Positions 1-64,000 of a stretch of DNA of 64,000 bases are shown piece after piece. Position 1 is the first letter of the stretch; each line of letters opens with the position of its first letter. The notes below the pieces were generated by a model. The model was not told where the DNA came from. It saw only the letters and a program-made list of their open reading frames with translations, and did no database searches. The position numbers and the translations under genes were made by a program. The stretch comes from Bryobacterales bacterium (lineage in GTDB: Bacteria > Acidobacteriota > Terriglobia > Bryobacterales > UBA6623), in the NCBI GenBank assembly GCA_965226245.1, contig CBDDCL010000015.1, positions 1,839,412-1,903,411 of the forward strand, given 5' to 3'.

Positions 1-2020
1 ACTCGAATTCCTCGCCGTTCCAGGTGAAGATCATTGGACACGAACCCGACAGGCGCGGTTTCTCTTCGTACTCGTGCGCTTGATTGACCGCCTGCCGGGA
101 TTCGTTTTGGATCAGCCCGTTGGGCCAGGTGATCCGCACCGTGTCGATGCTCGTTGCTCCGCCCAGCCCAAACGACAGCGGGACGCCCTGATACACCTGC
201 TTGCGGTAGACGCGCCCCGCTTTGACCTCGACCCGCGCGCCCTCGGTCAAGATGTTGTTCTTGACGCCTTTGAGCGCGATGCCGGCGTAGCTGTTCCCCC
301 CGGAGGTCTTGTTCAGGAGCAGGCTGAGTTTCCCGGAAGCGTCCAGCGCGGCGACGTCGGCCTTGCCGTCGGAGTTGAAGTCGGCCGCCGCCGCGAATGC
401 CAGGCCGCCGGGCAGCCCCAGCGCTTCCGTCCGCTCAAATGCGAAGCGCCCGCGGTTGGCCATCACGCCTTGCGGCGTAACGGCGTCCACCCAGCCGCGG
501 TTTTGGAAATCCGCCCAGGCCAGCGCCGCCGGCAAGACAGCCCCTGCTTTCAGGACGCCCTCGTTGTTTCGCAGGAGCTGGGTTTCTTTTTGCGGCCCGC
601 TGCCGCGCGTCAGCGCCACGTCCAGGAAGCCGTCATGGTCGGCGTCCACAACCTCGAGACGAACCGCGCCTTCGCCCGGCACAATCCCCGGAATCCTGGA
701 CGCCCGAAACTGGCCTACTTTGCGGTCCTCGTAGAGGATCACCTTGTCTCGGTAAGCGACGACAATATTGAAACTGTTGTTCTCCCAAAGCTCCAGTGAC
801 ACGGCCGCCAGCCCCTCCGAGCCCTTCTCAAACGGGAATGACGCGGTTACGTCGGAAAAGCTGCCGTCGCCGTTGTTGCGAATCAGGGCCTGGTCTTGCC
901 CGCTGAGCAGCAGGTCGAGGTCGTAGTCGTGGTCATAGTCGACCCATAAGCAAGTGTTGAAGTCTCCCACGGCGACGGTGTGCTCATTACCCAGCAACCT
1001 GCGTCCCTCGGCATCGCCCGAACGCGCCCCGCCCTCGAACTTCAAATCCAGCACTTGAACACCGCCCGCTTGAACCAGGCAAAGGTCGGCCGTCCCGTCG
1101 TTGTTGTGGTCGCCCGGCGCCACATGGCGAATCTCCGCGCCCGCCCCGCCTGCTGCCGCATCGTTCGGGAGCGAATACACAATGCGGTTCTTAGACCACG
1201 CGACGAGATGCGGAGGACCGGCATCAGCCCCGAAGTTCACCAGCGCCAGCCCCAGCGGTTCTTCCCCCAAGTCGATGCCAGTCGCCTCGGCTTCAAACTC
1301 GACTCTCGCCGCTTCATCGGCCGCCGGTCCCGCCGCCACCGGGTCGTGCAGTTCGGAATAGAAGCTCCAATTGATGTCTTCTCCCGCCGCCGAGCCTTCG
1401 GTCAGCTCTTTGATTTCGCGGAAACGATCGAGGTGCGCGCGCGCGCGATCCATGTCGACGCGCCGCAGCGTGTTGTAGAGCTGAAAACGCGGCGCGGCAA
1501 GGCTGGGATCGAGTTCAGCGGTCAGTTCGAACTCGGTGATCGCTCTCTCGATATTATCCTGGAGCTTGTAGAGCACACCAAGGTTGTAATGCGTCTTGGG
1601 CTCGTCCGGGACGAGTCTCGCCATCTGTTCGAGTTCACGGACGGCACGCTCCACTTCGTTGCGTTTCTTAAATTCGATCCCGAGATTGAAGTAGGTGTGG
1701 GGCAGTGAGGGATCGATCACCTGCGCCTTTTCGACTTCAGCGATCCCCTCTTCCGCCTGACCCGCGCGCAAAAGCGACAACCCGTAGTTGAGATGTTCCT
1801 GAGCCGAGCCCGGGTTCAGCTCCAGCGCTTCGCGCAGCACGTCAACCGCCTGTGTCTGCGTGCCGGGGTTTTCATACATCGCCTTGCCCAGGTTGCGCAG
1901 CTCCTGCAACCGCTGGGCCGTCTCGGGGTCCATCTGAAGCGCCGATGGCTGTGTGGTAAATACAACAATGCCGGCGATCAACGCCAGCGATAGGAAAGCT
2001 GCGACGAATCCTTTGCTCAT
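1..2020 (-). CDS. Secreted ASPIC/UnbV-family protein (signal peptide, TPR repeats, FG-GAP/VCBS-like repeats, UnbV_ASPIC C-terminal region); 3' end lies beyond the window
   Basis: Own minus-strand translation from ATG at 2020-2018: MSKGFVAAFLSLALIAGIVVF..., TPR-like HYNLGVLYKLQDNIERAI, DFNSDGKADVAALD, ...SIDTVRITWPNGLIQNE...SCPMIFTWNGEEFE. The frame is open to position 1, so it is absent from the ORF track. The + strand ORFs 74-799 and 980-1708 are its antisense shadows. Confidence 0.8.
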   Translation of the reverse strand, partial: MSKGFVAAFLSLALIAGIVVFTTQPSALQMDPETAQRLQELRNLGKAMYENPGTQTQAVDVLREALELNPGSAQEHLNYGLSLLRAGQAEEGIAEVEKAQVIDPSLPHTYFNLGIEFKKRNEVERAVRELEQMARLVPDEPKTHYNLGVLYKLQDNIERAITEFELTAELDPSLAAPRFQLYNTLRRVDMDRARAHLDRFREIKELTEGSAAGEDINWSFYSELHDPVAAGPAADEAARVEFEAEATGIDLGEEPLGLALVNFGADAGPPHLVAWSKNRIVYSLPNDAAAGGAGAEIRHVAPGDHNNDGTADLCLVQAGGVQVLDLKFEGGARSGDAEGRRLLGNEHTVAVGDFNTCLWVDYDHDYDLDLLLSGQDQALIRNNGDGSFSDVTASFPFEKGSEGLAAVSLELWENNSFNIVVAYRDKVILYEDRKVGQFRASRIPGIVPGEGAVRLEVVDADHDGFLDVALTRGSGPQKETQLLRNNEGVLKAGAVLPAALAWADFQNRGWVDAVTPQGVMANRGRFAFERTEALGLPGGLAFAAAADFNSDGKADVAALDASGKLSLLLNKTSGGNSYAGIALKGVKNNILTEGARVEVKAGRVYRKQVYQGVPLSFGLGGATSIDTVRITWPNGLIQNESRQAVNQAHEYEEKPRLSGSCPMIFTWNGEEFE

Positions 2021-2055
2021 GTTTGTGTAGGAGAATCCATCGTACCGGATTTTAG

Positions 2056-2177
2056 AAGACGTTGATCTGTTGAGCCGTTGAGCCGTTGAGCCGCGTTTCT
2101 CGTTTAAGCTGTTCTGGAGAACGTTGAAACACGGCTCAACGGCTCAACAGCTCAACAGCTCAACAGCTCAACGTCTT
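2056..2177. repeat. Imperfect inverted repeat built from tandem 8-bp units: left arm 2056-2093 with 3 units, right arm 2132-2177 with 5 units, 38-nt spacer
   Basis: Read directly: aagacgttgatctgttgagccgttgagccgttgagccg ... cggctcaacggctcaacagctcaacagctcaacagctcaacgtctt. Lies in the divergent intergenic region between the 1-2020(-) and 2262(+) genes. Confidence 0.85.
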
Positions 2178-2210
2178 ATCATTTAAGCTATTCTGGAGAA
2201 CGCTGAAACA
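2103..2210. promoter_or_regulatory. Duplicated 29-bp box TTTAAGCTrTTCTGGAGAACGyTGAAACA (2103-2131 and 2182-2210) with near-palindromic TTCTGGAGAA core; candidate operator pair
   Basis: Two near-identical copies read directly, one in the loop of the 8-mer inverted repeat and one just after its right arm, 52 bp upstream of the DJ-1/PfpI start. Confidence 0.35.
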
Positions 2211-2261
2211 GCCCAATACCGCAGCCGTTGGGTACAAATACCACCAAAGGGAGGTCAAAAA

Positions 2262-2858
2262 ATGTCCAAGGTCTTGATTCCGGTCGGAGACGCCATCGAA
2301 GCCGTCGATACCCTATACCCGTTTTTCCGGGTCCAAGAAGATGGTTTCGAAGCTGTCGTCGCCGGACCCGAAGCACGCGTCTACAACATGGTGATGCACG
2401 AAGTCCCGCCCGGATGGGATCTTACGCGAGAAGGGCCGAGCTATCACATTGAAGCGACGATCGCGTTCCGCGACGTCAATCCGGAAGACTATGACGGGCT
2501 ATTCGTGTCGGGCGGGCGGGCCCCCGAATATTTGCGTTACAACCAAGATCTGCTGCGCATCGTGCGGCATTTCTTTGACGAGGAAAAGCCCGTTGCCTGT
2601 GTTTGCCACGGTGTCGAGATTGTCGCGGCAGCCGATGTCATTCGCGGAAAGAAAATGGCCACCGTACCCAAATGCCAGTTGGACGTCGAGTTTTCCGGCG
2701 GAACCTTCGTCGATGAGGGTTGCGTGATGGCGGGGAACATGGTCAGCAGCCGCACCTGGCACGACCATCATCTCTACATGCCCACGTTCATGCGGATGCT
2801 CAACAACTATCGAGCCGCCAAAGAGACAGCGGCGATACCGTCGAGCGTCGCGACCTAG
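2262..2858 (+). CDS. DJ-1/PfpI family protein (class I glutamine amidotransferase-like)
   Basis: 198-aa ORF preceded by the SD-like sequence aagggagg. Nucleophile elbow PVACVCHGVEIV and the overall DJ-1/PfpI pattern (GLFVSGGRAPEYL). Confidence 0.9.
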   Translation: MSKVLIPVGDAIEAVDTLYPFFRVQEDGFEAVVAGPEARVYNMVMHEVPPGWDLTREGPSYHIEATIAFRDVNPEDYDGLFVSGGRAPEYLRYNQDLLRIVRHFFDEEKPVACVCHGVEIVAAADVIRGKKMATVPKCQLDVEFSGGTFVDEGCVMAGNMVSSRTWHDHHLYMPTFMRMLNNYRAAKETAAIPSSVAT

Positions 2859-2859
2859 A

Positions 2860-2880
2860 CTAGCAGCCCGTGGTGCAAGT
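2860..2880. repeat. 21-nt copy (CTAGCAGCCCGTGGTGCAAGT) of the left arm of the 37777-37932 hairpin
   Basis: Identical 21-mer at 2860-2880 and 37777-37797. Here it starts 2 nt after the DJ-1 stop codon. Confidence 0.7.
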
Positions 2881-2922
2881 GGGTTCGGTGAAAAGTGAGG
2901 ACTGTCAGAGTTGCTCGGTGAG

Positions 2923-3020
2923 AGCCTTGAGCCGCGAAGCGGCGCCGGATCGTAGCCCATGGGTGGAGCGAAGCGGAACCCTGGGTCCAAAACCCCTCGA
3001 GGCGAAAGCCCCGCAAGGGG
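2923..3020. repeat. R-family repeat copy R1 (about 100 bp, chain of five short hairpins; BIME/REP-like)
   Basis: agccttgagccgcgaagcggcgccggatcgtagcccatgggtggagcgaagcggaaccctgggtcc.aaacccctcgagg..aagccccgcaagggg is nearly identical to 11621-11720 and 42004-42099. Confidence 0.8.
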
Positions 3021-3377
3021 CGCAGGAAAACAAGCGCATGATTCTGACAACCGATCCGCCATGTGCCCAAAGAAATCCCGCAAGCGTGCGCGGCGGGCGG
3101 CGTCTGACCCGCCTCCCAACCGGCGAACGGAAAGGCTGGCCACTCGAAAGTGTCAGGGCAGAGCTGTCCCACGACCGCGTCCACGCTCGCGACTGTAAGG
3201 ACTGCGAGGGTGATCTCGACAGCGCGCAGCGAGAGCGGCTAGCGTACATCGCGACCCGCTGCCCAGTGCGCAAGACACTGGCGGCAGGGCCTCATATTAC
3301 AGATGAGGTTATTTAAATAAACGACTTCATTTACCGGTCGTAGCTATGGCAATCGGGTGACCGCTTGCTTACGCGCG

Positions 3378-3411
3378 CGGCTCAACGGATCACCGGCTCA
3401 ACAGCTCAACG
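3378..3411. repeat. Third array of the 8-bp unit (CGGCTCAA CGGATCAC CGGCTCAA CAGCTCAA)
   Basis: Read directly. It overlaps the stop codon of the 3406-4545(-) gene. Confidence 0.7.
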
Positions 3412-4545
3412 TATGAGCCCTTCTCCGAGCCGCACTAAATCCTCGTCGTCGTTGAAAAAGTGAGGGGAGACTCGCAGGTTGCCTTTCCGCGCCGCCACGG
3501 CGATGCGCCGATCGCGCAGCCGAACCGCCAGCGCCGAGACGTCAACGCCAGGGAACTGCGCCGTCACAATCGGTGAATCGTAGTGAGGATGCTCATCGCT
3601 TGCCAGCCGTCCTCCGCGGGAGCGAAGGACCTCCCGCGTTGTCTCCGCGAGTTGCTGGACACGCCTCTCAATCGCCGCCGGGCCGATCGAATGAATTAGA
3701 TCCAGGACCGCTCCCATGGCGAAGATGCCGCTGAAGTTCTGTATCCCGCCTTCGTACTTGATCGCGCTCGGCGGCAGCTCCGGGACGCCGTGATGCAACT
3801 GGTCGACATCACGCCAGTTCTTGTGACTGCGCCAGCTATAGAGGCTCGGCTTTAGCCACTCCCTTACCCGCGGAGCGACATAAGCGAACCCGATTCCGGT
3901 TGGCGAAAGCATCCACTTGTAGGCGTGCACGACCAGGAAATCGATCGCCGCTGCCTGAACGTCAATCTGCAGCGCCCCGACGCTTTGCGTTCCATCCACG
4001 TAAAAAAGGACGTCTCTCTTTCGCAGCTCGAGGCCGATTGCTTCGATTGGCGGACGAAGCCCAGTGGAGTAGTTCACGGTACTCATCAAGACCAGCCGCG
4101 TTCGTGGCGCCAGCGTCTCGAAAAAACGATCCAGCGAAAAGCGGCCACCCGACAGTTCAAGCTCCGTCAGTGAAACGCCGCCGCTCCCGAGCACTTTGGG
4201 GTAGTAAAGATTGTTGGGAAATTCGTGAGTGAGGGTGACAATTTCATCGCCCGATTTCCAGTCGATTCCGCCGATGAGCCACCCGAGCGCCGCTCCGGCG
4301 TTTGGAATGAATGCAATGTCATCGGCCCCGGCCCCTACAAGTTTCGCGGCTCCCGCCCGCACGACATCCGCTTGGGTATACCAGTCGAGAAAGCCGAGCG
4401 AAGCTGTCTCATCACGGTTCCGGAGGTGCGCCGCCGCCGCTTCCGCCGCGCACAACGGGACCGGCCCAAACGTCGCCGTATTGAGGTAGACCCAATCCTT
4501 CAGGACCGGAAACTGCTCCCGCAGCCGTTGCCATTCGGTAGACAT
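3406..4545 (-). CDS. Aminotransferase class V-fold PLP-dependent enzyme (cysteine desulfurase/epimerase-like)
   Basis: 379-aa ORF with PLP-lysine context VVHAYKWMLSPTGIGFAYV and N-terminal YLNTATFGP typical of class V aminotransferases. Confidence 0.85.
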   Translation of the reverse strand: MSTEWQRLREQFPVLKDWVYLNTATFGPVPLCAAEAAAAHLRNRDETASLGFLDWYTQADVVRAGAAKLVGAGADDIAFIPNAGAALGWLIGGIDWKSGDEIVTLTHEFPNNLYYPKVLGSGGVSLTELELSGGRFSLDRFFETLAPRTRLVLMSTVNYSTGLRPPIEAIGLELRKRDVLFYVDGTQSVGALQIDVQAAAIDFLVVHAYKWMLSPTGIGFAYVAPRVREWLKPSLYSWRSHKNWRDVDQLHHGVPELPPSAIKYEGGIQNFSGIFAMGAVLDLIHSIGPAAIERRVQQLAETTREVLRSRGGRLASDEHPHYDSPIVTAQFPGVDVSALAVRLRDRRIAVAARKGNLRVSPHFFNDDEDLVRLGEGLIR

Positions 4546-4570
4546 TGTCTTAGGCGCTTACCGCCTCCAC

Positions 4571-4590
4571 ATCGACAAAAAATTGTCGAT
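4571..4590. promoter_or_regulatory. Perfect palindrome ATCGACAA-AAAA-TTGTCGAT 26 bp upstream of the aminotransferase start; candidate operator
   Basis: Read directly. Position relative to the start codon at 4545. Confidence 0.3.
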
Positions 4591-5056
4591 GTTGCTGCAA
4601 GTCATTTGTTTTCAACTGCCCCGAAGGGGCCACTTTTTCGGAGCGCAGTCTCCGAAAAAGCCTGGATTCTAGCCCGCCGATCTTGAGGGTTTTGTTCGCG
4701 GAAACGGTCGCATGACGAAGCGGACGAGGCGCTGTCCGGAAGAAGGGAAGGACTAATCAACACCCACCGGGGGCGCAAGCCCTGCGGCTAATTAACGCCA
4801 AGGGCCAATATTAGCACCAGCACAGCGCGAACGTCCCACGAACCAAATCTCAAATACCTTTGGGTAGCCTTAGCTTATCGATGCCGCAACCAGACACGGC
4901 GCCGGGAGCTAGCCCAGGGTTAGCCCGAGGGTTAGCCCCAATTCTCTTCACTTACTGACTTTCGCAAATTACGGTGATACGTTCCGCGCTCGATGGGTAG
5001 GGGCACAGCGTGCTGTGCCCATCTGCAAGCGTCACTATATTTTGCGAAACTTGGTA

Positions 5057-5190
5057 GAGCCGTTGAGCCACGTTCACGTGGCTTGGTCTCCTTTAGGCCG
5101 GTCCTTTTAGGGCCGGTTGAACAGCCCTCGCGAAGTTGCTCCTCAGCCCGTTTCAACGGGCTTTCATTCCGCCCCCTGATCACGACCGTC
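5057..5190. repeat. Left arm of a long (~134 bp) inverted repeat pair
   Basis: gagccgttgagccacgttcacgtggcttggtctcctttaggccggtcc...cagcccgtttcaacgggctttcattccgcc...gatcacgaccgtc. Its reverse complement recurs at 5888-6018 with only a few mismatches or indels. Confidence 0.85.
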
Positions 5191-5667
5191 CCCCGGCAAC
5201 TGCCTAGGGCGCGTCGCCCCGAGGTGGCGCGCGCCTCCTGGCGGGCAGCGTCGGCCTCCGGGCCGGCGTCGCCCCGGCACAGTCCCGTCAGCCGGGGCGC
5301 CTAGCGTGGAGGCGTCCCCCGTGAAAGTGATGGAACCGGCCATCGCTTCCCCAAAAACGGGTCACGTTATTGCAAGACTTTTATTCCCTTTCAAGTCATA
5401 CGTTTAAAGAAATCCACTCCTAATTCCCCGCCGACCACCTGCTGATCTGAATATGTGAGACCGCTCCGCGACTTTCTAGGACCGTTGAGCCCCGCGCCTC
5501 CCGCGCGTGGTCCGGGGAAGTCGTTTCCCGTGGCCTCCAATCCGTATTCGCGATGCCAGAACGTCCAGAGATCCTGGCTGGAACAACAAAAACACACGAT
5601 TCAGGACCCAAAAGGGTCAAATCACCAGGGAGTCTGCCATGGGCCGCCGCGACCCTTTGGAGTCAAG

Positions 5668-5824
5668 CCACTGAAAACAAAAACACTATCCGTCGACACC
5701 AACTACGAGAAGCAAAAAACGCCGACAAGTCCAGTATATGTGCCATTCTCTGCCATTCTCTGCCATTTCATGGAGAAACTTTATAAAATCTTATGCCCCA
5801 ACCGACAACCTCTTTCGTTTCAAC
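5668..5824. repeat. AT-rich conserved module, copy A (CCACTGAAAACAAAAACACTAT ... TGCCATTCTC x3 ... GAAACTTTATAAAA ... CAACCTCTTTCGTTTC)
   Basis: Homologous to 32657-32804 and 60738-60892. On the minus strand it has TTGTCG (5808-5803), a 17-nt spacer and TATAAA (5785-5780). Decamers at 5741-5770. Confidence 0.8.
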
Positions 5825-5887
5825 AACTCTATTTAGACTCTCGCGGTTGCGGGCAGTGCCGGCGCGCCCTTTCGCAGTTGCCGCGAG

Positions 5888-6018
5888 ACGGTCGTGATCA
5901 GGGCGGAATGAAAGCCCGTTGAAACGGGCTGAGGAACAACTTCGGGGGGCTGTTCAACCGGCCCTAAAAGGACCGGCCTAAAAGGAGACCAAGCCACGTG
6001 AACGTGGCTCAACGGCTC
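5888..6018. repeat. Right arm of the long inverted repeat pair
   Basis: gacggtcgtgatcagggcggaatgaaagcccgttgaaacgggctg...gagaccaagccacgtgaacgtggctcaacggctc is the reverse complement of 5057-5190. Confidence 0.85.
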
Positions 6019-6330
6019 CTAGCGGGACTCGTCCTTCCGAAGAGCATCGAGGCCACCCGTTTTCAGGGTGTCATCGTCGCCTACGGATTTGTGGCCGGCC
6101 TCGAAGTCACCTTCAATATCTATGAGTTCTTCGCCGCCCAGAAGCAATTGCGTGGTTCAATGGCAGCGGACCCGAAGGACCTGGAGTGGGGACTGCGGCA
6201 AGTTCGCGCGGGGCGAATCAAGCCGGCTGTCGGCCGTACGCTGCCGCTACGGCAGGCGGCCGAAGCGCATCGGCTGATAGCGTCAAACCAAATTGCCGGC
6301 AACATTGTGTTGCTGCCGTGGGAGAACTGA
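6019..6330 (+). pseudogene. C-terminal fragment of a zinc-type alcohol dehydrogenase/quinone oxidoreductase (MDR family); 5' part missing
   Basis: Only about 100 aa remain: ...GVIVAYGFVAGLEVTFNIYEFF...RAGRIKPAVGRTLPLRQAAEAHRLIASNQIAGNIVLLP, the typical MDR C-terminus. The upstream sequence is the inverted-repeat element, not the Rossmann or catalytic domain. Confidence 0.55.
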
Positions 6331-6430
6331 TGAGAGCCCAGAATCGCTGGGCGGGATCACCGGAGGGCTGTCTGTCTGGTTCAAGAGCAGGCGGGCAGGC
6401 TCTTCGAAATAGAAGTCCAGGAGGTAAACC

Positions 6431-6535
6431 ATGAAAAGCTTTATCAAGTTCAACCTGGGGCTGATGAGATCGCCCCTTCAAGTGCGGCTCTGGCTCGTGC
6501 TGTTGCGTCACCGAATCTCGTTACACCTTTTCTAA
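6431..6535 (+). CDS. Small ORF (34 aa, MKSFIKFNLGLMRSPLQVRLWLVLLRHRISLHLF) with a strong SD; possibly an N-terminal gene fragment
   Basis: aggagg sits 6 nt upstream of the ATG at 6431. Below the ORF-track size cutoff. No family recognised. Confidence 0.3.
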   Translation: MKSFIKFNLGLMRSPLQVRLWLVLLRHRISLHLF

Positions 6536-6703
6536 TTGTCTGTTCGGGAACCCAGCAGCCGTTGCCGATACCCCAGTTGGTTTCGGATCTACGTCAAACC
6601 GCAAGTAACCGGCTCGTATGTTTGTCAGAATGGTTGTCGGCGGCTCGCTTAGGTCGTCTGTCTCCTGGATAGCATTCTCGCCCGCCGTTCTGGGACCATC
6701 AAT

Positions 6704-8866
6704 TTGCAATCTCGACCCAAATCCAACGGAGAGATCCTCACGGGCAGCCCCCACCCATTGGGCGCGACGTGGGACTGTGGCGGGGGCGCCAGCGGCACGA
6801 ACTTCGCGATTTTCTCCCAGCATGCGACCGCTATCGAGCTGTGCCTGTTCGACTCGCCGGACGCCGAGAGTGAAAGTCAGCGCATCGCTTTGCCGCGGCG
6901 GACCAACCTTGTCTGGCATGGATATGTGCCGGGGGTGGAGCCGGGGCAGCTCTATGGCTATCGCGTTCATGGGCCTTACCAGCCGGAGCAAGGTCATCGA
7001 TTCAATCCGAACAAGGTTCTGCTTGATCCCCATGCCAAGGCGATCGGGCGCGGAATCGAGTGGCGTGACGAACTCTATGGATGCCGCCAGGGAGATCCCG
7101 CCGGGGACGCATCTTTCGATGAGCGGGACAGCGCGGCGTGGGCGGCTTTGGGCGCTGTGATCGAAGGGGCGTTCGATTGGGAAGATGACCGGTCTCCCGC
7201 AACTCCCTGGGACGAGACGATTCTCTATGAAGCACACGTGAAGGGGTTCACGAAGCTGCATCCCGGCGTGCCCCCGGAGTTGCGGGGGACTTACGCCGGA
7301 CTCTGCTCCGATGCGGCAATTCAGCACTTGCTGCATCTCGGGATCAGCGCGGTCCAACTGATGCCGGTCCATTTTCACATCGACGAACGAGCCTTGGCGG
7401 AACGCGGGCTGAGCAATTATTGGGGCTACAACACGCTTGTGTATTTCGCGCCCGAAACACGCTATGCAGCCGATCGCAGCCCGGAAGGCGCGGTGCGCGA
7501 GTTCAAGCAAATGGTCCGCAAGCTGCATGCCGCCGGCCTCGAAGTCATCCTGGATGTCGTCTACAACCACAGCGCGGAAGGCGACGAGTTGGGCCCGACC
7601 TTATCGCTGCGGGGCATCGACAACGCGGTTTACTACCGCTTGACTCCCGGCAACCTCAGGGCTTATCTGGATTTCAGCGGCTGCGGCAACACGCTCAACA
7701 CGGCGCATCCCCGGGTAGTCCGGCTCGTTACCGACAGTCTGCGCTACTGGGTCACGGAGATGCACGTCGATGGATTTCGGTTCGACCTGGCAAGCGCTCT
7801 TGCCCGCACGGACGATGGCGTGGATATGAAGAGCGCGCTTTTGACAGCGGTCAGCCAGGACCCCGTGTTATCGCCGGTCAAGCTAATCGCCGAGCCCTGG
7901 GATCTAGGCCAGGGGGGCTACCAGGTCGGGCAGTTTCCCGCGGGTTGGTCGGAGCTGAACGGACGATTTCGAGACGACGTTCGGCGCTATTGGCGCGGTG
8001 ATGACGCCATGCCGGCGGCCATGGCCACGCGGCTTGCCGGAAGCAGCGACTTATACGCGCATAGCGGGCGCGAGCCCTCGGCTTCGGTCAACTTTGTCAC
8101 CTCGCACGACGGTTTTACGCTGGATGATCTCGTCAGCTATAGCGAGAAACACAATGAAGCGAATGGTGAAAACAATCGTGACGGGGAAAGCCAAAATCAC
8201 AGTTGGAACTGCGGCCTGGAGGGCCCAAGTGATGACCCCGGCGCAGGGGTCCTGAGAGCGAGGCAAAAGCGCAACTTAGTAGCAACGTTGTTGTTTTCCC
8301 AGGGTGTGCCGTTTATCTCGGCGGGTGACGAGCTGGGCCGCACGCAGCAGGGAAACAACAATGCCTACTGCCAGGACAATGAGCTGAGCTGGCTGAAGTG
8401 GGAGTTGACTCCCGAGCAAGCGGATTTTTTAGAGTTCGTGCGCCGCGCAATTGCGCTTCGGAGGAGTCAGCCGGCGCTGCGAAGGCGAGAATTCTTCAAT
8501 GGCCAAGCGACCTCTGGAAAAGAAGAAAAGGACCTGGCTTGGTATCATCCAGACGGCCGGGAGCTGGAGGGCGATGCCTGGCAGCAGACGTCTTTGGCCT
8601 GTTTCGGAGCCCTGCTGCGCGGCGAACCATCCGAGCAAGGCGATGAGCGAGGCGAAGTGAAAACCGGAGACACGCTTTTCTTGATGCTCAACGCTGGCGG
8701 CGAGGAAGTTCCATTCGTGCTGCCGAGCAACGAAGCAAGCGGCCGCTGGGAGCGCTTGCTCGATACAGCTCAAAGTGAAGGGGGCCAAGAAATTGCGCAA
8801 ACCTCGAAAGCCTATACACTCCAGGGACGCGGCGTTGCGCTATTGCGGCGCATACCCGCGAAGTGA
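6704..8866 (+). CDS. glgX: Glycogen debranching enzyme GlgX (GH13)
   Basis: 720-aa ORF with PHPLGATWD...GTNFAIFS N-terminus, GH13 motifs DVVYNHSAEG, GFRFDLASAL, AEPWD, FVTSHDGFTL. The start codon is uncertain (non-ATG in the track). Confidence 0.9.
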   Translation: MQSRPKSNGEILTGSPHPLGATWDCGGGASGTNFAIFSQHATAIELCLFDSPDAESESQRIALPRRTNLVWHGYVPGVEPGQLYGYRVHGPYQPEQGHRFNPNKVLLDPHAKAIGRGIEWRDELYGCRQGDPAGDASFDERDSAAWAALGAVIEGAFDWEDDRSPATPWDETILYEAHVKGFTKLHPGVPPELRGTYAGLCSDAAIQHLLHLGISAVQLMPVHFHIDERALAERGLSNYWGYNTLVYFAPETRYAADRSPEGAVREFKQMVRKLHAAGLEVILDVVYNHSAEGDELGPTLSLRGIDNAVYYRLTPGNLRAYLDFSGCGNTLNTAHPRVVRLVTDSLRYWVTEMHVDGFRFDLASALARTDDGVDMKSALLTAVSQDPVLSPVKLIAEPWDLGQGGYQVGQFPAGWSELNGRFRDDVRRYWRGDDAMPAAMATRLAGSSDLYAHSGREPSASVNFVTSHDGFTLDDLVSYSEKHNEANGENNRDGESQNHSWNCGLEGPSDDPGAGVLRARQKRNLVATLLFSQGVPFISAGDELGRTQQGNNNAYCQDNELSWLKWELTPEQADFLEFVRRAIALRRSQPALRRREFFNGQATSGKEEKDLAWYHPDGRELEGDAWQQTSLACFGALLRGEPSEQGDERGEVKTGDTLFLMLNAGGEEVPFVLPSNEASGRWERLLDTAQSEGGQEIAQTSKAYTLQGRGVALLRRIPAK

Positions 8867-8884
8867 CTCTTCCGCATTCTTCAC

Positions 8885-11113
8885 GTGAGCGATCCAGGCC
8901 AATCAGAAACAGACTCTCTGCACAAACTCGCCCGGCTGTATCGGGTACTCGTCCGATATCGAGATGGCTTTCGTGTCGTGCGCGAACCCTCTCCCGAAGC
9001 GCTGCTTGGGGTTCTGAAGGAACTGGGTGCTCCGCTGCATTCAGTCAAGGACGCTCCGGCGGCCATCGCTGGGCGGCGAGAAGAGCTTTGGTCGCGGGTG
9101 CTTGAGCCGGTTGTCGTTCTTTGGCGGGGGCGCCCCGCCGAGTGCAGGCTGCGTATTCCGGAAAGCGCCGCCGCCGGCACGGTTGGCTGCGAGCTGCGAT
9201 TGGAAGACGGCGCCGAACAGCGTTGGGCGGACGCATTGGCGGAACTCCGCACGCAGCGCCGCCTGCTCGTGAACGGCCGCAGGTATGTATCGAAGGTCTT
9301 GCCGCTCCCGGCCGCGATACCCATCGGCTACCACCGGCTGCGGGTTGAGATCGGGAGCCAAGTTCACGAAGCGTCCGTGATCTGCGCGCCCACCGCGGCA
9401 CACCCGTTCGATTGCTCGAAGGGGCGATTGTGGGGGCTTTTTCTGCCGCTCTATGCTCTTCGTACGGAGCAAAGCTGGGGAGCGGGAGATTTCAGCGACC
9501 TGGGGCATCTGCTCGCCTGGACGCGAGAGCTTGGCGGCAGCGCCGTAGGCGCCCTGCCGCTGCTAGCCTGCTATTTGGACGAGCCTTTCGATCCAAGCCC
9601 CTATGCGCCGGTCAGCCGGCTTTTCTGGAACGAGTTTTACGTTGATCCGCGCGGCCTGCCCGAATTTGAGCGTTGTCCCGCGGCAAGAGCCTTGGCCTCG
9701 TCCGATGCTTTTCGAGGGGAGATGGAGGGCCAGCGGCAACAGAGTTCGGTCGACTATCGGAGTCAGATGCGGCTCAAGAGGCGCCTGCTGGAGGAACTTG
9801 CGAAGACTGTGACGGCCGCGCATTCGGGTCGCCGCGAAGCGTTCCGGCGCTACGTGGAGGAGCGTCCCGGGCTGGACTCCTACGCTCGATTCCGGGCCAC
9901 GGTGGAAAGGCGAAAGGAGCTTTGGCCGCAATGGCCCCGGTCATTTCGCGATCAAGGCCTCCCGGAGGACGCATTCGATAAGGGCGCGCGAGACTACCAT
10001 CTCTACTGCCAGTGGATTGCGGAAGAGCAACTGGCGTCGCTCGCCCGCCAAGCCCGAGCCAAAGGACCGGGCCTCTATCTCGACCTGCCGCTAGGGGTTC
10101 ACTCCGGCGGCTTCGACGTGTGGCGGCAGCCGCAGGCGTTCGCGCTCGGGGTCACTGGCGGCGCTCCCCCCGACCGGTTCTTTACGTCCGGACAAGACTG
10201 GGGATTTGCTCCACAGCACCCGGAAAACATTCGCGGGCAGGGTTATCGGCACTTCATTGCCTGCCTGCGCCATCATCTTCGCCACGCCGGCGTCTTGCGG
10301 ATCGATCACGTGATGGGGCTCCACCGTCTCTACTGGATTCCGAAAGGGATGGATGCGAGGCAGGGTGTGTATGTCCAATACAGACCGGAGGAGTTCTACG
10401 CCATTCTTGCGGTCGAGTCGCGCCGCCACGAGACGGTGATTGTTGGAGAAGACTTGGGTACGGCGCCGAAATACGTTCGGGCCAGGATGACCGAGCATGG
10501 ACTGAAGCGAATGTATGTTGCTCAGTTCCGCTTCCGGCCCGATGCGAAAGAGCCGCTCGGCGCCGTCCCACGAAACTCGGTCGCGGGATTGAATACCCAC
10601 GACATGAGGCCTTTCGCGGGCTTCTGGCAAGAGTTCGATATCGACGATCAACTCGAGTTGGGCCTGCTGAACGAAAAGGACGCGCGGCAAGACCGGCTCC
10701 GCCGCCGCGACGTAAAACGAGCCTTGCTGGAACACTCTAAGGAGAAGCAGGCGGGCTCCGGGCAGTGTGGCGGCGCTCAGCCCGCGAGCGGGGAAAATGA
10801 GGGCAATCGCGGTTCAGGCGAGGATGAGGATGTCCGGCGTGTCGTCGCCGCCTGCCTGTCGGAGCTGGCAGCGAGCGAAGCTGAATTTCTGATGGTCAAC
10901 CTCGAAGACCTGTGGGAGGAAACTCTTGCCCAGAATACACCGGGAACTGTCAACGAGCGGAACTGGCGCCGCAAATCACGCTACAGCTTGGAAGATATTC
11001 GCCAAACACCACGGATCGTCGAACTGCTGTGTACGGTCAACCGTCTTCGAAAGGCTCAGTTGGAGACAGACAACGACTCCGGGAACGCAGACGAGCCGGC
11101 TCGAAGTAGTTGA
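8885..11113 (+). CDS. malQ: 4-alpha-glucanotransferase (amylomaltase, GH77) with N-terminal extension
   Basis: 742-aa ORF with SPYAPVSRLFWNEFYVD, LRIDHVMGLHRLYWIP, VGEDLGT, NTHDM motifs typical of MalQ. Immediately downstream of glgX. Confidence 0.9.
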   Translation: MSDPGQSETDSLHKLARLYRVLVRYRDGFRVVREPSPEALLGVLKELGAPLHSVKDAPAAIAGRREELWSRVLEPVVVLWRGRPAECRLRIPESAAAGTVGCELRLEDGAEQRWADALAELRTQRRLLVNGRRYVSKVLPLPAAIPIGYHRLRVEIGSQVHEASVICAPTAAHPFDCSKGRLWGLFLPLYALRTEQSWGAGDFSDLGHLLAWTRELGGSAVGALPLLACYLDEPFDPSPYAPVSRLFWNEFYVDPRGLPEFERCPAARALASSDAFRGEMEGQRQQSSVDYRSQMRLKRRLLEELAKTVTAAHSGRREAFRRYVEERPGLDSYARFRATVERRKELWPQWPRSFRDQGLPEDAFDKGARDYHLYCQWIAEEQLASLARQARAKGPGLYLDLPLGVHSGGFDVWRQPQAFALGVTGGAPPDRFFTSGQDWGFAPQHPENIRGQGYRHFIACLRHHLRHAGVLRIDHVMGLHRLYWIPKGMDARQGVYVQYRPEEFYAILAVESRRHETVIVGEDLGTAPKYVRARMTEHGLKRMYVAQFRFRPDAKEPLGAVPRNSVAGLNTHDMRPFAGFWQEFDIDDQLELGLLNEKDARQDRLRRRDVKRALLEHSKEKQAGSGQCGGAQPASGENEGNRGSGEDEDVRRVVAACLSELAASEAEFLMVNLEDLWEETLAQNTPGTVNERNWRRKSRYSLEDIRQTPRIVELLCTVNRLRKAQLETDNDSGNADEPARSS

Positions 11114-11119
11114 GAATCG

Positions 11120-11353
11120 CTAAGCCAAGAGGTCAATCGCGTGCTGGTTGATTTCGTCGGCCGTTTTCACCACTTCAAGGGAAGCTTGCACCGCCGTCCG
11201 GGCAGCTAGCAGCTTTACGGCCTCCGTACTGAGATCAAGCTGGTCGACCGAGCCCGCCTCGGGTTGGCTGGCCCGGCGGATGCCTTCGGCTGCTTGGTCA
11301 AATTGCTTGAGAGCCTGTGTGATGCCTGCGAGGGCGGAAGACGAGATGCTCAT
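11120..11353 (-). CDS. Small (77 aa) protein with flagellar-rod-like N- and C-terminal heptad segments; function unknown
   Basis: SD ggaggag upstream of the ATG. The C-terminus VDQLDLSTEAVKLLAARTAVQASLEVVKTADEINQHAIDLL resembles the Flg_bbr_C motif (Vd..E.v.li.a.r.yeAN.kvi.tadem). Amino-acid composition is normal. Confidence 0.5.
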   Translation of the reverse strand: MSISSSALAGITQALKQFDQAAEGIRRASQPEAGSVDQLDLSTEAVKLLAARTAVQASLEVVKTADEINQHAIDLLA

Positions 11354-11620
11354 GTAGATCTCCTCCCTCCTTTTCGGCTCCCATCATGGAAAGTTGAGAG
11401 TATTGTTGGCTACAAACCCCTCTTCAAAGCAATTGCCCTGCCAAACCTCGGGGGCTTACTTCATATCGTTGTATCGCAAGCGTCTAGCTCTCTCTTCGGG
11501 CGAAGCTCTTCCTCTCGGGTCGCCTGCGATACAACACTAAGATATTATATCATTAGCTATCCGTGGACAAGCGCTATGTAGTTCGTTTCGTGGCACTCAG
11601 CCCCAATGCTGTTCACCTAA

Positions 11621-11720
11621 AGCCTTTTGAGCCGCGAAGCGGCGCCGGATCGTAGCCCATGGGTGGAGCGAAGCGGAACCCTGGGTCCGAAACCCCTCGA
11701 GGGAGAAGCCCCGCAAGGGG
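11621..11720. repeat. R-family repeat copy R2
   Basis: Near-identical to R1 and R3. ISa copy 1 is inserted 9 bp after its last hairpin (CCCCGCAAGGGG). Confidence 0.8.
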
Positions 11721-12658
11721 TGCATACCACCTGAATTATGCACTGCGGGTACACCTGAGGAGGGCTGTGCCGCGAGGGACCATTGGGCGACCCCCGAAAA
11801 CATGGGGTAATAAGGTAGGCTGGCAAAGATTTCAGCTTCGCCAGCCAACCCCAAGGAGGTCACCCAAATGGTTACCAAGCGAAAACAGCATAGCTCCAAA
11901 AACCCCGCCAAACAAGGCCGCGGCGCGACGGCTCCGCAGCCCAATAAAATCGGGGCTTCCACGCCCTATCACTTCCGCGGCAAGAATCTGACTCCCTACG
12001 GCGGCCTGCTGCCGGTCGCCACCCTGCTCGAAAAACTCGGCTTCCAAGAGCTGCTGGAACAAACCCTCAGCGTCAAACGAATCACCCGTGTGATGAGCCT
12101 CTACCAGTTTGTGCTGGCCCTCGTGCTGGCCCTCGTGCTGGGCCTCTATGTCGGCTTTGCACGGCTCAACCAACTCCGCTTCATCGCGCGCGACCCCATC
12201 CTGACCGGCATCTTGCAAGTGACGCGGCTGCCGCCGCAATCCACGCTGTGGCGCTTTCTGGCCTCGCTGCATCTCAACGTGGCGCGGCAGATCCTGTCGA
12301 TGCAGCGCCAACTGCGCGAACGAGCCTGGGCGGCGGCCAACGTGCGGTTGACCACGGTGACGCTGGACACCGACACCACCGTGCACACCCTCTACGGCCA
12401 GCAGATGGGCGGGCGCAAGAGCTACAACCCCAAGAACAAGGGCAAGCGCAGCTACCAGCCGATACTGACCTTCCTGGCCGAGACGCGCGAATACCTGATG
12501 GGCGGGTTGCACAATGGCGACCGGCCCACGGGCAAAGAGATCGCGGCGCACCTCGAAAGTGCTTTCCAGGCTTTGCCGGCCAGTGTGAAGCGGATCTTGG
12601 CGCGGGCCGATTCCGGCTTTTATTGCTGGGAAGCGGTGGCAGCCTACGAACAAGCGCA

Positions 12659-13685
12659 ATGGGGTATTTAGTTGACTCCAGTAGCCACAATATGTTGTGG
12701 TTGGGGGCATGAAGGAGGACTACCCCCGAAACCTCGTCGAGTTGGAAGCTCGATTCTCGACCGAGGAGGCGTGCCGGGAGTACCTGCTGAAGCTGCGCTG
12801 GCCGGAGGGGTTCGTGTGCCCGCGCTGTGGGATCCAGTCCTCATGGGCCAGCAAACGCAATCTGCTGCTCTGCGCCGACTGCGGTTACCAGGCCTCGGTG
12901 ACGGCGGGCACGATTTTCCAGGACACCCGCAAGCCCTTGACGTTGTGGTTCCGGGCGGCTTGGTGGGTGACAACGCAAAAAGGCGGGGCCAGCGCGCTGG
13001 AGTTGCAGCGGGTCTTGGGTTTGGGTAGCTATGTAACCGCCTGGACCTGGCTGCACAAGTTCCGCCGCGCCATGGTGCGCCCCGGTCGCAATCGGCTGGT
13101 CGGCCGGGTGGAGGTGGACGAAACGTATGTGGGCGGAGTCGAAGAGGGCGTCCGAGGTCGCGAAATGGTTGGCAAAGCGTTAGTTGCGGTTGCTGCCGAG
13201 GAGGATGGGCGCGGTATGGGTCGCATCCGGCTCCGTCGGATCGCGGATGCCTCAGCGGCGAGCTTGGAAGCCTTTGTCGAAGAAGCTATCCAACCTGGCA
13301 GCCTCGTGCACACCGACGGCTGGGAAGGCTATGCGGGATTGGAGAACAAAGGATACCGCCATGAAGTCACCGTGCTGCGCGGGAAGCGGCAATCGGCGAG
13401 TAAGCTGCTGCCGAGAGTCCATCGTGTCGCCTCTCTGCTAAAGCGCTGGCTGTTGGGGACCCACCAGGGGGCTGTCAGTCACGAGTATTTGGACTACTAC
13501 CTGGACGAGTTCACGTTCCGCTTCAACCGGCGGACCTCACGGTCGCGCGGCAAACTTTTCTATCGCCTCCTCCAGCAGGCGGTCGCCGCCGACCCTGCTC
13601 CCTATAAGACAATGGTCGAGGCCACCAGGGCCGGCACCCCCACCCCCAAGATGTAGTGGCTACTGGAGTCAACTAAATACCCCAT
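12659..13685 (+). mobile_element. ISb copy 1 (IS1595/ISXO2-like, 1027 bp) nested in ISa
   Basis: Inverted ends atggggtatttagttgactccagtagccac / gtggctactggagtcaactaaataccccat. The 8-bp duplication CAAGCGCA is at 12651-12658 and 13686-13693. The uninterrupted target gaacaagcgcattgtcag is seen in the other ISa copies. Confidence 0.92.
12709..13656 (+). CDS. IS1595-family (ISXO2-like) DDE transposase with N-terminal zinc ribbon
   Basis: MKEDYPRNL..., CPRCG...CADCG zinc ribbon, VEVDETYVGG and LVHTDGWEGY acidic motifs. ATG at 12709 (the track starts at GTG 12697). Confidence 0.9.
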   Translation: MKEDYPRNLVELEARFSTEEACREYLLKLRWPEGFVCPRCGIQSSWASKRNLLLCADCGYQASVTAGTIFQDTRKPLTLWFRAAWWVTTQKGGASALELQRVLGLGSYVTAWTWLHKFRRAMVRPGRNRLVGRVEVDETYVGGVEEGVRGREMVGKALVAVAAEEDGRGMGRIRLRRIADASAASLEAFVEEAIQPGSLVHTDGWEGYAGLENKGYRHEVTVLRGKRQSASKLLPRVHRVASLLKRWLLGTHQGAVSHEYLDYYLDEFTFRFNRRTSRSRGKLFYRLLQQAVAADPAPYKTMVEATRAGTPTPKM

Positions 13686-15040
13686 CAAGCGCATTGTCAG
13701 TTCGTCATCGTGGCGCGCAAGACTAGGCGACTGGTCGAGCAGTTGCAGCAAGCGGAATGGAAGCCCTCGCCCCACAGCGACGCTGCGGCGGAGTGCGAAT
13801 TCCTCTACCAGCCGCAAGGCTGGGGCAGGGCCTGCCGCTTTGTCGCGCTGCGTTATGAAAAGGAGCCGGAAACCGACGAGGTCGAGCAATATCAGTTGTT
13901 TGCAACCAGCGCTTACACCTACCGCGTGTTCGTCACCAACCTCACCGAGCCGATCGCGGCGGTGGCGTGGTTTTACAACCAGCGGGCTGGGGCGGAGAAC
14001 CTCATCAAAGAAGCCAACAACGACGCCGGGCTGGCGGCCCATCCTTCGCGCCGCTTTGACATGAACCGCAATCACTTTCAGTTGGTCATGCTGGCCTACA
14101 ACCTCAACTGCTGGCTGCTGCTGTTCCAGCGCGAAGCCGACGCCACCCCGGAGAAGCTGCGCCACACCACCCTGGCGACGGCGCGGCTGCGCTTTCTGTT
14201 CGTGGCGGCCAAGATCTGGCGGCATGCCGGCAGAACGGGCATCAGCTACAGCGATCAGTACCAGGAGCAGGGCCTGTTCGAGCGGCTGATGCGGCGGCTG
14301 CGGGCGATGGCGCCGCCGGGATCGAGCTGCGCGCCGGTGGTGGAGGGTGCGCTGCGTTGAGGGGCGCTGCGCATAGAATTTTATGCACGGGCCGCAAGCT
14401 ACTGGGAACATGCCGTTTGCGAGCCCGCTTTTGCCCGCCCGGAATTGGGAGGCGGCTCAAACCGGGAAGGAAACAGCAGAAAAGACGACTTGCTAAATCA
14501 CTGAGTTGACACGACTGCCGCTACCGCCACAACTCCATCGGCGATGGCTACGCCGAACCTGTGCATAATTCAGGTACCATAGTCCTGCTGGCGGTCGCGG
14601 AACTCTTCGTGCCAGTTTTGGACGACGCAACGGAAAATACTTTCACCTCGCCTGCGCTTCAAGATTCCAAGCGCTAGATGAGAACGCCGCCACGGAGCGG
14701 AGCTACTTTCGAGTTCTGCCCCTGATAAACTCGATTGATGACGAAACCGTACTCGGAACGCGGGATCCGGCAACTGCGGTGGTCACACTTACAGTTCTAG
14801 TACTAACGGATCATACCAAATAAGTACAAATTGTCTATGGACAAAACGCCTTAGTCGCGGCCATTATACCCTAGAACGCTCTTTTTGAGACTATGCCGCC
14901 CGTAGGGGCGGGCGTCAGCGAAGAGTCCGAGGGATTGGACCCGCGGCGCAGGAGCACGAAAAAAACGGGCAAGGAAGCAAAACTTCGGCGAAGCCGTGTG
15001 GCTGCGGGCGCGACGGTCTGGCTGGCTGGGAGATCGTGGT

Positions 15041-15068
15041 CCGCGAGGCTCATCGAGCAGCCTCGCGG
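15041..15068 (+). promoter_or_regulatory. Perfect 10-bp stem hairpin (CCGCGAGGCT-catcgagc-AGCCTCGCGG) 25 nt upstream of the GT2 start codon
   Basis: Read directly. It lies in the 5' leader of the nfrB-like gene. Function unknown. Confidence 0.4.
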
Positions 15069-15126
15069 ATGCGCAACCGACATCGGGAATTAAATGGATA
15101 CACCATTCCTTGTTTACTCTCTTACA

Positions 15127-16924
15127 CCTGAATTATGCACAGGTTCGGCGTAGCCATCGCCGATGGAGTTGTGGCGGTAGCGGCAGTCGTGTCAACTCAG
15201 TGATTTAGCAAGTCGTCTTTTCTGCTGTTTCCTTCCCGGTTTGAGCCGCCTCCCAATTCCGGGCGGGCAAAAGCGGGCTCGCAAACGGCATGTTCCCAGT
15301 AGCTTGCGGCCCGTGCATAAAATTCTATGCGCAGCGCCCCTCAACGCAGCGCACCCTCCACCACCGGCGCGCAGCTCGATCCCGGCGGCGCCATCGCCCG
15401 CAGCCGCCGCATCAGCCGCTCGAACAGGCCCTGCTCCTGGTACTGATCGCTGTAGCTGATGCCCGTTCTGCCGGCATGCCGCCAGATCTTGGCCGCCACG
15501 AACAGAAAGCGCAGCCGCGCCGTCGCCAGGGTGGTGTGGCGCAGCTTCTCCGGGGTGGCGTCGGCTTCGCGCTGGAACAGCAGCAGCCAGCAGTTGAGGT
15601 TGTAGGCCAGCATGACCAACTGAAAGTGATTGCGGTTCATGTCAAAGCGGCGCGAAGGATGGGCCGCCAGCCCGGCGTCGTTGTTGGCTTCTTTGATGAG
15701 GTTCTCCGCCCCAGCCCGCTGGTTGTAAAACCACGCCACCGCCGCGATCGGCTCGGTGAGGTTGGTGACGAACACGCGGTAGGTGTAAGCGCTGGTTGCA
15801 AACAACTGATATTGCTCGACTTCGTCGGTTTCCGGCTCCTTTTCATAACGCAGCGCGACAAAGCGGCAGGCCCTGCCCCAGCCTTGCGGCTGGTAGAGGA
15901 ATTCGCACTCCGCCGCAGCGTCGCTGTGGGGCGAGGGCTTCCATTCCGCTTGCTGCAACTGCTCGACCAGTCGCCTGGTCTTGCGCGCCACGATGACGAA
16001 CTGACAATGCGCTTGTTCGTAGGCTGCCACCGCTTCCCAGCAATAAAAGCCGGAATCGGCCCGCGCCAAGATCCGCTTCACACTGGCCGGCAAAGCCTGG
16101 AAAGCACTTTCGAGGTGCGCCGCGATCTCTTTGCCCGTGGGCCGGTCGCCATTGTGCAACCCGCCCATCAGGTATTCGCGCGTCTCGGCCAGGAAGGTCA
16201 GTATCGGCTGGTAGCTGCGCTTGCCCTTGTTCTTGGGGTTGTAGCTCTTGCGCCCGCCCATCTGCTGGCCGTAGAGGGTGTGCACGGTGGTGTCGGTGTC
16301 CAGCGTCACCGTGGTCAACCGCACGTTGGCCGCCGCCCAGGCTCGTTCGCGCAGTTGGCGCTGCATCGACAGGATCTGCCGCGCCACGTTGAGATGCAGC
16401 GAGGCCAGAAAGCGCCACAGCGTGGATTGCGGCGGCAGCCGCGTCACTTGCAAGATGCCGGTCAGGATGGGGTCGCGCGCGATGAAGCGGAGTTGGTTGA
16501 GCCGCGCAAAGCCGACATAGAAGCCCAGCACGAGGGCCAGCACAAACTGGTAGAGGCTCATCACACGGGTGATTCGTTTGACGCTGAGGGTTTGTTCCAG
16601 CAGCTCTTGGAAGCCGAGTTTTTCGAGCAGGGTGGCGACCGGCAGCAGGCCGCCGTAGGGAGTCAGATTCTTGCCGCGGAAGTGATAGGGCGTGGAAGCC
16701 CCGATTTTATTGGGCTGCGGAGCCGTCGCGCCGCGGCCTTGTTTGGCGGGGTTTTTGGAGCTATGCTGTTTTCGCTTGGTAACCATTTGGGTGACCTCCT
16801 TGGGGTTGGCTGGCGAAGCTGAAATCTTTGCCAGCCTACCTTATTACCCCATGTTTTCGGGGGTCGCCCAATGGTCCCTCGCGGCACAGCCCTCCTCAGG
16901 TGTACCCGCAGTGCATAATTCAGG
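15127..16924 (-). mobile_element. ISa copy 2 (1798 bp), intact
   Basis: Terminal CCTGAATTATGCAC inverted repeats. The 5-bp duplication TTACA is at 15122-15126 and 16925-16929. Inserted after codon 11 of the GT2 gene. Confidence 0.92.
15341..16786 (-). CDS. ISa transposase (IS1380-family-like DDE, 481 aa)
   Basis: VTLDTDTTVHTLYGQQ, ARADSGFYCWE and FYNQRAGAENLIKEANND (Y-x2-R-x3-E-x3-K) motifs. SD aaggagg before the ATG. Confidence 0.9.
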   Translation of the reverse strand: MVTKRKQHSSKNPAKQGRGATAPQPNKIGASTPYHFRGKNLTPYGGLLPVATLLEKLGFQELLEQTLSVKRITRVMSLYQFVLALVLGFYVGFARLNQLRFIARDPILTGILQVTRLPPQSTLWRFLASLHLNVARQILSMQRQLRERAWAAANVRLTTVTLDTDTTVHTLYGQQMGGRKSYNPKNKGKRSYQPILTFLAETREYLMGGLHNGDRPTGKEIAAHLESAFQALPASVKRILARADSGFYCWEAVAAYEQAHCQFVIVARKTRRLVEQLQQAEWKPSPHSDAAAECEFLYQPQGWGRACRFVALRYEKEPETDEVEQYQLFATSAYTYRVFVTNLTEPIAAVAWFYNQRAGAENLIKEANNDAGLAAHPSRRFDMNRNHFQLVMLAYNLNCWLLLFQREADATPEKLRHTTLATARLRFLFVAAKIWRHAGRTGISYSDQYQEQGLFERLMRRLRAMAPPGSSCAPVVEGALR

Positions 16925-17435
16925 TTACACTAGTCAAGTTCTTGCTAGTCGTAGTTAGTGTCGGTTTTTTTGCGCTCGGCGTCGACGATCTCTTGGTTGA
17001 CATCTGCTACGCAGTCCGGCGTTTGTATCGCCGGCTCTTCGTGGAGCGGCGATACAAATCACTCAGCGAAAGTGATCTCCTCGAAAAGAGCGAACAGCCT
17101 GTTGCCATTATGATTCCTACCTGGCAGGAGTCTGGCGTCATCCGGCAGATGCTAGAGAATACGCTGCGGACGGTAACTTACTCAGACTTTGAGATCTTCG
17201 TTGGCACGTACCAAAACGACGAAGAGACAGCAGCCGCGGTAGAGAAGGCCCGCGAGCAATCGCACCGCGTTCACCGAATTGTCTGTCCCAAGGACGGGCC
17301 AACCAGCAAAGCCGACTGCCTCAACTGGATCTATCAGGGGATCCGGTCCTTTGAGGCTCGCAACAGCGTCAAGTTCGCATTCTATGTCATGCATGACTCG
17401 GAGGATATCGTTCACCCGCTCTCGCTAAAGTTGTT

Positions 17436-18472
17436 GATGGGTATTCACTTGACTCAGGTATTTTGAAATGGCCCCTACATGTTGTGGTTGTCCGTAGCGC
17501 GTGTTGCGGTGCCTCCGACCAGCGACTTGTAGGGCGCCGGTTGGACGGCGACGGCCTGCTGAACCAGGCGGTAGAAGAGCTTGCCTCGGCTTCTGGACTT
17601 GCGGCGGTTGAAGCGGAAGGTGAATTCGTCGAGGTAGTAGTCGAGATGCTCGTGGCTGACGGCTCCTTGATGCGTACCCAGTATCCAACGCTTCAGTAAC
17701 GACACCACGCGATGCACGCGGGGGAGCAGTTGAGAGGCTCGTGCCGGTTGCCCGTCCAGGTAGCTCACCTCGTGGCGATAGCCGTCGCTTTCGAGTGGCT
17801 CGTATCCCAGCCAGCCGTCCGTGTGGACCACGCTGCCGGGTTCGACCGACTCGCCGACGAAGGCCATCAAGCTGTCCCCAGAGGCGTTCGGAATCGTGCG
17901 CATCCGAACTCGTCCGATGCCGGCGCCATCTTCCTCGGCCGCTACTACAATCAGCGCTTTCGCGTCGGTTTGGCGGCCCCGCACGCCCTCCTCCAGGGCT
18001 CCTAAGTAAGTCTCGTCAACCTCAACGCGCCCGCTGAGGCGATCACGTCCGGGCCGCACCATAGCGCGCCGAAGCTTGTGCAACCAAGTCCAGGCCGTCT
18101 TGTAGCTGCCCAGGCCCAACACCCGCTGCAATCCCAATGCACTCGCCCCGTTCTTCTGGCTGGTGAGCCACCACATTGCTCGAAACCAACTCTGGAGCGG
18201 CTTGCGGGTGTCTTGAAAGATTGTGCCTGCTGTCGCCGAAGCTTGATGCCCGCAGCTTGCACACTGCAGCAGCACCGTGCGCACCGCCCAGGTTTTGTCA
18301 TGCCCGCATCGCGGACAACGAAAACCCTCCGGCCAGCGGAGTTGACACAGATACTCCCGACAGGCCTGCTCGCTAGCGAAACGCGCCTCGAACTCGGCCA
18401 AATTCCGGGGATAATCTTCCATCGCCCAAGATCCTACATCTTGGGGTCACCTGAGTCAAGTAAATACCCATC
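17436..18472 (-). mobile_element. ISb2 (diverged IS1595/ISXO2-like relative of ISb, 1037 bp)
   Basis: Ends gatgggtattcacttgactcaggt / acctgagtcaagtaaatacccatc. The 8-bp duplication AAGTTGTT is at 17428-17435 and 18473-18480. Confidence 0.88.
17475..18422 (-). CDS. IS1595-family (ISXO2-like) transposase, 315 aa
   Basis: MEDYPRNLAEFEARF..., CPRCG...CASCG, VEVDETYLGA, VVHTDGWLGY. Clearly homologous to, but distinct from, the ISb protein. Confidence 0.9.
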   Translation of the reverse strand: MEDYPRNLAEFEARFASEQACREYLCQLRWPEGFRCPRCGHDKTWAVRTVLLQCASCGHQASATAGTIFQDTRKPLQSWFRAMWWLTSQKNGASALGLQRVLGLGSYKTAWTWLHKLRRAMVRPGRDRLSGRVEVDETYLGALEEGVRGRQTDAKALIVVAAEEDGAGIGRVRMRTIPNASGDSLMAFVGESVEPGSVVHTDGWLGYEPLESDGYRHEVSYLDGQPARASQLLPRVHRVVSLLKRWILGTHQGAVSHEHLDYYLDEFTFRFNRRKSRSRGKLFYRLVQQAVAVQPAPYKSLVGGTATRATDNHNM

Positions 18473-18596
18473 AAGTTGTTTAACTACCTCATGCCCAGAA
18501 TGGGGATGGTACAACTCCCGGTACTTCCTCTGCAGACTCGGCTGCGGGACTTCACGAGTGGTCACTATATCGACGAGTTTTGTGAGTTTCATTCCA

Positions 18597-20396
18597 CCTG
18601 AATTATGCACAGGTTCGGCGTAGCCATCGCCGATGGAGTTGTGGCGGTAGCGGCAGTCGTGTCAACTCAGTGATTTAGCAAGTCGTCTTTTCCGCGGTTT
18701 CCCTCCCGGTTTGAGCCGCCTCCCAATCCGGGCGGGCAAAAGCGGGCTCGCAAACGGCATGTTCCCAGTAGCTTGCAGCAAGTGCATAAAATTTTATGCA
18801 TGGAGCACCTCTCAACGCAGCGCACCCTCCACCACCGGCGCGCAGCTCGATCCCGGCGGCGCCATCGCCCGCAGCCGCCGCATCAGCCGCTCGAACAGGC
18901 CCTGCTCCTGGTACTGATCGCTGTAGCTGATGCCCGTTCTGCCGGCGTGCCGCCAGATCTTGGCCGCCACGAACAGAAAGCGCAGCCGCGCCGTCGCCAG
19001 GGTGGTGTGCCGCAGCTTCTCCGGGGTGGCGTCGGCTTCACGCTGGAACAGCAGCAGCCAGCAGTTGAGGTTGTAGGCCAGCATGACCAACTGAAAGTGA
19101 TTGCGGTTGGTGTCAAAGCGGCGCGAAGGATGGGCCGCCAGCCCGGCATCGTTGTTGGCCTCCTTGATCAGGTTTTCCGCCCCGGCCCGCTGATTGTAAA
19201 ACCACACCACCGCCGCGATCGGCTCGGCCAGGTTGGTCACAAACACGCGGTAGGTGTAAGCGCTGGTTGCAAACAACTGATATTGCTCGACCTCCTCGGT
19301 TTCCGGCTCCTTTTCATAACGCAGCGCGACAAAGCGGCAAGCCCTGCCCCAGCCTTGCGGCTGGCAGAGGAATTCGCACTCCGCCGCAGCGTCGCTGTGG
19401 GGCGAGGGCTTCCATTCCGCTTGCTGCAACTGCTCGACCAGTCGCCTGGTCTTGCGCGCCACGATGACGAACTGACAATGCGCTTGTTCGTAGGCTGCCA
19501 CCGCTTCCCAGCAATAAAAGCCGGAATCGGCCCGCGCCAAGATCCGCTTCACACTGGCCGGCAAAGCCTGGAAAGCACTTTCGAGGTGCGCCGCGATCTC
19601 TTTGCCCGTGGGCCGGTCGCCATTGTGCAACCCGCCCATCAGGTATTCGCGCGTCTCGGCCAGGAAGGTCAGTATCGGCTGGTAGCTGCGCTTGCCCTTG
19701 TTCTTGGGGTTGTAGCTCTTGCGCCCGCCCATCTGCTGGCCGTAGAGGGTGTGCACGGTGGTGTCGGTGTCCAGCGTCACCGTGGTCAACCGCACGTTGG
19801 CCGCCGCCCAGGCTCGTTCGCGCAGTTGGCGCTGCATCGACAGGATCTGCCGCGCCACGTTGAGATGCAGCGAGGCCAGAAAGCGCCACAGCGTGGATTG
19901 CGGCGGCAGCCGCGTCACTTGCAAGATGCCGGTCAGGATGGGGTCGCGCGCGATGAAGCGGAGTTGGTTGAGCCGCGCAAAGCCGACATAGAGGCCCAGC
20001 ACGAGGGCCAGCACAAACTGGTAGAGGCTCATCACACGGGTGATTCGTTTGACGCTGAGGGTTTGTTCCAGCAGCTCTTGGAAGCCGAGTTTTTCGAGCA
20101 GGGTGGCGACCGGCAGCAGGCCGCCGTAGGGAGTCAGATTCTTGCCGCGGAAGTGATAGGGCGTGGAAGCCCCGATTTTATTGGGCTGCGGAGCCGTCGC
20201 GCCGCGGCCTTGTTTGGCGGGGTTTTTGGAGCTATGCTGTTTTCGCTTGGTAACCATTTGGGTGACCTCCTTGGGGTTGGCTGGCGAAGCTGAAATCTTT
20301 GCCAGCCTACCTTATTACCCCATGTTTTCGGGGGTCGCCCAATGGTCCCTCGCAGCTCAGCCCTCCTCAGGTGCACCCCGCAGTGCATAATTCAGG
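18597..20396 (-). mobile_element. ISa copy 3 (1800-bp sequence variant), intact
   Basis: Same terminal repeats. The 5-bp duplication TTCCA is at 18592-18596 and 20397-20401. It differs from the 1798-bp variant mainly in the transposase 3' third and both subterminal regions. Confidence 0.92.
18812..20257 (-). CDS. ISa transposase (variant allele, 481 aa)
   Basis: Full-length ORF with a few substitutions relative to the other copies (e.g. FLCQPQ, PETEEVEQ, NLAEPIAAVVW, RFDTNRN). Confidence 0.9.
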   Translation of the reverse strand: MVTKRKQHSSKNPAKQGRGATAPQPNKIGASTPYHFRGKNLTPYGGLLPVATLLEKLGFQELLEQTLSVKRITRVMSLYQFVLALVLGLYVGFARLNQLRFIARDPILTGILQVTRLPPQSTLWRFLASLHLNVARQILSMQRQLRERAWAAANVRLTTVTLDTDTTVHTLYGQQMGGRKSYNPKNKGKRSYQPILTFLAETREYLMGGLHNGDRPTGKEIAAHLESAFQALPASVKRILARADSGFYCWEAVAAYEQAHCQFVIVARKTRRLVEQLQQAEWKPSPHSDAAAECEFLCQPQGWGRACRFVALRYEKEPETEEVEQYQLFATSAYTYRVFVTNLAEPIAAVVWFYNQRAGAENLIKEANNDAGLAAHPSRRFDTNRNHFQLVMLAYNLNCWLLLFQREADATPEKLRHTTLATARLRFLFVAAKIWRHAGRTGISYSDQYQEQGLFERLMRRLRAMAPPGSSCAPVVEGALR

Positions 20397-21210
20397 TTCC
20401 AAGAACCTCGTGGTGCGCGAGTTTCTCAGTCACACCATGCCCTGTGCGGGTGTTGGGTGCGCTTTTAGCCGTGAGGTGTTTGAGACATTCGTCGAGGCGG
20501 ATCCAGACAATTTGTTCAACGTCGAGTCGTTGACAGAGGACTATGAGTTTGGACTGCGCCTCCGGGACTATAGCTGGAAAGCGATCTTTGTGAATAAGGC
20601 CCTGAAACGAACCGTTGTCGAAACAGATCCAAATTCCGGCGAAGAACGGCGGTCGAAGGTCTCCGATTACGTCGCTACAAGGGAGTTGTTCCCTAACAAA
20701 CTTTCCGCGGCGGTCCGTCAAAAATCCCGCTGGGTGATTGGCATTGCCCTGCAAGGCTGGCGGAATTTGGGTTGGAGAGGTACGTGGGCCGCGCGCTATG
20801 CGTTTCTGCAGGACAGGAAGTGTCTATTAGGAAATCACCTGAACATGGCGGGATACGCTCCGCTGGGCTGTCTGCTGTTGCTGTGGATCCCAACCGTAGT
20901 CGATCCCGGGCGGTACAGTTTTCCCGTCCTGGTCACGACTGGCTCCTGGCTATGGTATATCCTCTGGGTCGATCTAGTATTTCTGCTGAATCGGCTTGTT
21001 CACCGCTCGTTTTTCGTCTGGCGGATCTACGGCTGGAAGCAGGGCCTGTGCTCCATTCCAAGGGCCATCTGGGGCAATGTAATTAACTTTCTTGCGGTCG
21101 TTCGGGCTGTATATCTCTACGGGCGCTATCTACTCACCAGAAAACCCATCGGTTGGGACAAGACCGGACATGTTTTCCCGTCCGCACTGACCTTTAGCAA
21201 AACTTACGGG

Positions 21211-21369
21211 CGTTTGGGCGATTTGTTACTCGAACAGCGGTCCATCACAGTAGACCACCTGCTGGCTGCCTTACAGGTACAGCGGCAACGTCGGCTGCCT
21301 TTGGGATTGATTCTAAAAGATCTTAGGTACGTCGAGGAGCGCCATCTGCAGCGCGCACTCACCCGCCAA
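21211..21369 (+). other. Tandem MshEN-type c-di-GMP-binding motifs in the GT2 C-terminal domain
   Basis: RLGDLLLEQRSITVDHLLAALQVQ followed by LPLGLILKDLRYVEERHLQRALTRQ, compared with the published MshEN consensus RLGxx(L/V/I)(L/V/I)xxG(L/V/I/F)(L/V/I)xxxxLxxxLxxQ. The first-motif Gly is replaced by Arg. Confidence 0.6.
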
Positions 21370-23612
21370 ATTGAAAGTGCAACCCCATTGCCTCCGCCAA
21401 AGCGGCTCGTTTCGGATCTTTTGCGGAAACTGCCTCGCGATATGGCTTCCTCTTGCTCCGCGATTCCGGTAGACGAAGATCAGGAAGGGCGGGTCGTCAT
21501 CGCCACGAGCGAGATCTTGAGCCGGGAAAAAATCGAGGCTCTTCAAGCCCGCTTTGACAAGCCCATAAGGATTCAGCTGGCAGAGCGCAAAGAAGTGGGA
21601 TTGCTGATCGAGCGGGCCTACGGCTCGTGAAGTGAAACGTCAGCTCGGGAGATGCCGGTCAGCTAAATAACAACTCTTGGTAACGACTCGCCCAAACCGA
21701 ACTTTGGAAGGCATGACTTGTATGCAACGACCCAGCTATAAACCGCCTTCGATCCTTATTCTGACCGTAGCGTTGTTGGGGGCGTGTCAACTATGGGCGC
21801 CCCGGGCTGGAGCAGCCCCGGACCCCAACGTCGCCAAGACCGCCGAGCGTGGCTGGATCTCGAGAGAATACCATCGTATACGTAACCACCTTGTTCTCAG
21901 CGAGACCCATCGGCTCGTGGCGTCGCCATGGTGCGCGGTGAACTCGAAAATGCCCGCCACAAGCTGGAAACTCACCTCCGTGACCAGCCTCGAGATATAC
22001 CGGCAAGGCGCCAATACCTTACCGTGCTTGACCGTTTGGGGCTTCACCCGAAAGTCATACAAGAAGCGACGCTTCTCATCGACCAAGACCCCGAGTTTCG
22101 CGATGCCAGGCTCTACCGCGCGGGGGCCTACCAAGCGGTCGGTAGGATCCGAGAAGCGGTGTCCGACTTTCAAGCAGTGGGCATTGACCAAGCAAACGAG
22201 CAGGCAGACCGGATCTACGCGCTGAATATGGCCGCGGACCTGGCCCTCGGTCAGCAACTTTACAGCGAGGCGCTGGATTCGCTAGCGCATCTGGCAGCAT
22301 TCTCGCAAACTTATGCTGTCTACTTTCGCAGGGGTTTGGCGCTGGAGGGGGCGGGCCGGGTGTCCTCGGCGACGGAGGCTTACAAGCTCGCTCTCGAGCG
22401 GGCGAGCACGGATGAGGAGCGGCTCGGCGCCCTCCGTGGGCTAGGTGGGACGGCCCGAAAAAGCGGGGATTCGGGCGCGGCGTACAAGGTGTTTTCCAAA
22501 GCCCACCAACTAAGGTCCGACGATGTGTTCGTGCTGCGCAGCTTGGCTGAGATCACTCGTTCGCAGAAGCAATTTCGGGAAACTGCAGGGTGGGCCCGGC
22601 AGGTTCTTGCCATTACCCAGGACCCAAGTGATAGAGAGTTCCTTGCAAGTGTCCTTTACCAGAGCAAGGACTACTCAGGAGCAGCCAGAGAGTATTCAAT
22701 CCTGAAGGCGGATGTTGATCCGCCGCGGAGAGTGCGAGCTTACCGCGCTCTGGCGAATATTGCTGGCCGGCAGGGTAATTTCTCTTCCGAAAAACGCCAT
22801 CTGATGTCAGCGCTGAGTCTAGACTCCCGGAATGCTGAGGTGCTCCGGGCGCTGGCCCACAACAGCTCTAAACAAAGAGACTACGAGGCTAGCGTCAATT
22901 GGATAAAAAAGGCGAGGGCCGCCCAGCCCAAGTTGGAAGACCACATCCTTCTAGCCAACGGGTTGATCGAGCTTGGCCGGTTTCAGGACGCCGTTAAACA
23001 GTGGACCATCGTGCTTTCCGGGCTAAAGGTTCCCCGGAACAGACATCCAATCTTGGTGTCGTTGGGTCACACCCACACTCTGGCGGGTGATCAGGCCTCC
23101 GCTACAGCAGCTTTTCGTGAAGCTGCTCGCATTCGTCCGGACGTGCTCACCCTAACAGCCCTCGCACACTCTCTGGAAGCAGCACAGTCTTTGAGTGAAG
23201 CGATTGAGATTTGGGAAGCTGTGCTCGAGCAAAGTCCATCCCCGGAAACGCACTACAGATTAGGAGTACTCTTCGCCCAAGCCGGCGAAGATCTCCAGGC
23301 TCTCAACCATTTATCCAAGGCGGCACAGAACGGTCTATCAATAGAGCTGAAGGCTTCGGCATATAAGCAACTGGGTTACCTCTACCAGAAATCCGGCCAG
23401 CTGAGGCAAGCTCTTTCGGCCTTCGAAAAGGCGGTTACTCGGGACGAGAAAGATTCCGTGCTCTACCTGGCGCTGGGCAACTTATCCATGCAGATGCATG
23501 AGTACGGGAAAGCGATCCACTACTTTCAGCTCGGCCTCGCAATCGAGCACACACCAGAGCTTATTCGAGGGCTAACTGTGGCTGAGGTTCAGGCGTCAGG
23601 CGAACTGTTGCA

Positions 23613-25410
23613 CCTGAATTATGCACTGCGGGTACACCTGAGGAGGGCTGTGCCGCGAGGGACCATTGGGCGACCCCCGAAAACATGGGGTAATAAGGTA
23701 GGCTGGCAAAGATTTCAGCTTCGCCAGCCAACCCCAAGGAGGTCACCCAAATGGTTACCAAGCGAAAACAGCATAGCTCCAAAAACCCCGCCAAACAAGG
23801 CCGCGGCGCGACGGCTCCGCAGCCCAATAAAATCGGGGCTTCCACGCCCTATCACTTCCGCGGCAAGAATCTGACTCCCTACGGCGGCCTGCTGCCGGTC
23901 GCCACCCTGCTCGAAAAACTCGGCTTCCAAGAGCTGCTGGAACAAACCCTCAGCGTCAAACGAATCACCCGTGTGATGAGCCTCTACCAGTTTGTGCTGG
24001 CCCTCGTGCTGGGCCTCTATGTCGGCTTTGCGCGGCTCAACCAACTCCGCTTCATCGCGCGCGACCCCATCCTGACCGGCATCTTGCAAGTGACGCGGCT
24101 GCCGCCGCAATCCACGCTGTGGCGCTTTCTGGCCTCGCTGCATCTCAACGTGGCGCGGCAGATCCTGTCGATGCAGCGCCAACTGCGCGAACGAGCCTGG
24201 GCGGCGGCCAACGTGCGGTTGACCACGGTGACGCTGGACACCGACACCACCGTGCACACCCTCTACGGCCAGCAGATGGGCGGGCGCAAGAGCTACAACC
24301 CCAAGAACAAGGGCAAGCGCAGCTACCAGCCGATACTGACCTTCCTGGCCGAGACGCGCGAATACCTGATGGGCGGGTTGCACAATGGCGACCGGCCCAC
24401 GGGCAAAGAGATCGCGGCGCACCTCGAAAGTGCTTTCCAGGCTTTGCCGGCCAGTGTGAAGCGGATCTTGGCGCGGGCCGATTCCGGCTTTTATTGCTGG
24501 GAAGCGGTGGCAGCCTACGAACAAGCGCATTGTCAGTTCGTCATCGTGGCGCGCAAGACCAGGCGACTGGTCGAGCAGTTGCAGCAAGCGGAATGGAAGC
24601 CCTCGCCCCACAGCGACGCTGCGGCGGAGTGCGAATTCCTCTACCAGCCGCAAGGCTGGGGCAGGGCCTGCCGCTTTGTCGCGCTGCGTTATGAAAAGGA
24701 GCCGGAAACCGACGAAGTCGAGCAATATCAGTTGTTTGCAACCAGCGCTTACACCTACCGCGTGTTCGTCACCAACCTCACCGAGCCGATCGCGGCGGTG
24801 GCGTGGTTTTACAACCAGCGGGCTGGGGCGGAGAACCTCATCAAAGAAGCCAACAACGACGCCGGGCTGGCGGCCCATCCTTCGCGCCGCTTTGACATGA
24901 ACCGCAATCACTTTCAGTTGGTCATGCTGGCCTACAACCTCAACTGCTGGCTGCTGCTGTTCCAGCGCGAAGCCGACGCCACCCCGGAGAAGCTGCGCCA
25001 CACCACCCTGGCGACGGCGCGGCTGCGCTTTCTGTTCGTGGCGGCCAAGATCTGGCGGCATGCCGGCAGAACGGGCATCAGCTACAGCGATCAGTACCAG
25101 GAGCAGGGCCTGTTCGAGCGGCTGATGCGGCGGCTGCGGGCGATGGCGCCGCCGGGATCGAGCTGCGCGCCGGTGGTGGAGGGTGCGCTGCGTTGAGGGG
25201 CGCTGCGCATAGAATTTTATGCACGGGCCGCAAGCTACTGGGAACATGCCGTTTGCGAGCCCGCTTTTGCCCGCCCGGAATTGGGAGGCGGCTCAAACCG
25301 GGAAGGAAACAGCAGAAAAGACGACTTGCTAAATCACTGAGTTGACACGACTGCCGCTACCGCCACAACTCCATCGGCGATGGCTACGCCGAACCTGTGC
25401 ATAATTCAGG
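23613..25410 (+). mobile_element. ISa copy 4 (1798 bp), intact
   Basis: Terminal repeats as above. The 5-bp duplication TTGCA is at 23608-23612 and 25411-25415. Confidence 0.92.
23751..25196 (+). CDS. ISa transposase (481 aa)
   Basis: Differs from the 15341-16786 copy by a single residue (GLYVG here versus GFYVG there); the 34112-35557 protein as listed is identical. Confidence 0.9.
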   Translation: MVTKRKQHSSKNPAKQGRGATAPQPNKIGASTPYHFRGKNLTPYGGLLPVATLLEKLGFQELLEQTLSVKRITRVMSLYQFVLALVLGLYVGFARLNQLRFIARDPILTGILQVTRLPPQSTLWRFLASLHLNVARQILSMQRQLRERAWAAANVRLTTVTLDTDTTVHTLYGQQMGGRKSYNPKNKGKRSYQPILTFLAETREYLMGGLHNGDRPTGKEIAAHLESAFQALPASVKRILARADSGFYCWEAVAAYEQAHCQFVIVARKTRRLVEQLQQAEWKPSPHSDAAAECEFLYQPQGWGRACRFVALRYEKEPETDEVEQYQLFATSAYTYRVFVTNLTEPIAAVAWFYNQRAGAENLIKEANNDAGLAAHPSRRFDMNRNHFQLVMLAYNLNCWLLLFQREADATPEKLRHTTLATARLRFLFVAAKIWRHAGRTGISYSDQYQEQGLFERLMRRLRAMAPPGSSCAPVVEGALR

Positions 25411-27679
25411 TTGCAAGACGCAGATTCGCATACGAAACCGGCACTACTCAAGCAGGCAGCCGAGCGATTTCTGGCTGCATATGAAGAGTCCGATGACGCT
25501 GATCTCCTAGCGCAGACCGCTCAAGCCTACTACCTCGCTGGAGACTGGCCGGAAGCGAGCAAGACTTACGAGCGACTGATGGCGCTGCCTGGCTTAGCCC
25601 AAAATACTCTGGGACTGGCTTTGGAGAACTTGGGGTTCATTGCGCTCCGTGAAGGCCGATCAGACCAGGCGGTTGATTTTCTGAGCCAGGCGATCAAACA
25701 GGGAGGTGCCGGTTCCCGCTTGAGGCAGAACTTAGGGCTTGCTCTCTATTCTGAGCGACGTTGGCGCGAAGCCCTGGAGCAGTTTCATGCCGCCTCCGAG
25801 GAGAAGAAGGACTCCCAGGTGCTGATTTACGTGGCGCGGTGTTACAAGGAATTGAATAAGCCTGGCCTAGCCATTAAGTTCTTCAGAGAGGCACTTGCCA
25901 TTGGGAAAAGTATGCAGCCTTCCGAGCGACGCGAAGTCCTCAGCGAGCTGGGCTACCTCTACGCCGGTCAGCCAGACTACGCCGAGGCGGCGTCGGCTTG
26001 GCGTCAGGTCCTTGTCCTCAAAGAAGAACCGGCAGTCCGCATTCGGCTGGCTCGGGTGGAGCGGCTGGCTTCGGAGATCGAGAACGCGCAGACAACACTG
26101 GAGACGATCGAGGTTGGGTCCCTGCCTTCGGAGCTTATTGCTGAATACTTCGAGGAACGCGCGGAGCTAGCCTACGCCGGAGGTCAAACCGCCCAAGCGG
26201 TGGAGCACTTGGAATCATCGGCCTCCCTAGCTCCCGAACCTGGACGCTTGCTCCGGCTGGGACTTCTATACGACGAAATCGACGAGATTGACAGGTCGAT
26301 CGAGGTCCTCGAGAACGCTCGACAACTCGACCCTCAAAGCACTCGTATCGCTGAAGCTCTAGGTTATGCCTACGCCCGGCGGGATGAACTGGACCGGGCT
26401 ACCGAAGTCTTCGAAGAGGTCGCCGATCGGGATCCGCACAACTCCAATGTGACTCGGGATCTGGCCTACCTCCTCATGAAACATGGCAGAAACGAGCAGG
26501 CCCGAACTTGGTTCCGCCACTCAATTGATTATCAGCCGCAGCCCCCTGAAGCAACTCGGGATCTGCATCCCGACGAAATCGAGGAGAACTTCCGCGTCAG
26601 GAAAGAGATCTCAAAACTGGGCAATCGCGTCGACCTGATTCCCTATTTTTCGTACTCTTCGGCTGATCGCAGTCAGCCGGCGGCTTTCGCCGCAGTGGGC
26701 GGGACGGCGATCCCGTCCCAAGGCGGTGTCGAACTGGCTTACACCCCGCGGCGCTTTGGTCTGCGCAACGACCGCGTCTTCCAAGTCTTCGGACGCGTGC
26801 TAGGGAACCTCCAACCGGCTTCTCTCAGTATGGACAACGAGAGTTACCAGGGAGGAATCGGCGCCCGCTACAAGCCGCTTCCGACACAGAATTTGTACTT
26901 CTCCGGAGAGCGGCTGTTTAAGATCGGCTCGAATTCCTTCAACACTTGGTTCCTGCGCAGTCATTATTCTTGGGCGAGCGAGTACGGGGTGAAGCCGCTG
27001 CGAAAAGCCTGGAACCACACCATGTTCTACGGCGACATCGGCTACTTGACCTCTCCTGATCTGTTCACGATGTACGGAGAAGCACGACAGGGCGTCACTT
27101 TTCGTTTCGGCGATGGCTTCCTCGTGACACCTCACGCGCTGGTGGCTGGCCGGAACTACAATCCGAACAGAAATGTCAGCTCGTATCTTGAAGGCGGTGC
27201 TGGTGTCGCATTCAAAGTGTTGTACAACGACAGTCTCTACGACGTACATCGTTCCGGATTCGAGGTGGCGGTACAATACCGCTGGGGAATCATATCCGCG
27301 CTGGCGCCGCTCTTGAATCAGCCGAGGTTCGGCGGGCTCGTGATCAGTACAATGCTTCAGTTTTGAGGGAAACTTTTGGTGTCGACGATTTACTCTCGCA
27401 GTAGAATTCTACTAGTGGCAGCTTTGGCCCTTGTCGCCGCCGGAAGGTCGCGTGAACTTCCGCCATCCGTTCTAATTCAAGGAACCTTTTTGCAGTTGTG
27501 GGACGATCATGCCCAATGGAGCGATTCCCAGTGGGACAAGCTGTTTGGATACTTCGAAGAGTTGCAAATGAGGACCCTGGTGGTCCAGTGGACGGTCTAC
27601 GACTCGACGGCGTTCTATGAATCGGATCAGTTCGAGGCAGTCGGAACGCTGCCAGTTGAGGGAATCCTGAAAAGAGCCG

Positions 27680-28706
27680 ATGGGGTATTTAGTTGACTCC
27701 AGTAGCCACTACATCTTGGGGGTGGGGGTGCCGGCCCTGGTGGCCTCGACCATTGTCTTATAGGGAGCAGGGTCGGCGGCGACCGCCTGCTGGAGGAGGC
27801 GATAGAAAAGTTTGCCGCGCGACCGTGAGGTCCGCCGGTTGAAGCGGAACGTGAACTCGTCCAGGTAGTAGTCCAAATACTCGTGACTGACAGCCCCCTG
27901 GTGGGTCCCCAACAGCCAGCGCTTTAGCAGAGAGGCGACACGATGGACTCTCGGCAGCAGCTTACTCGCCGATTGCCGCTTCCCGCGCAGCACGGTGACT
28001 TCATGGCGGTATCCTTTGTTCTCCAATCCCGCATAGCCTTCCCAGCCGTCGGTGTGCACGAGGCTGCCAGGTTGGATAGCTTCTTCGACAAAGGCTTCCA
28101 AGCTCGCCGCTGAGGCATCCGCGATCCGACGGAGCCGGATGCGACCCATACCGCGCCCATCCTCCTCGGCAGCAACCGCAACTAACGCTTTGCCAACCAT
28201 TTCGCGACCTCGGACGCCCTCTTCGACTCCGCCCACATACGTTTCGTCCACCTCCACCCGGCCGACCAGCCGATTGCGACCGGGGCGCACCATGGCGCGG
28301 CGGAACTTGTGCAGCCAGGTCCAGGCGGTTACATAGCTACCCAAACCCAAGACCCGCTGCAACTCCAGCGCGCTGGCCCCGCCTTTTTGCGTTGTCACCC
28401 ACCAAGCCGCCCGGAACCACAACGTCAAGGGCTTGCGGGTGTCCTGGAAAATCGTGCCCGCCGTCACCGAGGCCTGGTAACCGCAGTCGGCGCAGAGCAG
28501 CAGATTGCGTTTGCTGGCCCATGAGGACTGGATCCCACAGCGCGGGCACACGAACCCCTCCGGCCAGCGCAGCTTCAGCAGGTACTCCCGGCACGCCTCC
28601 TCGGTCGAGAATCGAGCTTCCAACTCGACGAGGTTTCGGGGGTAGTCCTCCTTCATGCCCCCAACCACAACATATTGTGGCTACTGGAGTCAACTAAATA
28701 CCCCAT
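27680..28706 (-). mobile_element. ISb copy 2 (1027 bp); identical encoded transposase, so apparently identical to copy 1
   Basis: Same ends as copy 1. AAGAGCCG is at 27672-27679 and 28708-28715, with one extra T (28707) between the IS end and the right copy. Confidence 0.9.
27709..28656 (-). CDS. IS1595-family (ISXO2-like) transposase
   Basis: The protein is identical to the 12709-13656 copy. Confidence 0.9.
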   Translation of the reverse strand: MKEDYPRNLVELEARFSTEEACREYLLKLRWPEGFVCPRCGIQSSWASKRNLLLCADCGYQASVTAGTIFQDTRKPLTLWFRAAWWVTTQKGGASALELQRVLGLGSYVTAWTWLHKFRRAMVRPGRNRLVGRVEVDETYVGGVEEGVRGREMVGKALVAVAAEEDGRGMGRIRLRRIADASAASLEAFVEEAIQPGSLVHTDGWEGYAGLENKGYRHEVTVLRGKRQSASKLLPRVHRVASLLKRWLLGTHQGAVSHEYLDYYLDEFTFRFNRRTSRSRGKLFYRLLQQAVAADPAPYKTMVEATRAGTPTPKM

Positions 28707-29649
28707 TAAGAGCCGAACAGGCCGGGATAAAAGTGTGGCTGGGTCTTGCTAACGACAGTTCTTACTGGAATCGGATCGGCGCTGACCGCTCGTTTCTGGA
28801 AACTTACCTGCGTAACCTTCGCAATCGATCCGCACTCGTCGCGGCCGAGCTCCTCCCAATCGCAGCCCGCTATGACTCTTTCGCAGGCTGGTACATCCCT
28901 ACCGAGATCGATGACGTTAACTGGCGAACGCGTGAAGCCGCAGGGTCGCTGAACCGCTTTGTTTCCGGTCTAAGTAGGGATTTGAGGCGCATTACACCCG
29001 ATGCCGGGATTGCGATCTCCGGGTTTTCGAACGCTTATCTGGACCCGAGAGGTTTCGAGCGATTCTGGACTAAACTGATGACGGAGGCCAAGCTGGACAT
29101 CGTGCTATTCCAAGACGGCGTCGGCGCGGGGAAACTCCTTCCGCGGGAGCTTGGTTTCTACATTCAAGCGATCCAGCGTTCCTCAAAGCAGTCGGGCTGC
29201 CGGCTGGTCGTTGTTCTGGAACTTTTTGAACAGATCCCAGGCGATTCCGGATTCGATGCCCGACCGGCCCCTTTCGAGAGGATCATTGATCAACTCAACC
29301 AAGTCAGACAGACCGGCGTCACTGAGATATTCGCCTTCAGCGTTCCAGAATACTTGACACCGCTGGGTGGTCCGGAAGCTGAAAAGAACTATCGGGATTA
29401 CCGCCGCCTACTGTCTCCACGGGGCCCCAGGGAGTAGTATCTCCCTCCGATACTATTTTGCGGGTTTCGCGCTGCGTTTCCGGCCAGAACACCCAAGCTG
29501 GGAGGCGGCTTCGAGCCTGCTGTTTCGGGTCACGAACCGGGTATCGTTGACCTTCAATTATTTACGAAGAAATTACAGTCTGCTGACCCGCGACGGTTGG
29601 TATCAAGGGGCTTATGTCGGACTTCAGATCGAACCATAAAAGGGGTACC

Positions 29650-30743
29650 ATGCACTTTCTCATTACGGGCGGCGCGGGTTTTATCGGCTCTCATCTCGCG
29701 GAAAGGCTCATGCGGGAGCATGGGACGGTTACCTCCTCGACAATTTGAGCACGGGTTCGCTGGCCAACCTCGAACAACTCTTTGATCAGCCCGGTTTTGA
29801 GTTTGTGGAAGGCAATATTCTCGACGAGAGGCTGGTTCACCGTCTGGTGGAGCGCTGCGACGTGGTCGTCCACCTGGCGGCCGTGGTGGGCGTGCGTTAC
29901 GTGCTTACGCACCCTCTTGAAACCCTTCAAGCCAACGTGAGCGGCACGGCGAACGTTCTTGAAGCGGCACGGCGATCTCGAACGAAAGTGCTCATTGCGA
30001 GCAGTTCCGAAGTATACGGCAAGAACGAATCCAAACTGCTCTGTGAAACCGCCGACTCGGTGCTGGGCCCCTCATCGATGGGTCGCTGGGCGTATGCCAC
30101 CACAAAGAAGATGGATGAGTTCATGGCTATCGCGTACGCCTCCCATTACGGTGTTCCGGCGGTGATTACCCGATTTTTCAACGTTGCCGGCCCCCGGCAG
30201 AACGGCCGCTACGGTATGGTACTGCCCTGTTTCGTGCGGGCGGCGCTCGCGGGAACCCCGATTCGTGTTTTTGGGGACGGCAGACAAACCCGCAATTTCA
30301 GCTTTATCAGCGACGTCATCGATGCCCTCTGCGGGCTGCTGGAATGTAAAGAAGCGGAAGGCGAAATCTTTAACATTGGTGGAACGGAAGAGATCTCGAT
30401 ACGGAAACTCGCCGAGCTAGTAAAGGCCACGGCGGGATCGCGGAGCCCGATCATCACGGTCCCCTATCACCAAGCCTATCCCGAAACGGGATTTGAAGAC
30501 ATGCGACGCAGAGTACCTTGCCTTTGTAAGATCCGGCAACTGACCGGCTGGCAGTCCGTTACGCCAGTGCAGCAGATGATCCGCGAAACGCTCGCCTGGG
30601 AGCTGAGAACGACGCTGCTGCAATGCGAGCGGGAAGGAAGCCGCCAGGATGACGGGGCAGACGACAGATATCGCCCGGCGTTGGGCCGTACCCAACCACC
30701 ACGGCAGATTTCCGGCCCCGGCTTGACACACCCCTTACAATGA
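29650..30743 (+). pseudogene. NAD-dependent epimerase/dehydratase (UDP-sugar epimerase/decarboxylase-like) with a frameshift after about 25 codons
   Basis: ATG 29650 gives MHFLITGGAGFIGSHLAERLMREHG..., then stops at 29746-29748. The expected continuation (Y)LLDNLSTGSLANLEQL... is in frame 3 (ORF 29745-30743). The C-terminal tail is encoded by repeat D1. Confidence 0.7.
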
Positions 30744-31040
30744 AATCAGACTCCCGTCAGGGGGAGGCTGCGGTCGGCGTGATGGGAGCAAGCAGCGTCC
30801 TCTCAATAGAAGAAGGCAAGGGCGGGTAGCCGAACTCGTCTTTTTTTGATTGCGGCGCGAACGTCTGCGCTTGCCGCAAAATGATTCGCCGGTTCGTCCG
30901 GCTTGCGGCGCCGGACACCGCTCTCCACGCCGGCGTTTCCCAATTCGAGTGAAGGAGAAGTGTGTCCGGACAGCCCAAAGCGCGAATTTTCTGAAATCCG
31001 CTCAATCCTGCTCACTCTGCATCCAATTGGCGGACCACCG
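30708..31040. repeat. D-family repeat copy D1 (inverted relative to D2)
   Basis: tttccggccccggcttgacacaccccttacaatga...gcgaattttctgaaatccgctcaatcctgctcactctgcatccaattgg is the reverse complement of 53786-54053, with a variable centre. Confidence 0.75.
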
Positions 31041-31236
31041 CCCGAAATCTTGTATCGGACGGCTCGAAGAGACCTCCGTCTTTTGCTGCCCCGGGCTCTG
31101 GCGCTCCAGCAGGCCGATCGCGACGGCCCCGAGCATGGCGTCTGGGCGCGGACCGCGCATCCCGGTAGCGAAACGGCGGGGCGCGCCAGAACCGCCATAT
31201 GGACGACGCCATGGGACCGATGAAACCGCCGAATCA

Positions 31237-32313
31237 ATGAGCCGACTCGAGATAAGGCACGGAGATGCGATTCGATCCGCGGCGGCGTTGGTTTCGATCT
31301 TTCTGATGGCCGCCGTTTTGCCCAGCGCCGGCGCCGCGATCCACAAGGTCATCTTCGACACTGACTTCCTGATGCCTCCGCAGGACGACGGAAGCGCGCT
31401 CGTGCTGGCGCTGAATTCGCCCGGCGAGATTGAAGTTGTTGGCGTCACGATCGTCGCGGGCAATCACAACCTCGAAACAGAAGCCGCGCACGCGCTTCGC
31501 CTGCTGGAGCTCATGGGTCGCGAAGACATTCCGGTTTACGCTGGAGCCGCCAAGCCCCTGCAGCACAAAAAGAGCGACTACGCGGTCATCGGATGGGGTA
31601 AGTGGTGGCTGGCCGATCCGCCCGAGGAACCCACCGGCGGCTTCGCCAAGAGGAAGAAGCTAGAGGACGCCGGTGCGGTGGATTACATCGTCAACACGGT
31701 AATCGAGAACCCGGGCAAAATCACCATCTTGGCGGTGGGGCCGCTGACCAACATCGCCCTGGCCATTCGCCAGGAGCCCCGCTTCGCCGCCAGCGTGAAG
31801 CGGATGGTCATCATGGGCGGCGCGATCGCGAGTCTCCCCGACGGCGCGGGCAATCAAACGCCGAACGCCGAATTCAACTTCTGGGTGGACCCCGAAGCCG
31901 CCAAGATCGTGCTGCGCTCGGGGATTCCGATCACGCTCTCGCCGCTGAACGTGGCGCGCCAGGCTCGCTTTACTCGCCAGTGGCACGAAAAACTCTTGAC
32001 CGTGGACACTCCGGTGACGCGTCTCATCAAGAAACGGCTAGCTGAGCGCGACCGGCCCATGAGCTTTCCCCGCATGATGTGGGACCAGCTTGCAACGGCG
32101 ACGCTGATCGATCCGGCGCTGTTCAAAACGAAAGAGCTCTACGTAGACGTGGATACCAACCGCGGCATCAACTACGGTGTTTCCGTGGGCGGCGAACAGA
32201 TCTGGCCCGGCGCGGAGGGCGCCCAGAAGATTCAAGTCGAGTACGACGTCGATGCCGAGCGCTTCAATCAGATCTACGTCGAACGCATGACCCGGACCAG
32301 GAGGGCCAACTAG
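31237..32313 (+). CDS. Nucleoside hydrolase (inosine-uridine preferring, IUNH family), secreted
   Basis: MSRLEIRHG...signal-like LMAAVLPSAGAA, VIFDTDFLMPPQDDGSALVLAL, VVGVTIVAGN. Start chosen at ATG 31237 (the track ORF starts upstream in repeat sequence). Confidence 0.85.
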   Translation: MSRLEIRHGDAIRSAAALVSIFLMAAVLPSAGAAIHKVIFDTDFLMPPQDDGSALVLALNSPGEIEVVGVTIVAGNHNLETEAAHALRLLELMGREDIPVYAGAAKPLQHKKSDYAVIGWGKWWLADPPEEPTGGFAKRKKLEDAGAVDYIVNTVIENPGKITILAVGPLTNIALAIRQEPRFAASVKRMVIMGGAIASLPDGAGNQTPNAEFNFWVDPEAAKIVLRSGIPITLSPLNVARQARFTRQWHEKLLTVDTPVTRLIKKRLAERDRPMSFPRMMWDQLATATLIDPALFKTKELYVDVDTNRGINYGVSVGGEQIWPGAEGAQKIQVEYDVDAERFNQIYVERMTRTRRAN

Positions 32314-32656
32314 GACGGCCCTCGAGGCCGCGGTCGCCGTGAACCTCGTCAACCCGCGCAGGCGTAAGCATCCGCCACCGCCCACGCGCCAAGCAACAGT
32401 AGAGGAACGAGTAGAGCAACAGTAGAGGAAACGCAAGGAGAGAGGAGCCAAGGAATGATTCAAGGGCCAAACGATGTGGCGCAAGTGGCGCGCGCCTCCT
32501 GGCGGGCAGCGTCGGCCTCCGGGCCGGCGTCCGTCGCGGACACCCCAAGCACATCGTCCGGCCCGCGCAAGACACGAAAACGTCACGAATCCGCACGGAC
32601 AACGGCGTCTTTTACGCGGAATCTGCAATCGGGCCGCCGACCCCTCCCAATCCAAA

Positions 32657-32804
32657 CCACTGAAAACAAAAACACTATTCGTTTTCGTCGAAGAGAAGGC
32701 GCCAAAATCAGGGCAGTTTTACCCGAGACCCTGAAAAAATCTGTAAAAAACTGCAATTTTGTAAAGAAAATTTATACCCCAATCGGCAACCTCTATCGTT
32801 TCAG
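32657..32804. repeat. AT-rich conserved module, copy B (degenerate: lacks the TGCCATTYTC decamers and has a 10-nt deletion in the promoter spacer)
   Basis: CCACTGAAAACAAAAACACTATTCG...TTTGTAAAGAAAATTTATACCCCAATCGGCAACCTCTATCGTTTC. A 47-nt block upstream (32485-32531) is identical to 5224-5270. Confidence 0.75.
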
Positions 32805-32894
32805 CCGTTCGCTGGCCACCCAGTACGGAGTGTAGCGCGGCCCGGCTTCAAGACTGTGCTACCCTTTCCCCAACTCTCGAAAGGAGACGCCAAG

Positions 32895-33971
32895 ATGGAG
32901 AAATGGAGACGGCTGGCTCTGCTGGGGCCTCTACTTCTGTTGAGCTGCGGGGGTGGATCAACTCCCAACGCCGATAACGCAGGCGCCGAAGGCGCTCCGG
33001 CTGACGGGCTGAAATCCGAAACCCACGTCTTCGAGGAGATCGGTCCCGGCATCTACTTCGCCACCGGGACCGGCAAAGTCAACGTCGGCAGCAACGCCAT
33101 GGTTGTCGTGAATGAGGACGACGTAGTTCTGGTCGATTCCCACATCACTCCCGACGCGGCTCGTGAGCTGATCGCCTCCGTGGCGGCCGTCACCGACAAG
33201 CCGATTCGCTACCTGGTCAACAGCCACTTCCACTTCGACCACGCCCACGGCAACCAGGAATTCCCCGAAAACGTCGAGATCATCGGGCACGAGTATACCC
33301 GGGAGCGTCTGCTGGGCGACGTGCTGAGTGAGCCGACCTTCACCGTCATCGGCGGCCCGGAATACCAGGAGTCCGTGGTGGCGTCACTCGAGGACAAACT
33401 CGAAGGCGCCGATGCCGAAACCCGCGAATCCCTCGAAGCGCAGATCACCACGCTCAAGCGCCACATCACGGGACTTCGCGAGGTGGAGCCGACGCCGCCA
33501 AACACCACCCTGGTACGCAAGATGACGCTCCATCGCGGGGCGCGCGAAATCCAAATCCATCACCTCGGACGCGGCCATACCGGCGGGGATGTGGTGGTGC
33601 TGCTGCCCGCCGAAAAGATCGTCTTTACGGGTGATCTTTTCTACATGGGAGCCCCTTACTTGGGCGATGGTTACGCCAATGAGTTCCCTCAGACTTTGGA
33701 AAAACTGAAGCAGCTCGATTTCGACATCGCCGTGCCCGGCCACGGTCCGCTGATCCGCGACCGTTCGAGAATCGACTACAACCAGGAGTACTTGCGAAAG
33801 TACTGGTCGCAGGTGAAAGCCTCTCACGATCAAGGGCTATCGCTGGAAGAGGCGCTCGCAAAGCTGGACTTGTCGGGCTACGAGCAGTTCGCGGCTTTTC
33901 AGTTTGGCAGGCCTGAAGTGCGCGAACTCGAGGTTCGGCGGATGTATCACTTGCTGGGCGGCGGCGAGTAA
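32895..33971 (+). CDS. MBL-fold metallo-hydrolase, lipoprotein signal
   Basis: SD aaggag. MEKWRRLALLGPLLLLSCGGG lipobox. HFHFDHAHGN metal-binding motif. The stop TAA is part of the ISa target duplication. Confidence 0.85.
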   Translation: MEKWRRLALLGPLLLLSCGGGSTPNADNAGAEGAPADGLKSETHVFEEIGPGIYFATGTGKVNVGSNAMVVVNEDDVVLVDSHITPDAARELIASVAAVTDKPIRYLVNSHFHFDHAHGNQEFPENVEIIGHEYTRERLLGDVLSEPTFTVIGGPEYQESVVASLEDKLEGADAETRESLEAQITTLKRHITGLREVEPTPPNTTLVRKMTLHRGAREIQIHHLGRGHTGGDVVVLLPAEKIVFTGDLFYMGAPYLGDGYANEFPQTLEKLKQLDFDIAVPGHGPLIRDRSRIDYNQEYLRKYWSQVKASHDQGLSLEEALAKLDLSGYEQFAAFQFGRPEVRELEVRRMYHLLGGGE

Positions 33972-33973
33972 CA

Positions 33974-35771
33974 CCTGAATTATGCACTGCGGGTACACCT
34001 GAGGAGGGCTGTGCCGCGAGGGACCATTGGGCGACCCCCGAAAACATGGGGTAATAAGGTAGGCTGGCAAAGATTTCAGCTTCGCCAGCCAACCCCAAGG
34101 AGGTCACCCAAATGGTTACCAAGCGAAAACAGCATAGCTCCAAAAACCCCGCCAAACAAGGCCGCGGCGCGACGGCTCCGCAGCCCAATAAAATCGGGGC
34201 TTCCACGCCCTATCACTTCCGCGGCAAGAATCTGACTCCCTACGGCGGCCTGCTGCCGGTCGCCACCCTGCTCGAAAAACTCGGCTTCCAAGAGCTGCTG
34301 GAACAAACCCTCAGCGTCAAACGAATCACCCGTGTGATGAGCCTCTACCAGTTTGTGCTGGCCCTCGTGCTGGGCCTCTATGTCGGCTTTGCACGGCTCA
34401 ACCAACTCCGCTTCATCGCGCGCGACCCCATCCTGACCGGCATCTTGCAAGTGACGCGGCTGCCGCCGCAATCCACGCTGTGGCGCTTTCTGGCCTCGCT
34501 GCATCTCAACGTGGCGCGGCAGATCCTGTCGATGCAGCGCCAACTGCGCGAACGAGCCTGGGCGGCGGCCAACGTGCGGTTGACCACGGTGACGCTGGAC
34601 ACCGACACCACCGTGCACACCCTCTACGGCCAGCAGATGGGCGGGCGCAAGAGCTACAACCCCAAGAACAAGGGCAAGCGCAGCTACCAGCCGATACTGA
34701 CCTTCCTGGCCGAGACGCGCGAATACCTGATGGGCGGGTTGCACAATGGCGACCGGCCCACGGGCAAAGAGATCGCGGCGCACCTCGAAAGTGCTTTCCA
34801 GGCTTTGCCGGCCAGTGTGAAGCGGATCTTGGCGCGGGCCGATTCCGGCTTTTATTGCTGGGAAGCGGTGGCAGCCTACGAACAAGCGCATTGTCAGTTC
34901 GTCATCGTGGCGCGCAAGACTAGGCGACTGGTCGAGCAGTTGCAGCAAGCGGAATGGAAGCCCTCGCCCCACAGCGACGCTGCGGCGGAGTGCGAATTCC
35001 TCTACCAGCCGCAAGGCTGGGGCAGGGCCTGCCGCTTTGTCGCGCTGCGTTATGAAAAGGAGCCGGAAACCGACGAGGTCGAGCAATATCAGTTGTTTGC
35101 AACCAGCGCTTACACCTACCGCGTGTTCGTCACCAACCTCACCGAGCCGATCGCGGCGGTGGCGTGGTTTTACAACCAGCGGGCTGGGGCGGAGAACCTC
35201 ATCAAAGAAGCCAACAACGACGCCGGGCTGGCGGCCCATCCTTCGCGCCGCTTTGACATGAACCGCAATCACTTTCAGTTGGTCATGCTGGCCTACAACC
35301 TCAACTGCTGGCTGCTGCTGTTCCAGCGCGAAGCCGACGCCACCCCGGAGAAGCTGCGCCACACCACCCTGGCGACGGCGCGGCTGCGCTTTCTGTTCGT
35401 GGCGGCCAAGATCTGGCGGCATGCCGGCAGAACGGGCATCAGCTACAGCGATCAGTACCAGGAGCAGGGCCTGTTCGAGCGGCTGATGCGGCGGCTGCGG
35501 GCGATGGCGCCGCCGGGATCGAGCTGCGCGCCGGTGGTGGAGGGTGCGCTGCGTTGAGGGGCGCTGCGCATAGAATTTTATGCACGGGCCGCAAGCTACT
35601 GGGAACATGCCGTTTGCGAGCCCGCTTTTGCCCGCCCGGAATTGGGAGGCGGCTCAAACCGGGAAGGAAACAGCAGAAAAGACGACTTGCTAAATCACTG
35701 AGTTGACACGACTGCCGCTACCGCCACAACTCCATCGGCGATGGCTACGCCGAACCTGTGCATAATTCAGG
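33974..35771 (+). mobile_element. ISa copy 5 (1798 bp), intact
   Basis: The 5-bp duplication TAACA is at 33969-33973 and 35772-35776. Inserted exactly at the stop codon of the MBL gene, so it is not gene-disrupting. Confidence 0.92.
34112..35557 (+). CDS. ISa transposase (481 aa)
   Basis: Full-length ORF. Confidence 0.9.
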   Translation: MVTKRKQHSSKNPAKQGRGATAPQPNKIGASTPYHFRGKNLTPYGGLLPVATLLEKLGFQELLEQTLSVKRITRVMSLYQFVLALVLGLYVGFARLNQLRFIARDPILTGILQVTRLPPQSTLWRFLASLHLNVARQILSMQRQLRERAWAAANVRLTTVTLDTDTTVHTLYGQQMGGRKSYNPKNKGKRSYQPILTFLAETREYLMGGLHNGDRPTGKEIAAHLESAFQALPASVKRILARADSGFYCWEAVAAYEQAHCQFVIVARKTRRLVEQLQQAEWKPSPHSDAAAECEFLYQPQGWGRACRFVALRYEKEPETDEVEQYQLFATSAYTYRVFVTNLTEPIAAVAWFYNQRAGAENLIKEANNDAGLAAHPSRRFDMNRNHFQLVMLAYNLNCWLLLFQREADATPEKLRHTTLATARLRFLFVAAKIWRHAGRTGISYSDQYQEQGLFERLMRRLRAMAPPGSSCAPVVEGALR

Positions 35772-35792
35772 TAACAGCAGGCGGATCTCCAG

Positions 35793-36332
35793 CTATCGGA
35801 GCGCTAAGTCAGTAACGGGGACCCGCCGAATTCTGCTGTTCTCTAGTTTGGCCTGCCAATACTCACCCCGGTCGGCGGCTGACGGGTCGAAAACATGCCA
35901 CAGTTGAGTCGGCTCGGATCCAAAATTCTCTTGAAAGTAGTCCCAAATCCGCCGGGCGCTTCTCCGTTCCAGCCGCAGGACGTATCGACCATGCCGTGCC
36001 AAGAGCCCCGCCTTGTATCGGCCCTCCCGGTCCCTGTCGGTTTCATACGGCAAGCCAACAATGTGCGCGTGGTCTGGTTGATCGGGTTCGACACTCAGCC
36101 CAAGATCACGTATGAACCCGACATGAAGACTCAGAACGGCTTGGCAAGGATCAAAACGCTCGGCACACTGCGAAGGTGTGCATTCAATGCTCACGGACAA
36201 CCCTTTTCCATCCGTGCCGGGTCGCCGCAGAAACGCTCCGGCAGTCACCCGGCCGTCATCTATATGAATGAGGCTCGACCGCGTAACAGCTCGATAGACG
36301 ATCGAACTACAACTGAGCTTTGGAAGGGACAC
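35793..36332 (-). CDS. Hypothetical protein (179 aa), downstream member of a two-gene cassette; candidate toxin/effector
   Basis: ORF with normal composition: SSIVYRAVTRSSLIHIDDGRVTAGAFLRRPGTDGKGLSVSIE...PDHAHIVGLP. No family recognised with confidence. 37 bp downstream of the 36370-36777 ORF. Confidence 0.6.
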   Translation of the reverse strand: MSLPKLSCSSIVYRAVTRSSLIHIDDGRVTAGAFLRRPGTDGKGLSVSIECTPSQCAERFDPCQAVLSLHVGFIRDLGLSVEPDQPDHAHIVGLPYETDRDREGRYKAGLLARHGRYVLRLERRSARRIWDYFQENFGSEPTQLWHVFDPSAADRGEYWQAKLENSRIRRVPVTDLALR

Positions 36333-36369
36333 ACAACCAACCCCGAGAGGACACTTTCGTCACTTTAGG

Positions 36370-36777
36370 TCAAGTTGCCAGCCAGCTCAGCCGCCTGGCC
36401 AACGCTCGACCGGAGGCACCCTCATCAAGGTCATACTCGCTACCCGCTTCGTGGTAGATGTAGGGAGAGGAATCAGGACTGGCAGGACAGACTAATTCCA
36501 CTTCGCGATCTCCTCTGAACCAGGTGATCCGCACTCCACCTTGCGAATCTGTCGACACAGAACCCCTCGGCACAGGACTTAGCGCGCTTGCCTCCTGGAC
36601 CAGTCTCGTCGCCAGATCGAAGGCGTGATCGGTCGGCTTCAAGACTCCAAATTCGTCGCTGTCTTCTTGTCTTAGGAGTGCTCGGAGACGCGCCAGAACG
36701 ACGGCGCCAGACTTTTCTGCTTCTGTCTGCGCCGTTGCTTGGGTAATGGTCTGTCCTTGGTCAGCCAAATCCGCCAC
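36370..36777 (-). CDS. Hypothetical protein (135 aa), upstream member of the two-gene cassette; candidate antitoxin/partner
   Basis: MADLADQGQTI...PVPRGSVSTDSQGGVRITWFRGDREVELVCPASPDSSPYIYHEAG... No family recognised. Confidence 0.6.
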   Translation of the reverse strand: MADLADQGQTITQATAQTEAEKSGAVVLARLRALLRQEDSDEFGVLKPTDHAFDLATRLVQEASALSPVPRGSVSTDSQGGVRITWFRGDREVELVCPASPDSSPYIYHEAGSEYDLDEGASGRALARRLSWLAT

Positions 36778-36994
36778 CTTACCTGCACTCCCATTCTACA
36801 CCGATTCCGATCTGCTCACCCTTTTTTCAAGGTCTTTGGCTTCGTGTGTGCAGGTTATTTAGTGTCAGCAGGAAAACTTTTCTGCGTGAAGCGCGTGCTG
36901 GGTACGTCACGATAGAACATGGCAATAAGGGAGTATCGCAGGCCAGAACTAATGCCGACTCCCAGGCCGCACGGTTCGCGATCCAGCTTTCATT

Positions 36995-37531
36995 GTGACA
37001 ATTCCGCCCGCCCGTGCTACCCTCGAACTAGTGGCAACCCAGACGCAGGTTTCGGTTGAGGAATATCTGCGAACGAGCTTCGACGGAGCGGACTGCGAGT
37101 TCGTTGACGGCAAGATCGTGGAGCGGAATGTGGGCGGAAATCAGCACAGCACGGCTCAAGGGCGGTTGATCGAGTTTTTCTATGACCTGCGGAAATCCCA
37201 TCCCTTGTACGCCAGACCCGAGCTGCGCTTCAAGCTGGCCGAGGGACAGTTTCGCGTGGCGGATGTCGCTGTATTTGAAGGTGAACCGCCGATCGACGAG
37301 GCGCCCTCCAATGCGCCGCTCATCGTGATCGAAATCGTCTCCCGTGATGACCGCTACACGGAGACTGTTCAGAAGCTGGATGAGTACCGCCGATGGGGGG
37401 TCCAACACATCTGGCTCGTGGACCCGTATCTGCGAAAGATTTACAGCTACGGTGATTCAGGGCTGAGGGAAGTCACCGAGTTCTTGTTATCGCAATTCGA
37501 CTTCCGGCTAACCCCCGGCGACATCGTTTGA
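36995..37531 (+). CDS. Uma2-family (DUF820) putative restriction endonuclease
   Basis: VSVEEYLRT...CEFVDGKIVE...GGNQHSTAQGRLI...FRVADVAVF...PLIVIEIVSRDD...KLDEYRRWGVQHIWLVDP is the typical Uma2 PD-(D/E)XK pattern. GTG start. Confidence 0.85.
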   Translation: MTIPPARATLELVATQTQVSVEEYLRTSFDGADCEFVDGKIVERNVGGNQHSTAQGRLIEFFYDLRKSHPLYARPELRFKLAEGQFRVADVAVFEGEPPIDEAPSNAPLIVIEIVSRDDRYTETVQKLDEYRRWGVQHIWLVDPYLRKIYSYGDSGLREVTEFLLSQFDFRLTPGDIV

Positions 37532-37776
37532 CGGATCACCGGCTCCCGGCTCCGCTTAGTTTTTGGTCATTTTTGGCGCAGGGAGCTGCGCTTTCAGCGA
37601 CCGCAGCCAGGCGCGGAGCCGGTCTCGAAGCTCTTGAGTCCGTCGACGTCGCGGTGGGACTCGTTTCATCGTGCGGATCTCCGTAAAGTGGCAGGATAGC
37701 AATGAATCGCGGCACCGCGGAATGGGGTACTGCCGTTCGTGACATTGATCCAAACGAAAATTGTCAGCGCGGCGCG

Positions 37777-37932
37777 CTAGCAGCCCGTGGTGCAAGTCCG
37801 AGGACACGAAAAAAGGGGACAGCCAGCCGATTCTCGCGTCGCAGTATTGTTGGGAACAATGGGGTTCCACGAGCGAGAATCAGTGGCAGTCCCCCATTTT
37901 CGCCCGCGAACACTTCTGCCACGGGCTGCTAG
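37777..37932. repeat. 156-nt rod-like imperfect hairpin with a perfect 14-bp closing stem (CTAGCAGCCCGTGG / CCACGGGCTGCTAG); candidate structured RNA, terminator or MITE
   Basis: Closing stem at 37777-37790 and 37919-37932. Internal complementary pairs GGGGAC/GTCCCC, ATTCTCGC/GCGAGAAT and ATTGTT-ggg-AACAAT at the apex. Lies 9 nt downstream of the stop of the 37942-38943(-) gene. Confidence 0.7.
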
Positions 37933-37941
37933 ACCATGCAG

Positions 37942-38943
37942 CTAAAACCAGCGGGCCTTGTTCACCACGTTTCGCAGCGACTCGTCCCAGGCGAAGCGGC
38001 GAACGTTATCCAGTAGCACGCCCAGGTGCCGCTCGGCGATCCGCGGAGAATGGCCGGCTACATGTGGGGTGATGATGACGTTTTCCATGCCCCACAGAGG
38101 ATGATCGTCGGGCAGCGGTTCCTCTTCGAAAACATCGAGCCCCGCTCCGGCAATCTCGCCCTCTTGCAGTGCCGCTGTCAGATCAGCGAGATCAACGATC
38201 ACGCCCCGGCCGATGTTGATCAAGTATGCCGTCTTCTTCATTTCCTCGAACTGGGGTTTGCGAAAGAGCTTGGCGGTCTCCGGCGTGTGGGGCGCGGCAA
38301 TCACGACGAAGTCGCTCACGAACAGAAGATCGGGGAGCCGCGCCGGGCGCCACACAGCCTCGACGCCTTCCGGCGGCTGCTTTTCGACGGGATCAACAGC
38401 GAGCACCCGCATGCCGAACGCCACGCCGCGCTTCGCTACCTCGGCCCCGATATTGCCCATGCCCACCACGCCCAGCGTCTGGTCCGACAGATGCATGTGC
38501 GCGCGGTCGATGTCATTGACAGTCGCGGGACCGCTCGCGAAGGCAGGCCGCTCCGACTCCCCGCCCACCGGCTCCCAACGGCGCCCGGCCTGGTTGCGGA
38601 TGTAGCGGTGAAAGTTACGCGCGAAACACAGGATGTAGCCAAACACATGGTCGGCGATGATGTCGGAGAAAAGTCCCCGCATGTTCGTCAACTGGCAAGA
38701 ATGCGCGATGAGTTCCGGGAACACGTAATGCTCGAGGCTGGCCGTCATCGACTGCACCCAGCGAAGCTGCGTCGCCGCGGCCAGCAAGGCGGGGGTCATC
38801 TTGCCGGCGAAAGCATCCGCATCGGCAACTTCGGCGAGCGCTTGCGCTTCGTCGGCGGCATTGACGACGCTCATGCGTCCCGCGGCGGACTGGATCTTTT
38901 CTAGACGGGCGGGATCAACAGGCGGGTGAATGACGAGTTTCAT
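37942..38943 (-). CDS. D-isomer-specific 2-hydroxyacid dehydrogenase (NAD-binding)
   Basis: 333-aa ORF with GVVGMGNIGAEVAKRGVAFGMRVLA Rossmann motif, INIGRG, and the DV...EP...HPL...NVIITPHVAG catalytic region. Confidence 0.9.
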   Translation of the reverse strand: MKLVIHPPVDPARLEKIQSAAGRMSVVNAADEAQALAEVADADAFAGKMTPALLAAATQLRWVQSMTASLEHYVFPELIAHSCQLTNMRGLFSDIIADHVFGYILCFARNFHRYIRNQAGRRWEPVGGESERPAFASGPATVNDIDRAHMHLSDQTLGVVGMGNIGAEVAKRGVAFGMRVLAVDPVEKQPPEGVEAVWRPARLPDLLFVSDFVVIAAPHTPETAKLFRKPQFEEMKKTAYLINIGRGVIVDLADLTAALQEGEIAGAGLDVFEEEPLPDDHPLWGMENVIITPHVAGHSPRIAERHLGVLLDNVRRFAWDESLRNVVNKARWF

Positions 38944-39039
38944 GGAACCTCCAAACGGACGCGGCCAGATCTTCTACCTTTCTTGGGTGCGCGTACAGTA
39001 CCACACTCCGCGCGCAAGACTCGAGAAACAGTCCGTTCG

Positions 39040-39183
39040 GTTGTCACGATCCAGCCGCTGAAGCTGGGGCCTCCGGTTCTGAACCCTGTAGAGGTGCGAG
39101 TATCCGGCGAAGATGCCGGCGTGCTGTTCCGTCTCGCCGGCGACGTAAAGGCGAAACTCGCCGAGATGCCCGGCGCCACTGGC
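39040..39183 (+). pseudogene. Relic of an RND (AcrB/CzcA-type) efflux transporter gene (about 48 codons)
   Basis: VVTIQPLKLGPPVLNPVEVRVSGEDAGVLFRLAGDVKAKLAEMPGATG resembles the periplasmic-domain segment ...PVEVRLSGDD...L..LA..V...L...PGv.dv of RND pumps. No start, and flanking sequence is non-coding. Confidence 0.4.
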
Positions 39184-39274
39184 CCGCCTTCAGCGAGTTT
39201 CTCGGAGCGCGCGGCAGCAGCGGATGGTTCGGGCCGGGGCATGGCTTCACTTCAATCGTCCGGGTCCTGATGGA

Positions 39275-41908
<2,634 letters not shown>

Positions 41909-42003
41909 AGCAGTCCAAGTCTAGGGTAGCGAAGATAGATGCCGGGAACAAGCCTTCCCGCGAACTATCCTATCCTAGCACCAATGCTGTTCACTTACTG
42001 TAG

Positions 42004-42099
42004 AGCCTTTTGAGCCGCGAAGCGGCGCCGGATCGTAGCCCAAGGGTGGAGCGAAGCGGAACCCTGGGTCCGAAACCCCTCGAGGGAGAAGCCCCGCAA
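42004..42099. repeat. R-family repeat copy R3
   Basis: Near-identical to R1 and R2 up to GCCCCGCAAG. It shares the upstream ccaatgctgttcac motif with R2. Confidence 0.8.
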
Positions 42100-42224
42100 G
42101 CCGGAGCCCCGACCGTGAGGGAGGGGTTAGCCGCTTCGACGCGCGGAATCCAGCGGCGCTCACTCGTCCGCGATAGATACTAGCCCGGCGATTCTGAGGA
42201 TCTTGTTCGCAGAAATGGCGGCAC

Positions 42225-42336
42225 GAACAGAGCCGCGCCCGCAAGGGTGCGGTCGAGTCTGGCAGTGACCGCATTCCGGTGGTGGCCTGACGCACTGACT
42301 ACCCTCGACCGCACCCTTGCGGGCGCGGCTCTGTTC
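42225..42336. repeat. Perfect 33-bp inverted repeat (arms 42225-42257 and 42304-42336, 46-nt spacer); each arm contains its own GCAA-loop hairpin
   Basis: gaacagagccgcgcccgcaagggtgcggtcgag ... ctcgaccgcacccttgcgggcgcggctctgttc, read directly. Confidence 0.85.
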
Positions 42337-42489
42337 CCCACGAACGAAATTTCAAATATCTTTGGATAGGGTTTTGTCCCGTCTTTGTCGGGTGTCGCCC
42401 TTTTCCGGGCTCGTTTTTCGGACGGGTCTTTGGCGTGCTTCGGCCGTCAGGCGGTAGCCAAAAGACCAGTTGCCGAGCTCCCACCTCAC

Positions 42490-42553
42490 GACGGCCGCCA
42501 AGCCGCTACGAAACGCAGCCGCACTCGCAAAGTGAATCTGTGCATCATTCAGG
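42490..42553. repeat. Diverged solo ISa-like right end (relic)
   Basis: gaatctgtgcatcattcagg versus the ISa end gaacctgtgcataattcagg (2 mismatches). There is weaker similarity about 40 nt further in. It is followed by TTGCA. No matching left end was found. Confidence 0.45.
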
Positions 42554-42586
42554 TTGCACAATTCCCGGGCAGGTAAAAGACACCGA

Positions 42587-43309
42587 TTAAATACTCTTCA
42601 GCAGTTGGCTGGCCTCGGTGTAACGCGGGAATCTTCGTTCCTCGGCCTTGAATTGTTTGGTATGTACGCAACGCCGCAGCGAGCGATACTCCGCGGGATA
42701 TTTTAGGTGCAGCATCTCGTGGTAGAGAATGTAGTCAACCAAGAAGTGGGGAATTGCAGCGGAATCGAACAGCTTGCTGATCACGATTAAGTTGTGGGCC
42801 GGGTCATAGTACCCCAGCGATCGGCGTGAGGCCCGGGGGCTCCAGCTAAGAACCGGCCGTGCGAGCTGTCCGTCAAAAAATCGCCGATTCAGACCGTCGA
42901 AGAGTTCGTCCAAATCGTAAAAACTACCTTTGGGGGATCGTTGCGGCTTCCTCCCGCGAGCCTGCCGGACTAACAAGGCCTTGCACCTCACGTCGGCTCG
43001 GTTCACGTAATCCCGGTAGCTGCGGTCATGCTTTGCAGGCACCGGCTTGCGGTACAGCTTGCAGAGCAGGATGTAACTCAGCGCCTCAAGGACCGATGGC
43101 GGCCCTTTTTCCAATAGGTCCGACAGTTTGACGGTGATGTGGGCGCGTTCAGCGTCTATTGAGATCTTGCTGTCGAGGTTGGCGTAGGGGTGGAAGCCGA
43201 TTGAGAACCGGGGCAGGCGGGTCCGCGGTTTGAGTTCGCGGAAGACCCTCTCATATACGCTATCGAGGGCCTCGAACAGCAACATCTGAGTCATGATGTT
43301 CTGTTTCAA
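42587..43309 (-). CDS. SprT-like / DUF45-like zinc metallopeptidase domain protein
   Basis: 240-aa ORF with the HEMLH zinc motif in ...DYILYHEMLHLKYPAEYRSLRRCVHTKQFKAEERRFP... Confidence 0.7.
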   Translation of the reverse strand: MKQNIMTQMLLFEALDSVYERVFRELKPRTRLPRFSIGFHPYANLDSKISIDAERAHITVKLSDLLEKGPPSVLEALSYILLCKLYRKPVPAKHDRSYRDYVNRADVRCKALLVRQARGRKPQRSPKGSFYDLDELFDGLNRRFFDGQLARPVLSWSPRASRRSLGYYDPAHNLIVISKLFDSAAIPHFLVDYILYHEMLHLKYPAEYRSLRRCVHTKQFKAEERRFPRYTEASQLLKSI

Positions 43310-43321
43310 TGTAGCATTGTA

Positions 43322-45066
43322 CCTGAATTATGCACAGGTTCGGCGTAGCCATCGCCGATGGAGTTGTGGCGGTAGCGGCAGTCGTGTCAACTCAGTGATT
43401 TAGCAAGTCGTCTTTTCCGCGGTTTCCCTCCCGGTTTGAGCCGCCTCCCAATCCGGGCGGGCAAAAGCGGGCTCGCAAACGGCATGTTCCCAGTAGCTTG
43501 CAGCAAGTGCATAAAATTTTATGCATGGAGCACCTCTCAACGCAGCGCACCCTCCACCACCGGCGCGCAGCTCGATCCCGGCGGCGCCATCGCCCGCAGC
43601 CGCCGCATCAGCCGCTCGAACAGGCCCTGCTCCTGGTACTGATCGCTGTAGCTGATGCCCGTTCTGCCGGCGTGCCGCCAGATCTTGGCCGCCACGAACA
43701 GAAAGCGCAGCCGCGCCGTCGCCAGGGTGGTGTGCCGCAGCTTCTCCGGGGTGGCGTCGGCTTCACGCTGGAACAGCAGCAGCCAGCAGTTGAGGTTGTA
43801 GGCCAGCATGACCAACTGAAAGTGATTGCGGTTGGTGTCAAAGCGGCGCGAAGGATGGGCCGCCAGCCCGGCATCGTTGTTGGCCTCCTTGATCAGGTTT
43901 TCCGCCCCGGCCCGCTGATCGACCTCCTCGGTTAAGCGCTGGTTGCAAACAACTGATATTGCTCCTCGGTTTCCGGCTCCTTTTCATAACGCAGCGCGAC
44001 AAAGCGGCAGGCCCTGCCCCAGCCTTGCGGCTGGCAGAGGAATTCGCACTCCGCCGCAGCGTCGCTGTGGGGCGAGGGCTTCCATTCCGCTTGCTGCAAC
44101 TGCTCGACCAGTCGCCTGGTCTTGCGCGCCACGATGACGAACTGACAATGCGCTTGTTCGTAGGCTGCCACCGCTTCCCAGCAATAAAAGCCGGAATCGG
44201 CCCGCGCCAAGATCCGCTTCACACTGGCCGGCAAAGCCTGGAAAGCACTTTCGAGGTGCGCCGCGATCTCTTTGCCCGTGGGCCGGTCGCCATTGTGCAA
44301 CCCGCCCATCAGGTATTCGCGCGTCTCGGCCAGGAAGGTCAGTATCGGCTGGTAGCTGCGCTTGCCCTTGTTCTTGGGGTTGTAGCTCTTGCGCCCGCCC
44401 ATCTGCTGGCCGTAGAGGGTGTGCACGGTGGTGTCGGTGTCCAGCGTCACCGTGGTCAACCGCACGTTGGCCGCCGCCCAGGCTCGTTCGCGCAGTTGGC
44501 GCTGCATCGACAGGATCTGCCGCGCCACGTTGAGATGCAGCGAGGCCAGAAAGCGCCACAGCGTGGATTGCGGCGGCAGCCGCGTCACTTGCAAGATGCC
44601 GGTCAGGATGGGGTCGCGCGCGATGAAGCGGAGTTGGTTGAGCCGCGCAAAGCCGACATAGAGGCCCAGCACGAGGGCCAGCACAAACTGGTAGAGGCTC
44701 ATCACACGGGTGATTCGTTTGACGCTGAGGGTTTGTTCCAGCAGCTCTTGGAAGCCGAGTTTTTCGAGCAGGGTGGCGACCGGCAGCAGGCCGCCGTAGG
44801 GAGTCAGATTCTTGCCGCGGAAGTGATAGGGCGTGGAAGCCCCGATTTTATTGGGCTGCGGAGCCGTCGCGCCGCGGCCTTGTTTGGCGGGGTTTTTGGA
44901 GCTATGCTGTTTTCGCTTGGTAACCATTTGGGTGACCTCCTTGGGGTTGGCTGGCGAAGCTGAAATCTTTGCCAGCCTACCTTATTACCCCATGTTTTCG
45001 GGGGTCCCCCAATGGTCCCTCGCAGCTCAGCCCTCCTCAGGTGCACCCCGCAGTGCATAATTCAGG
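43322..45066 (-). mobile_element. ISa copy 6 (1800-bp-variant lineage), degenerate: internal rearrangement and non-matching flanks
   Basis: Both terminal repeats are present. Flanking pentamers are TTGTA (43317-43321) and TTGAT (45067-71), not a clean duplication. Relative to copy 3, 62 bp are replaced by a 13-bp copy of cgacctcctcggt and 6 bp are lost (43915-43970). Length 1745. Confidence 0.85.
43537..44927 (-). pseudogene. ISa transposase broken by the internal rearrangement (N-part 43932-44927, C-part 43537-43815)
   Basis: The N-part ends ...ETEEQYQLFATSA*. The C-part resumes at MVMLAYNLNCW... Confidence 0.85.
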
Positions 45067-45329
45067 TTGATATCGAGGAACTCGTCAAGCGAAAGGTCGA
45101 CAGCGGGGCATACCGCTCGGCCAGCGACGTCGTCCGTGATGCCTTGGAGCTTCTCGAAAAGCGGGACGTAAGAAAGCTAGATGCGCTCCGACAGGACATT
45201 CAGCATGCCGTCGATCAAGTCGAACGCGGTGAGTTCACGGAATACGAGACAGACCGGTTGAACGAACTGTTCGAGAAGGTTGCGACGGAGGGAAAGAAGA
45301 GGCTTAACTCAACGCCGAAACCTGGTTAA
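45012..45329 (+). CDS. parD: ParD-family antitoxin lacking its native N-terminus (about 14 aa, the RHH strand); the ORF is re-initiated from an ATG inside the ISa end
   Basis: ATG 45012 lies within ISa. 18 IS-encoded residues (MVPRSSALLRCTPQCIIQ) are fused in frame to ...DIEELVKRKVDSGAYRSASDVVRDALELLEKRD..., the ParD core. The stop overlaps the parE start (TAATG). Confidence 0.6.
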   Translation: MVPRSSALLRCTPQCIIQVDIEELVKRKVDSGAYRSASDVVRDALELLEKRDVRKLDALRQDIQHAVDQVERGEFTEYETDRLNELFEKVATEGKKRLNSTPKPG

Positions 45330-45619
45330 TGGCCAAACTCAGCGTATCCAAGGACGCCGAATCCGACCTCATCGAAATCTGGTATTACATCGCTCGAGAC
45401 AGCCTCTTCAGTGCTGGCTGTCTCAATAAGCTGCTTTACGAAAAGTTCCACACGCTGGCTGCCAATCCGGGTATCGGCAGATCACGCCCGCAACTCGGTC
45501 CGCAGGTTCGCAGCTTTCCGATTGGCCGCTACGTGATCTACCATCGCCCTATTGGATCTCTATGCGTCATTCTGCGGGTTATCCACGGTGCTCGGGACGT
45601 CGCGGACCTTGCGCTTTGA
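45329..45619 (+). CDS. parE: ParE/RelE-family toxin
   Basis: 96-aa ORF: ...DLIEIWYYIARDS...ANPGIGRSRPQLGPQVRSFPIGRYVIYHRP...ILRVIHGARD, typical ParE. Confidence 0.8.
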   Translation: MAKLSVSKDAESDLIEIWYYIARDSLFSAGCLNKLLYEKFHTLAANPGIGRSRPQLGPQVRSFPIGRYVIYHRPIGSLCVILRVIHGARDVADLAL

Positions 45620-45878
45620 ATAGCGGCGGCATTGGTGTGAACTTTGAGCTCACCCGCGATGGATCGCTCACCCAGTTCGCCCTGAAATCGTTCTCAACCA
45701 CTTCTACCGGCCGGGCTTCTCCGCCCGGTAGCGGAACAGGATCGTGTTGGCCAACTCCAGATCCTCGGTCCAGATGAACTGCACGCCCTCGAAATCATAA
45801 TCGTGGTAGACGCGGTTGGGGCGAACTTCTTCCTTTGTAAACTCGCCGTAGCGCGGGCGATTCGGTCCGTCTCGCGGC

Positions 45879-47528
45879 CTACGGCGTGAACCGTTGGGCG
45901 ATGGGGAAGCGGCGGCCGACACCGAAGGCTTTGGAAGTCACGCGCAAGCCCGGCGCGGCTTGCTTGCGTTTGTATTCATTGCGGTCTACCTTTTGTGTAA
46001 TATTGCGGACCAGCTCTTCCGGCAACCTTAAATCCCGGGCGATTGCGGCGGGGTCTTGATACTCCTCGACGTAGGCTTTCAGGATCGGGTCAAGCACTTC
46101 GTATTCGGGCAGCGAGTCGGTGTCTTTTTGGCCGGGCCGCAGCTCAGCCGATGGCGGTTTCGTGAAAACGCTTTCAGGGATGGCATCGGGATGCCGCCGG
46201 TTGCCCACCCGGCCGAGCTGGTAGACGAGCGTCTTGGGAACGTCACTTATCACCGCGAGCCCCCCGCACATGTCGCCGTAAAGAGTGCAATAGCCGACGG
46301 CCAGCTCGCTCTTATTCCCGGTCGTCAGCACCAATGATCCGAACTTGTTGGAGAGCGCCATGAGCGCGTCGCCGCGCAGGCGGGCTTGCAGGTTTTCCTC
46401 GGTAACGTCGCGGTTCATTCCTTCAAAAATGGGAGCCAGAGTTCGATCGAACGCTGCGAATATTTCGTTGATGCTCACGATCTCGAACTGGATTCCCAAT
46501 TTCCCGGCCAAGTGCCGGGCGTCCGTGACGCTGCCCTCGGAGGAAAAAGGTCCGGGCATGGCGACGCCGATCATATTCTCAGCGCCAATGGCGTCGGCGC
46601 CGATCAAGGCAGTCACCGAGGAGTCGATTCCGCCGCTGAGCCCGACGATGACCTTGCCGAAGCCGCATTTGCGGACATAATCTCGCGTGCCAACCACGAG
46701 GCCTTCGTAGACGACCTCGCATTCGTCTTGCATTTGCTCGTGCCGGTCGCCCTGTCCTGTCGCGGTGTCGTAGAAGATCAGGTCGGGCTCAAAGGTCTTG
46801 GCTTGCGCGCAAACGCAGCCGTCGGCAGCGATGACGAAACTCGATCCGTCGAAGACGAGCTGGTCGTTGCCGCCAACCTGGTTCACCATCGCGATCGGAA
46901 CTTGAAGGCGGCGTGCGATCGCCCGAAGCATCTCGAGGCGCACCTTGCGCTTGCCCATGTGATAAGGCGAGGAGGCGATGTTGATCAGGATGTCCATGCC
47001 TTGGGAGGCCAGTTCCTCCACCGGGTCGCGCTGGTAGAGTTCGCGGTCCCAGAACTGTTTATCGTTCCAAACGTCCTCGCAGATGGTGATCGCCAGGCGC
47101 GAGCCGCGGGCTTCGTGGACGGACTGGTTTTTCGCCGGCTCAAAGTAGCGCCACTCGTCGAAGACGTCGTAGGTCGGCAGCAGCATCTTTCGCTGCCGGA
47201 AGGTGACGTTTCCTTGGGACAAATAAGCGGCGCAGTTAGCAGCTCTCTGCGGTCCTTTGCGGTCGGCGTGCCCCGCGTAGCCACAAATGACGTCGATGCC
47301 GAGTGTCGACGTCTCGGCCGCCAGCCGCCGCAATTCGGACTCGCTTCGCTCGCGGTAGGCGCGGACCTCGACCAGGTCTTGTGGAGGGTAGCCGCCGAGC
47401 GAGAGTTCCGGGAAGGCGATCAGCGAGGCGCCGGCTTGGGCGGCGCGCCGGGCGGCGCTGGCCATGAGGTCCACATTGCCCGAGAAATCGCCTACGGTGG
47501 GATTGATCTGACCGAGGGCGAGCTTCAT
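45879..47528 (-). CDS. nadE: Glutamine-dependent NAD+ synthetase
   Basis: 549-aa ORF with an N-terminal CN-hydrolase domain (AFPELSLGGYPPQD...ICEDVW) and a C-terminal synthetase domain (VGLSGGIDSSV). Confidence 0.9.
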   Translation of the reverse strand: MKLALGQINPTVGDFSGNVDLMASAARRAAQAGASLIAFPELSLGGYPPQDLVEVRAYRERSESELRRLAAETSTLGIDVICGYAGHADRKGPQRAANCAAYLSQGNVTFRQRKMLLPTYDVFDEWRYFEPAKNQSVHEARGSRLAITICEDVWNDKQFWDRELYQRDPVEELASQGMDILINIASSPYHMGKRKVRLEMLRAIARRLQVPIAMVNQVGGNDQLVFDGSSFVIAADGCVCAQAKTFEPDLIFYDTATGQGDRHEQMQDECEVVYEGLVVGTRDYVRKCGFGKVIVGLSGGIDSSVTALIGADAIGAENMIGVAMPGPFSSEGSVTDARHLAGKLGIQFEIVSINEIFAAFDRTLAPIFEGMNRDVTEENLQARLRGDALMALSNKFGSLVLTTGNKSELAVGYCTLYGDMCGGLAVISDVPKTLVYQLGRVGNRRHPDAIPESVFTKPPSAELRPGQKDTDSLPEYEVLDPILKAYVEEYQDPAAIARDLRLPEELVRNITQKVDRNEYKRKQAAPGLRVTSKAFGVGRRFPIAQRFTP

Positions 47529-47537
47529 CGTGCTGTA

Positions 47538-48191
47538 TCAGGGGGACGCTTTGGGAGCGGCTGTTTCCGGCGCCGGCCCTTCCCGCGAGGGGTGTTTCTG
47601 GGCAACGAGGGCCGCGGTTCCCCGGCCCTCCCACTCTTCTTCGTAGCGTAACACGCGAAATCCCGCGAAGACCCGCAGCAACTCGTTGTGCTCGAGCATG
47701 TGCACGCGATGGCGCGGGCGGCCGGGATAGCGGAGCTGGTCGGCCGAGTAGGTCTTGTAGACGACCAGCCCGCCGGGACGAAGGCAGTGCCGCAGGGCAT
47801 CGAACAGTGGCCGGTGGAGATAGAAGAAGACAGTGACCAGGTGGTAAGCCTCGTTGCCTAAATCTATTTGTTCCGCCTCTAAGTCCTTCTCGATGCAGCG
47901 GATGGGCACGTCTTCGGCTACGGCAAGTTCACTAACGCGTACGAGTGCCTGGGAGGAAAAATCCGCCGCCGTCACCGCAAAACCCGCCTTGGCCAAATAG
48001 ACCGCGTGACGGCCGGCTCCACAGGCCACGTCAAGAGCTGGCAGGCCGGCCGGGGAAGCGCCTTGCGAATCGCTCTCCCAGCCCGGCAACAAAGGCCAAT
48101 AGTTGCTGGAGGTCAGCAGAAATGGGTCGGGAGTTGAGCTAACGTGGTCACCGCGACGGAAGCGGTCGTCCCACTTCGCGGAAGAAGGCAT
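47538..48191 (-). CDS. Class I SAM-dependent methyltransferase
   Basis: ALDVACGAGRHAVYLAKAGFAVTAADFS motif I. Start chosen at ATG 48191 (MPSSAKWDDRF), downstream of the erpA stop. Confidence 0.8.
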   Translation of the reverse strand: MPSSAKWDDRFRRGDHVSSTPDPFLLTSSNYWPLLPGWESDSQGASPAGLPALDVACGAGRHAVYLAKAGFAVTAADFSSQALVRVSELAVAEDVPIRCIEKDLEAEQIDLGNEAYHLVTVFFYLHRPLFDALRHCLRPGGLVVYKTYSADQLRYPGRPRHRVHMLEHNELLRVFAGFRVLRYEEEWEGRGTAALVAQKHPSREGPAPETAAPKASP

Positions 48192-48271
48192 GCGGGTTGG
48201 AACGGCGCGGACAGGCCGGCCGCGCCGCGTGAATTCTGATTTGCCCGGTCGCCCGCGCCCGCCGGGGGCGG

Positions 48272-48598
48272 TTAGGCGCTGAACGAGCTGCCGCAGCCGC
48301 AAGTGGACTTCACGTCCGGGTTGTCGAACTTGAATCCGGCTCCCTCCATCGTCTCGACGTAGTCAATTCTGACTTCGTTGAGATAGAGCAAGCTAGCCTG
48401 GTCGACAAGCACTTTGAGGCCGCCGTCAAACTCGTAGGACTTATCCAGCGGCATCTGGCCGCTCTCAAAGGCCATCGAGTACTGGAAGCCCGAACAGCCT
48501 CCGCCCACAACAGAGACGCGAAGCGCTTCAGGCTTCGGGTCCTGCTGCGCCATGATTTCGTTGACTTTGCTGATCGCTTCCTCAGTCATCTGCATCAT
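48272..48598 (-). CDS. erpA: Iron-sulfur cluster insertion protein ErpA/IscA (HesB family)
   Basis: 108-aa ORF with LRVSVVGGGCSGFQY and the C-terminal CGCGSSF cysteine motif. Confidence 0.85.
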   Translation of the reverse strand: MMQMTEEAISKVNEIMAQQDPKPEALRVSVVGGGCSGFQYSMAFESGQMPLDKSYEFDGGLKVLVDQASLLYLNEVRIDYVETMEGAGFKFDNPDVKSTCGCGSSFSA

Positions 48599-48827
48599 TG
48601 TTCTAGTTCTCCTAACTGCCTTTGTCTCACTTTACCACACAGTTGATTATACCTGTGAGGCGGCTGGAGGTTCCACCCCGGGATTCGACATGTTCGCGCG
48701 GCAGAGGCGTTGATCGGGATGAGTGACCCGTCTTGCGTTCTGGGCTCTGGAAACCACTCTCATTCAGCTCGCGCAACATAGGGGACGAGATGCCACGCCA
48801 GCCTCTGGGGGAAGGGCCTACGGCCGT

Positions 48828-49028
48828 TTTCGGAGACGGTTCGGATTGGCGGTTCTGCTCGTTTTCGCGGCGGGGCCAGTAAGTGCTTCAGTGTTGGTCG
48901 TGCGGATCTTTCAAATGGAAAGGGGCCGTCCGTCTCCGCTGGGCAAGGTGACCGTCATCGCCCGTGCGCCGGATACCAAGGAGATTCTCGCGACTGCGAG
49001 GACCGATGATAGGGAAGGCCGGATTTCC
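48828..49028 (+). pseudogene. N-terminal relic of a CarboxypepD_reg-like/TonB-dependent-receptor-type gene
   Basis: RRRFGLAVLLVFAAGPVSASVLVVRIFQMERGRPSPLGKVTVIARAPDTKEILATARTDDREGRIS is a signal peptide plus the first beta-sandwich strands. There is no in-frame ATG, and the ORF terminates after about 100 codons. Confidence 0.35.
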
Positions 49029-49531
49029 GCTTGTCGAGGCAAAGTGACGTTTTCGCGACCGCTTCGGAGGCTTTCGGAGCACTATGTACGTTAACGCTCG
49101 ACTTGGGGCCGCTCTGCGCTGATTTTGAGGGGCAGTAATAAGTCATTTTGTTTCAGTGATTTGAGTCTACTCATTGCAGTATTCTACAGGAAATTTCATG
49201 ATATAGAGATTTTTGGCCTGGCACGGCGCAGTTGGCCTTCTCGCCGTTTTTGCGTGATGACTTGTTGTTCGATCGATTTATCCCCCTATCAGCATAGCGG
49301 ATCAATTGCGGTTGTCAATCTCTGAGCGGGTAAACTTGTTGAAAACACAGGGCATACTCTTCTTGGAGCTGTTTACTGGTCCATGGCGTTTGGCCAGAAC
49401 GGGATGCGAGGTTGCAGTCTTGAGGTTTGGTTGGGGTGGCGCGTATAGCCGAAGGACAACTGCTGCACCCTGTGAGCCGGGCGGTGCGAGTCGAGCGAGT
49501 GCCTCAAAGCACCAGCCGTGTACCGGTGGTT

Positions 49532-49873
49532 CTACGACAGCGCTGCTTCGCCTCTCTCCTCGTTGCGGATGCGAATAGCTTCCTCAAGGGGATAAATAAA
49601 GATTTTGCCGTCGCCGATCTTTCCGGTACGGGCTGCCTCGACTAGGGTTGTAACGGTTTCGTTAAGCCGAGAATCTGGGATCACAATCTCCACTTTCACC
49701 TTGGGCAGCAGGTCGACCTCGTATTCCTGGCCACGGTAAACCTCTTTGTGTCCTTTCTGTCGTCCGTGACCGCGCACGTCGAAGACGGTCATGCCTCCCA
49801 CGCCCATCGTCTCAAGTGCCTCTCTGACATCCTGCAACTTGTGGGGCTGGATGATGGCTTCAATCCTTTTCAT
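49532..49873 (-). CDS. glnB: Nitrogen regulatory protein P-II
   Basis: 113-aa ORF: MKRIEAIIQPHKLQDVREAL...GMTVFDVRGHGRQKG...YRGQEY (T-loop)...TGKIGDGKIF. Confidence 0.9.
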   Translation of the reverse strand: MKRIEAIIQPHKLQDVREALETMGVGGMTVFDVRGHGRQKGHKEVYRGQEYEVDLLPKVKVEIVIPDSRLNETVTTLVEAARTGKIGDGKIFIYPLEEAIRIRNEERGEAALS

Positions 49874-50023
49874 GGCCTACACTCCGTTGCCATTAGGCTC
49901 CCTACCTATAGGCCTCTTCTCATACAGAACAGATCCGGTACCCTTCGGGTTGCCCCAGCTACATGCGAAACACCCCTGGAATGCCCCAAGCCAATGGTGC
50001 GGGTCAGCGGGCGAGGGCATGGT

Positions 50024-50188
50024 ACCCGCCGCGCGCGTAAATTCGTAGTGACTGACCACGGTGGGTTGGGGCAACTTCACTTGGATTCTTCGCCACTTGC
50101 CTTCCGTGCCTTCGCTAAAGGGATAGTAGCCGATCATATACTGGTGGTGCCGTGTCTCGCCGACCTTGGCAACCGCCTCTTTCAACTT
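50024..50188 (-). pseudogene. Possible C-terminal relic of a TIGR03436-type (acidobacterial VWFA-related) protein
   Basis: ...HHQYMIGYYPFSEGTEGKWRRIQVKLPQPTVV... resembles the sYlLgYyp...dGkfrkI.Vkv.rpgl C-terminal signature. The enclosing ORF 49877-50266 overlaps the end of the 803-aa gene. Confidence 0.3.
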
Positions 50189-50213
50189 TTTCTGACGCCC
50201 CACGCCCCGCCCG

Positions 50214-52625
50214 TCACCGCTGAGCTGGGCCGCGATTTGCCGCTTGGGTGGTTTCTTTGACGACAAGTTTTACGCTGGCCGGGGGCAGGTTGTAGGGGGT
50301 GGTTTCTTCGTCGGAGAGTTTGGAGGAGGCCAGAATCTCAACCTCGTACTCTCCGGCGGGCGTTGTCGGGGCCGCCTGGCAACGGATCACGTAGGCAGTT
50401 CGTTCGGTTCCGACCTGAGCCTCCTCGCAACGGACTCCAAGGGGAAGATTCTCGGCCTTGACCGTCACGGGCTGAGTAAACTCCGCGTCGCGACGAACCG
50501 AGCCGGCCCATTCGCCGGAGCCGCCTTGGGAAAGAGTCAGTTCGTTCGCGGGAGGCTCCAGGGAATAGCCATCGACGACATTGATCTCAATCGGCTGGGA
50601 ATAGATCGTCCGCGTGCGCCCCCCGGAACGAATCGCCGCCGTGAGACTCAACTGAGTCCATAGACCAGGCGGCGTGCGCTCGTGAGCGACTATCGCGAAT
50701 TCGCCCCCCTTCGGCCTGCTGTTCTCCTCGTTCACGCGGAGCACAACTGGATCCTCGATGGCCGGCACGACAATCGGTTTCGCCAGGCGCACGCCGCCGC
50801 TCCGGGCCGTGAACTCCCACCGCACCAGGCGGCGCTTGCCTCCCAGCACCAAGCGAAACTTCCTGGCAGTCAGAATCTCCAGCACCGCTGGCTCTTCGGG
50901 CGTGATCATCGCGGGCAGCTCGTAGCCCAGCCAGTCAGCGCGAATCGCCTCTTGCCTCGTTCCCGACACGGTCACCATCAGGCCGGGCCCTTTTGCGCGG
51001 CGTTCGATCACTTTCCCGTCTTCAAGAACGGCTCGTCCGGCGACGCTAAGCTCGAGCACGCTGACCTCCGCGCCGGGTTTGGGCGTCAGAGTGATGGTTG
51101 CGGTTTCGAAGCGGCGCCGTATATTCGTTCTGCCCAGACCCAAGTTTGCTGGGATGTGGCCGCCCTGCACGATAATGTCGTCCGGCGCATTCGGCACGGA
51201 AAGGTCAATGCTTCCGTCGTAGCCGCGCCGTTCAGCGGTCACTGTCACCACGGCGGACCCACGCAACGGAATATTGACGAACGGCGTATCGAGGGTCAGC
51301 AGAAAATCAGGAGGTTGCTTTCGTGCGATCAACCGGTAGCTGAACGAAGGACCCCCGCGCTGCAGCAAGTCCTCGACCGAAACCGTCAGCTTGCGAACTC
51401 CCGGCGGAACCTCCAGGTTGATAAAGGGGTGGCTGCTGGTCTGTCCCGTGGTACTGATCACGTAGGGATTCGGGTCGCCCTGATAGGTCCCGGCCTTCGC
51501 GATGACTTCGTTGTTATCGCCGGCTATGGTGAGAACGCCGTAGAGATCGGAACTATCCAGCTCCGCTGATTGCAGCTCGAAGGCCCACTTTTGCCCTGCT
51601 TCCACGTTCAAGCGATAGCGGTCAACCTCTCCTCGATTCGCCAATCGCCCGTTGACAACCGTACCTTCGGGAAGATCCTTCGGATCCGGCCCGGGCGGCT
51701 CAATCACTTCCGGCTCGTCGCCCACGACAAATGGCAAAGAAGCAGGACTATCCGGGACGGAGACGAGTGTTTCTCCGGCCGCGCTCGGAACGTGGTCCAG
51801 GGTGATCTTCGAACGCCGGGGTTTTGGCAAGTTGCCGCCGAAGAACTCGGCTTCCACTGCTTCTCCTCTTCGCCAGCCAAGAGGGAAAACCCCATCGGCG
51901 TAAGTGTATTCCGCGATCGTCAGCCGGTAGAAGTCAGCCTTCTGCTGACTGAAGCGCTGATCATGGACCACGACAAAATAATCCCCGTCCGCCGCAAACC
52001 CGGCTTCGACTCGGGCATCGCGGCCCAGCCCCGGGGCATCGTCGCTCCGCGCCAGCCTCTTGCCCGCGCCATCCGAGACTTCGATGAATGGGTCGATCGC
52101 TGAACCAGAGCGCTCGGCGTCCACTTCGAAAACCAGCCTCTGCCCCTTGGTGGCGTGAAAGCTGTAATAGTCGCGGTCCGGACCCGTGAGCCGGCCCTGC
52201 ACCGTAACAGGCAATGAAACTCGCTGGGCCTGCCTCGGGGAGTCGTTGGAGAATTCCTCGGCAAGAGTTTCGGATTCCAGCTCTTCAATCTCGGGGAAAG
52301 GTCCCACGCCGAAAAACAGCACGTTCGAAAGACCGTCTGTTGTTTGGACACGGACGGGATAGCGGCCGAAGGGCGCATCGGCGGCGATCTCGATGAGATA
52401 AGAAAGCTCCCCGTCGGCGGATTTCTGCCGGGACAGCGGCGTGATTTCAGCCGGAATGGCGGTGACGAGACGCGGGTTGGAGTCGAGGCTGACTCCTTTG
52501 AGAATGAGCCGGGCGGCGGCGCCTCGCTGCCCGCCACTGGGGCGAATCTCTTCCAGAACAGGCTGCGCCGGCGTGCGGATTCCCGCGGCGATAAGCAGCA
52601 CGAATAAGAAGAATGTCCGTGGCAT
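50214..52625 (-). CDS. Large secreted protein with pre-peptidase C-terminal (PPC)-like domains
   Basis: Signal peptide MPRTFFLFVLLIAAGIRTPAQP. NDSPRQAQRVSLPVTVQGRLTGPDRDYYSFHATKGQRLVFEVDAERSGSAIDPFIEV is PPC-like, and a second similar unit is GTVVNGRLANRGEVDRYRLNVEAGQKWAFEL. Confidence 0.75.
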   Translation of the reverse strand: MPRTFFLFVLLIAAGIRTPAQPVLEEIRPSGGQRGAAARLILKGVSLDSNPRLVTAIPAEITPLSRQKSADGELSYLIEIAADAPFGRYPVRVQTTDGLSNVLFFGVGPFPEIEELESETLAEEFSNDSPRQAQRVSLPVTVQGRLTGPDRDYYSFHATKGQRLVFEVDAERSGSAIDPFIEVSDGAGKRLARSDDAPGLGRDARVEAGFAADGDYFVVVHDQRFSQQKADFYRLTIAEYTYADGVFPLGWRRGEAVEAEFFGGNLPKPRRSKITLDHVPSAAGETLVSVPDSPASLPFVVGDEPEVIEPPGPDPKDLPEGTVVNGRLANRGEVDRYRLNVEAGQKWAFELQSAELDSSDLYGVLTIAGDNNEVIAKAGTYQGDPNPYVISTTGQTSSHPFINLEVPPGVRKLTVSVEDLLQRGGPSFSYRLIARKQPPDFLLTLDTPFVNIPLRGSAVVTVTAERRGYDGSIDLSVPNAPDDIIVQGGHIPANLGLGRTNIRRRFETATITLTPKPGAEVSVLELSVAGRAVLEDGKVIERRAKGPGLMVTVSGTRQEAIRADWLGYELPAMITPEEPAVLEILTARKFRLVLGGKRRLVRWEFTARSGGVRLAKPIVVPAIEDPVVLRVNEENSRPKGGEFAIVAHERTPPGLWTQLSLTAAIRSGGRTRTIYSQPIEINVVDGYSLEPPANELTLSQGGSGEWAGSVRRDAEFTQPVTVKAENLPLGVRCEEAQVGTERTAYVIRCQAAPTTPAGEYEVEILASSKLSDEETTPYNLPPASVKLVVKETTQAANRGPAQR

Positions 52626-52845
52626 CTTATGAGCGTTTCGCTGGTCTGGTCCTAGTTTACACAGTTCAAGAACTGTCTGTGCGGCAGCCGGTCTCGCGGA
52701 CCATCGCGCGAGCTAGCAGCAGGGACGACGGTCCCCTGACGCCGGGTTCCAACACTTGCGGCGCACTTCGTGTGTTTCCCCGAGCCCAACCGCCGGCTCG
52801 TCGCCTCGGGCTTCGATACCTCATTTATCGTACCCTGGTAGTAGG

Positions 52846-53745
52846 ATGTCATCCGGCCCCTTCACGCCTGGAACGTACCGTCCTCCGGCCGTTCAGCCAG
52901 CCCCGATCGAGCCCTCCTGGAACGGCGGTTACCGTTTGGGGCCTCCGCCTCGGGTGGTGCGCAAGCCCCGGATCTGGCTGCACATCCTGCTGTTTGTATT
53001 GACGGTGTGGACGACCTCTTTATTCGGTGCGGTCTATTCGGTGTGCCTGATGTCCATCCTGACCGCTCACGAATTTGGTCATTATTTCGCGGCTCGCTAC
53101 CATCGGGTTCAGGCGAGCTTGCCGTATTTTATTCCACTGCCGGTCGGTTTTTTTGGAACACTCGGGGCCGTGATACGAATGTCCCCATACATTCCAAACC
53201 GCCGGGCGATGTTCGACATCGCCGCGGCCGGTCCAATCGCGGGACTCGTCATCGCTCTGCCGGTAGCCTTCATCGGAGTCGCAACGTCCGAATACGGCAC
53301 TCCTGACATGGAGGGGTCCTTGATACTGGGCGACCCACTGATGTTTAAAGTGATGGAGTGGATTATTTCCGGAGGGCGGCCTGAAGGCGCCGATCTCTAT
53401 CTCAACGAAATGGCCTATGCGGGATGGGTTGGACTATTCGTGACGGCGCTGAATCTCTTGCCGATTGGTCAACTCGACGGCGGGCATATTAGTTACGCGG
53501 TCTTCGCGGCCAAGAGCCGCTTCCTGGCCGCAACGGCCTTCGCGGGGCTCGTGTACATCAGTATCTTCATGAGCCCAGCCTACATTCTGTTCGTCGTTTT
53601 ACTATTGAGCTTTGGAATCAAGCACCCGCCAACAATGAACGACTTCATGCCGCTCAATCGCCCGAGACGCGTTGTTGGTGCGGTCCTCCTATTGGTTTTT
53701 ATTCTCTGTTTCACTCCGGTCCCATTCGACAAGTTCCGGTTCTAG
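52846..53745 (+). CDS. Site-2 protease family (M50) membrane metalloprotease
   Basis: HEFGHYFAARY zinc motif and LNLLPIGQLDGGH. Start chosen at ATG 52846 (MSSGPF...). Confidence 0.85.
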   Translation: MSSGPFTPGTYRPPAVQPAPIEPSWNGGYRLGPPPRVVRKPRIWLHILLFVLTVWTTSLFGAVYSVCLMSILTAHEFGHYFAARYHRVQASLPYFIPLPVGFFGTLGAVIRMSPYIPNRRAMFDIAAAGPIAGLVIALPVAFIGVATSEYGTPDMEGSLILGDPLMFKVMEWIISGGRPEGADLYLNEMAYAGWVGLFVTALNLLPIGQLDGGHISYAVFAAKSRFLAATAFAGLVYISIFMSPAYILFVVLLLSFGIKHPPTMNDFMPLNRPRRVVGAVLLLVFILCFTPVPFDKFRF

Positions 53746-53785
53746 AGCCGTTCGCGAATCATGCCGCAACTTGATCGGGTCCGTC

Positions 53786-54053
53786 AAATTGGATGCTGAG
53801 TGAGCAGATTTGAGCGGATTTCAGAAAATTCGCACTTTTTGGCCGTCCGGGCACACTTCTCCTTCACTTGAATTGCGGAAACGCCGGTGTGGCGCGTGGT
53901 GTCTAGCGCCGCGGGCCGGAGGAACCGACGAATCATCTTGCAAGAAGACCGGGTTCGGCGACCTGCTCTTGCCTTCTAAACGGTCGTGTTGGTCCAGTGC
54001 ATTCCTGCCGGCCGCTGATCTCATTGTAAGGGGTGTGTCAAGTCGGGCCGGAA
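53786..54053. repeat. D-family repeat copy D2
   Basis: aattggatgctgagtgagcagatttgagcggatttcagaaaattcgc...ctcattgtaaggggtgtgtcaagtcgggccggaaag. See D1. Confidence 0.75.
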
Positions 54054-54217
54054 AGTCTCTGGGTTGGTGCGGGATTTGGATGAGAAAGGCGCTGCAAGCA
54101 CAGTGTCTGTTCGACCTTTGGGTCTTCGGTAAGCAGTACAGGCGTCGACATGAGTGTCGACGCGGCAAGCTAAGAGCTTGCGCCACGTGGCGCGGTTGTA
54201 GTCGTCGGCGGTACGCG

Positions 54218-54979
54218 TCAGGCTCGCTGCAACTCGCTCCACAGCGCCTGGTAGTAGCGCAGGAAGCGGTCCGGCTCTTTGCTCTCCTGGCCGACTTCGC
54301 AAAGCGTGTAGCGGTCGTATCCGGATTTCTTGAGCAGATGGAAGAACTCGCGGTAGGGGTAACCGCTCACCAGCTCAGTGATATGGCAGTTCTTGATGTA
54401 GGGCCCGAGAAGGTCGAAGCTATTTTTGACTGAACCGTTGACGACATCGGTCGCATTCGAGTTCCAGCAGACGCCGACCGAGGGGTGTCCGCAAACTTCC
54501 ATGATCGTGCTCATGTTCGGGGGCAAGCGCGTGCCTCGTCCGTGGGCTTCGACCCAGATTTCGACCCCCTTACGCTCGCCCAACTCGCCGCACTCGCGAA
54601 GCGACTCGCCGATCCGTTGCAGCGTCACCCGCTCGGGAACACCCTCGGGAAAGCCGTTCGGCCGCACCTTAATGCCCCAACAGCCAAGATCGTGGGCCAG
54701 GTCGATGAAGCGCCCGGCTTCTTCGATGTTATCCCTGCGCACCTTCGGGTCAGCGGATTGAAACTCGCAGGTCGTACCCAAACTCAGCAGCCGGACTTTG
54801 CTGCGGTTGAAACGATCCCGGACTCTCTCACGCTCCTGCGCGGTGAGCGAGGGCTCGACACCGTGTTTGTGGGTCGTACGCAACTCGACGGCCTCGAACC
54901 GCGCCGCTTCGAGCCTTGCGATCATGGTTTCGATATCCCAGCTTCGTCCGATGTTGTAGCTGACAAGTCCGAGTCTCAT
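54218..54979 (-). CDS. Sugar phosphate isomerase/epimerase (xylose isomerase-like TIM barrel)
   Basis: MRLGLVSYNIG...FEAVELRTTHKHGVE...IKVRPNGFP...WVEAHG... pattern. Start at ATG 54979. Confidence 0.85.
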   Translation of the reverse strand: MRLGLVSYNIGRSWDIETMIARLEAARFEAVELRTTHKHGVEPSLTAQERERVRDRFNRSKVRLLSLGTTCEFQSADPKVRRDNIEEAGRFIDLAHDLGCWGIKVRPNGFPEGVPERVTLQRIGESLRECGELGERKGVEIWVEAHGRGTRLPPNMSTIMEVCGHPSVGVCWNSNATDVVNGSVKNSFDLLGPYIKNCHITELVSGYPYREFFHLLKKSGYDRYTLCEVGQESKEPDRFLRYYQALWSELQRA

Positions 54980-55424
54980 TGAGGCTGCCCCCCGCGATAT
55001 GTTACCACCTTCAGGCATTGAGCCATCGACTTTCCTCCTTGAAATCCATGTTTTCCTCAGCTCTATTGCTTGTTCTCAATTGCCGCCCTTGAGATTCATT
55101 GGTCTTCCGGGTTCTTAGTGGCTGCTGTGGGGTTGCACGATCGGGGCCTTTGTCAGCCGGCCTCGCCCTGCGCTTAAGCCGCTCGTCTGGCAGCATCCCG
55201 GAGAGACGAGGCAGGAGATGAAATGAGGAGGCTCGCCGGGGAAGTGAGTTAAGCTTCCGGCGAAGGGCTTCGCCGGCGCCGCTTCAAAAGCGGGCTTTCG
55301 AGCTGCTGGGCCTGTAGCCAGAAAAGAATCTCACCGGCCACCTTTCCGCCGCAGAATCAACGCCTTACTGTCGTGATTCCCGTGGAACTTCGGTTTAGTT
55401 GGGCGTACCAGATCCCGCGATCCG

Positions 55425-56429
55425 TCAGTCCATGCTTAGCATACCGGCGATGTTCCGCTTCGGCACGTACCCGACCGGAATCTTCTCGACCACCTTCATC
55501 GTCTTGTTGTCCACCACGACCGTTTCATCCGCCCCGGCGACGGCTACATAAAGACTCTTGCCGTCCGGCGTGATGGTGAGCCAATCCGGGTGAGGGCCGA
55601 CATCCACCACCTTCAGCAGCTTGTAATCCGGCAGCGAGTAGGCAACCACACAGTGGTAGTACTTGCTGGTGGCCCACAGCATCTTCCCGTCCGGCGTAAT
55701 GGCCAACCCGTGTGACGGCGACCCCTGCAAGACCTGCGTTTCCTTCTCGTGACCTGGCGGGTCTGGAAGCGTGATTCGCTGGGTCTCCTTGCGCGCCCCA
55801 AAATCGACCACCGCGAACCCGTGGAAATTGGAGAGCTGGACGATGATATCTTTCGTCGACCCGTCCGGATTCGTGGTGAAAGCCATCGGCCGGATGCCGG
55901 CGCTCAGCGTCAGCGTCCAGGCAACGGTATCGGTGGAAGTGTCGATGACGCTGATGGTCCGCGCCGGAATCGACCCGGCGACCGCATGCTTGCCGTCCGG
56001 CGTCACATAGACGTTGTGGATTCGGCCTTGGACGGGAATGCTCTTTACGTTCCTCAGCGACGCGGTATCGATGACATCCACGGCGCCCGGGGCCTCCGCA
56101 ATCCCGACGTAGACTTTCGCGCCGTCCTTCGCCACAGCGACGTTGTTGGGGCGGCCGCTCAACGGAATCCGCTTGAAGACCTCGAGGGTCTTCGCGGCCA
56201 CCACGTCCAGCGTCGTCAGCGATTCATTGGTGACGTAAATGCGGCTTCCGTCGGGAGCGATCGTGATGCCGTGCGGCACCTCGATATCCTCGATCACCCC
56301 AACCACTTTGTTGGTTGCGGGGTCGATCACATGAATGTTGTCGCCGGCGGCGTTCGTCTGGAGAACGCGGACGACGCCCGCGGCCAGCGACGTTGCCGCC
56401 ACAAGTGTTGCGATCATCGTACGTATCAT
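55425..56429 (-). CDS. YVTN-family (YncE-like) beta-propeller repeat protein, secreted
   Basis: Repeated ...G.PHGIAITPDG..lYVtne motifs (RIYVTNESLTTLDVV, KVYVGIAEAPGAVDVID, SLYVAVAGADETVVVD). The start ATG 56429 overlaps the upstream stop (ATGA). Confidence 0.8.
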   Translation of the reverse strand: MIRTMIATLVAATSLAAGVVRVLQTNAAGDNIHVIDPATNKVVGVIEDIEVPHGITIAPDGSRIYVTNESLTTLDVVAAKTLEVFKRIPLSGRPNNVAVAKDGAKVYVGIAEAPGAVDVIDTASLRNVKSIPVQGRIHNVYVTPDGKHAVAGSIPARTISVIDTSTDTVAWTLTLSAGIRPMAFTTNPDGSTKDIIVQLSNFHGFAVVDFGARKETQRITLPDPPGHEKETQVLQGSPSHGLAITPDGKMLWATSKYYHCVVAYSLPDYKLLKVVDVGPHPDWLTITPDGKSLYVAVAGADETVVVDNKTMKVVEKIPVGYVPKRNIAGMLSMD

Positions 56430-56872
56430 CGGGAACCTCCATGGGCCTGGCCGCGCACCCAGGCGGCCAGCGTTTGCCATTCTGGATCGCTCTGTGATTT
56501 CCAGTGTTTGCCGCCCGCATGGAAGCGGTCGCCACCCGCGGCCTCCGCCAGCGGATGCAGCAGCAGAGGGCTCTTCATTGGATCCCCCGGCACGACGAAC
56601 AGCTTCCAGGCTTCAAAGTTCTGGCGCGACTGTTCGTCGTCCCAGTTGGCGGCTCCTGGCGTGAGCTCTTGCAAGGGCGGACTGCGATGCCTGTGACAAG
56701 TCACGCAGCGCGCGTGCCCCGGGCGCTTGTTGAGGAAGATGGGCTGCACTCTTTCCTTGAAAAAGGAGTAGTCCAGGGAGGGCGCGGCAGGCGGCGAAGA
56801 GGCAGGTTGTTGAGCAAACAACGCCACGCTTGCCAGCAGGAAAAGGCTGGCCCGGTTGAGGAAACAGAACAC
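56426..56872 (-). CDS. Secreted c-type cytochrome domain protein
   Basis: Signal peptide MFCFLNRASLFLLASVALFAQQ and the haem-binding motif CVTCH. Confidence 0.7.
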   Translation of the reverse strand: MFCFLNRASLFLLASVALFAQQPASSPPAAPSLDYSFFKERVQPIFLNKRPGHARCVTCHRHRSPPLQELTPGAANWDDEQSRQNFEAWKLFVVPGDPMKSPLLLHPLAEAAGGDRFHAGGKHWKSQSDPEWQTLAAWVRGQAHGGSR

Positions 56873-56927
56873 GGCATACCCTCCTTTGAGAGACCATTGT
56901 ATACCCTCAAGGGCTGCACCATCCGCA

Positions 56928-57017
56928 CTAGGCTACAAACCACACCATGAATACGATCATCGCAATGCCGGCGAACGGGATGAATACTGCAATTACTTCT
57001 GGTCCGATTGGTCCCAT
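56928..57017 (-). CDS. Small hydrophobic peptide (29 aa, MGPIGPEVIAVFIPFAGIAMIVFMVWFVA), single predicted TM helix
   Basis: Own translation. A strong SD aaggagg sits 7 nt upstream of ATG 57017. It heads the cytochrome c / beta-propeller gene pair. Below the ORF-track cutoff. Confidence 0.4.
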   Translation of the reverse strand: MGPIGPEVIAVFIPFAGIAMIVFMVWFVA

Positions 57018-57177
57018 ACAAGTCCTCCTTGCGCTTACTGTGAACCAGTGCAGGGGTTGCTCGGCTGGCCCCGGCTCGATCCATCAGAACGCGATCTCAA
57101 TTCCATAACGATTCAGCGGCCCGGCGGGTTAACAGCTTGTACGAAAGAAAACCAAAACAATCCGGCAAACAACCATC

Positions 57178-57753
57178 TCAACGGTCGCCGGACGGCCCTT
57201 GGTAGCGGAAGCAGTCCGTCGTATGATCGTTGACCATCCCGACCGCTTGCATGAAGGCATAGCAGATCGTCGATCCCACAAAGTTGAACCCGCGTTTCTT
57301 GAGGTCCTTGCTCAGGGCATCCGACTCTTTACTGGTGGCGGGAACCTGTTGCAAGCTTTTCCAAGCATTGCGGATTGGCTTGCCGCCGACGAACTCCCAC
57401 AGATAGGCGTCCAGCGAACCAAACTCCTTCTGAACAGCCATCGCCGCTTTGGCGTTCCGAATCGCGGATGCGATCTTGAGGCGGTTACGGACGATCCCGC
57501 TGTTCCGCAGCAGGCTGCCGGCCTTTGCCGGGCGAAAGCGCGCCACCTTCGCCATCTCGAAGCCCGCGAAGGCTGCGCGGTAGGCTGGGCGCTTTTTGAG
57601 GATGGTTACCCAGCTTAGCCCGGCCTGGGCCCCTTCGAGAATCAGGAACTCAAACAGTTTCCGGTCATCATGAAGCGGCACGCCCCATTCGTTGTCGTGA
57701 TAATCGATCTCGATTGGGGTCTTGGCCCAACTGCAACGGGTTTGCTCTGGCAT
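57178..57753 (-). CDS. tag: DNA-3-methyladenine glycosylase I
   Basis: CSWA...YHDNEWGVPLHDDRKLFEFLILEGAQAGLSWVTILKKR... is classic Tag. Start chosen at ATG 57753. Confidence 0.85.
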   Translation of the reverse strand: MPEQTRCSWAKTPIEIDYHDNEWGVPLHDDRKLFEFLILEGAQAGLSWVTILKKRPAYRAAFAGFEMAKVARFRPAKAGSLLRNSGIVRNRLKIASAIRNAKAAMAVQKEFGSLDAYLWEFVGGKPIRNAWKSLQQVPATSKESDALSKDLKKRGFNFVGSTICYAFMQAVGMVNDHTTDCFRYQGPSGDR

Positions 57754-58047
57754 GTCGAATGTCTCGATTGTGCAAAGTTTCTTGCCATTCCCGAACTGCA
57801 CTACACCTGTTGGGAATTCTCGCGTAACTGGCCTTGACTCCCGAGTTTCCTAGCTGGCTCCTGAACGGGATATCGATCTCGAATTAAGCCACGCCTGTAT
57901 GATTTCATTGACGAGATTCTGGGCCTCGTCTAGCGACATTGGATCAGGGGGTGCCGGTTCCTTGTCGCGTCCGTGGCGCGCATCTGCACCCAGTACTTTG
58001 TAGGAGTTGGCTGTGCGCCTGAAGAGCCGAATTTGAGATTCGGGAGC

Positions 58048-58638
58048 TCATTTCCGCTTTACTAGCTTATGCAGACCGCCGCAGTCACGCTCCACAATCT
58101 CGAGCATGATGTATAAATTCCGCCATGTATGAGCCAACTTGCCGTATAGCGTTAGAGCCTCCCGAATATTGTCACTCTCGTCGGACAGGTCCACCCACAG
58201 ACCGATATCCTCGTGAGGCGACGAGCGGGGAAGCCCCACGGAAAGCCGGCCAAATCGAGTAACGACCTGGGTCCCGTGACAGAGCAAAATCGGTTCGAGC
58301 CTGCCGTCATCATGCAAGCGTACCGGCCCGTGCACGGACACTGGTTCGAAACCTTCAAAATGCAACAAAGCAGCGCCATTGATGACCTCTAGGAACTCTG
58401 CACCGGCGCGATCGACGTCCGACGGATGTTCGTGGGCATTGAGCTTGTCCGACTTGAGATAGAAGGCATTGGCTATCCGGACAATTGACCAGTCGACCAC
58501 GGAAACCTTGACTAGTTCGTTGAGGAATTCCTCAGGCCCCTTAAGTTTGACAAGCCACTCGCTCATGAATCTCGTGCTATTTGACAGTCTGCCGGCGAGT
58601 AGCAGTGCACCCGCGTGATCGCGGATGTAATCTCGCAT
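58048..58638 (-). CDS. Hypothetical protein in a locally AT-richer segment (start uncertain; alternative ATG at 58566)
   Basis: 196-aa ORF with ordinary composition (…MSEWLVKLKGPEEFLNELVKVSVVDWSIVRIANAFYLKSDKLN…). No family recognised. Confidence 0.5.
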   Translation of the reverse strand: MRDYIRDHAGALLLAGRLSNSTRFMSEWLVKLKGPEEFLNELVKVSVVDWSIVRIANAFYLKSDKLNAHEHPSDVDRAGAEFLEVINGAALLHFEGFEPVSVHGPVRLHDDGRLEPILLCHGTQVVTRFGRLSVGLPRSSPHEDIGLWVDLSDESDNIREALTLYGKLAHTWRNLYIMLEIVERDCGGLHKLVKRK

Positions 58639-58675
58639 GGATCAACGCGAATTGGACCGCGCCAAGTGCCGATTT

Positions 58676-59575
58676 CTACCGGGATCTCTTGATTTCGGCC
58701 AGGCGCTTCTTCTTGTAAGCGTCGTATTCTTCTTGCAGCTCCGGGCTCAACGGACCGCCGTAAAGGTCGCTGGCCTTGTGCTTGCCGGTGAGGAATTTGT
58801 TTTTCGTCCAATCGTCTTTGATGTGGATGAGGTCGGCCCGGTCAAGCACTTTTTCGACCAGGTGCGGAGGAATGAAGATGACGCCGGTCCGGTCGCCCAA
58901 AACAACGTCGCCCGGCAGCACGGCCGCGTGGCCAACGTGTACGGGGATGTTGATTCCCACCACAACCACTCCGGTCACCGCTGAAGGATGCGGTTTTCGA
59001 AAGTAGATCTGCGTCGGCAAATCGTGGGTTCCCTGCAAGTCGCGTATGGTTCCGTCGACAACCGCGCCCTTCCCGGTGGCTCCGTAGATCGCTGCTGCCA
59101 GATTGTCACCGCCGAAGTTGTGTCCCGGGGCCGCACCCATCAGGTCAACGACCGGAACGTCACCCTTCTGCAAGATGTCGATGACTTTCTGGGTTGGCCG
59201 GTTCGACATGCCCTTGGCCTTGGCATCGGCGTCAATAAACTCCTTGAGGTCGGGGCGCAGCGGCAAGTATTGCGCCGTGACGGCGCGCCCGACGAGCGTT
59301 TTTCCGGGCTTGAGGATCTGGAAATCGCCCGCGAACTGGCGCATGTAACCCTCGCCGCGCAGGACTCCCCAGGCTTCTTCGATCGACAGCTTCGCCACGC
59401 GCTCCAGCAGCGCGTCGGGGACTTTCGGACGCCCGTCCGGAAAACGCTCGTAGGGGTTGAGCTTGGTCAGCTCGATCATCTCGTCCCGGCTCAGCGAAAG
59501 AATCTGACCCGGGGCGGGGGTTATCAGCGCGCAGGCTAGACAGATGGCGAAGGGGATAGTTAGCAGCGATCTCAT
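58676..59575 (-). CDS. RraA-family protein (RraA / 4-hydroxy-4-methyl-2-oxoglutarate aldolase-like) with signal peptide
   Basis: MRSLLTIPFAICLACALITPAPG...GDVPVVDLMG...FGGDNLAAAIYGATGKGAVVDGTIRD...PGDVVLGDRTGVIFIP. Start at ATG 59575. Confidence 0.8.
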   Translation of the reverse strand: MRSLLTIPFAICLACALITPAPGQILSLSRDEMIELTKLNPYERFPDGRPKVPDALLERVAKLSIEEAWGVLRGEGYMRQFAGDFQILKPGKTLVGRAVTAQYLPLRPDLKEFIDADAKAKGMSNRPTQKVIDILQKGDVPVVDLMGAAPGHNFGGDNLAAAIYGATGKGAVVDGTIRDLQGTHDLPTQIYFRKPHPSAVTGVVVVGINIPVHVGHAAVLPGDVVLGDRTGVIFIPPHLVEKVLDRADLIHIKDDWTKNKFLTGKHKASDLYGGPLSPELQEEYDAYKKKRLAEIKRSR

Positions 59576-59678
59576 GGCTGGACTCCGATACGATGGGTGG
59601 GGTGGACAGCGATCATCATAGGCCTTTGTACCGGCGCTTTCAACCGGATCGGGCAGGCCTACTTTCCGCCGCGGGGGT

Positions 59679-60446
59679 TTGCTGGTGAGGCCGGACCGGC
59701 TTACCGGCATCAACGCGGTTTCAGAAGCGCTGCGTTCCGGCCGCCATTTGGAGCGCGTGCTCGTGGTTCGCGGCGGGAAAAACCCGCGCTTGCAGGCGAT
59801 TATCGACGCCTGCCGGCAGGCGGGAGTGCCGGTGCGCTTCGAACCCCGCGGCGCGCTCGACCGTTTCGTCGGCGGCAAGAACCACCAAGGCGTCGCGGCG
59901 ATCAGCTCGGCGGCGACCTATGCGAGGCTGAACGAAGTCCTTGAGAAACTTGAAAAACCGGGACTGATCGTTGTGCTCGACGGAGTGGAAGATCCCCACA
60001 ACTTGGGGGCCATCCTTCGCTCGGCCCATGCCGCCGGAGCCGACGCCGTAGTCGTCCCCGAACGGCGGTCCGCCCCGCTGAGTGAAGCGGTTGCCAAAGC
60101 CTCGGCGGGCGCAATCGAGCATCTGCCCGTTTGCCGCGTCAAGAACTTGAGCCGAGCCTTGACACAGCTCAAGGACGCCGGCTTCTGGGTCTATGGTCTT
60201 GACGAGAGGGCCAAGCAGCTTTACGGCCGGGGCGATTACAGGCAGCATACGGCCCTGGTCCTGGGAGGGGAAGGGAAGGGGCTGCATCGGCTGACCGCCG
60301 AGCGCTGTGACGCCCTAGTAAGGATACCCGTCGCCGGCCGCATTGCCTCGCTGAACGTTTCCGTCGCCGCCGGGGTTGTGCTTTTTGAGGCGGTGCGGCA
60401 AAGGCAGGAAGAGCGCGGCGCCGGCAAGGGGAGAACCAAGTCTTAA
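59679..60446 (+). CDS. rlmB: 23S rRNA (guanosine-2'-O)-methyltransferase RlmB (SpoU/TrmH family)
   Basis: GINAVSEALRSGR...HQGVAA...LDGVEDPHNLGAILRSA...IPVAGRIASLNVSVAAG. Non-ATG start. Confidence 0.85.
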   Translation: MLVRPDRLTGINAVSEALRSGRHLERVLVVRGGKNPRLQAIIDACRQAGVPVRFEPRGALDRFVGGKNHQGVAAISSAATYARLNEVLEKLEKPGLIVVLDGVEDPHNLGAILRSAHAAGADAVVVPERRSAPLSEAVAKASAGAIEHLPVCRVKNLSRALTQLKDAGFWVYGLDERAKQLYGRGDYRQHTALVLGGEGKGLHRLTAERCDALVRIPVAGRIASLNVSVAAGVVLFEAVRQRQEERGAGKGRTKS

Positions 60447-60737
60447 ACCGGCCCTAACTGCTACAATGAGAACGGTGGAAACAAGCTAAGGTGGCGGCAA
60501 GCGATGTGGCGACAAGCGATGTGGCGCACGTCTCCAGACGTGCCGTGTCGCCATTCCTGGCGACATGTCTTAGTGGCATGGTCTTACTGGGATAGTCTTG
60601 CGTGGCAGTGGCCGTCCACCCGAATGTGCCGCCAATCCGCCCGCCTTGGCGAGCGACAAGAATACCTCAAATCCGCAAGAAAACCTGTCGCTTTGCCAGG
60701 GATCCTGCCACGGTCCCGCCGTCGGCTGTAATCCGAG

Positions 60738-60892
60738 TCACTGAAAACAAAAACATTATCGGTTGACACCATGACGAGGCGTCGAAAATAGCCCAGATCC
60801 TGCCATTTTGTGCCATTCTCTGCCATTTCCGCACATTTTGTAAAGAAACTTTATAAAAACTTACACCTCACGCTGCAACCTCTTTGTTTCCA
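60738..60892. repeat. AT-rich conserved module, copy C
   Basis: TCACTGAAAACAAAAACATTATCGGTTGACACC...TGCCATTTTG TGCCATTCTC TGCCATTTCC (60801-60830)...GAAACTTTATAAAAAC...CAACCTCTTTGTTTC. On the minus strand: TTGCAG (60878-60873), a 17-nt spacer, TATAAA (60855-60850). Confidence 0.8.
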
Positions 60893-61113
60893 TCACTTCG
60901 CCAGGCCGTTGCCACTGACATCCTGGCCTGCCGCTTTGACGCCAACGCCGTGGCGGGCAGAGATGCCTGTCCAATTCATCTTGAGAATGTAGAAACTCTA
61001 GGCCTTTGCCGCGTTAACGCCGCGGTTGTTGAATCCTTGCCAAGCACTGCAGAAAACTTCAGGTGGCCGGACAGAGGCGTGGACGGAAGTCCACCGCTTG
61101 GGGCAGACGCCTC

Positions 61114-61857
61114 CTACTCGTCCAGGCGCAGCAGCCAGCGCAGTGAGTTGCGGATAAGCCGCTGTGTCATTCGATGGCCGAGCCGTTCCGGCGTGTGTCC
61201 CGGCGAGAGGTAGACGAAGCGGCCCTTGCCTGGCTCGCGCCACCAACCGGCCGGCGCGGCTTTATTGTCGCGTGCGATGTTTCGCAGCAGCAGATGCTGG
61301 CGGTCCAAGTAGTATTTGCTGGTGTGCTGCTCGTCGAAGATCTCGTAGTCTTCGACGCCTTGGGTGATCGGGTGTTTCTTGTCCTCGACCCGCACCGTGA
61401 AAGTCGCCGGCGGCGGGTGGCCGCCGTAGTCTCCTCCGAACAGCTTGTAATAGAGCCCGCCGGGCGGATAAATCCCGTGCGAGTTGTGCATGGCCAGGAA
61501 AGCGCCGCCGTTGTGGACGAAGTCCCAGACCGCTTGCTGCTGGCCCTCGGTCATCCATTTGACGTGAGGCTGGTCGAAGCCGCTGGGCCAGATCATGCCG
61601 TCTTTGTAGATGACCAGTAAGTCGAAAGCTTTCAATGCCTCGGCGGTCAGCGCCTTGTCGTTCTCGATGAAGACAACCGGGATGTTTTCGCGCAAGAAAG
61701 CCGGCGCCATGCCGTCGCGGATATGGACCGGGCTGTGGTAGCGGTCGCCAATCAGGGCCAGCGCACGCGGCCGGGCAGCGGATTGATAAACAGCAGACGT
61801 GTTCTGGGCGGGCAGAACGGCGGCCGCGAGAAGAAACAACGATGCCAGGCGACGCAT
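61114..61857 (-). CDS. ThuA-domain (trehalose utilisation-like) protein, secreted
   Basis: MRRLASLFLLAAAVLPAQ...ALIGDRYHSP...FDLLVIYKDG...GGAFLAMHNS...HPITQGVEDYEIFDEQH. Start at ATG 61857. Confidence 0.85.
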   Translation of the reverse strand: MRRLASLFLLAAAVLPAQNTSAVYQSAARPRALALIGDRYHSPVHIRDGMAPAFLRENIPVVFIENDKALTAEALKAFDLLVIYKDGMIWPSGFDQPHVKWMTEGQQQAVWDFVHNGGAFLAMHNSHGIYPPGGLYYKLFGGDYGGHPPPATFTVRVEDKKHPITQGVEDYEIFDEQHTSKYYLDRQHLLLRNIARDNKAAPAGWWREPGKGRFVYLSPGHTPERLGHRMTQRLIRNSLRWLLRLDE

Positions 61858-62003
61858 ATATTGCTCCTCGGTCGATGAACCTCCGAGATTGTAGCAGAGG
61901 CGGATGCGCAAGAATGATGTCGCCAGGAATGGCGACACGGCACGCAAGAATGCGCGCGCCACGTCGGGAGCCGCGGCCGTGGCGGGCAAAGCGGGTTCCG
62001 GGC

Positions 62004-63485
62004 TTACACTTCCATGGCGGCTTTGACGTCGGGCGCAAGCTGCTCTTCGCTGCGTTCTCCGGCGAACCACGAAACACCGACGAAGACCGCGATGGACACA
62101 AGCAACGAAAAACAACCGACCGCCATTCCGTGGGGCAATACGTAAATGCCATGCCGCGCGGATAGCTCCAGGGCGAAGTTCAGCACAATGCTGATTCCAA
62201 TGGAGAGAACACACGCCGAGGCGGTAGCGCGTTTCCAATTCAGCCCGATCGCGACACTGGGTACGATCGCCGCGGCGAAAGTCCCCCAACCGAATGTGCC
62301 CAGCAGCGCGATGAGGTTCTCCATGTATAGGGCGAACAGCGCCGAAGCCACCAGCAGCACCGCAGTAGCCACACGGGTCCACAAGAGCTGGTTGGCAATC
62401 GGCCGCCCGCGCCAAGCGATCGGAATATCGCGTACCATCGCCGCCGCCCCGATGTTGAGAAAGCTGTCGGAGGTGGACATGATCGCCGCCAGCAACCCGG
62501 CGAATACCATGCCGGCAAGCAGCTCCGGAGTGTAATTGAGAAGAAAAACCGGAGCGGCAAGGTCAGGCGAGTCCAGCGGCCCTTGAATGCCGCCGGCCAC
62601 CAGAGCGCGCATCGAGAACCCGACGCTCATCCAAAGCAAGCTCAGCACCGCGTAACAGCAGCCCGCCAGCAGGGCTCCCCACCTCAACTCGCGAATGTCA
62701 CGCAACATGAGAAACTTCGTGATCGCGTGTGGCTGCCCCACGGCTCCGATGACAAACAGCATGTACCAGCTCAGCGCCGTCATCGCGCCGCGCGTTCCCC
62801 AGGGCCCGATGAACTCAGGATCCATCTCCCAAAGAGTCGTGCTGATCTGGGACATGCCCCCGCCCGCCTCGAGCGAGTAATAGAGAACCGCCAGCGCGGA
62901 GACCATCATCAGTAGTCCCTGAAACAGGTCCGTGTAGACACTGGCCAGGATTCCTCCGGCAACGCTGTAGAAGGCCAGCACGCTCAGGCCGATCATCAAC
63001 GCCAGCGGGAGCGTCACTCCGAACACGGCGACCAGCACCATTCCGATCGCCAGCACCTGGGTCCCCAAGTACCCCAGCACGCCCAGCAGAATCGCGATCG
63101 CCATCATCAGCCGCGGCCAGCGTCCTCCATAGCGCGCTTCGACCGCGTCGGGAAGTGTCAGTATTTCTCGGACCTCGGAGAGCAATCGCAGCCGCTTTCC
63201 CACCAAGATCCAAGAGAGAGCGAAGCCAAAGGTCGACGGGAAGGTCATCCAAAGCGAGCTGGAGCCCGACTCGAACACCAGGCCCGGCCCCCCGACAAAC
63301 CCGAAACCGCTCATGATGCTGGACATGGCGGCGATGACGACGACGAAGGGGCCGAGCGTCCTGCCGGCGACGAGATAATCGGCGATGGTGTGCGTTCTCT
63401 TCATCGCCCAAACGCCGACCAGCAAACAGGCGGCGAGATACACCAGCACACAGGCTATGATCGTCGGGGATTGCGAGACAGGCAT
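62004..63485 (-). CDS. Sodium:solute symporter (SSS/SLC5) family transporter
   Basis: Multi-TM protein with YLVAGRTLGPFVV...SGFGFVGGPGLVF. The start ATG 63485 overlaps the upstream stop (TAATG). Confidence 0.85.
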   Translation of the reverse strand: MPVSQSPTIIACVLVYLAACLLVGVWAMKRTHTIADYLVAGRTLGPFVVVIAAMSSIMSGFGFVGGPGLVFESGSSSLWMTFPSTFGFALSWILVGKRLRLLSEVREILTLPDAVEARYGGRWPRLMMAIAILLGVLGYLGTQVLAIGMVLVAVFGVTLPLALMIGLSVLAFYSVAGGILASVYTDLFQGLLMMVSALAVLYYSLEAGGGMSQISTTLWEMDPEFIGPWGTRGAMTALSWYMLFVIGAVGQPHAITKFLMLRDIRELRWGALLAGCCYAVLSLLWMSVGFSMRALVAGGIQGPLDSPDLAAPVFLLNYTPELLAGMVFAGLLAAIMSTSDSFLNIGAAAMVRDIPIAWRGRPIANQLLWTRVATAVLLVASALFALYMENLIALLGTFGWGTFAAAIVPSVAIGLNWKRATASACVLSIGISIVLNFALELSARHGIYVLPHGMAVGCFSLLVSIAVFVGVSWFAGERSEEQLAPDVKAAMEV

Positions 63486-63907
63486 TAGCGGCCGGGCTCC
63501 GAACGTCCAAACTTGCGGAGAAACGCGCGCAGTTTTTCCTCGGGCAAAATGGACCGCTGAAACACCAGCCCGTAGAGCAAACCGGCCATGACGCCGACCG
63601 GCCAAATCCCGAACACGAGAACGGCCGTGGCGGCGGGGAAGCCCAGAATGAGCCGCGGTTCGCCGCTAGGGTTATCGAGCCCCGCAAGCAGCAGCAACAG
63701 AGCCGAGTAAACAAGGAAGATGCCAATGATGGCGGCCAGAATTGGCGGGCGGCGGTATTCAGGCCCGAAACCGATGGCCATCGCGAGAGCCATCATCAGC
63801 CATGTCAAGATTCCGAACAGAAGCCATTGATTGAGGAACGCGAGGGCGATGGCGGCCAACCCAACCAGTCCAAAGACGCCGACGACAGCCTTACTCTCGC
63901 TTTTCAT
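63485..63907 (-). CDS. Small integral membrane protein translationally coupled to the symporter (possible accessory subunit)
   Basis: 140-aa ORF with four hydrophobic segments. Its stop overlaps the symporter start by 1 nt. Confidence 0.65.
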   Translation of the reverse strand: MKSESKAVVGVFGLVGLAAIALAFLNQWLLFGILTWLMMALAMAIGFGPEYRRPPILAAIIGIFLVYSALLLLLAGLDNPSGEPRLILGFPAATAVLVFGIWPVGVMAGLLYGLVFQRSILPEEKLRAFLRKFGRSEPGR

Positions 63908-63920
63908 AGGCGCGATCGGC

Positions 63921-64000
63921 TCAGCTTGCTTCCCAGACGAATGCGTTGAACTTTCGAATGGTGCGGAAGCCGGCCCGTTCGTATAAGTTGATGGCTCCCT
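63921..64000 (-). CDS. C-terminal end of a GNAT-family N-acetyltransferase (5' part beyond window)
   Basis: Own translation ...AINLYERAGFRTIRKFNAFVWEAS*, with the characteristic NxxAIxLYExxGF motif. Confidence 0.5.
   Translation of the reverse strand, partial: GAINLYERAGFRTIRKFNAFVWEAS

Follow-up and report, generated by a model that had tools for sequence, protein, structure and literature searches.

A degenerate copy of the insertion sequence ISa lies between a sprT-like gene and the toxin–antitoxin genes parD and parE in the 64-kb stretch of DNA analysed here (the window), and its two outer flanks appear to derive from two different insertion sites. With moderate confidence we propose that an IS1380-family element inserted into parD, that an inversion-type exchange with a second ISa copy swapped the flanks, and that parD'-parE now remains as a silent remnant separated from its promoter; the structural history, taken alone and judged from sequence comparison, is highly probable. 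Such shuffling is ordinary for an acidobacterial genome rich in IS elements. It provides a clean, fully reconstructed case of a multi-copy IS reshaping an acidobacterial (Bryobacterales-like) chromosome, in which the empty sites and the recombinant junctions, two of each, can be read from near-identical assemblies together with a second, nested inversion, and it is also a natural toxin–antitoxin case in which the antitoxin was struck before the toxin, whereas at this locus in relatives parE was the first to go.

The ISa copy and its neighbouring genes

IS1380-family elements, as described in ISfinder, are about 1.5-2 kb long, encode one open reading frame (ORF) and have terminal inverted repeats starting with CC. 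Intact ISa copies conform to this description (1798-1800 bp, a single ORF, repeats beginning with CC), and their 481-aa transposase scores 251.3 bits on the family model NF033539 (cut-off 180). Six ISa copies lie within the window, where the IS-end pattern has 13 matches (12 exact ends and one site with a single mismatch) against 0.26 expected. An ISa-end-like 20-mer at 42534-42553 was considered as a further IS and dismissed, no IS-like sequence adjoining it. Among the GTDB representative genomes, an IS-end 22-mer matched only two MAGs, one from Bryobacterales and one from Ca. Acidiferrales, and Rfam and tRNA scans of the window returned no matches.

The copy next to parD (Table 1), whose transposase is oriented leftwards, facing sprT, is bounded by the perfect inverted repeat CCTGAATTATGCAC (43322-43335 and 45053-45066) and is 99.8% identical outside its lesion to the closest copy in the window (18597-20396). 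Alignment of the IS copies reproduced the internal rearrangement reported in a first-pass annotation of this DNA, namely the replacement of 62 bp by a 13-bp copy of a nearby sequence (about 40 bp downstream) plus a loss of 6 bp. The net change of -55 bp shortens the copy from 1800 to 1745 bp, shifts the transposase frame and splits the 481-aa protein into ORFs of 331 and 92 aa, the larger of which reaches only 161.6 bits on NF033539, under the cut-off of 180, because it is truncated. Among the assemblies compared the lesion is present in this one only, and the same-site copy in three others (L008, L009 and L010) is intact at 1800 bp. On sequence comparison the lesion arose after the flank exchange, in the window's strain alone, and it inactivates the transposase while leaving the IS ends intact.

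Table 1. Features of the sprT-ISa-parDE region (window coordinates)
Feature	Position	Strand	Basis or remark
SprT-like metallopeptidase gene, 235-aa form	42587-43294	-	PF10263 match
TTGTA, one half of the sprT-upstream ISa target duplication	43317-43321		partner half: right end of L019 copy
Degenerate ISa copy, IS1380 family, subtype B, 1745 bp	43322-45066	-	14-bp terminal inverted repeats
Transposase C-terminal fragment, 92 aa, out of frame with N-terminal part	43537-43815	-	PF13701 positions 363-433/435
13-bp CGACCTCCTCGGT in place of 62 bp of IS sequence	43920-43932		alignment of IS copies
Transposase N-terminal fragment, 331 aa	43932-44927	-	PF13701 positions 12-302/435
CTCGAC (6 bp) lost	between 43961 and 43962		alignment with copy 18597-20396
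105-aa fusion ORF	45012-45329	+	18 IS codons + junction codon + ParD residues 8-93
TGATA, parD-side half of target duplication	45068-45072		one base (T, 45067) off the IS end
parD 3' part, codon 8 to stop	45069-45329	+	profile matches and homologue alignment
parE toxin gene, full length, 96 aa	45329-45619	+	PF05016 positions 3-88/89

On its left the element does not lie inside the sprT-like gene, whose 5' end the annotation had read in the left flank, but upstream of it, 27 nt from the ATG and 12 nt from an alternative TTG. The exact 235-aa SprT product is on record in sister assemblies and its homologues are likewise 235 aa long; no 240-aa form starting at the TTG is on record. By comparison with relatives, the native upstream region of the gene is displaced by the IS.

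On the right, the sequence supports the earlier view that parD is truncated at its 5' end with no native promoter nearby, although the loss is smaller than the ~14 codons proposed. ParD homologues are 93 aa long and start with MNVSLTPDLEELV (MNVSLTP), ahead of the DIEELV position at which a natural start had been entertained, and 7 residues are missing, or 8 codons when the duplicated D codon is counted (MNVSLTP-D). The remaining 86-aa part is 78-94% identical to full-length homologues (BLASTP; best-alignment coverage 100% for seven proteins, 88% for an eighth and 71% for a ninth), and its relatives in the PDB include 7YCS, 7B22 and 3KXE. It matches PF03693 at positions 16-69 of 81 only (35.9 bits, cut-off 21) and TIGR02606 at positions 10-62 of 70 only (46.4 bits, cut-off 46.2), retaining the helices of the ribbon-helix-helix (RHH) domain and the C-terminal part that binds and neutralises ParE. 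The N-terminal RHH strand is absent: PF03693 positions 1-15 and TIGR02606 positions 1-9 are unmatched, and MNVSLTP is gone.

An ATG in the IS end (45012) opens an in-frame ORF of 105 aa, 18 of them IS-encoded, that overlaps the parE start (TAATG at 45329), exactly as the annotation had it; the predicted junction peptide is CTPQCIIQVDIEELVK. Gene callers annotated this ORF in L008-L010, and the exact predicted protein is on record on 4 contigs. The base change 1741 G>C, located 5 nt upstream of the fusion ATG, was considered as a private or adaptive change and rejected: the ISa copy between sprT and DUF3179 on contig ctg125699 has the same base, which is therefore a subtype variant. The parE gene is intact, with a full-length match to the ParE/RelE fold (PF05016, 59.1 bits) and a match to chain A of PDB 6X0A (E = 2.8e-14), and an exact look-up of its product gave as its only match a 948-bp contig ending inside parD. 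Relative to the sister assemblies ParE carries R31C in the alpha-hairpin region, which, as one of 7 differences in 12.4 kb with ~0.16 expected in parE, is not significant. Neither parD' nor parE has acquired frameshifts or stops, an intactness that is uninformative because the event is too recent.

Reciprocal junctions and the origin of the flanks

The other five ISa copies in the window are flanked by perfect 5-bp target duplications (TACCA, TTACA, TTCCA, TTGCA and TAACA), in keeping with the 4-5 bp of IS1380 and with the empty sprT site described below. The copy at parD, by contrast, has TTGTA as its left flank and TTGAT as its right, an inequality already pointed out in the annotation. Its further remark that flanks usually end in CA holds for the + strand only and is an artefact of mixed IS orientations: read in the orientation of the IS, the duplications are TNNNA, a pattern that fits both TTGTA and the parD-side TGATA. 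The parD-side duplication is irregular in having an extra T at 45067, and homology to L003, a related contig, begins at window base 45068.

The missing parD 5' end and the partner TTGTA, which the annotation had expected elsewhere in the genome, were read from sister assemblies rather than from the window's own genome. Closely related assemblies have miaA, the parD promoter, ATGAACGTCTCCCTTACCCCTGATA, an ISa copy and then TTGTACCGG running on to cheW; the junction in L019 and L020 reads ATGAACGTCTCCCTTACCCCTGATA-ISa-TTGTACCGGTTGCAAGG, with CCCCTGATA joined to CCTGAATT on the parD side. In L021, a relative that lacks an IS upstream of sprT, the empty site (GCATTGTACCGG) corresponds to the left flank of the window copy plus the right flank of the L019 copy with TTGTA present once, which proves the TTGTA pairing and identifies the window copy and the L019-type copy as reciprocal products. 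Furthermore, the left side of L019 matches L003 up to position 6024 (94.15%) and the right side of the window matches it from position 6021 (94.24%); judged by these alignments, the two are complementary halves with equal divergence. The native arrangement miaA-parD(93 aa)-parE occurs on five related contigs, and nadE follows parE in L003 and L004 as it does in the window. Three miaA relatives tried for the partner junction belong to other lineages and gave native synteny and toxin–antitoxin decay only; among relatives, parE is gone in L013, L014 and L018, and both genes are gone in L015. A search of the GTDB representative genomes for TGAT plus the IS end had no matches because the true junction is TGATA plus the IS end.

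From these comparisons we reconstruct an ancestral chromosome order ccmHFE / miaA / parD-parE / nadE; a subtype-B ISa sits in parD right after codon 8 at the target TGATA, its transposase-proximal end facing the remaining parD. Outer flanks were exchanged reciprocally with a partner ISa copy at the target TTGTA, 27 nt upstream of the sprT-like gene, which gave sprT-TTGTA[ISa]T-TGATA-parD'-parE-nadE in the window and, elsewhere, miaA-promoter-parD(8 codons)-TGATA[ISa]TTGTA-cheW. The exchange would amount to an inversion, produced either when two ISa copies in inverted orientation recombined homologously or in a single intramolecular transposition in trans. The truncation and the fusion are due to the insertion itself, the flank swap having altered only the far side of the IS. 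The annotation's proposal of an IS-mediated deletion or inversion instead of a simple insertion thus stands as regards the rearrangement and, the partner junction having been found, an inversion-type exchange; its deletion part falls. This history predicts CCCCTGATA joined to CCTGAATTATGCAC and AATTCAGG joined to TTGTACCGGTTGC in the window's source genome, and the partner-copy sequences CCCCTGATACCTGAATTATGCAC and AATTCAGGTTGTACCGGTTGCAAGG on the same replicon, inverted relative to 43322-45066.

An unlikely variant compresses this history into a single event, in which the ISa copy upstream of sprT transposed replicatively into parD in trans and inverted the intervening DNA, so that the IS was duplicated and both target duplications were split at once, with no need for two insertions followed by recombination. 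It requires fewer steps and accounts for copies that each have one old and one new flank, with each 5-mer once per copy, the pattern left behind by IS26 and Tn4401 when they transpose intramolecularly in trans (PMC4471558). The copies should then be identical, yet they differ at all 40 diagnostic sites, the window-locus copy being subtype B at 40/40 and the L019 copy subtype A at 40/40. This absence of chimerism also counts against a simple exchange: chimeras would be expected from a crossover in the long identical core, and identical copies from a one-step replicative event; since neither is seen, either the crossover must have fallen within the first 96 bp or gene conversion must have followed. 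The pure A and B copies could hint that flanks were exchanged at the IS end or very close to it, and not by an ordinary crossover within the element. Recombination of pre-existing copies fits a further ISa-mediated inversion of ~115 kb in ctg125699, one of the three assemblies sharing the parD junction, which joins copies with their own matched TGGAA flanks and, on contig comparison, shows that ISa-mediated inversions are current in the population. In addition, we know of no established case of replicative transposition in the IS1380 family, which likewise weighs against the single event.

Two other explanations fare far worse. Unequal flanks alone, and a 64-kb window containing neither miaA nor ccm genes, would be compatible with an adjacent IS-mediated deletion that took out all the DNA between sprT and the remaining parD, including the parD 5' end and promoter, but we regard this as very improbable: the parD 5' end and miaA survive beside an ISa copy whose other flank exactly continues the sprT upstream region, and a 7,118,846-bp (7.12-Mb) NCBI contig is the longest listed both for the exact window ParE and for the miaA allele beside the reciprocal junction, so that miaA appears not to be deleted and the reading is already contradicted. 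An assembly artefact, in which the repeated IS caused a misjoin or an erroneous consensus produced the lesion, might be suspected with six IS copies in 64 kb and a lesion in this assembly only, but is hardly credible; other assemblies do not place an intact parD here, as a misassembly would imply, and instead three independent ones (L008, L009 and L010) have the same parD junction at 99.9% identity with an intact IS, two other assemblies agreeing exactly across the sprT-IS-parD' joins and three across the IS-parD' join. The reciprocal junction also fits base for base, and, on sequence comparison, a templated 62-to-13-bp replacement with a 6-bp loss is atypical of consensus errors.

Expression and fate of parD'-parE

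Following the insertion and flank exchange, parD'-parE would be a recent promoter-less remnant, and that it is silent strikes us as reasonably probable. The pair would have lost its promoter and operator, and the start codon that the IS end offers in frame is most likely a coincidence. Transcription of both genes is probably weak or absent, so that an intact toxin gene beside a damaged antitoxin gene would be tolerated; the decay of the parDE locus in relatives agrees with this reading. No sigma-70-like promoter was found in 44700-45700, and no consensus promoter in the 139 bp from the transposase ATG to the IS end or at either IS end, the consensus being of the E. coli type and perhaps unsuited to Acidobacteriota. 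The region with the native promoter is now found beside miaA, upstream of another ISa copy. The locus keeps the antitoxin-first order and TAATG overlap of a type II bicistron without its own autoregulated promoter/operator. Because 2 of the 3 outward frames at the parD-facing IS end are open, chance alone would give an in-frame fusion in 1-2 of 3 insertions.

It is possible, though doubtful, that the IS end instead supplies both promoter and start codon, and that a constitutive, non-autoregulating ParD fusion neutralises ParE in a rewired but working pair. A G-rich stretch lies 7 nt upstream of the in-frame ATG, and its GGGGG run could serve as a weak ribosome-binding site. The fusion protein, if made, should keep the ParE-binding part and lack the N-terminal RHH strand for operator binding, a division of domains set out in PMC8251345; parE is full length and its translational coupling (TAATG) is preserved. 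The junction moreover persists in four assemblies, and dN/dS values against relatives (0.24 for parD', 0.42 for parE) stay below 1. However, most of the dN/dS signal is older than the insertion, and persistence says nothing on selection because the assemblies differ by only ~0.1%. The lack of a consensus promoter in the 139-bp interval and the chance expectation of an in-frame fusion speak against a rewired pair as well, and outward promoters documented for IS1380-family elements belong to the end that here faces sprT, not to the parD-facing one. An AF2 model of the fusion had low confidence (pLDDT 57.6, with the IS-encoded residues 1-18 below 50) and was too poor for use. Co-option of the IS end, which would both drive and start a ParD variant no longer able to bind the operator but still able to neutralise ParE, is improbable in our judgement; were it true, an autoregulated toxin–antitoxin module would have passed to constitutive, IS-dependent expression. 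A functional fusion would separate neutralisation from autoregulation in vivo, and the present evidence requires no such function.

Comparison with known systems

ISa resembles ISEcp1, ISPme1 and IS1380 in its transposase score, its ~1.8 kb with a single ORF, its repeats starting with CC and its 5-bp duplications. The 3' end of ISEcp1 and ISPme1 is known for a strong outward promoter and for one-ended mobilisation, whereas the fused gene here lies at the 5' (transposase-proximal) end, divergent from the transposase, where we found no promoter of the E. coli-type consensus. Gene activation by IS ends has been reviewed (PMC9330008), and as in the IS-generated fusions covered there, the IS end in the window gives its neighbour a start codon and possibly expression signals; the documented activations concern selected resistance genes with mapped promoters, while the window fusion is a predicted ORF.

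The arrangement of the flanks recalls inversions between inverted IS copies and the in-trans transposition of IS26 and Tn4401 (PMC4471558), in that two ISa copies each have one flank of two duplications and the interrupted gene is split between distant sites. Unlike in those events, the ISa copies are of two subtypes with no visible crossover, and one duplication has an extra base.

Compared with chromosomal parDE modules (Caulobacter ParD1-ParE1, 3KXE; Vibrio ParD2-ParE2, 7R5A; 6X0A; 7YCS), the window ParD is without the N-terminal RHH strand and the promoter/operator and has 19 unrelated residues instead; with strand and operator gone, autoregulation as described for ParD in PMC10776004 and PMC8251345 cannot work. 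In other respects the locus is like these modules: ParE is full length, ParD has its helices and C-terminal tail, and the gene order and overlapping stop and start codons are typical.

ISa copies and the lesion in the sixth

ISa is bounded at both ends by a perfect 14-bp inverted repeat, CCTGAATTATGCAC, and this end pattern has 13 matches in the window against 0.26 expected by chance, 12 of them exact, which bound six IS copies, and one with a single mismatch. On the NCBIfam IS1380 equivalog (cut-off 180), its intact 481-aa transposase reaches 251 bits, making the assignment to the IS1380 family secure. The taxonomic placement was deduced from two findings: among GTDB representatives, the ISa end matched only one Bryobacterales MAG and one Ca. 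Acidiferrales MAG, and the homologues carry the source names Bryobacterales or Bryobacteraceae. Perfect 5-bp direct repeats flank five of the copies; the unequal pentamers that the first-pass annotation reported around the sixth, between the sprT-like gene and the 5'-truncated parD (parD'), were reproduced. Alignment of this copy to its closest relative in the window likewise recovered the internal rearrangement described there: the 13-mer CGACCTCCTCGGT at 43920-43932 replaces 62 bp and duplicates a sequence ~40 bp downstream, which itself lacks CTCGAC, and the net loss of 55 bp breaks the transposase into ORFs of 331 and 92 aa.

Other repeats were also observed. A 1029-bp IS1595-family element, present twice, encodes a 319-aa ORF with Zn-ribbon and ISXO2-like DDE domains. 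A lone 20-mer shares 18 of its 20 positions with the ISa terminal repeat and is followed by TTGCA, resembling a target duplication; no IS-like sequence adjoins it, and it may be a relic of an old ISa copy, or chance. A GC-rich dispersed repeat of ~100 nt with internal palindromes (copies 89-98% identical), also found at 10072-10125 of the related contig L003, has no Rfam match and could be a REP/MITE-like element or a favoured IS target. Shared segments of 47-87 nt, 27-28 kb apart, contain the motif CACTGAAAACAAAAACA(C/T)TAT.

Features of the window, with target duplications or flanks where present
Feature	Coordinates	Repeats or flanks	Remarks
ISa copy	11730-14574	TACCA	IS1595-family element inserted within
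ISa copy	15127-16924	TTACA
ISa copy	18597-20396	TTCCA	subtype B; closest to sixth copy
ISa copy	23613-25410	TTGCA
ISa copy	33974-35771	TAACA
ISa sixth copy	43322-45066	TTGTA and TTGAT	1745 bp
IS1595-family element	12658-13686		nested in ISa copy 11730-14574
IS1595-family element	27679-28707
Lone 20-mer	42534-42553	TTGCA (one side)	just 3' of sprT stop
~100-nt repeat	2918-3017
~100-nt repeat	11618-11717		directly adjoins ISa copy at 11730
~100-nt repeat	42001-42100
47-87 nt shared segments	5224-5825
47-87 nt shared segments	32485-32682
47-87 nt shared segments	60521-60895
sprT-like gene	42587-43294 (-)
parD' and parE	45069-45619 (+)
nadE	45879-47528

The parD' junction and its reciprocal partner

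Five related contigs (L003-L007) share the arrangement ccmH-ccmF-ccmE (minus strand), miaA, parD, parE; nadE and then methyltransferase and Fe-S genes come next in L003 and L004, matching the window. From its base 45068, the window is homologous to L003 over 3.9 kb (94%), and no miaA- or ccm-like sequence occurs anywhere in the 64-kb window, indicating that the left flank of the IS is foreign to the parD locus. Using the exact NadE protein of the window, we recovered three long-read metagenome assemblies, each 99.9% identical to the window (contigs of 0.97 Mb in L008, 7.19 Mb in L009 and 0.14 Mb in L010). All three carry the IS-parD' junction and the 105-aa ORF opening in the IS, rather than an intact parD, together with an intact 1800-bp IS; misassembly of the junction is thus excluded, and the internal IS lesion appears to be private to the window's strain.

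The missing parD 5' end and the partner target duplication were both located in L019, a contig of 1.35 Mb whose sample also yielded L008, and in L020; both contigs carry a miaA allele (P0132) belonging to the same 90% cluster as the L003 miaA. Here, miaA is followed by ATGAACGTCTCCCTTACCCCTGATA, an intact ISa beginning with CCTGAATTATGCAC and ending with AATTCAGG, and then TTGTACCGGTTGCAAGG, cheW, cheB and cheA. L003 is matched by the left side of L019 as far as position 6024 (94.15%) and by the right side of the window from position 6021 (94.24%), so that the two are complementary halves that diverge equally and overlap in TGAT(A). A relative lacking ISa upstream of sprT (L021; SprT identity 97%) reads ...CAATATAGCATTGTACCGGTTGCAAGGTTCGC..., an empty site that corresponds to the left flank of the window joined to the right flank of L019 with a single TTGTA. 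The two empty sites and the two recombinant junctions have thereby all been recovered. The same 7,118,846-bp NCBI contig is the longest listed for the window's exact ParE and for the P0132 miaA, which suggests that miaA is retained in the window's own genome. The event is a reciprocal exchange, most simply an inversion. The first-pass annotation had proposed an IS-mediated deletion or inversion; the rearrangement stands as an inversion-type exchange (L019/L020, L021), whereas deletion of the parD 5' side is ruled out by the parD start and TTGTA partner in L019 and L020.

The sprT/TTGTA left flank is common to L008 and L010, but L009 reads ...GGTGGAA, from the pirin side. On the same 7.19-Mb contig, ~115 kb away and inverted (locus L016), an ISa with TGGAA on its other side adjoins the sprT flank, from which we infer that the L009 genome differs from the window by an inversion between the parD'-side IS and a copy originally flanked by TGGAA on both sides. 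Evidently, this population continues to undergo ISa-mediated inversions. In L016 (reverse-complemented, 10736-14109), the sprT-side ISa is split at IS position 20 by another IS, which encodes a 410-aa rve-type transposase and is not in the window. Separately, L008 (reverse-complemented, ~6800-7140, corresponding to window 42905-43072) has a tandem duplication of ~160-168 bp within the sprT-like gene that shortens the called product to 152 aa.

The exchange could have begun with independent insertions at TGATA in parD and TTGTA upstream of sprT, with the inverted ISa copies then undergoing homologous recombination, a route that we prefer since the second inversion clearly used pre-existing copies. 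A single intramolecular transposition in trans, known for IS26 and Tn4401 (PMC4471558), would yield the same junctions. Neither route comfortably accommodates the purity of the two copies, the window-locus copy being subtype B and the L019 copy subtype A at all 40 diagnostic positions (positions 97-1780): transposition would require gene conversion, and the preferred recombination between existing copies either a crossover in the first 96 bp or subsequent gene conversion. The parD-side duplication is TGATA in L019, with an additional T in front in the window (TTGATA), and at this place relatives read CTGAT and then C or G; the extra T is explained either by a duplication of 6 bp that has undergone a C-to-T change or by a single inserted nucleotide.

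The fusion ORF and the fate of parDE

The 105-aa in-frame ORF was re-derived: it starts at the ATG at 45012 and comprises 18 IS-encoded codons, one junction codon and the 3' part of parD, and its stop overlaps the ATG of full-length parE (TAATG). The closest homologues of the ParD part are 78-94% identical, and the intact ones are 93 aa long and all start M(N/T)VSLTPDLEELVKRKV, none beginning at DIEELV. Compared with these, the window protein (...QV-DIEELVKRKV) lacks only MNVSLTP, the N-terminal strand of the ribbon-helix-helix domain, and its profile matches begin at position 16 (Pfam) and 10 (TIGRFAM); the truncation thus amounts to ~7 residues rather than the ~14 codons first estimated. The fusion arose from the ISa insertion itself, and the flank swap has no bearing on it.

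We consider the parD'-parE pair probably essentially silent. Neither 44700-45700 nor the other IS end gave a sigma-70-type promoter match, although this consensus may not apply to Acidobacteriota, and a GGGGG run 7 nt 5' of the fusion ATG is the sole ribosome-binding-site-like feature. That the fusion is expressed and protective seems unlikely. An in-frame fusion is not improbable, as two of the three frames leading out of the parD-side end of subtype B are open across the last 77 nt, and the intact ORFs are uninformative on selection because the assemblies sharing the junction differ by only ~0.1%. The dN/dS values against L003 (0.24 for parD', 0.42 for parE) reflect an old, divergent toxin-antitoxin allele rather than post-insertion selection, since dS is 0.33 and 0.47, respectively, versus 0.057 for adjacent nadE; the comparison suggests that the cassette is a different, exchanged allele inside otherwise conserved synteny. 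AF2 models the fusion poorly (pLDDT 57.6, residues 1-18 below 50). In ParD, DNA is bound by an ordered N-terminal domain and ParE is neutralised by a disordered C-terminal part (PMC8251345, PMC10776004); the fusion, if made, should still bind ParE but fail to repress the operator, which is absent from the parD' locus anyway. Residue 31 of ParE (window 45419), in the toxin's N-terminal alpha-hairpin region, is Cys in the window and Arg in the three sister assemblies and several relatives; it is one of seven differences from L010 in 12.4 kb and not statistically notable.

In relatives, the usual decay order at the miaA-parDE locus is that parE goes first. Three loci (L013, L014, L018) have lost parE and retained a parD whose product is changed at the C-terminus (...NTNLYRPGFSTR, or a 90-aa form), and L015 has neither gene, with miaA lengthened to 417 aa. 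Unusually, the antitoxin was struck first in the window lineage, which would be tolerable if the insertion, parting the toxin from its promoter, silenced parE too.

Insertion elements and the neighbouring sprT

We conclude that this is a well-resolved but ordinary IS1380-family insertion and IS-mediated inversion in an IS-rich acidobacterial chromosome. The sixth ISa copy, with its transposase directed towards sprT, lies 27 nt upstream of the sprT-like ATG (43294-43335), and no consensus promoter was found at the sprT-facing IS end. Of its two neighbours, the IS is more likely to drive sprT than parD, since in ISEcp1 and ISPme1 the outward promoter is located at the end that, in the window copy, faces sprT, not parD.
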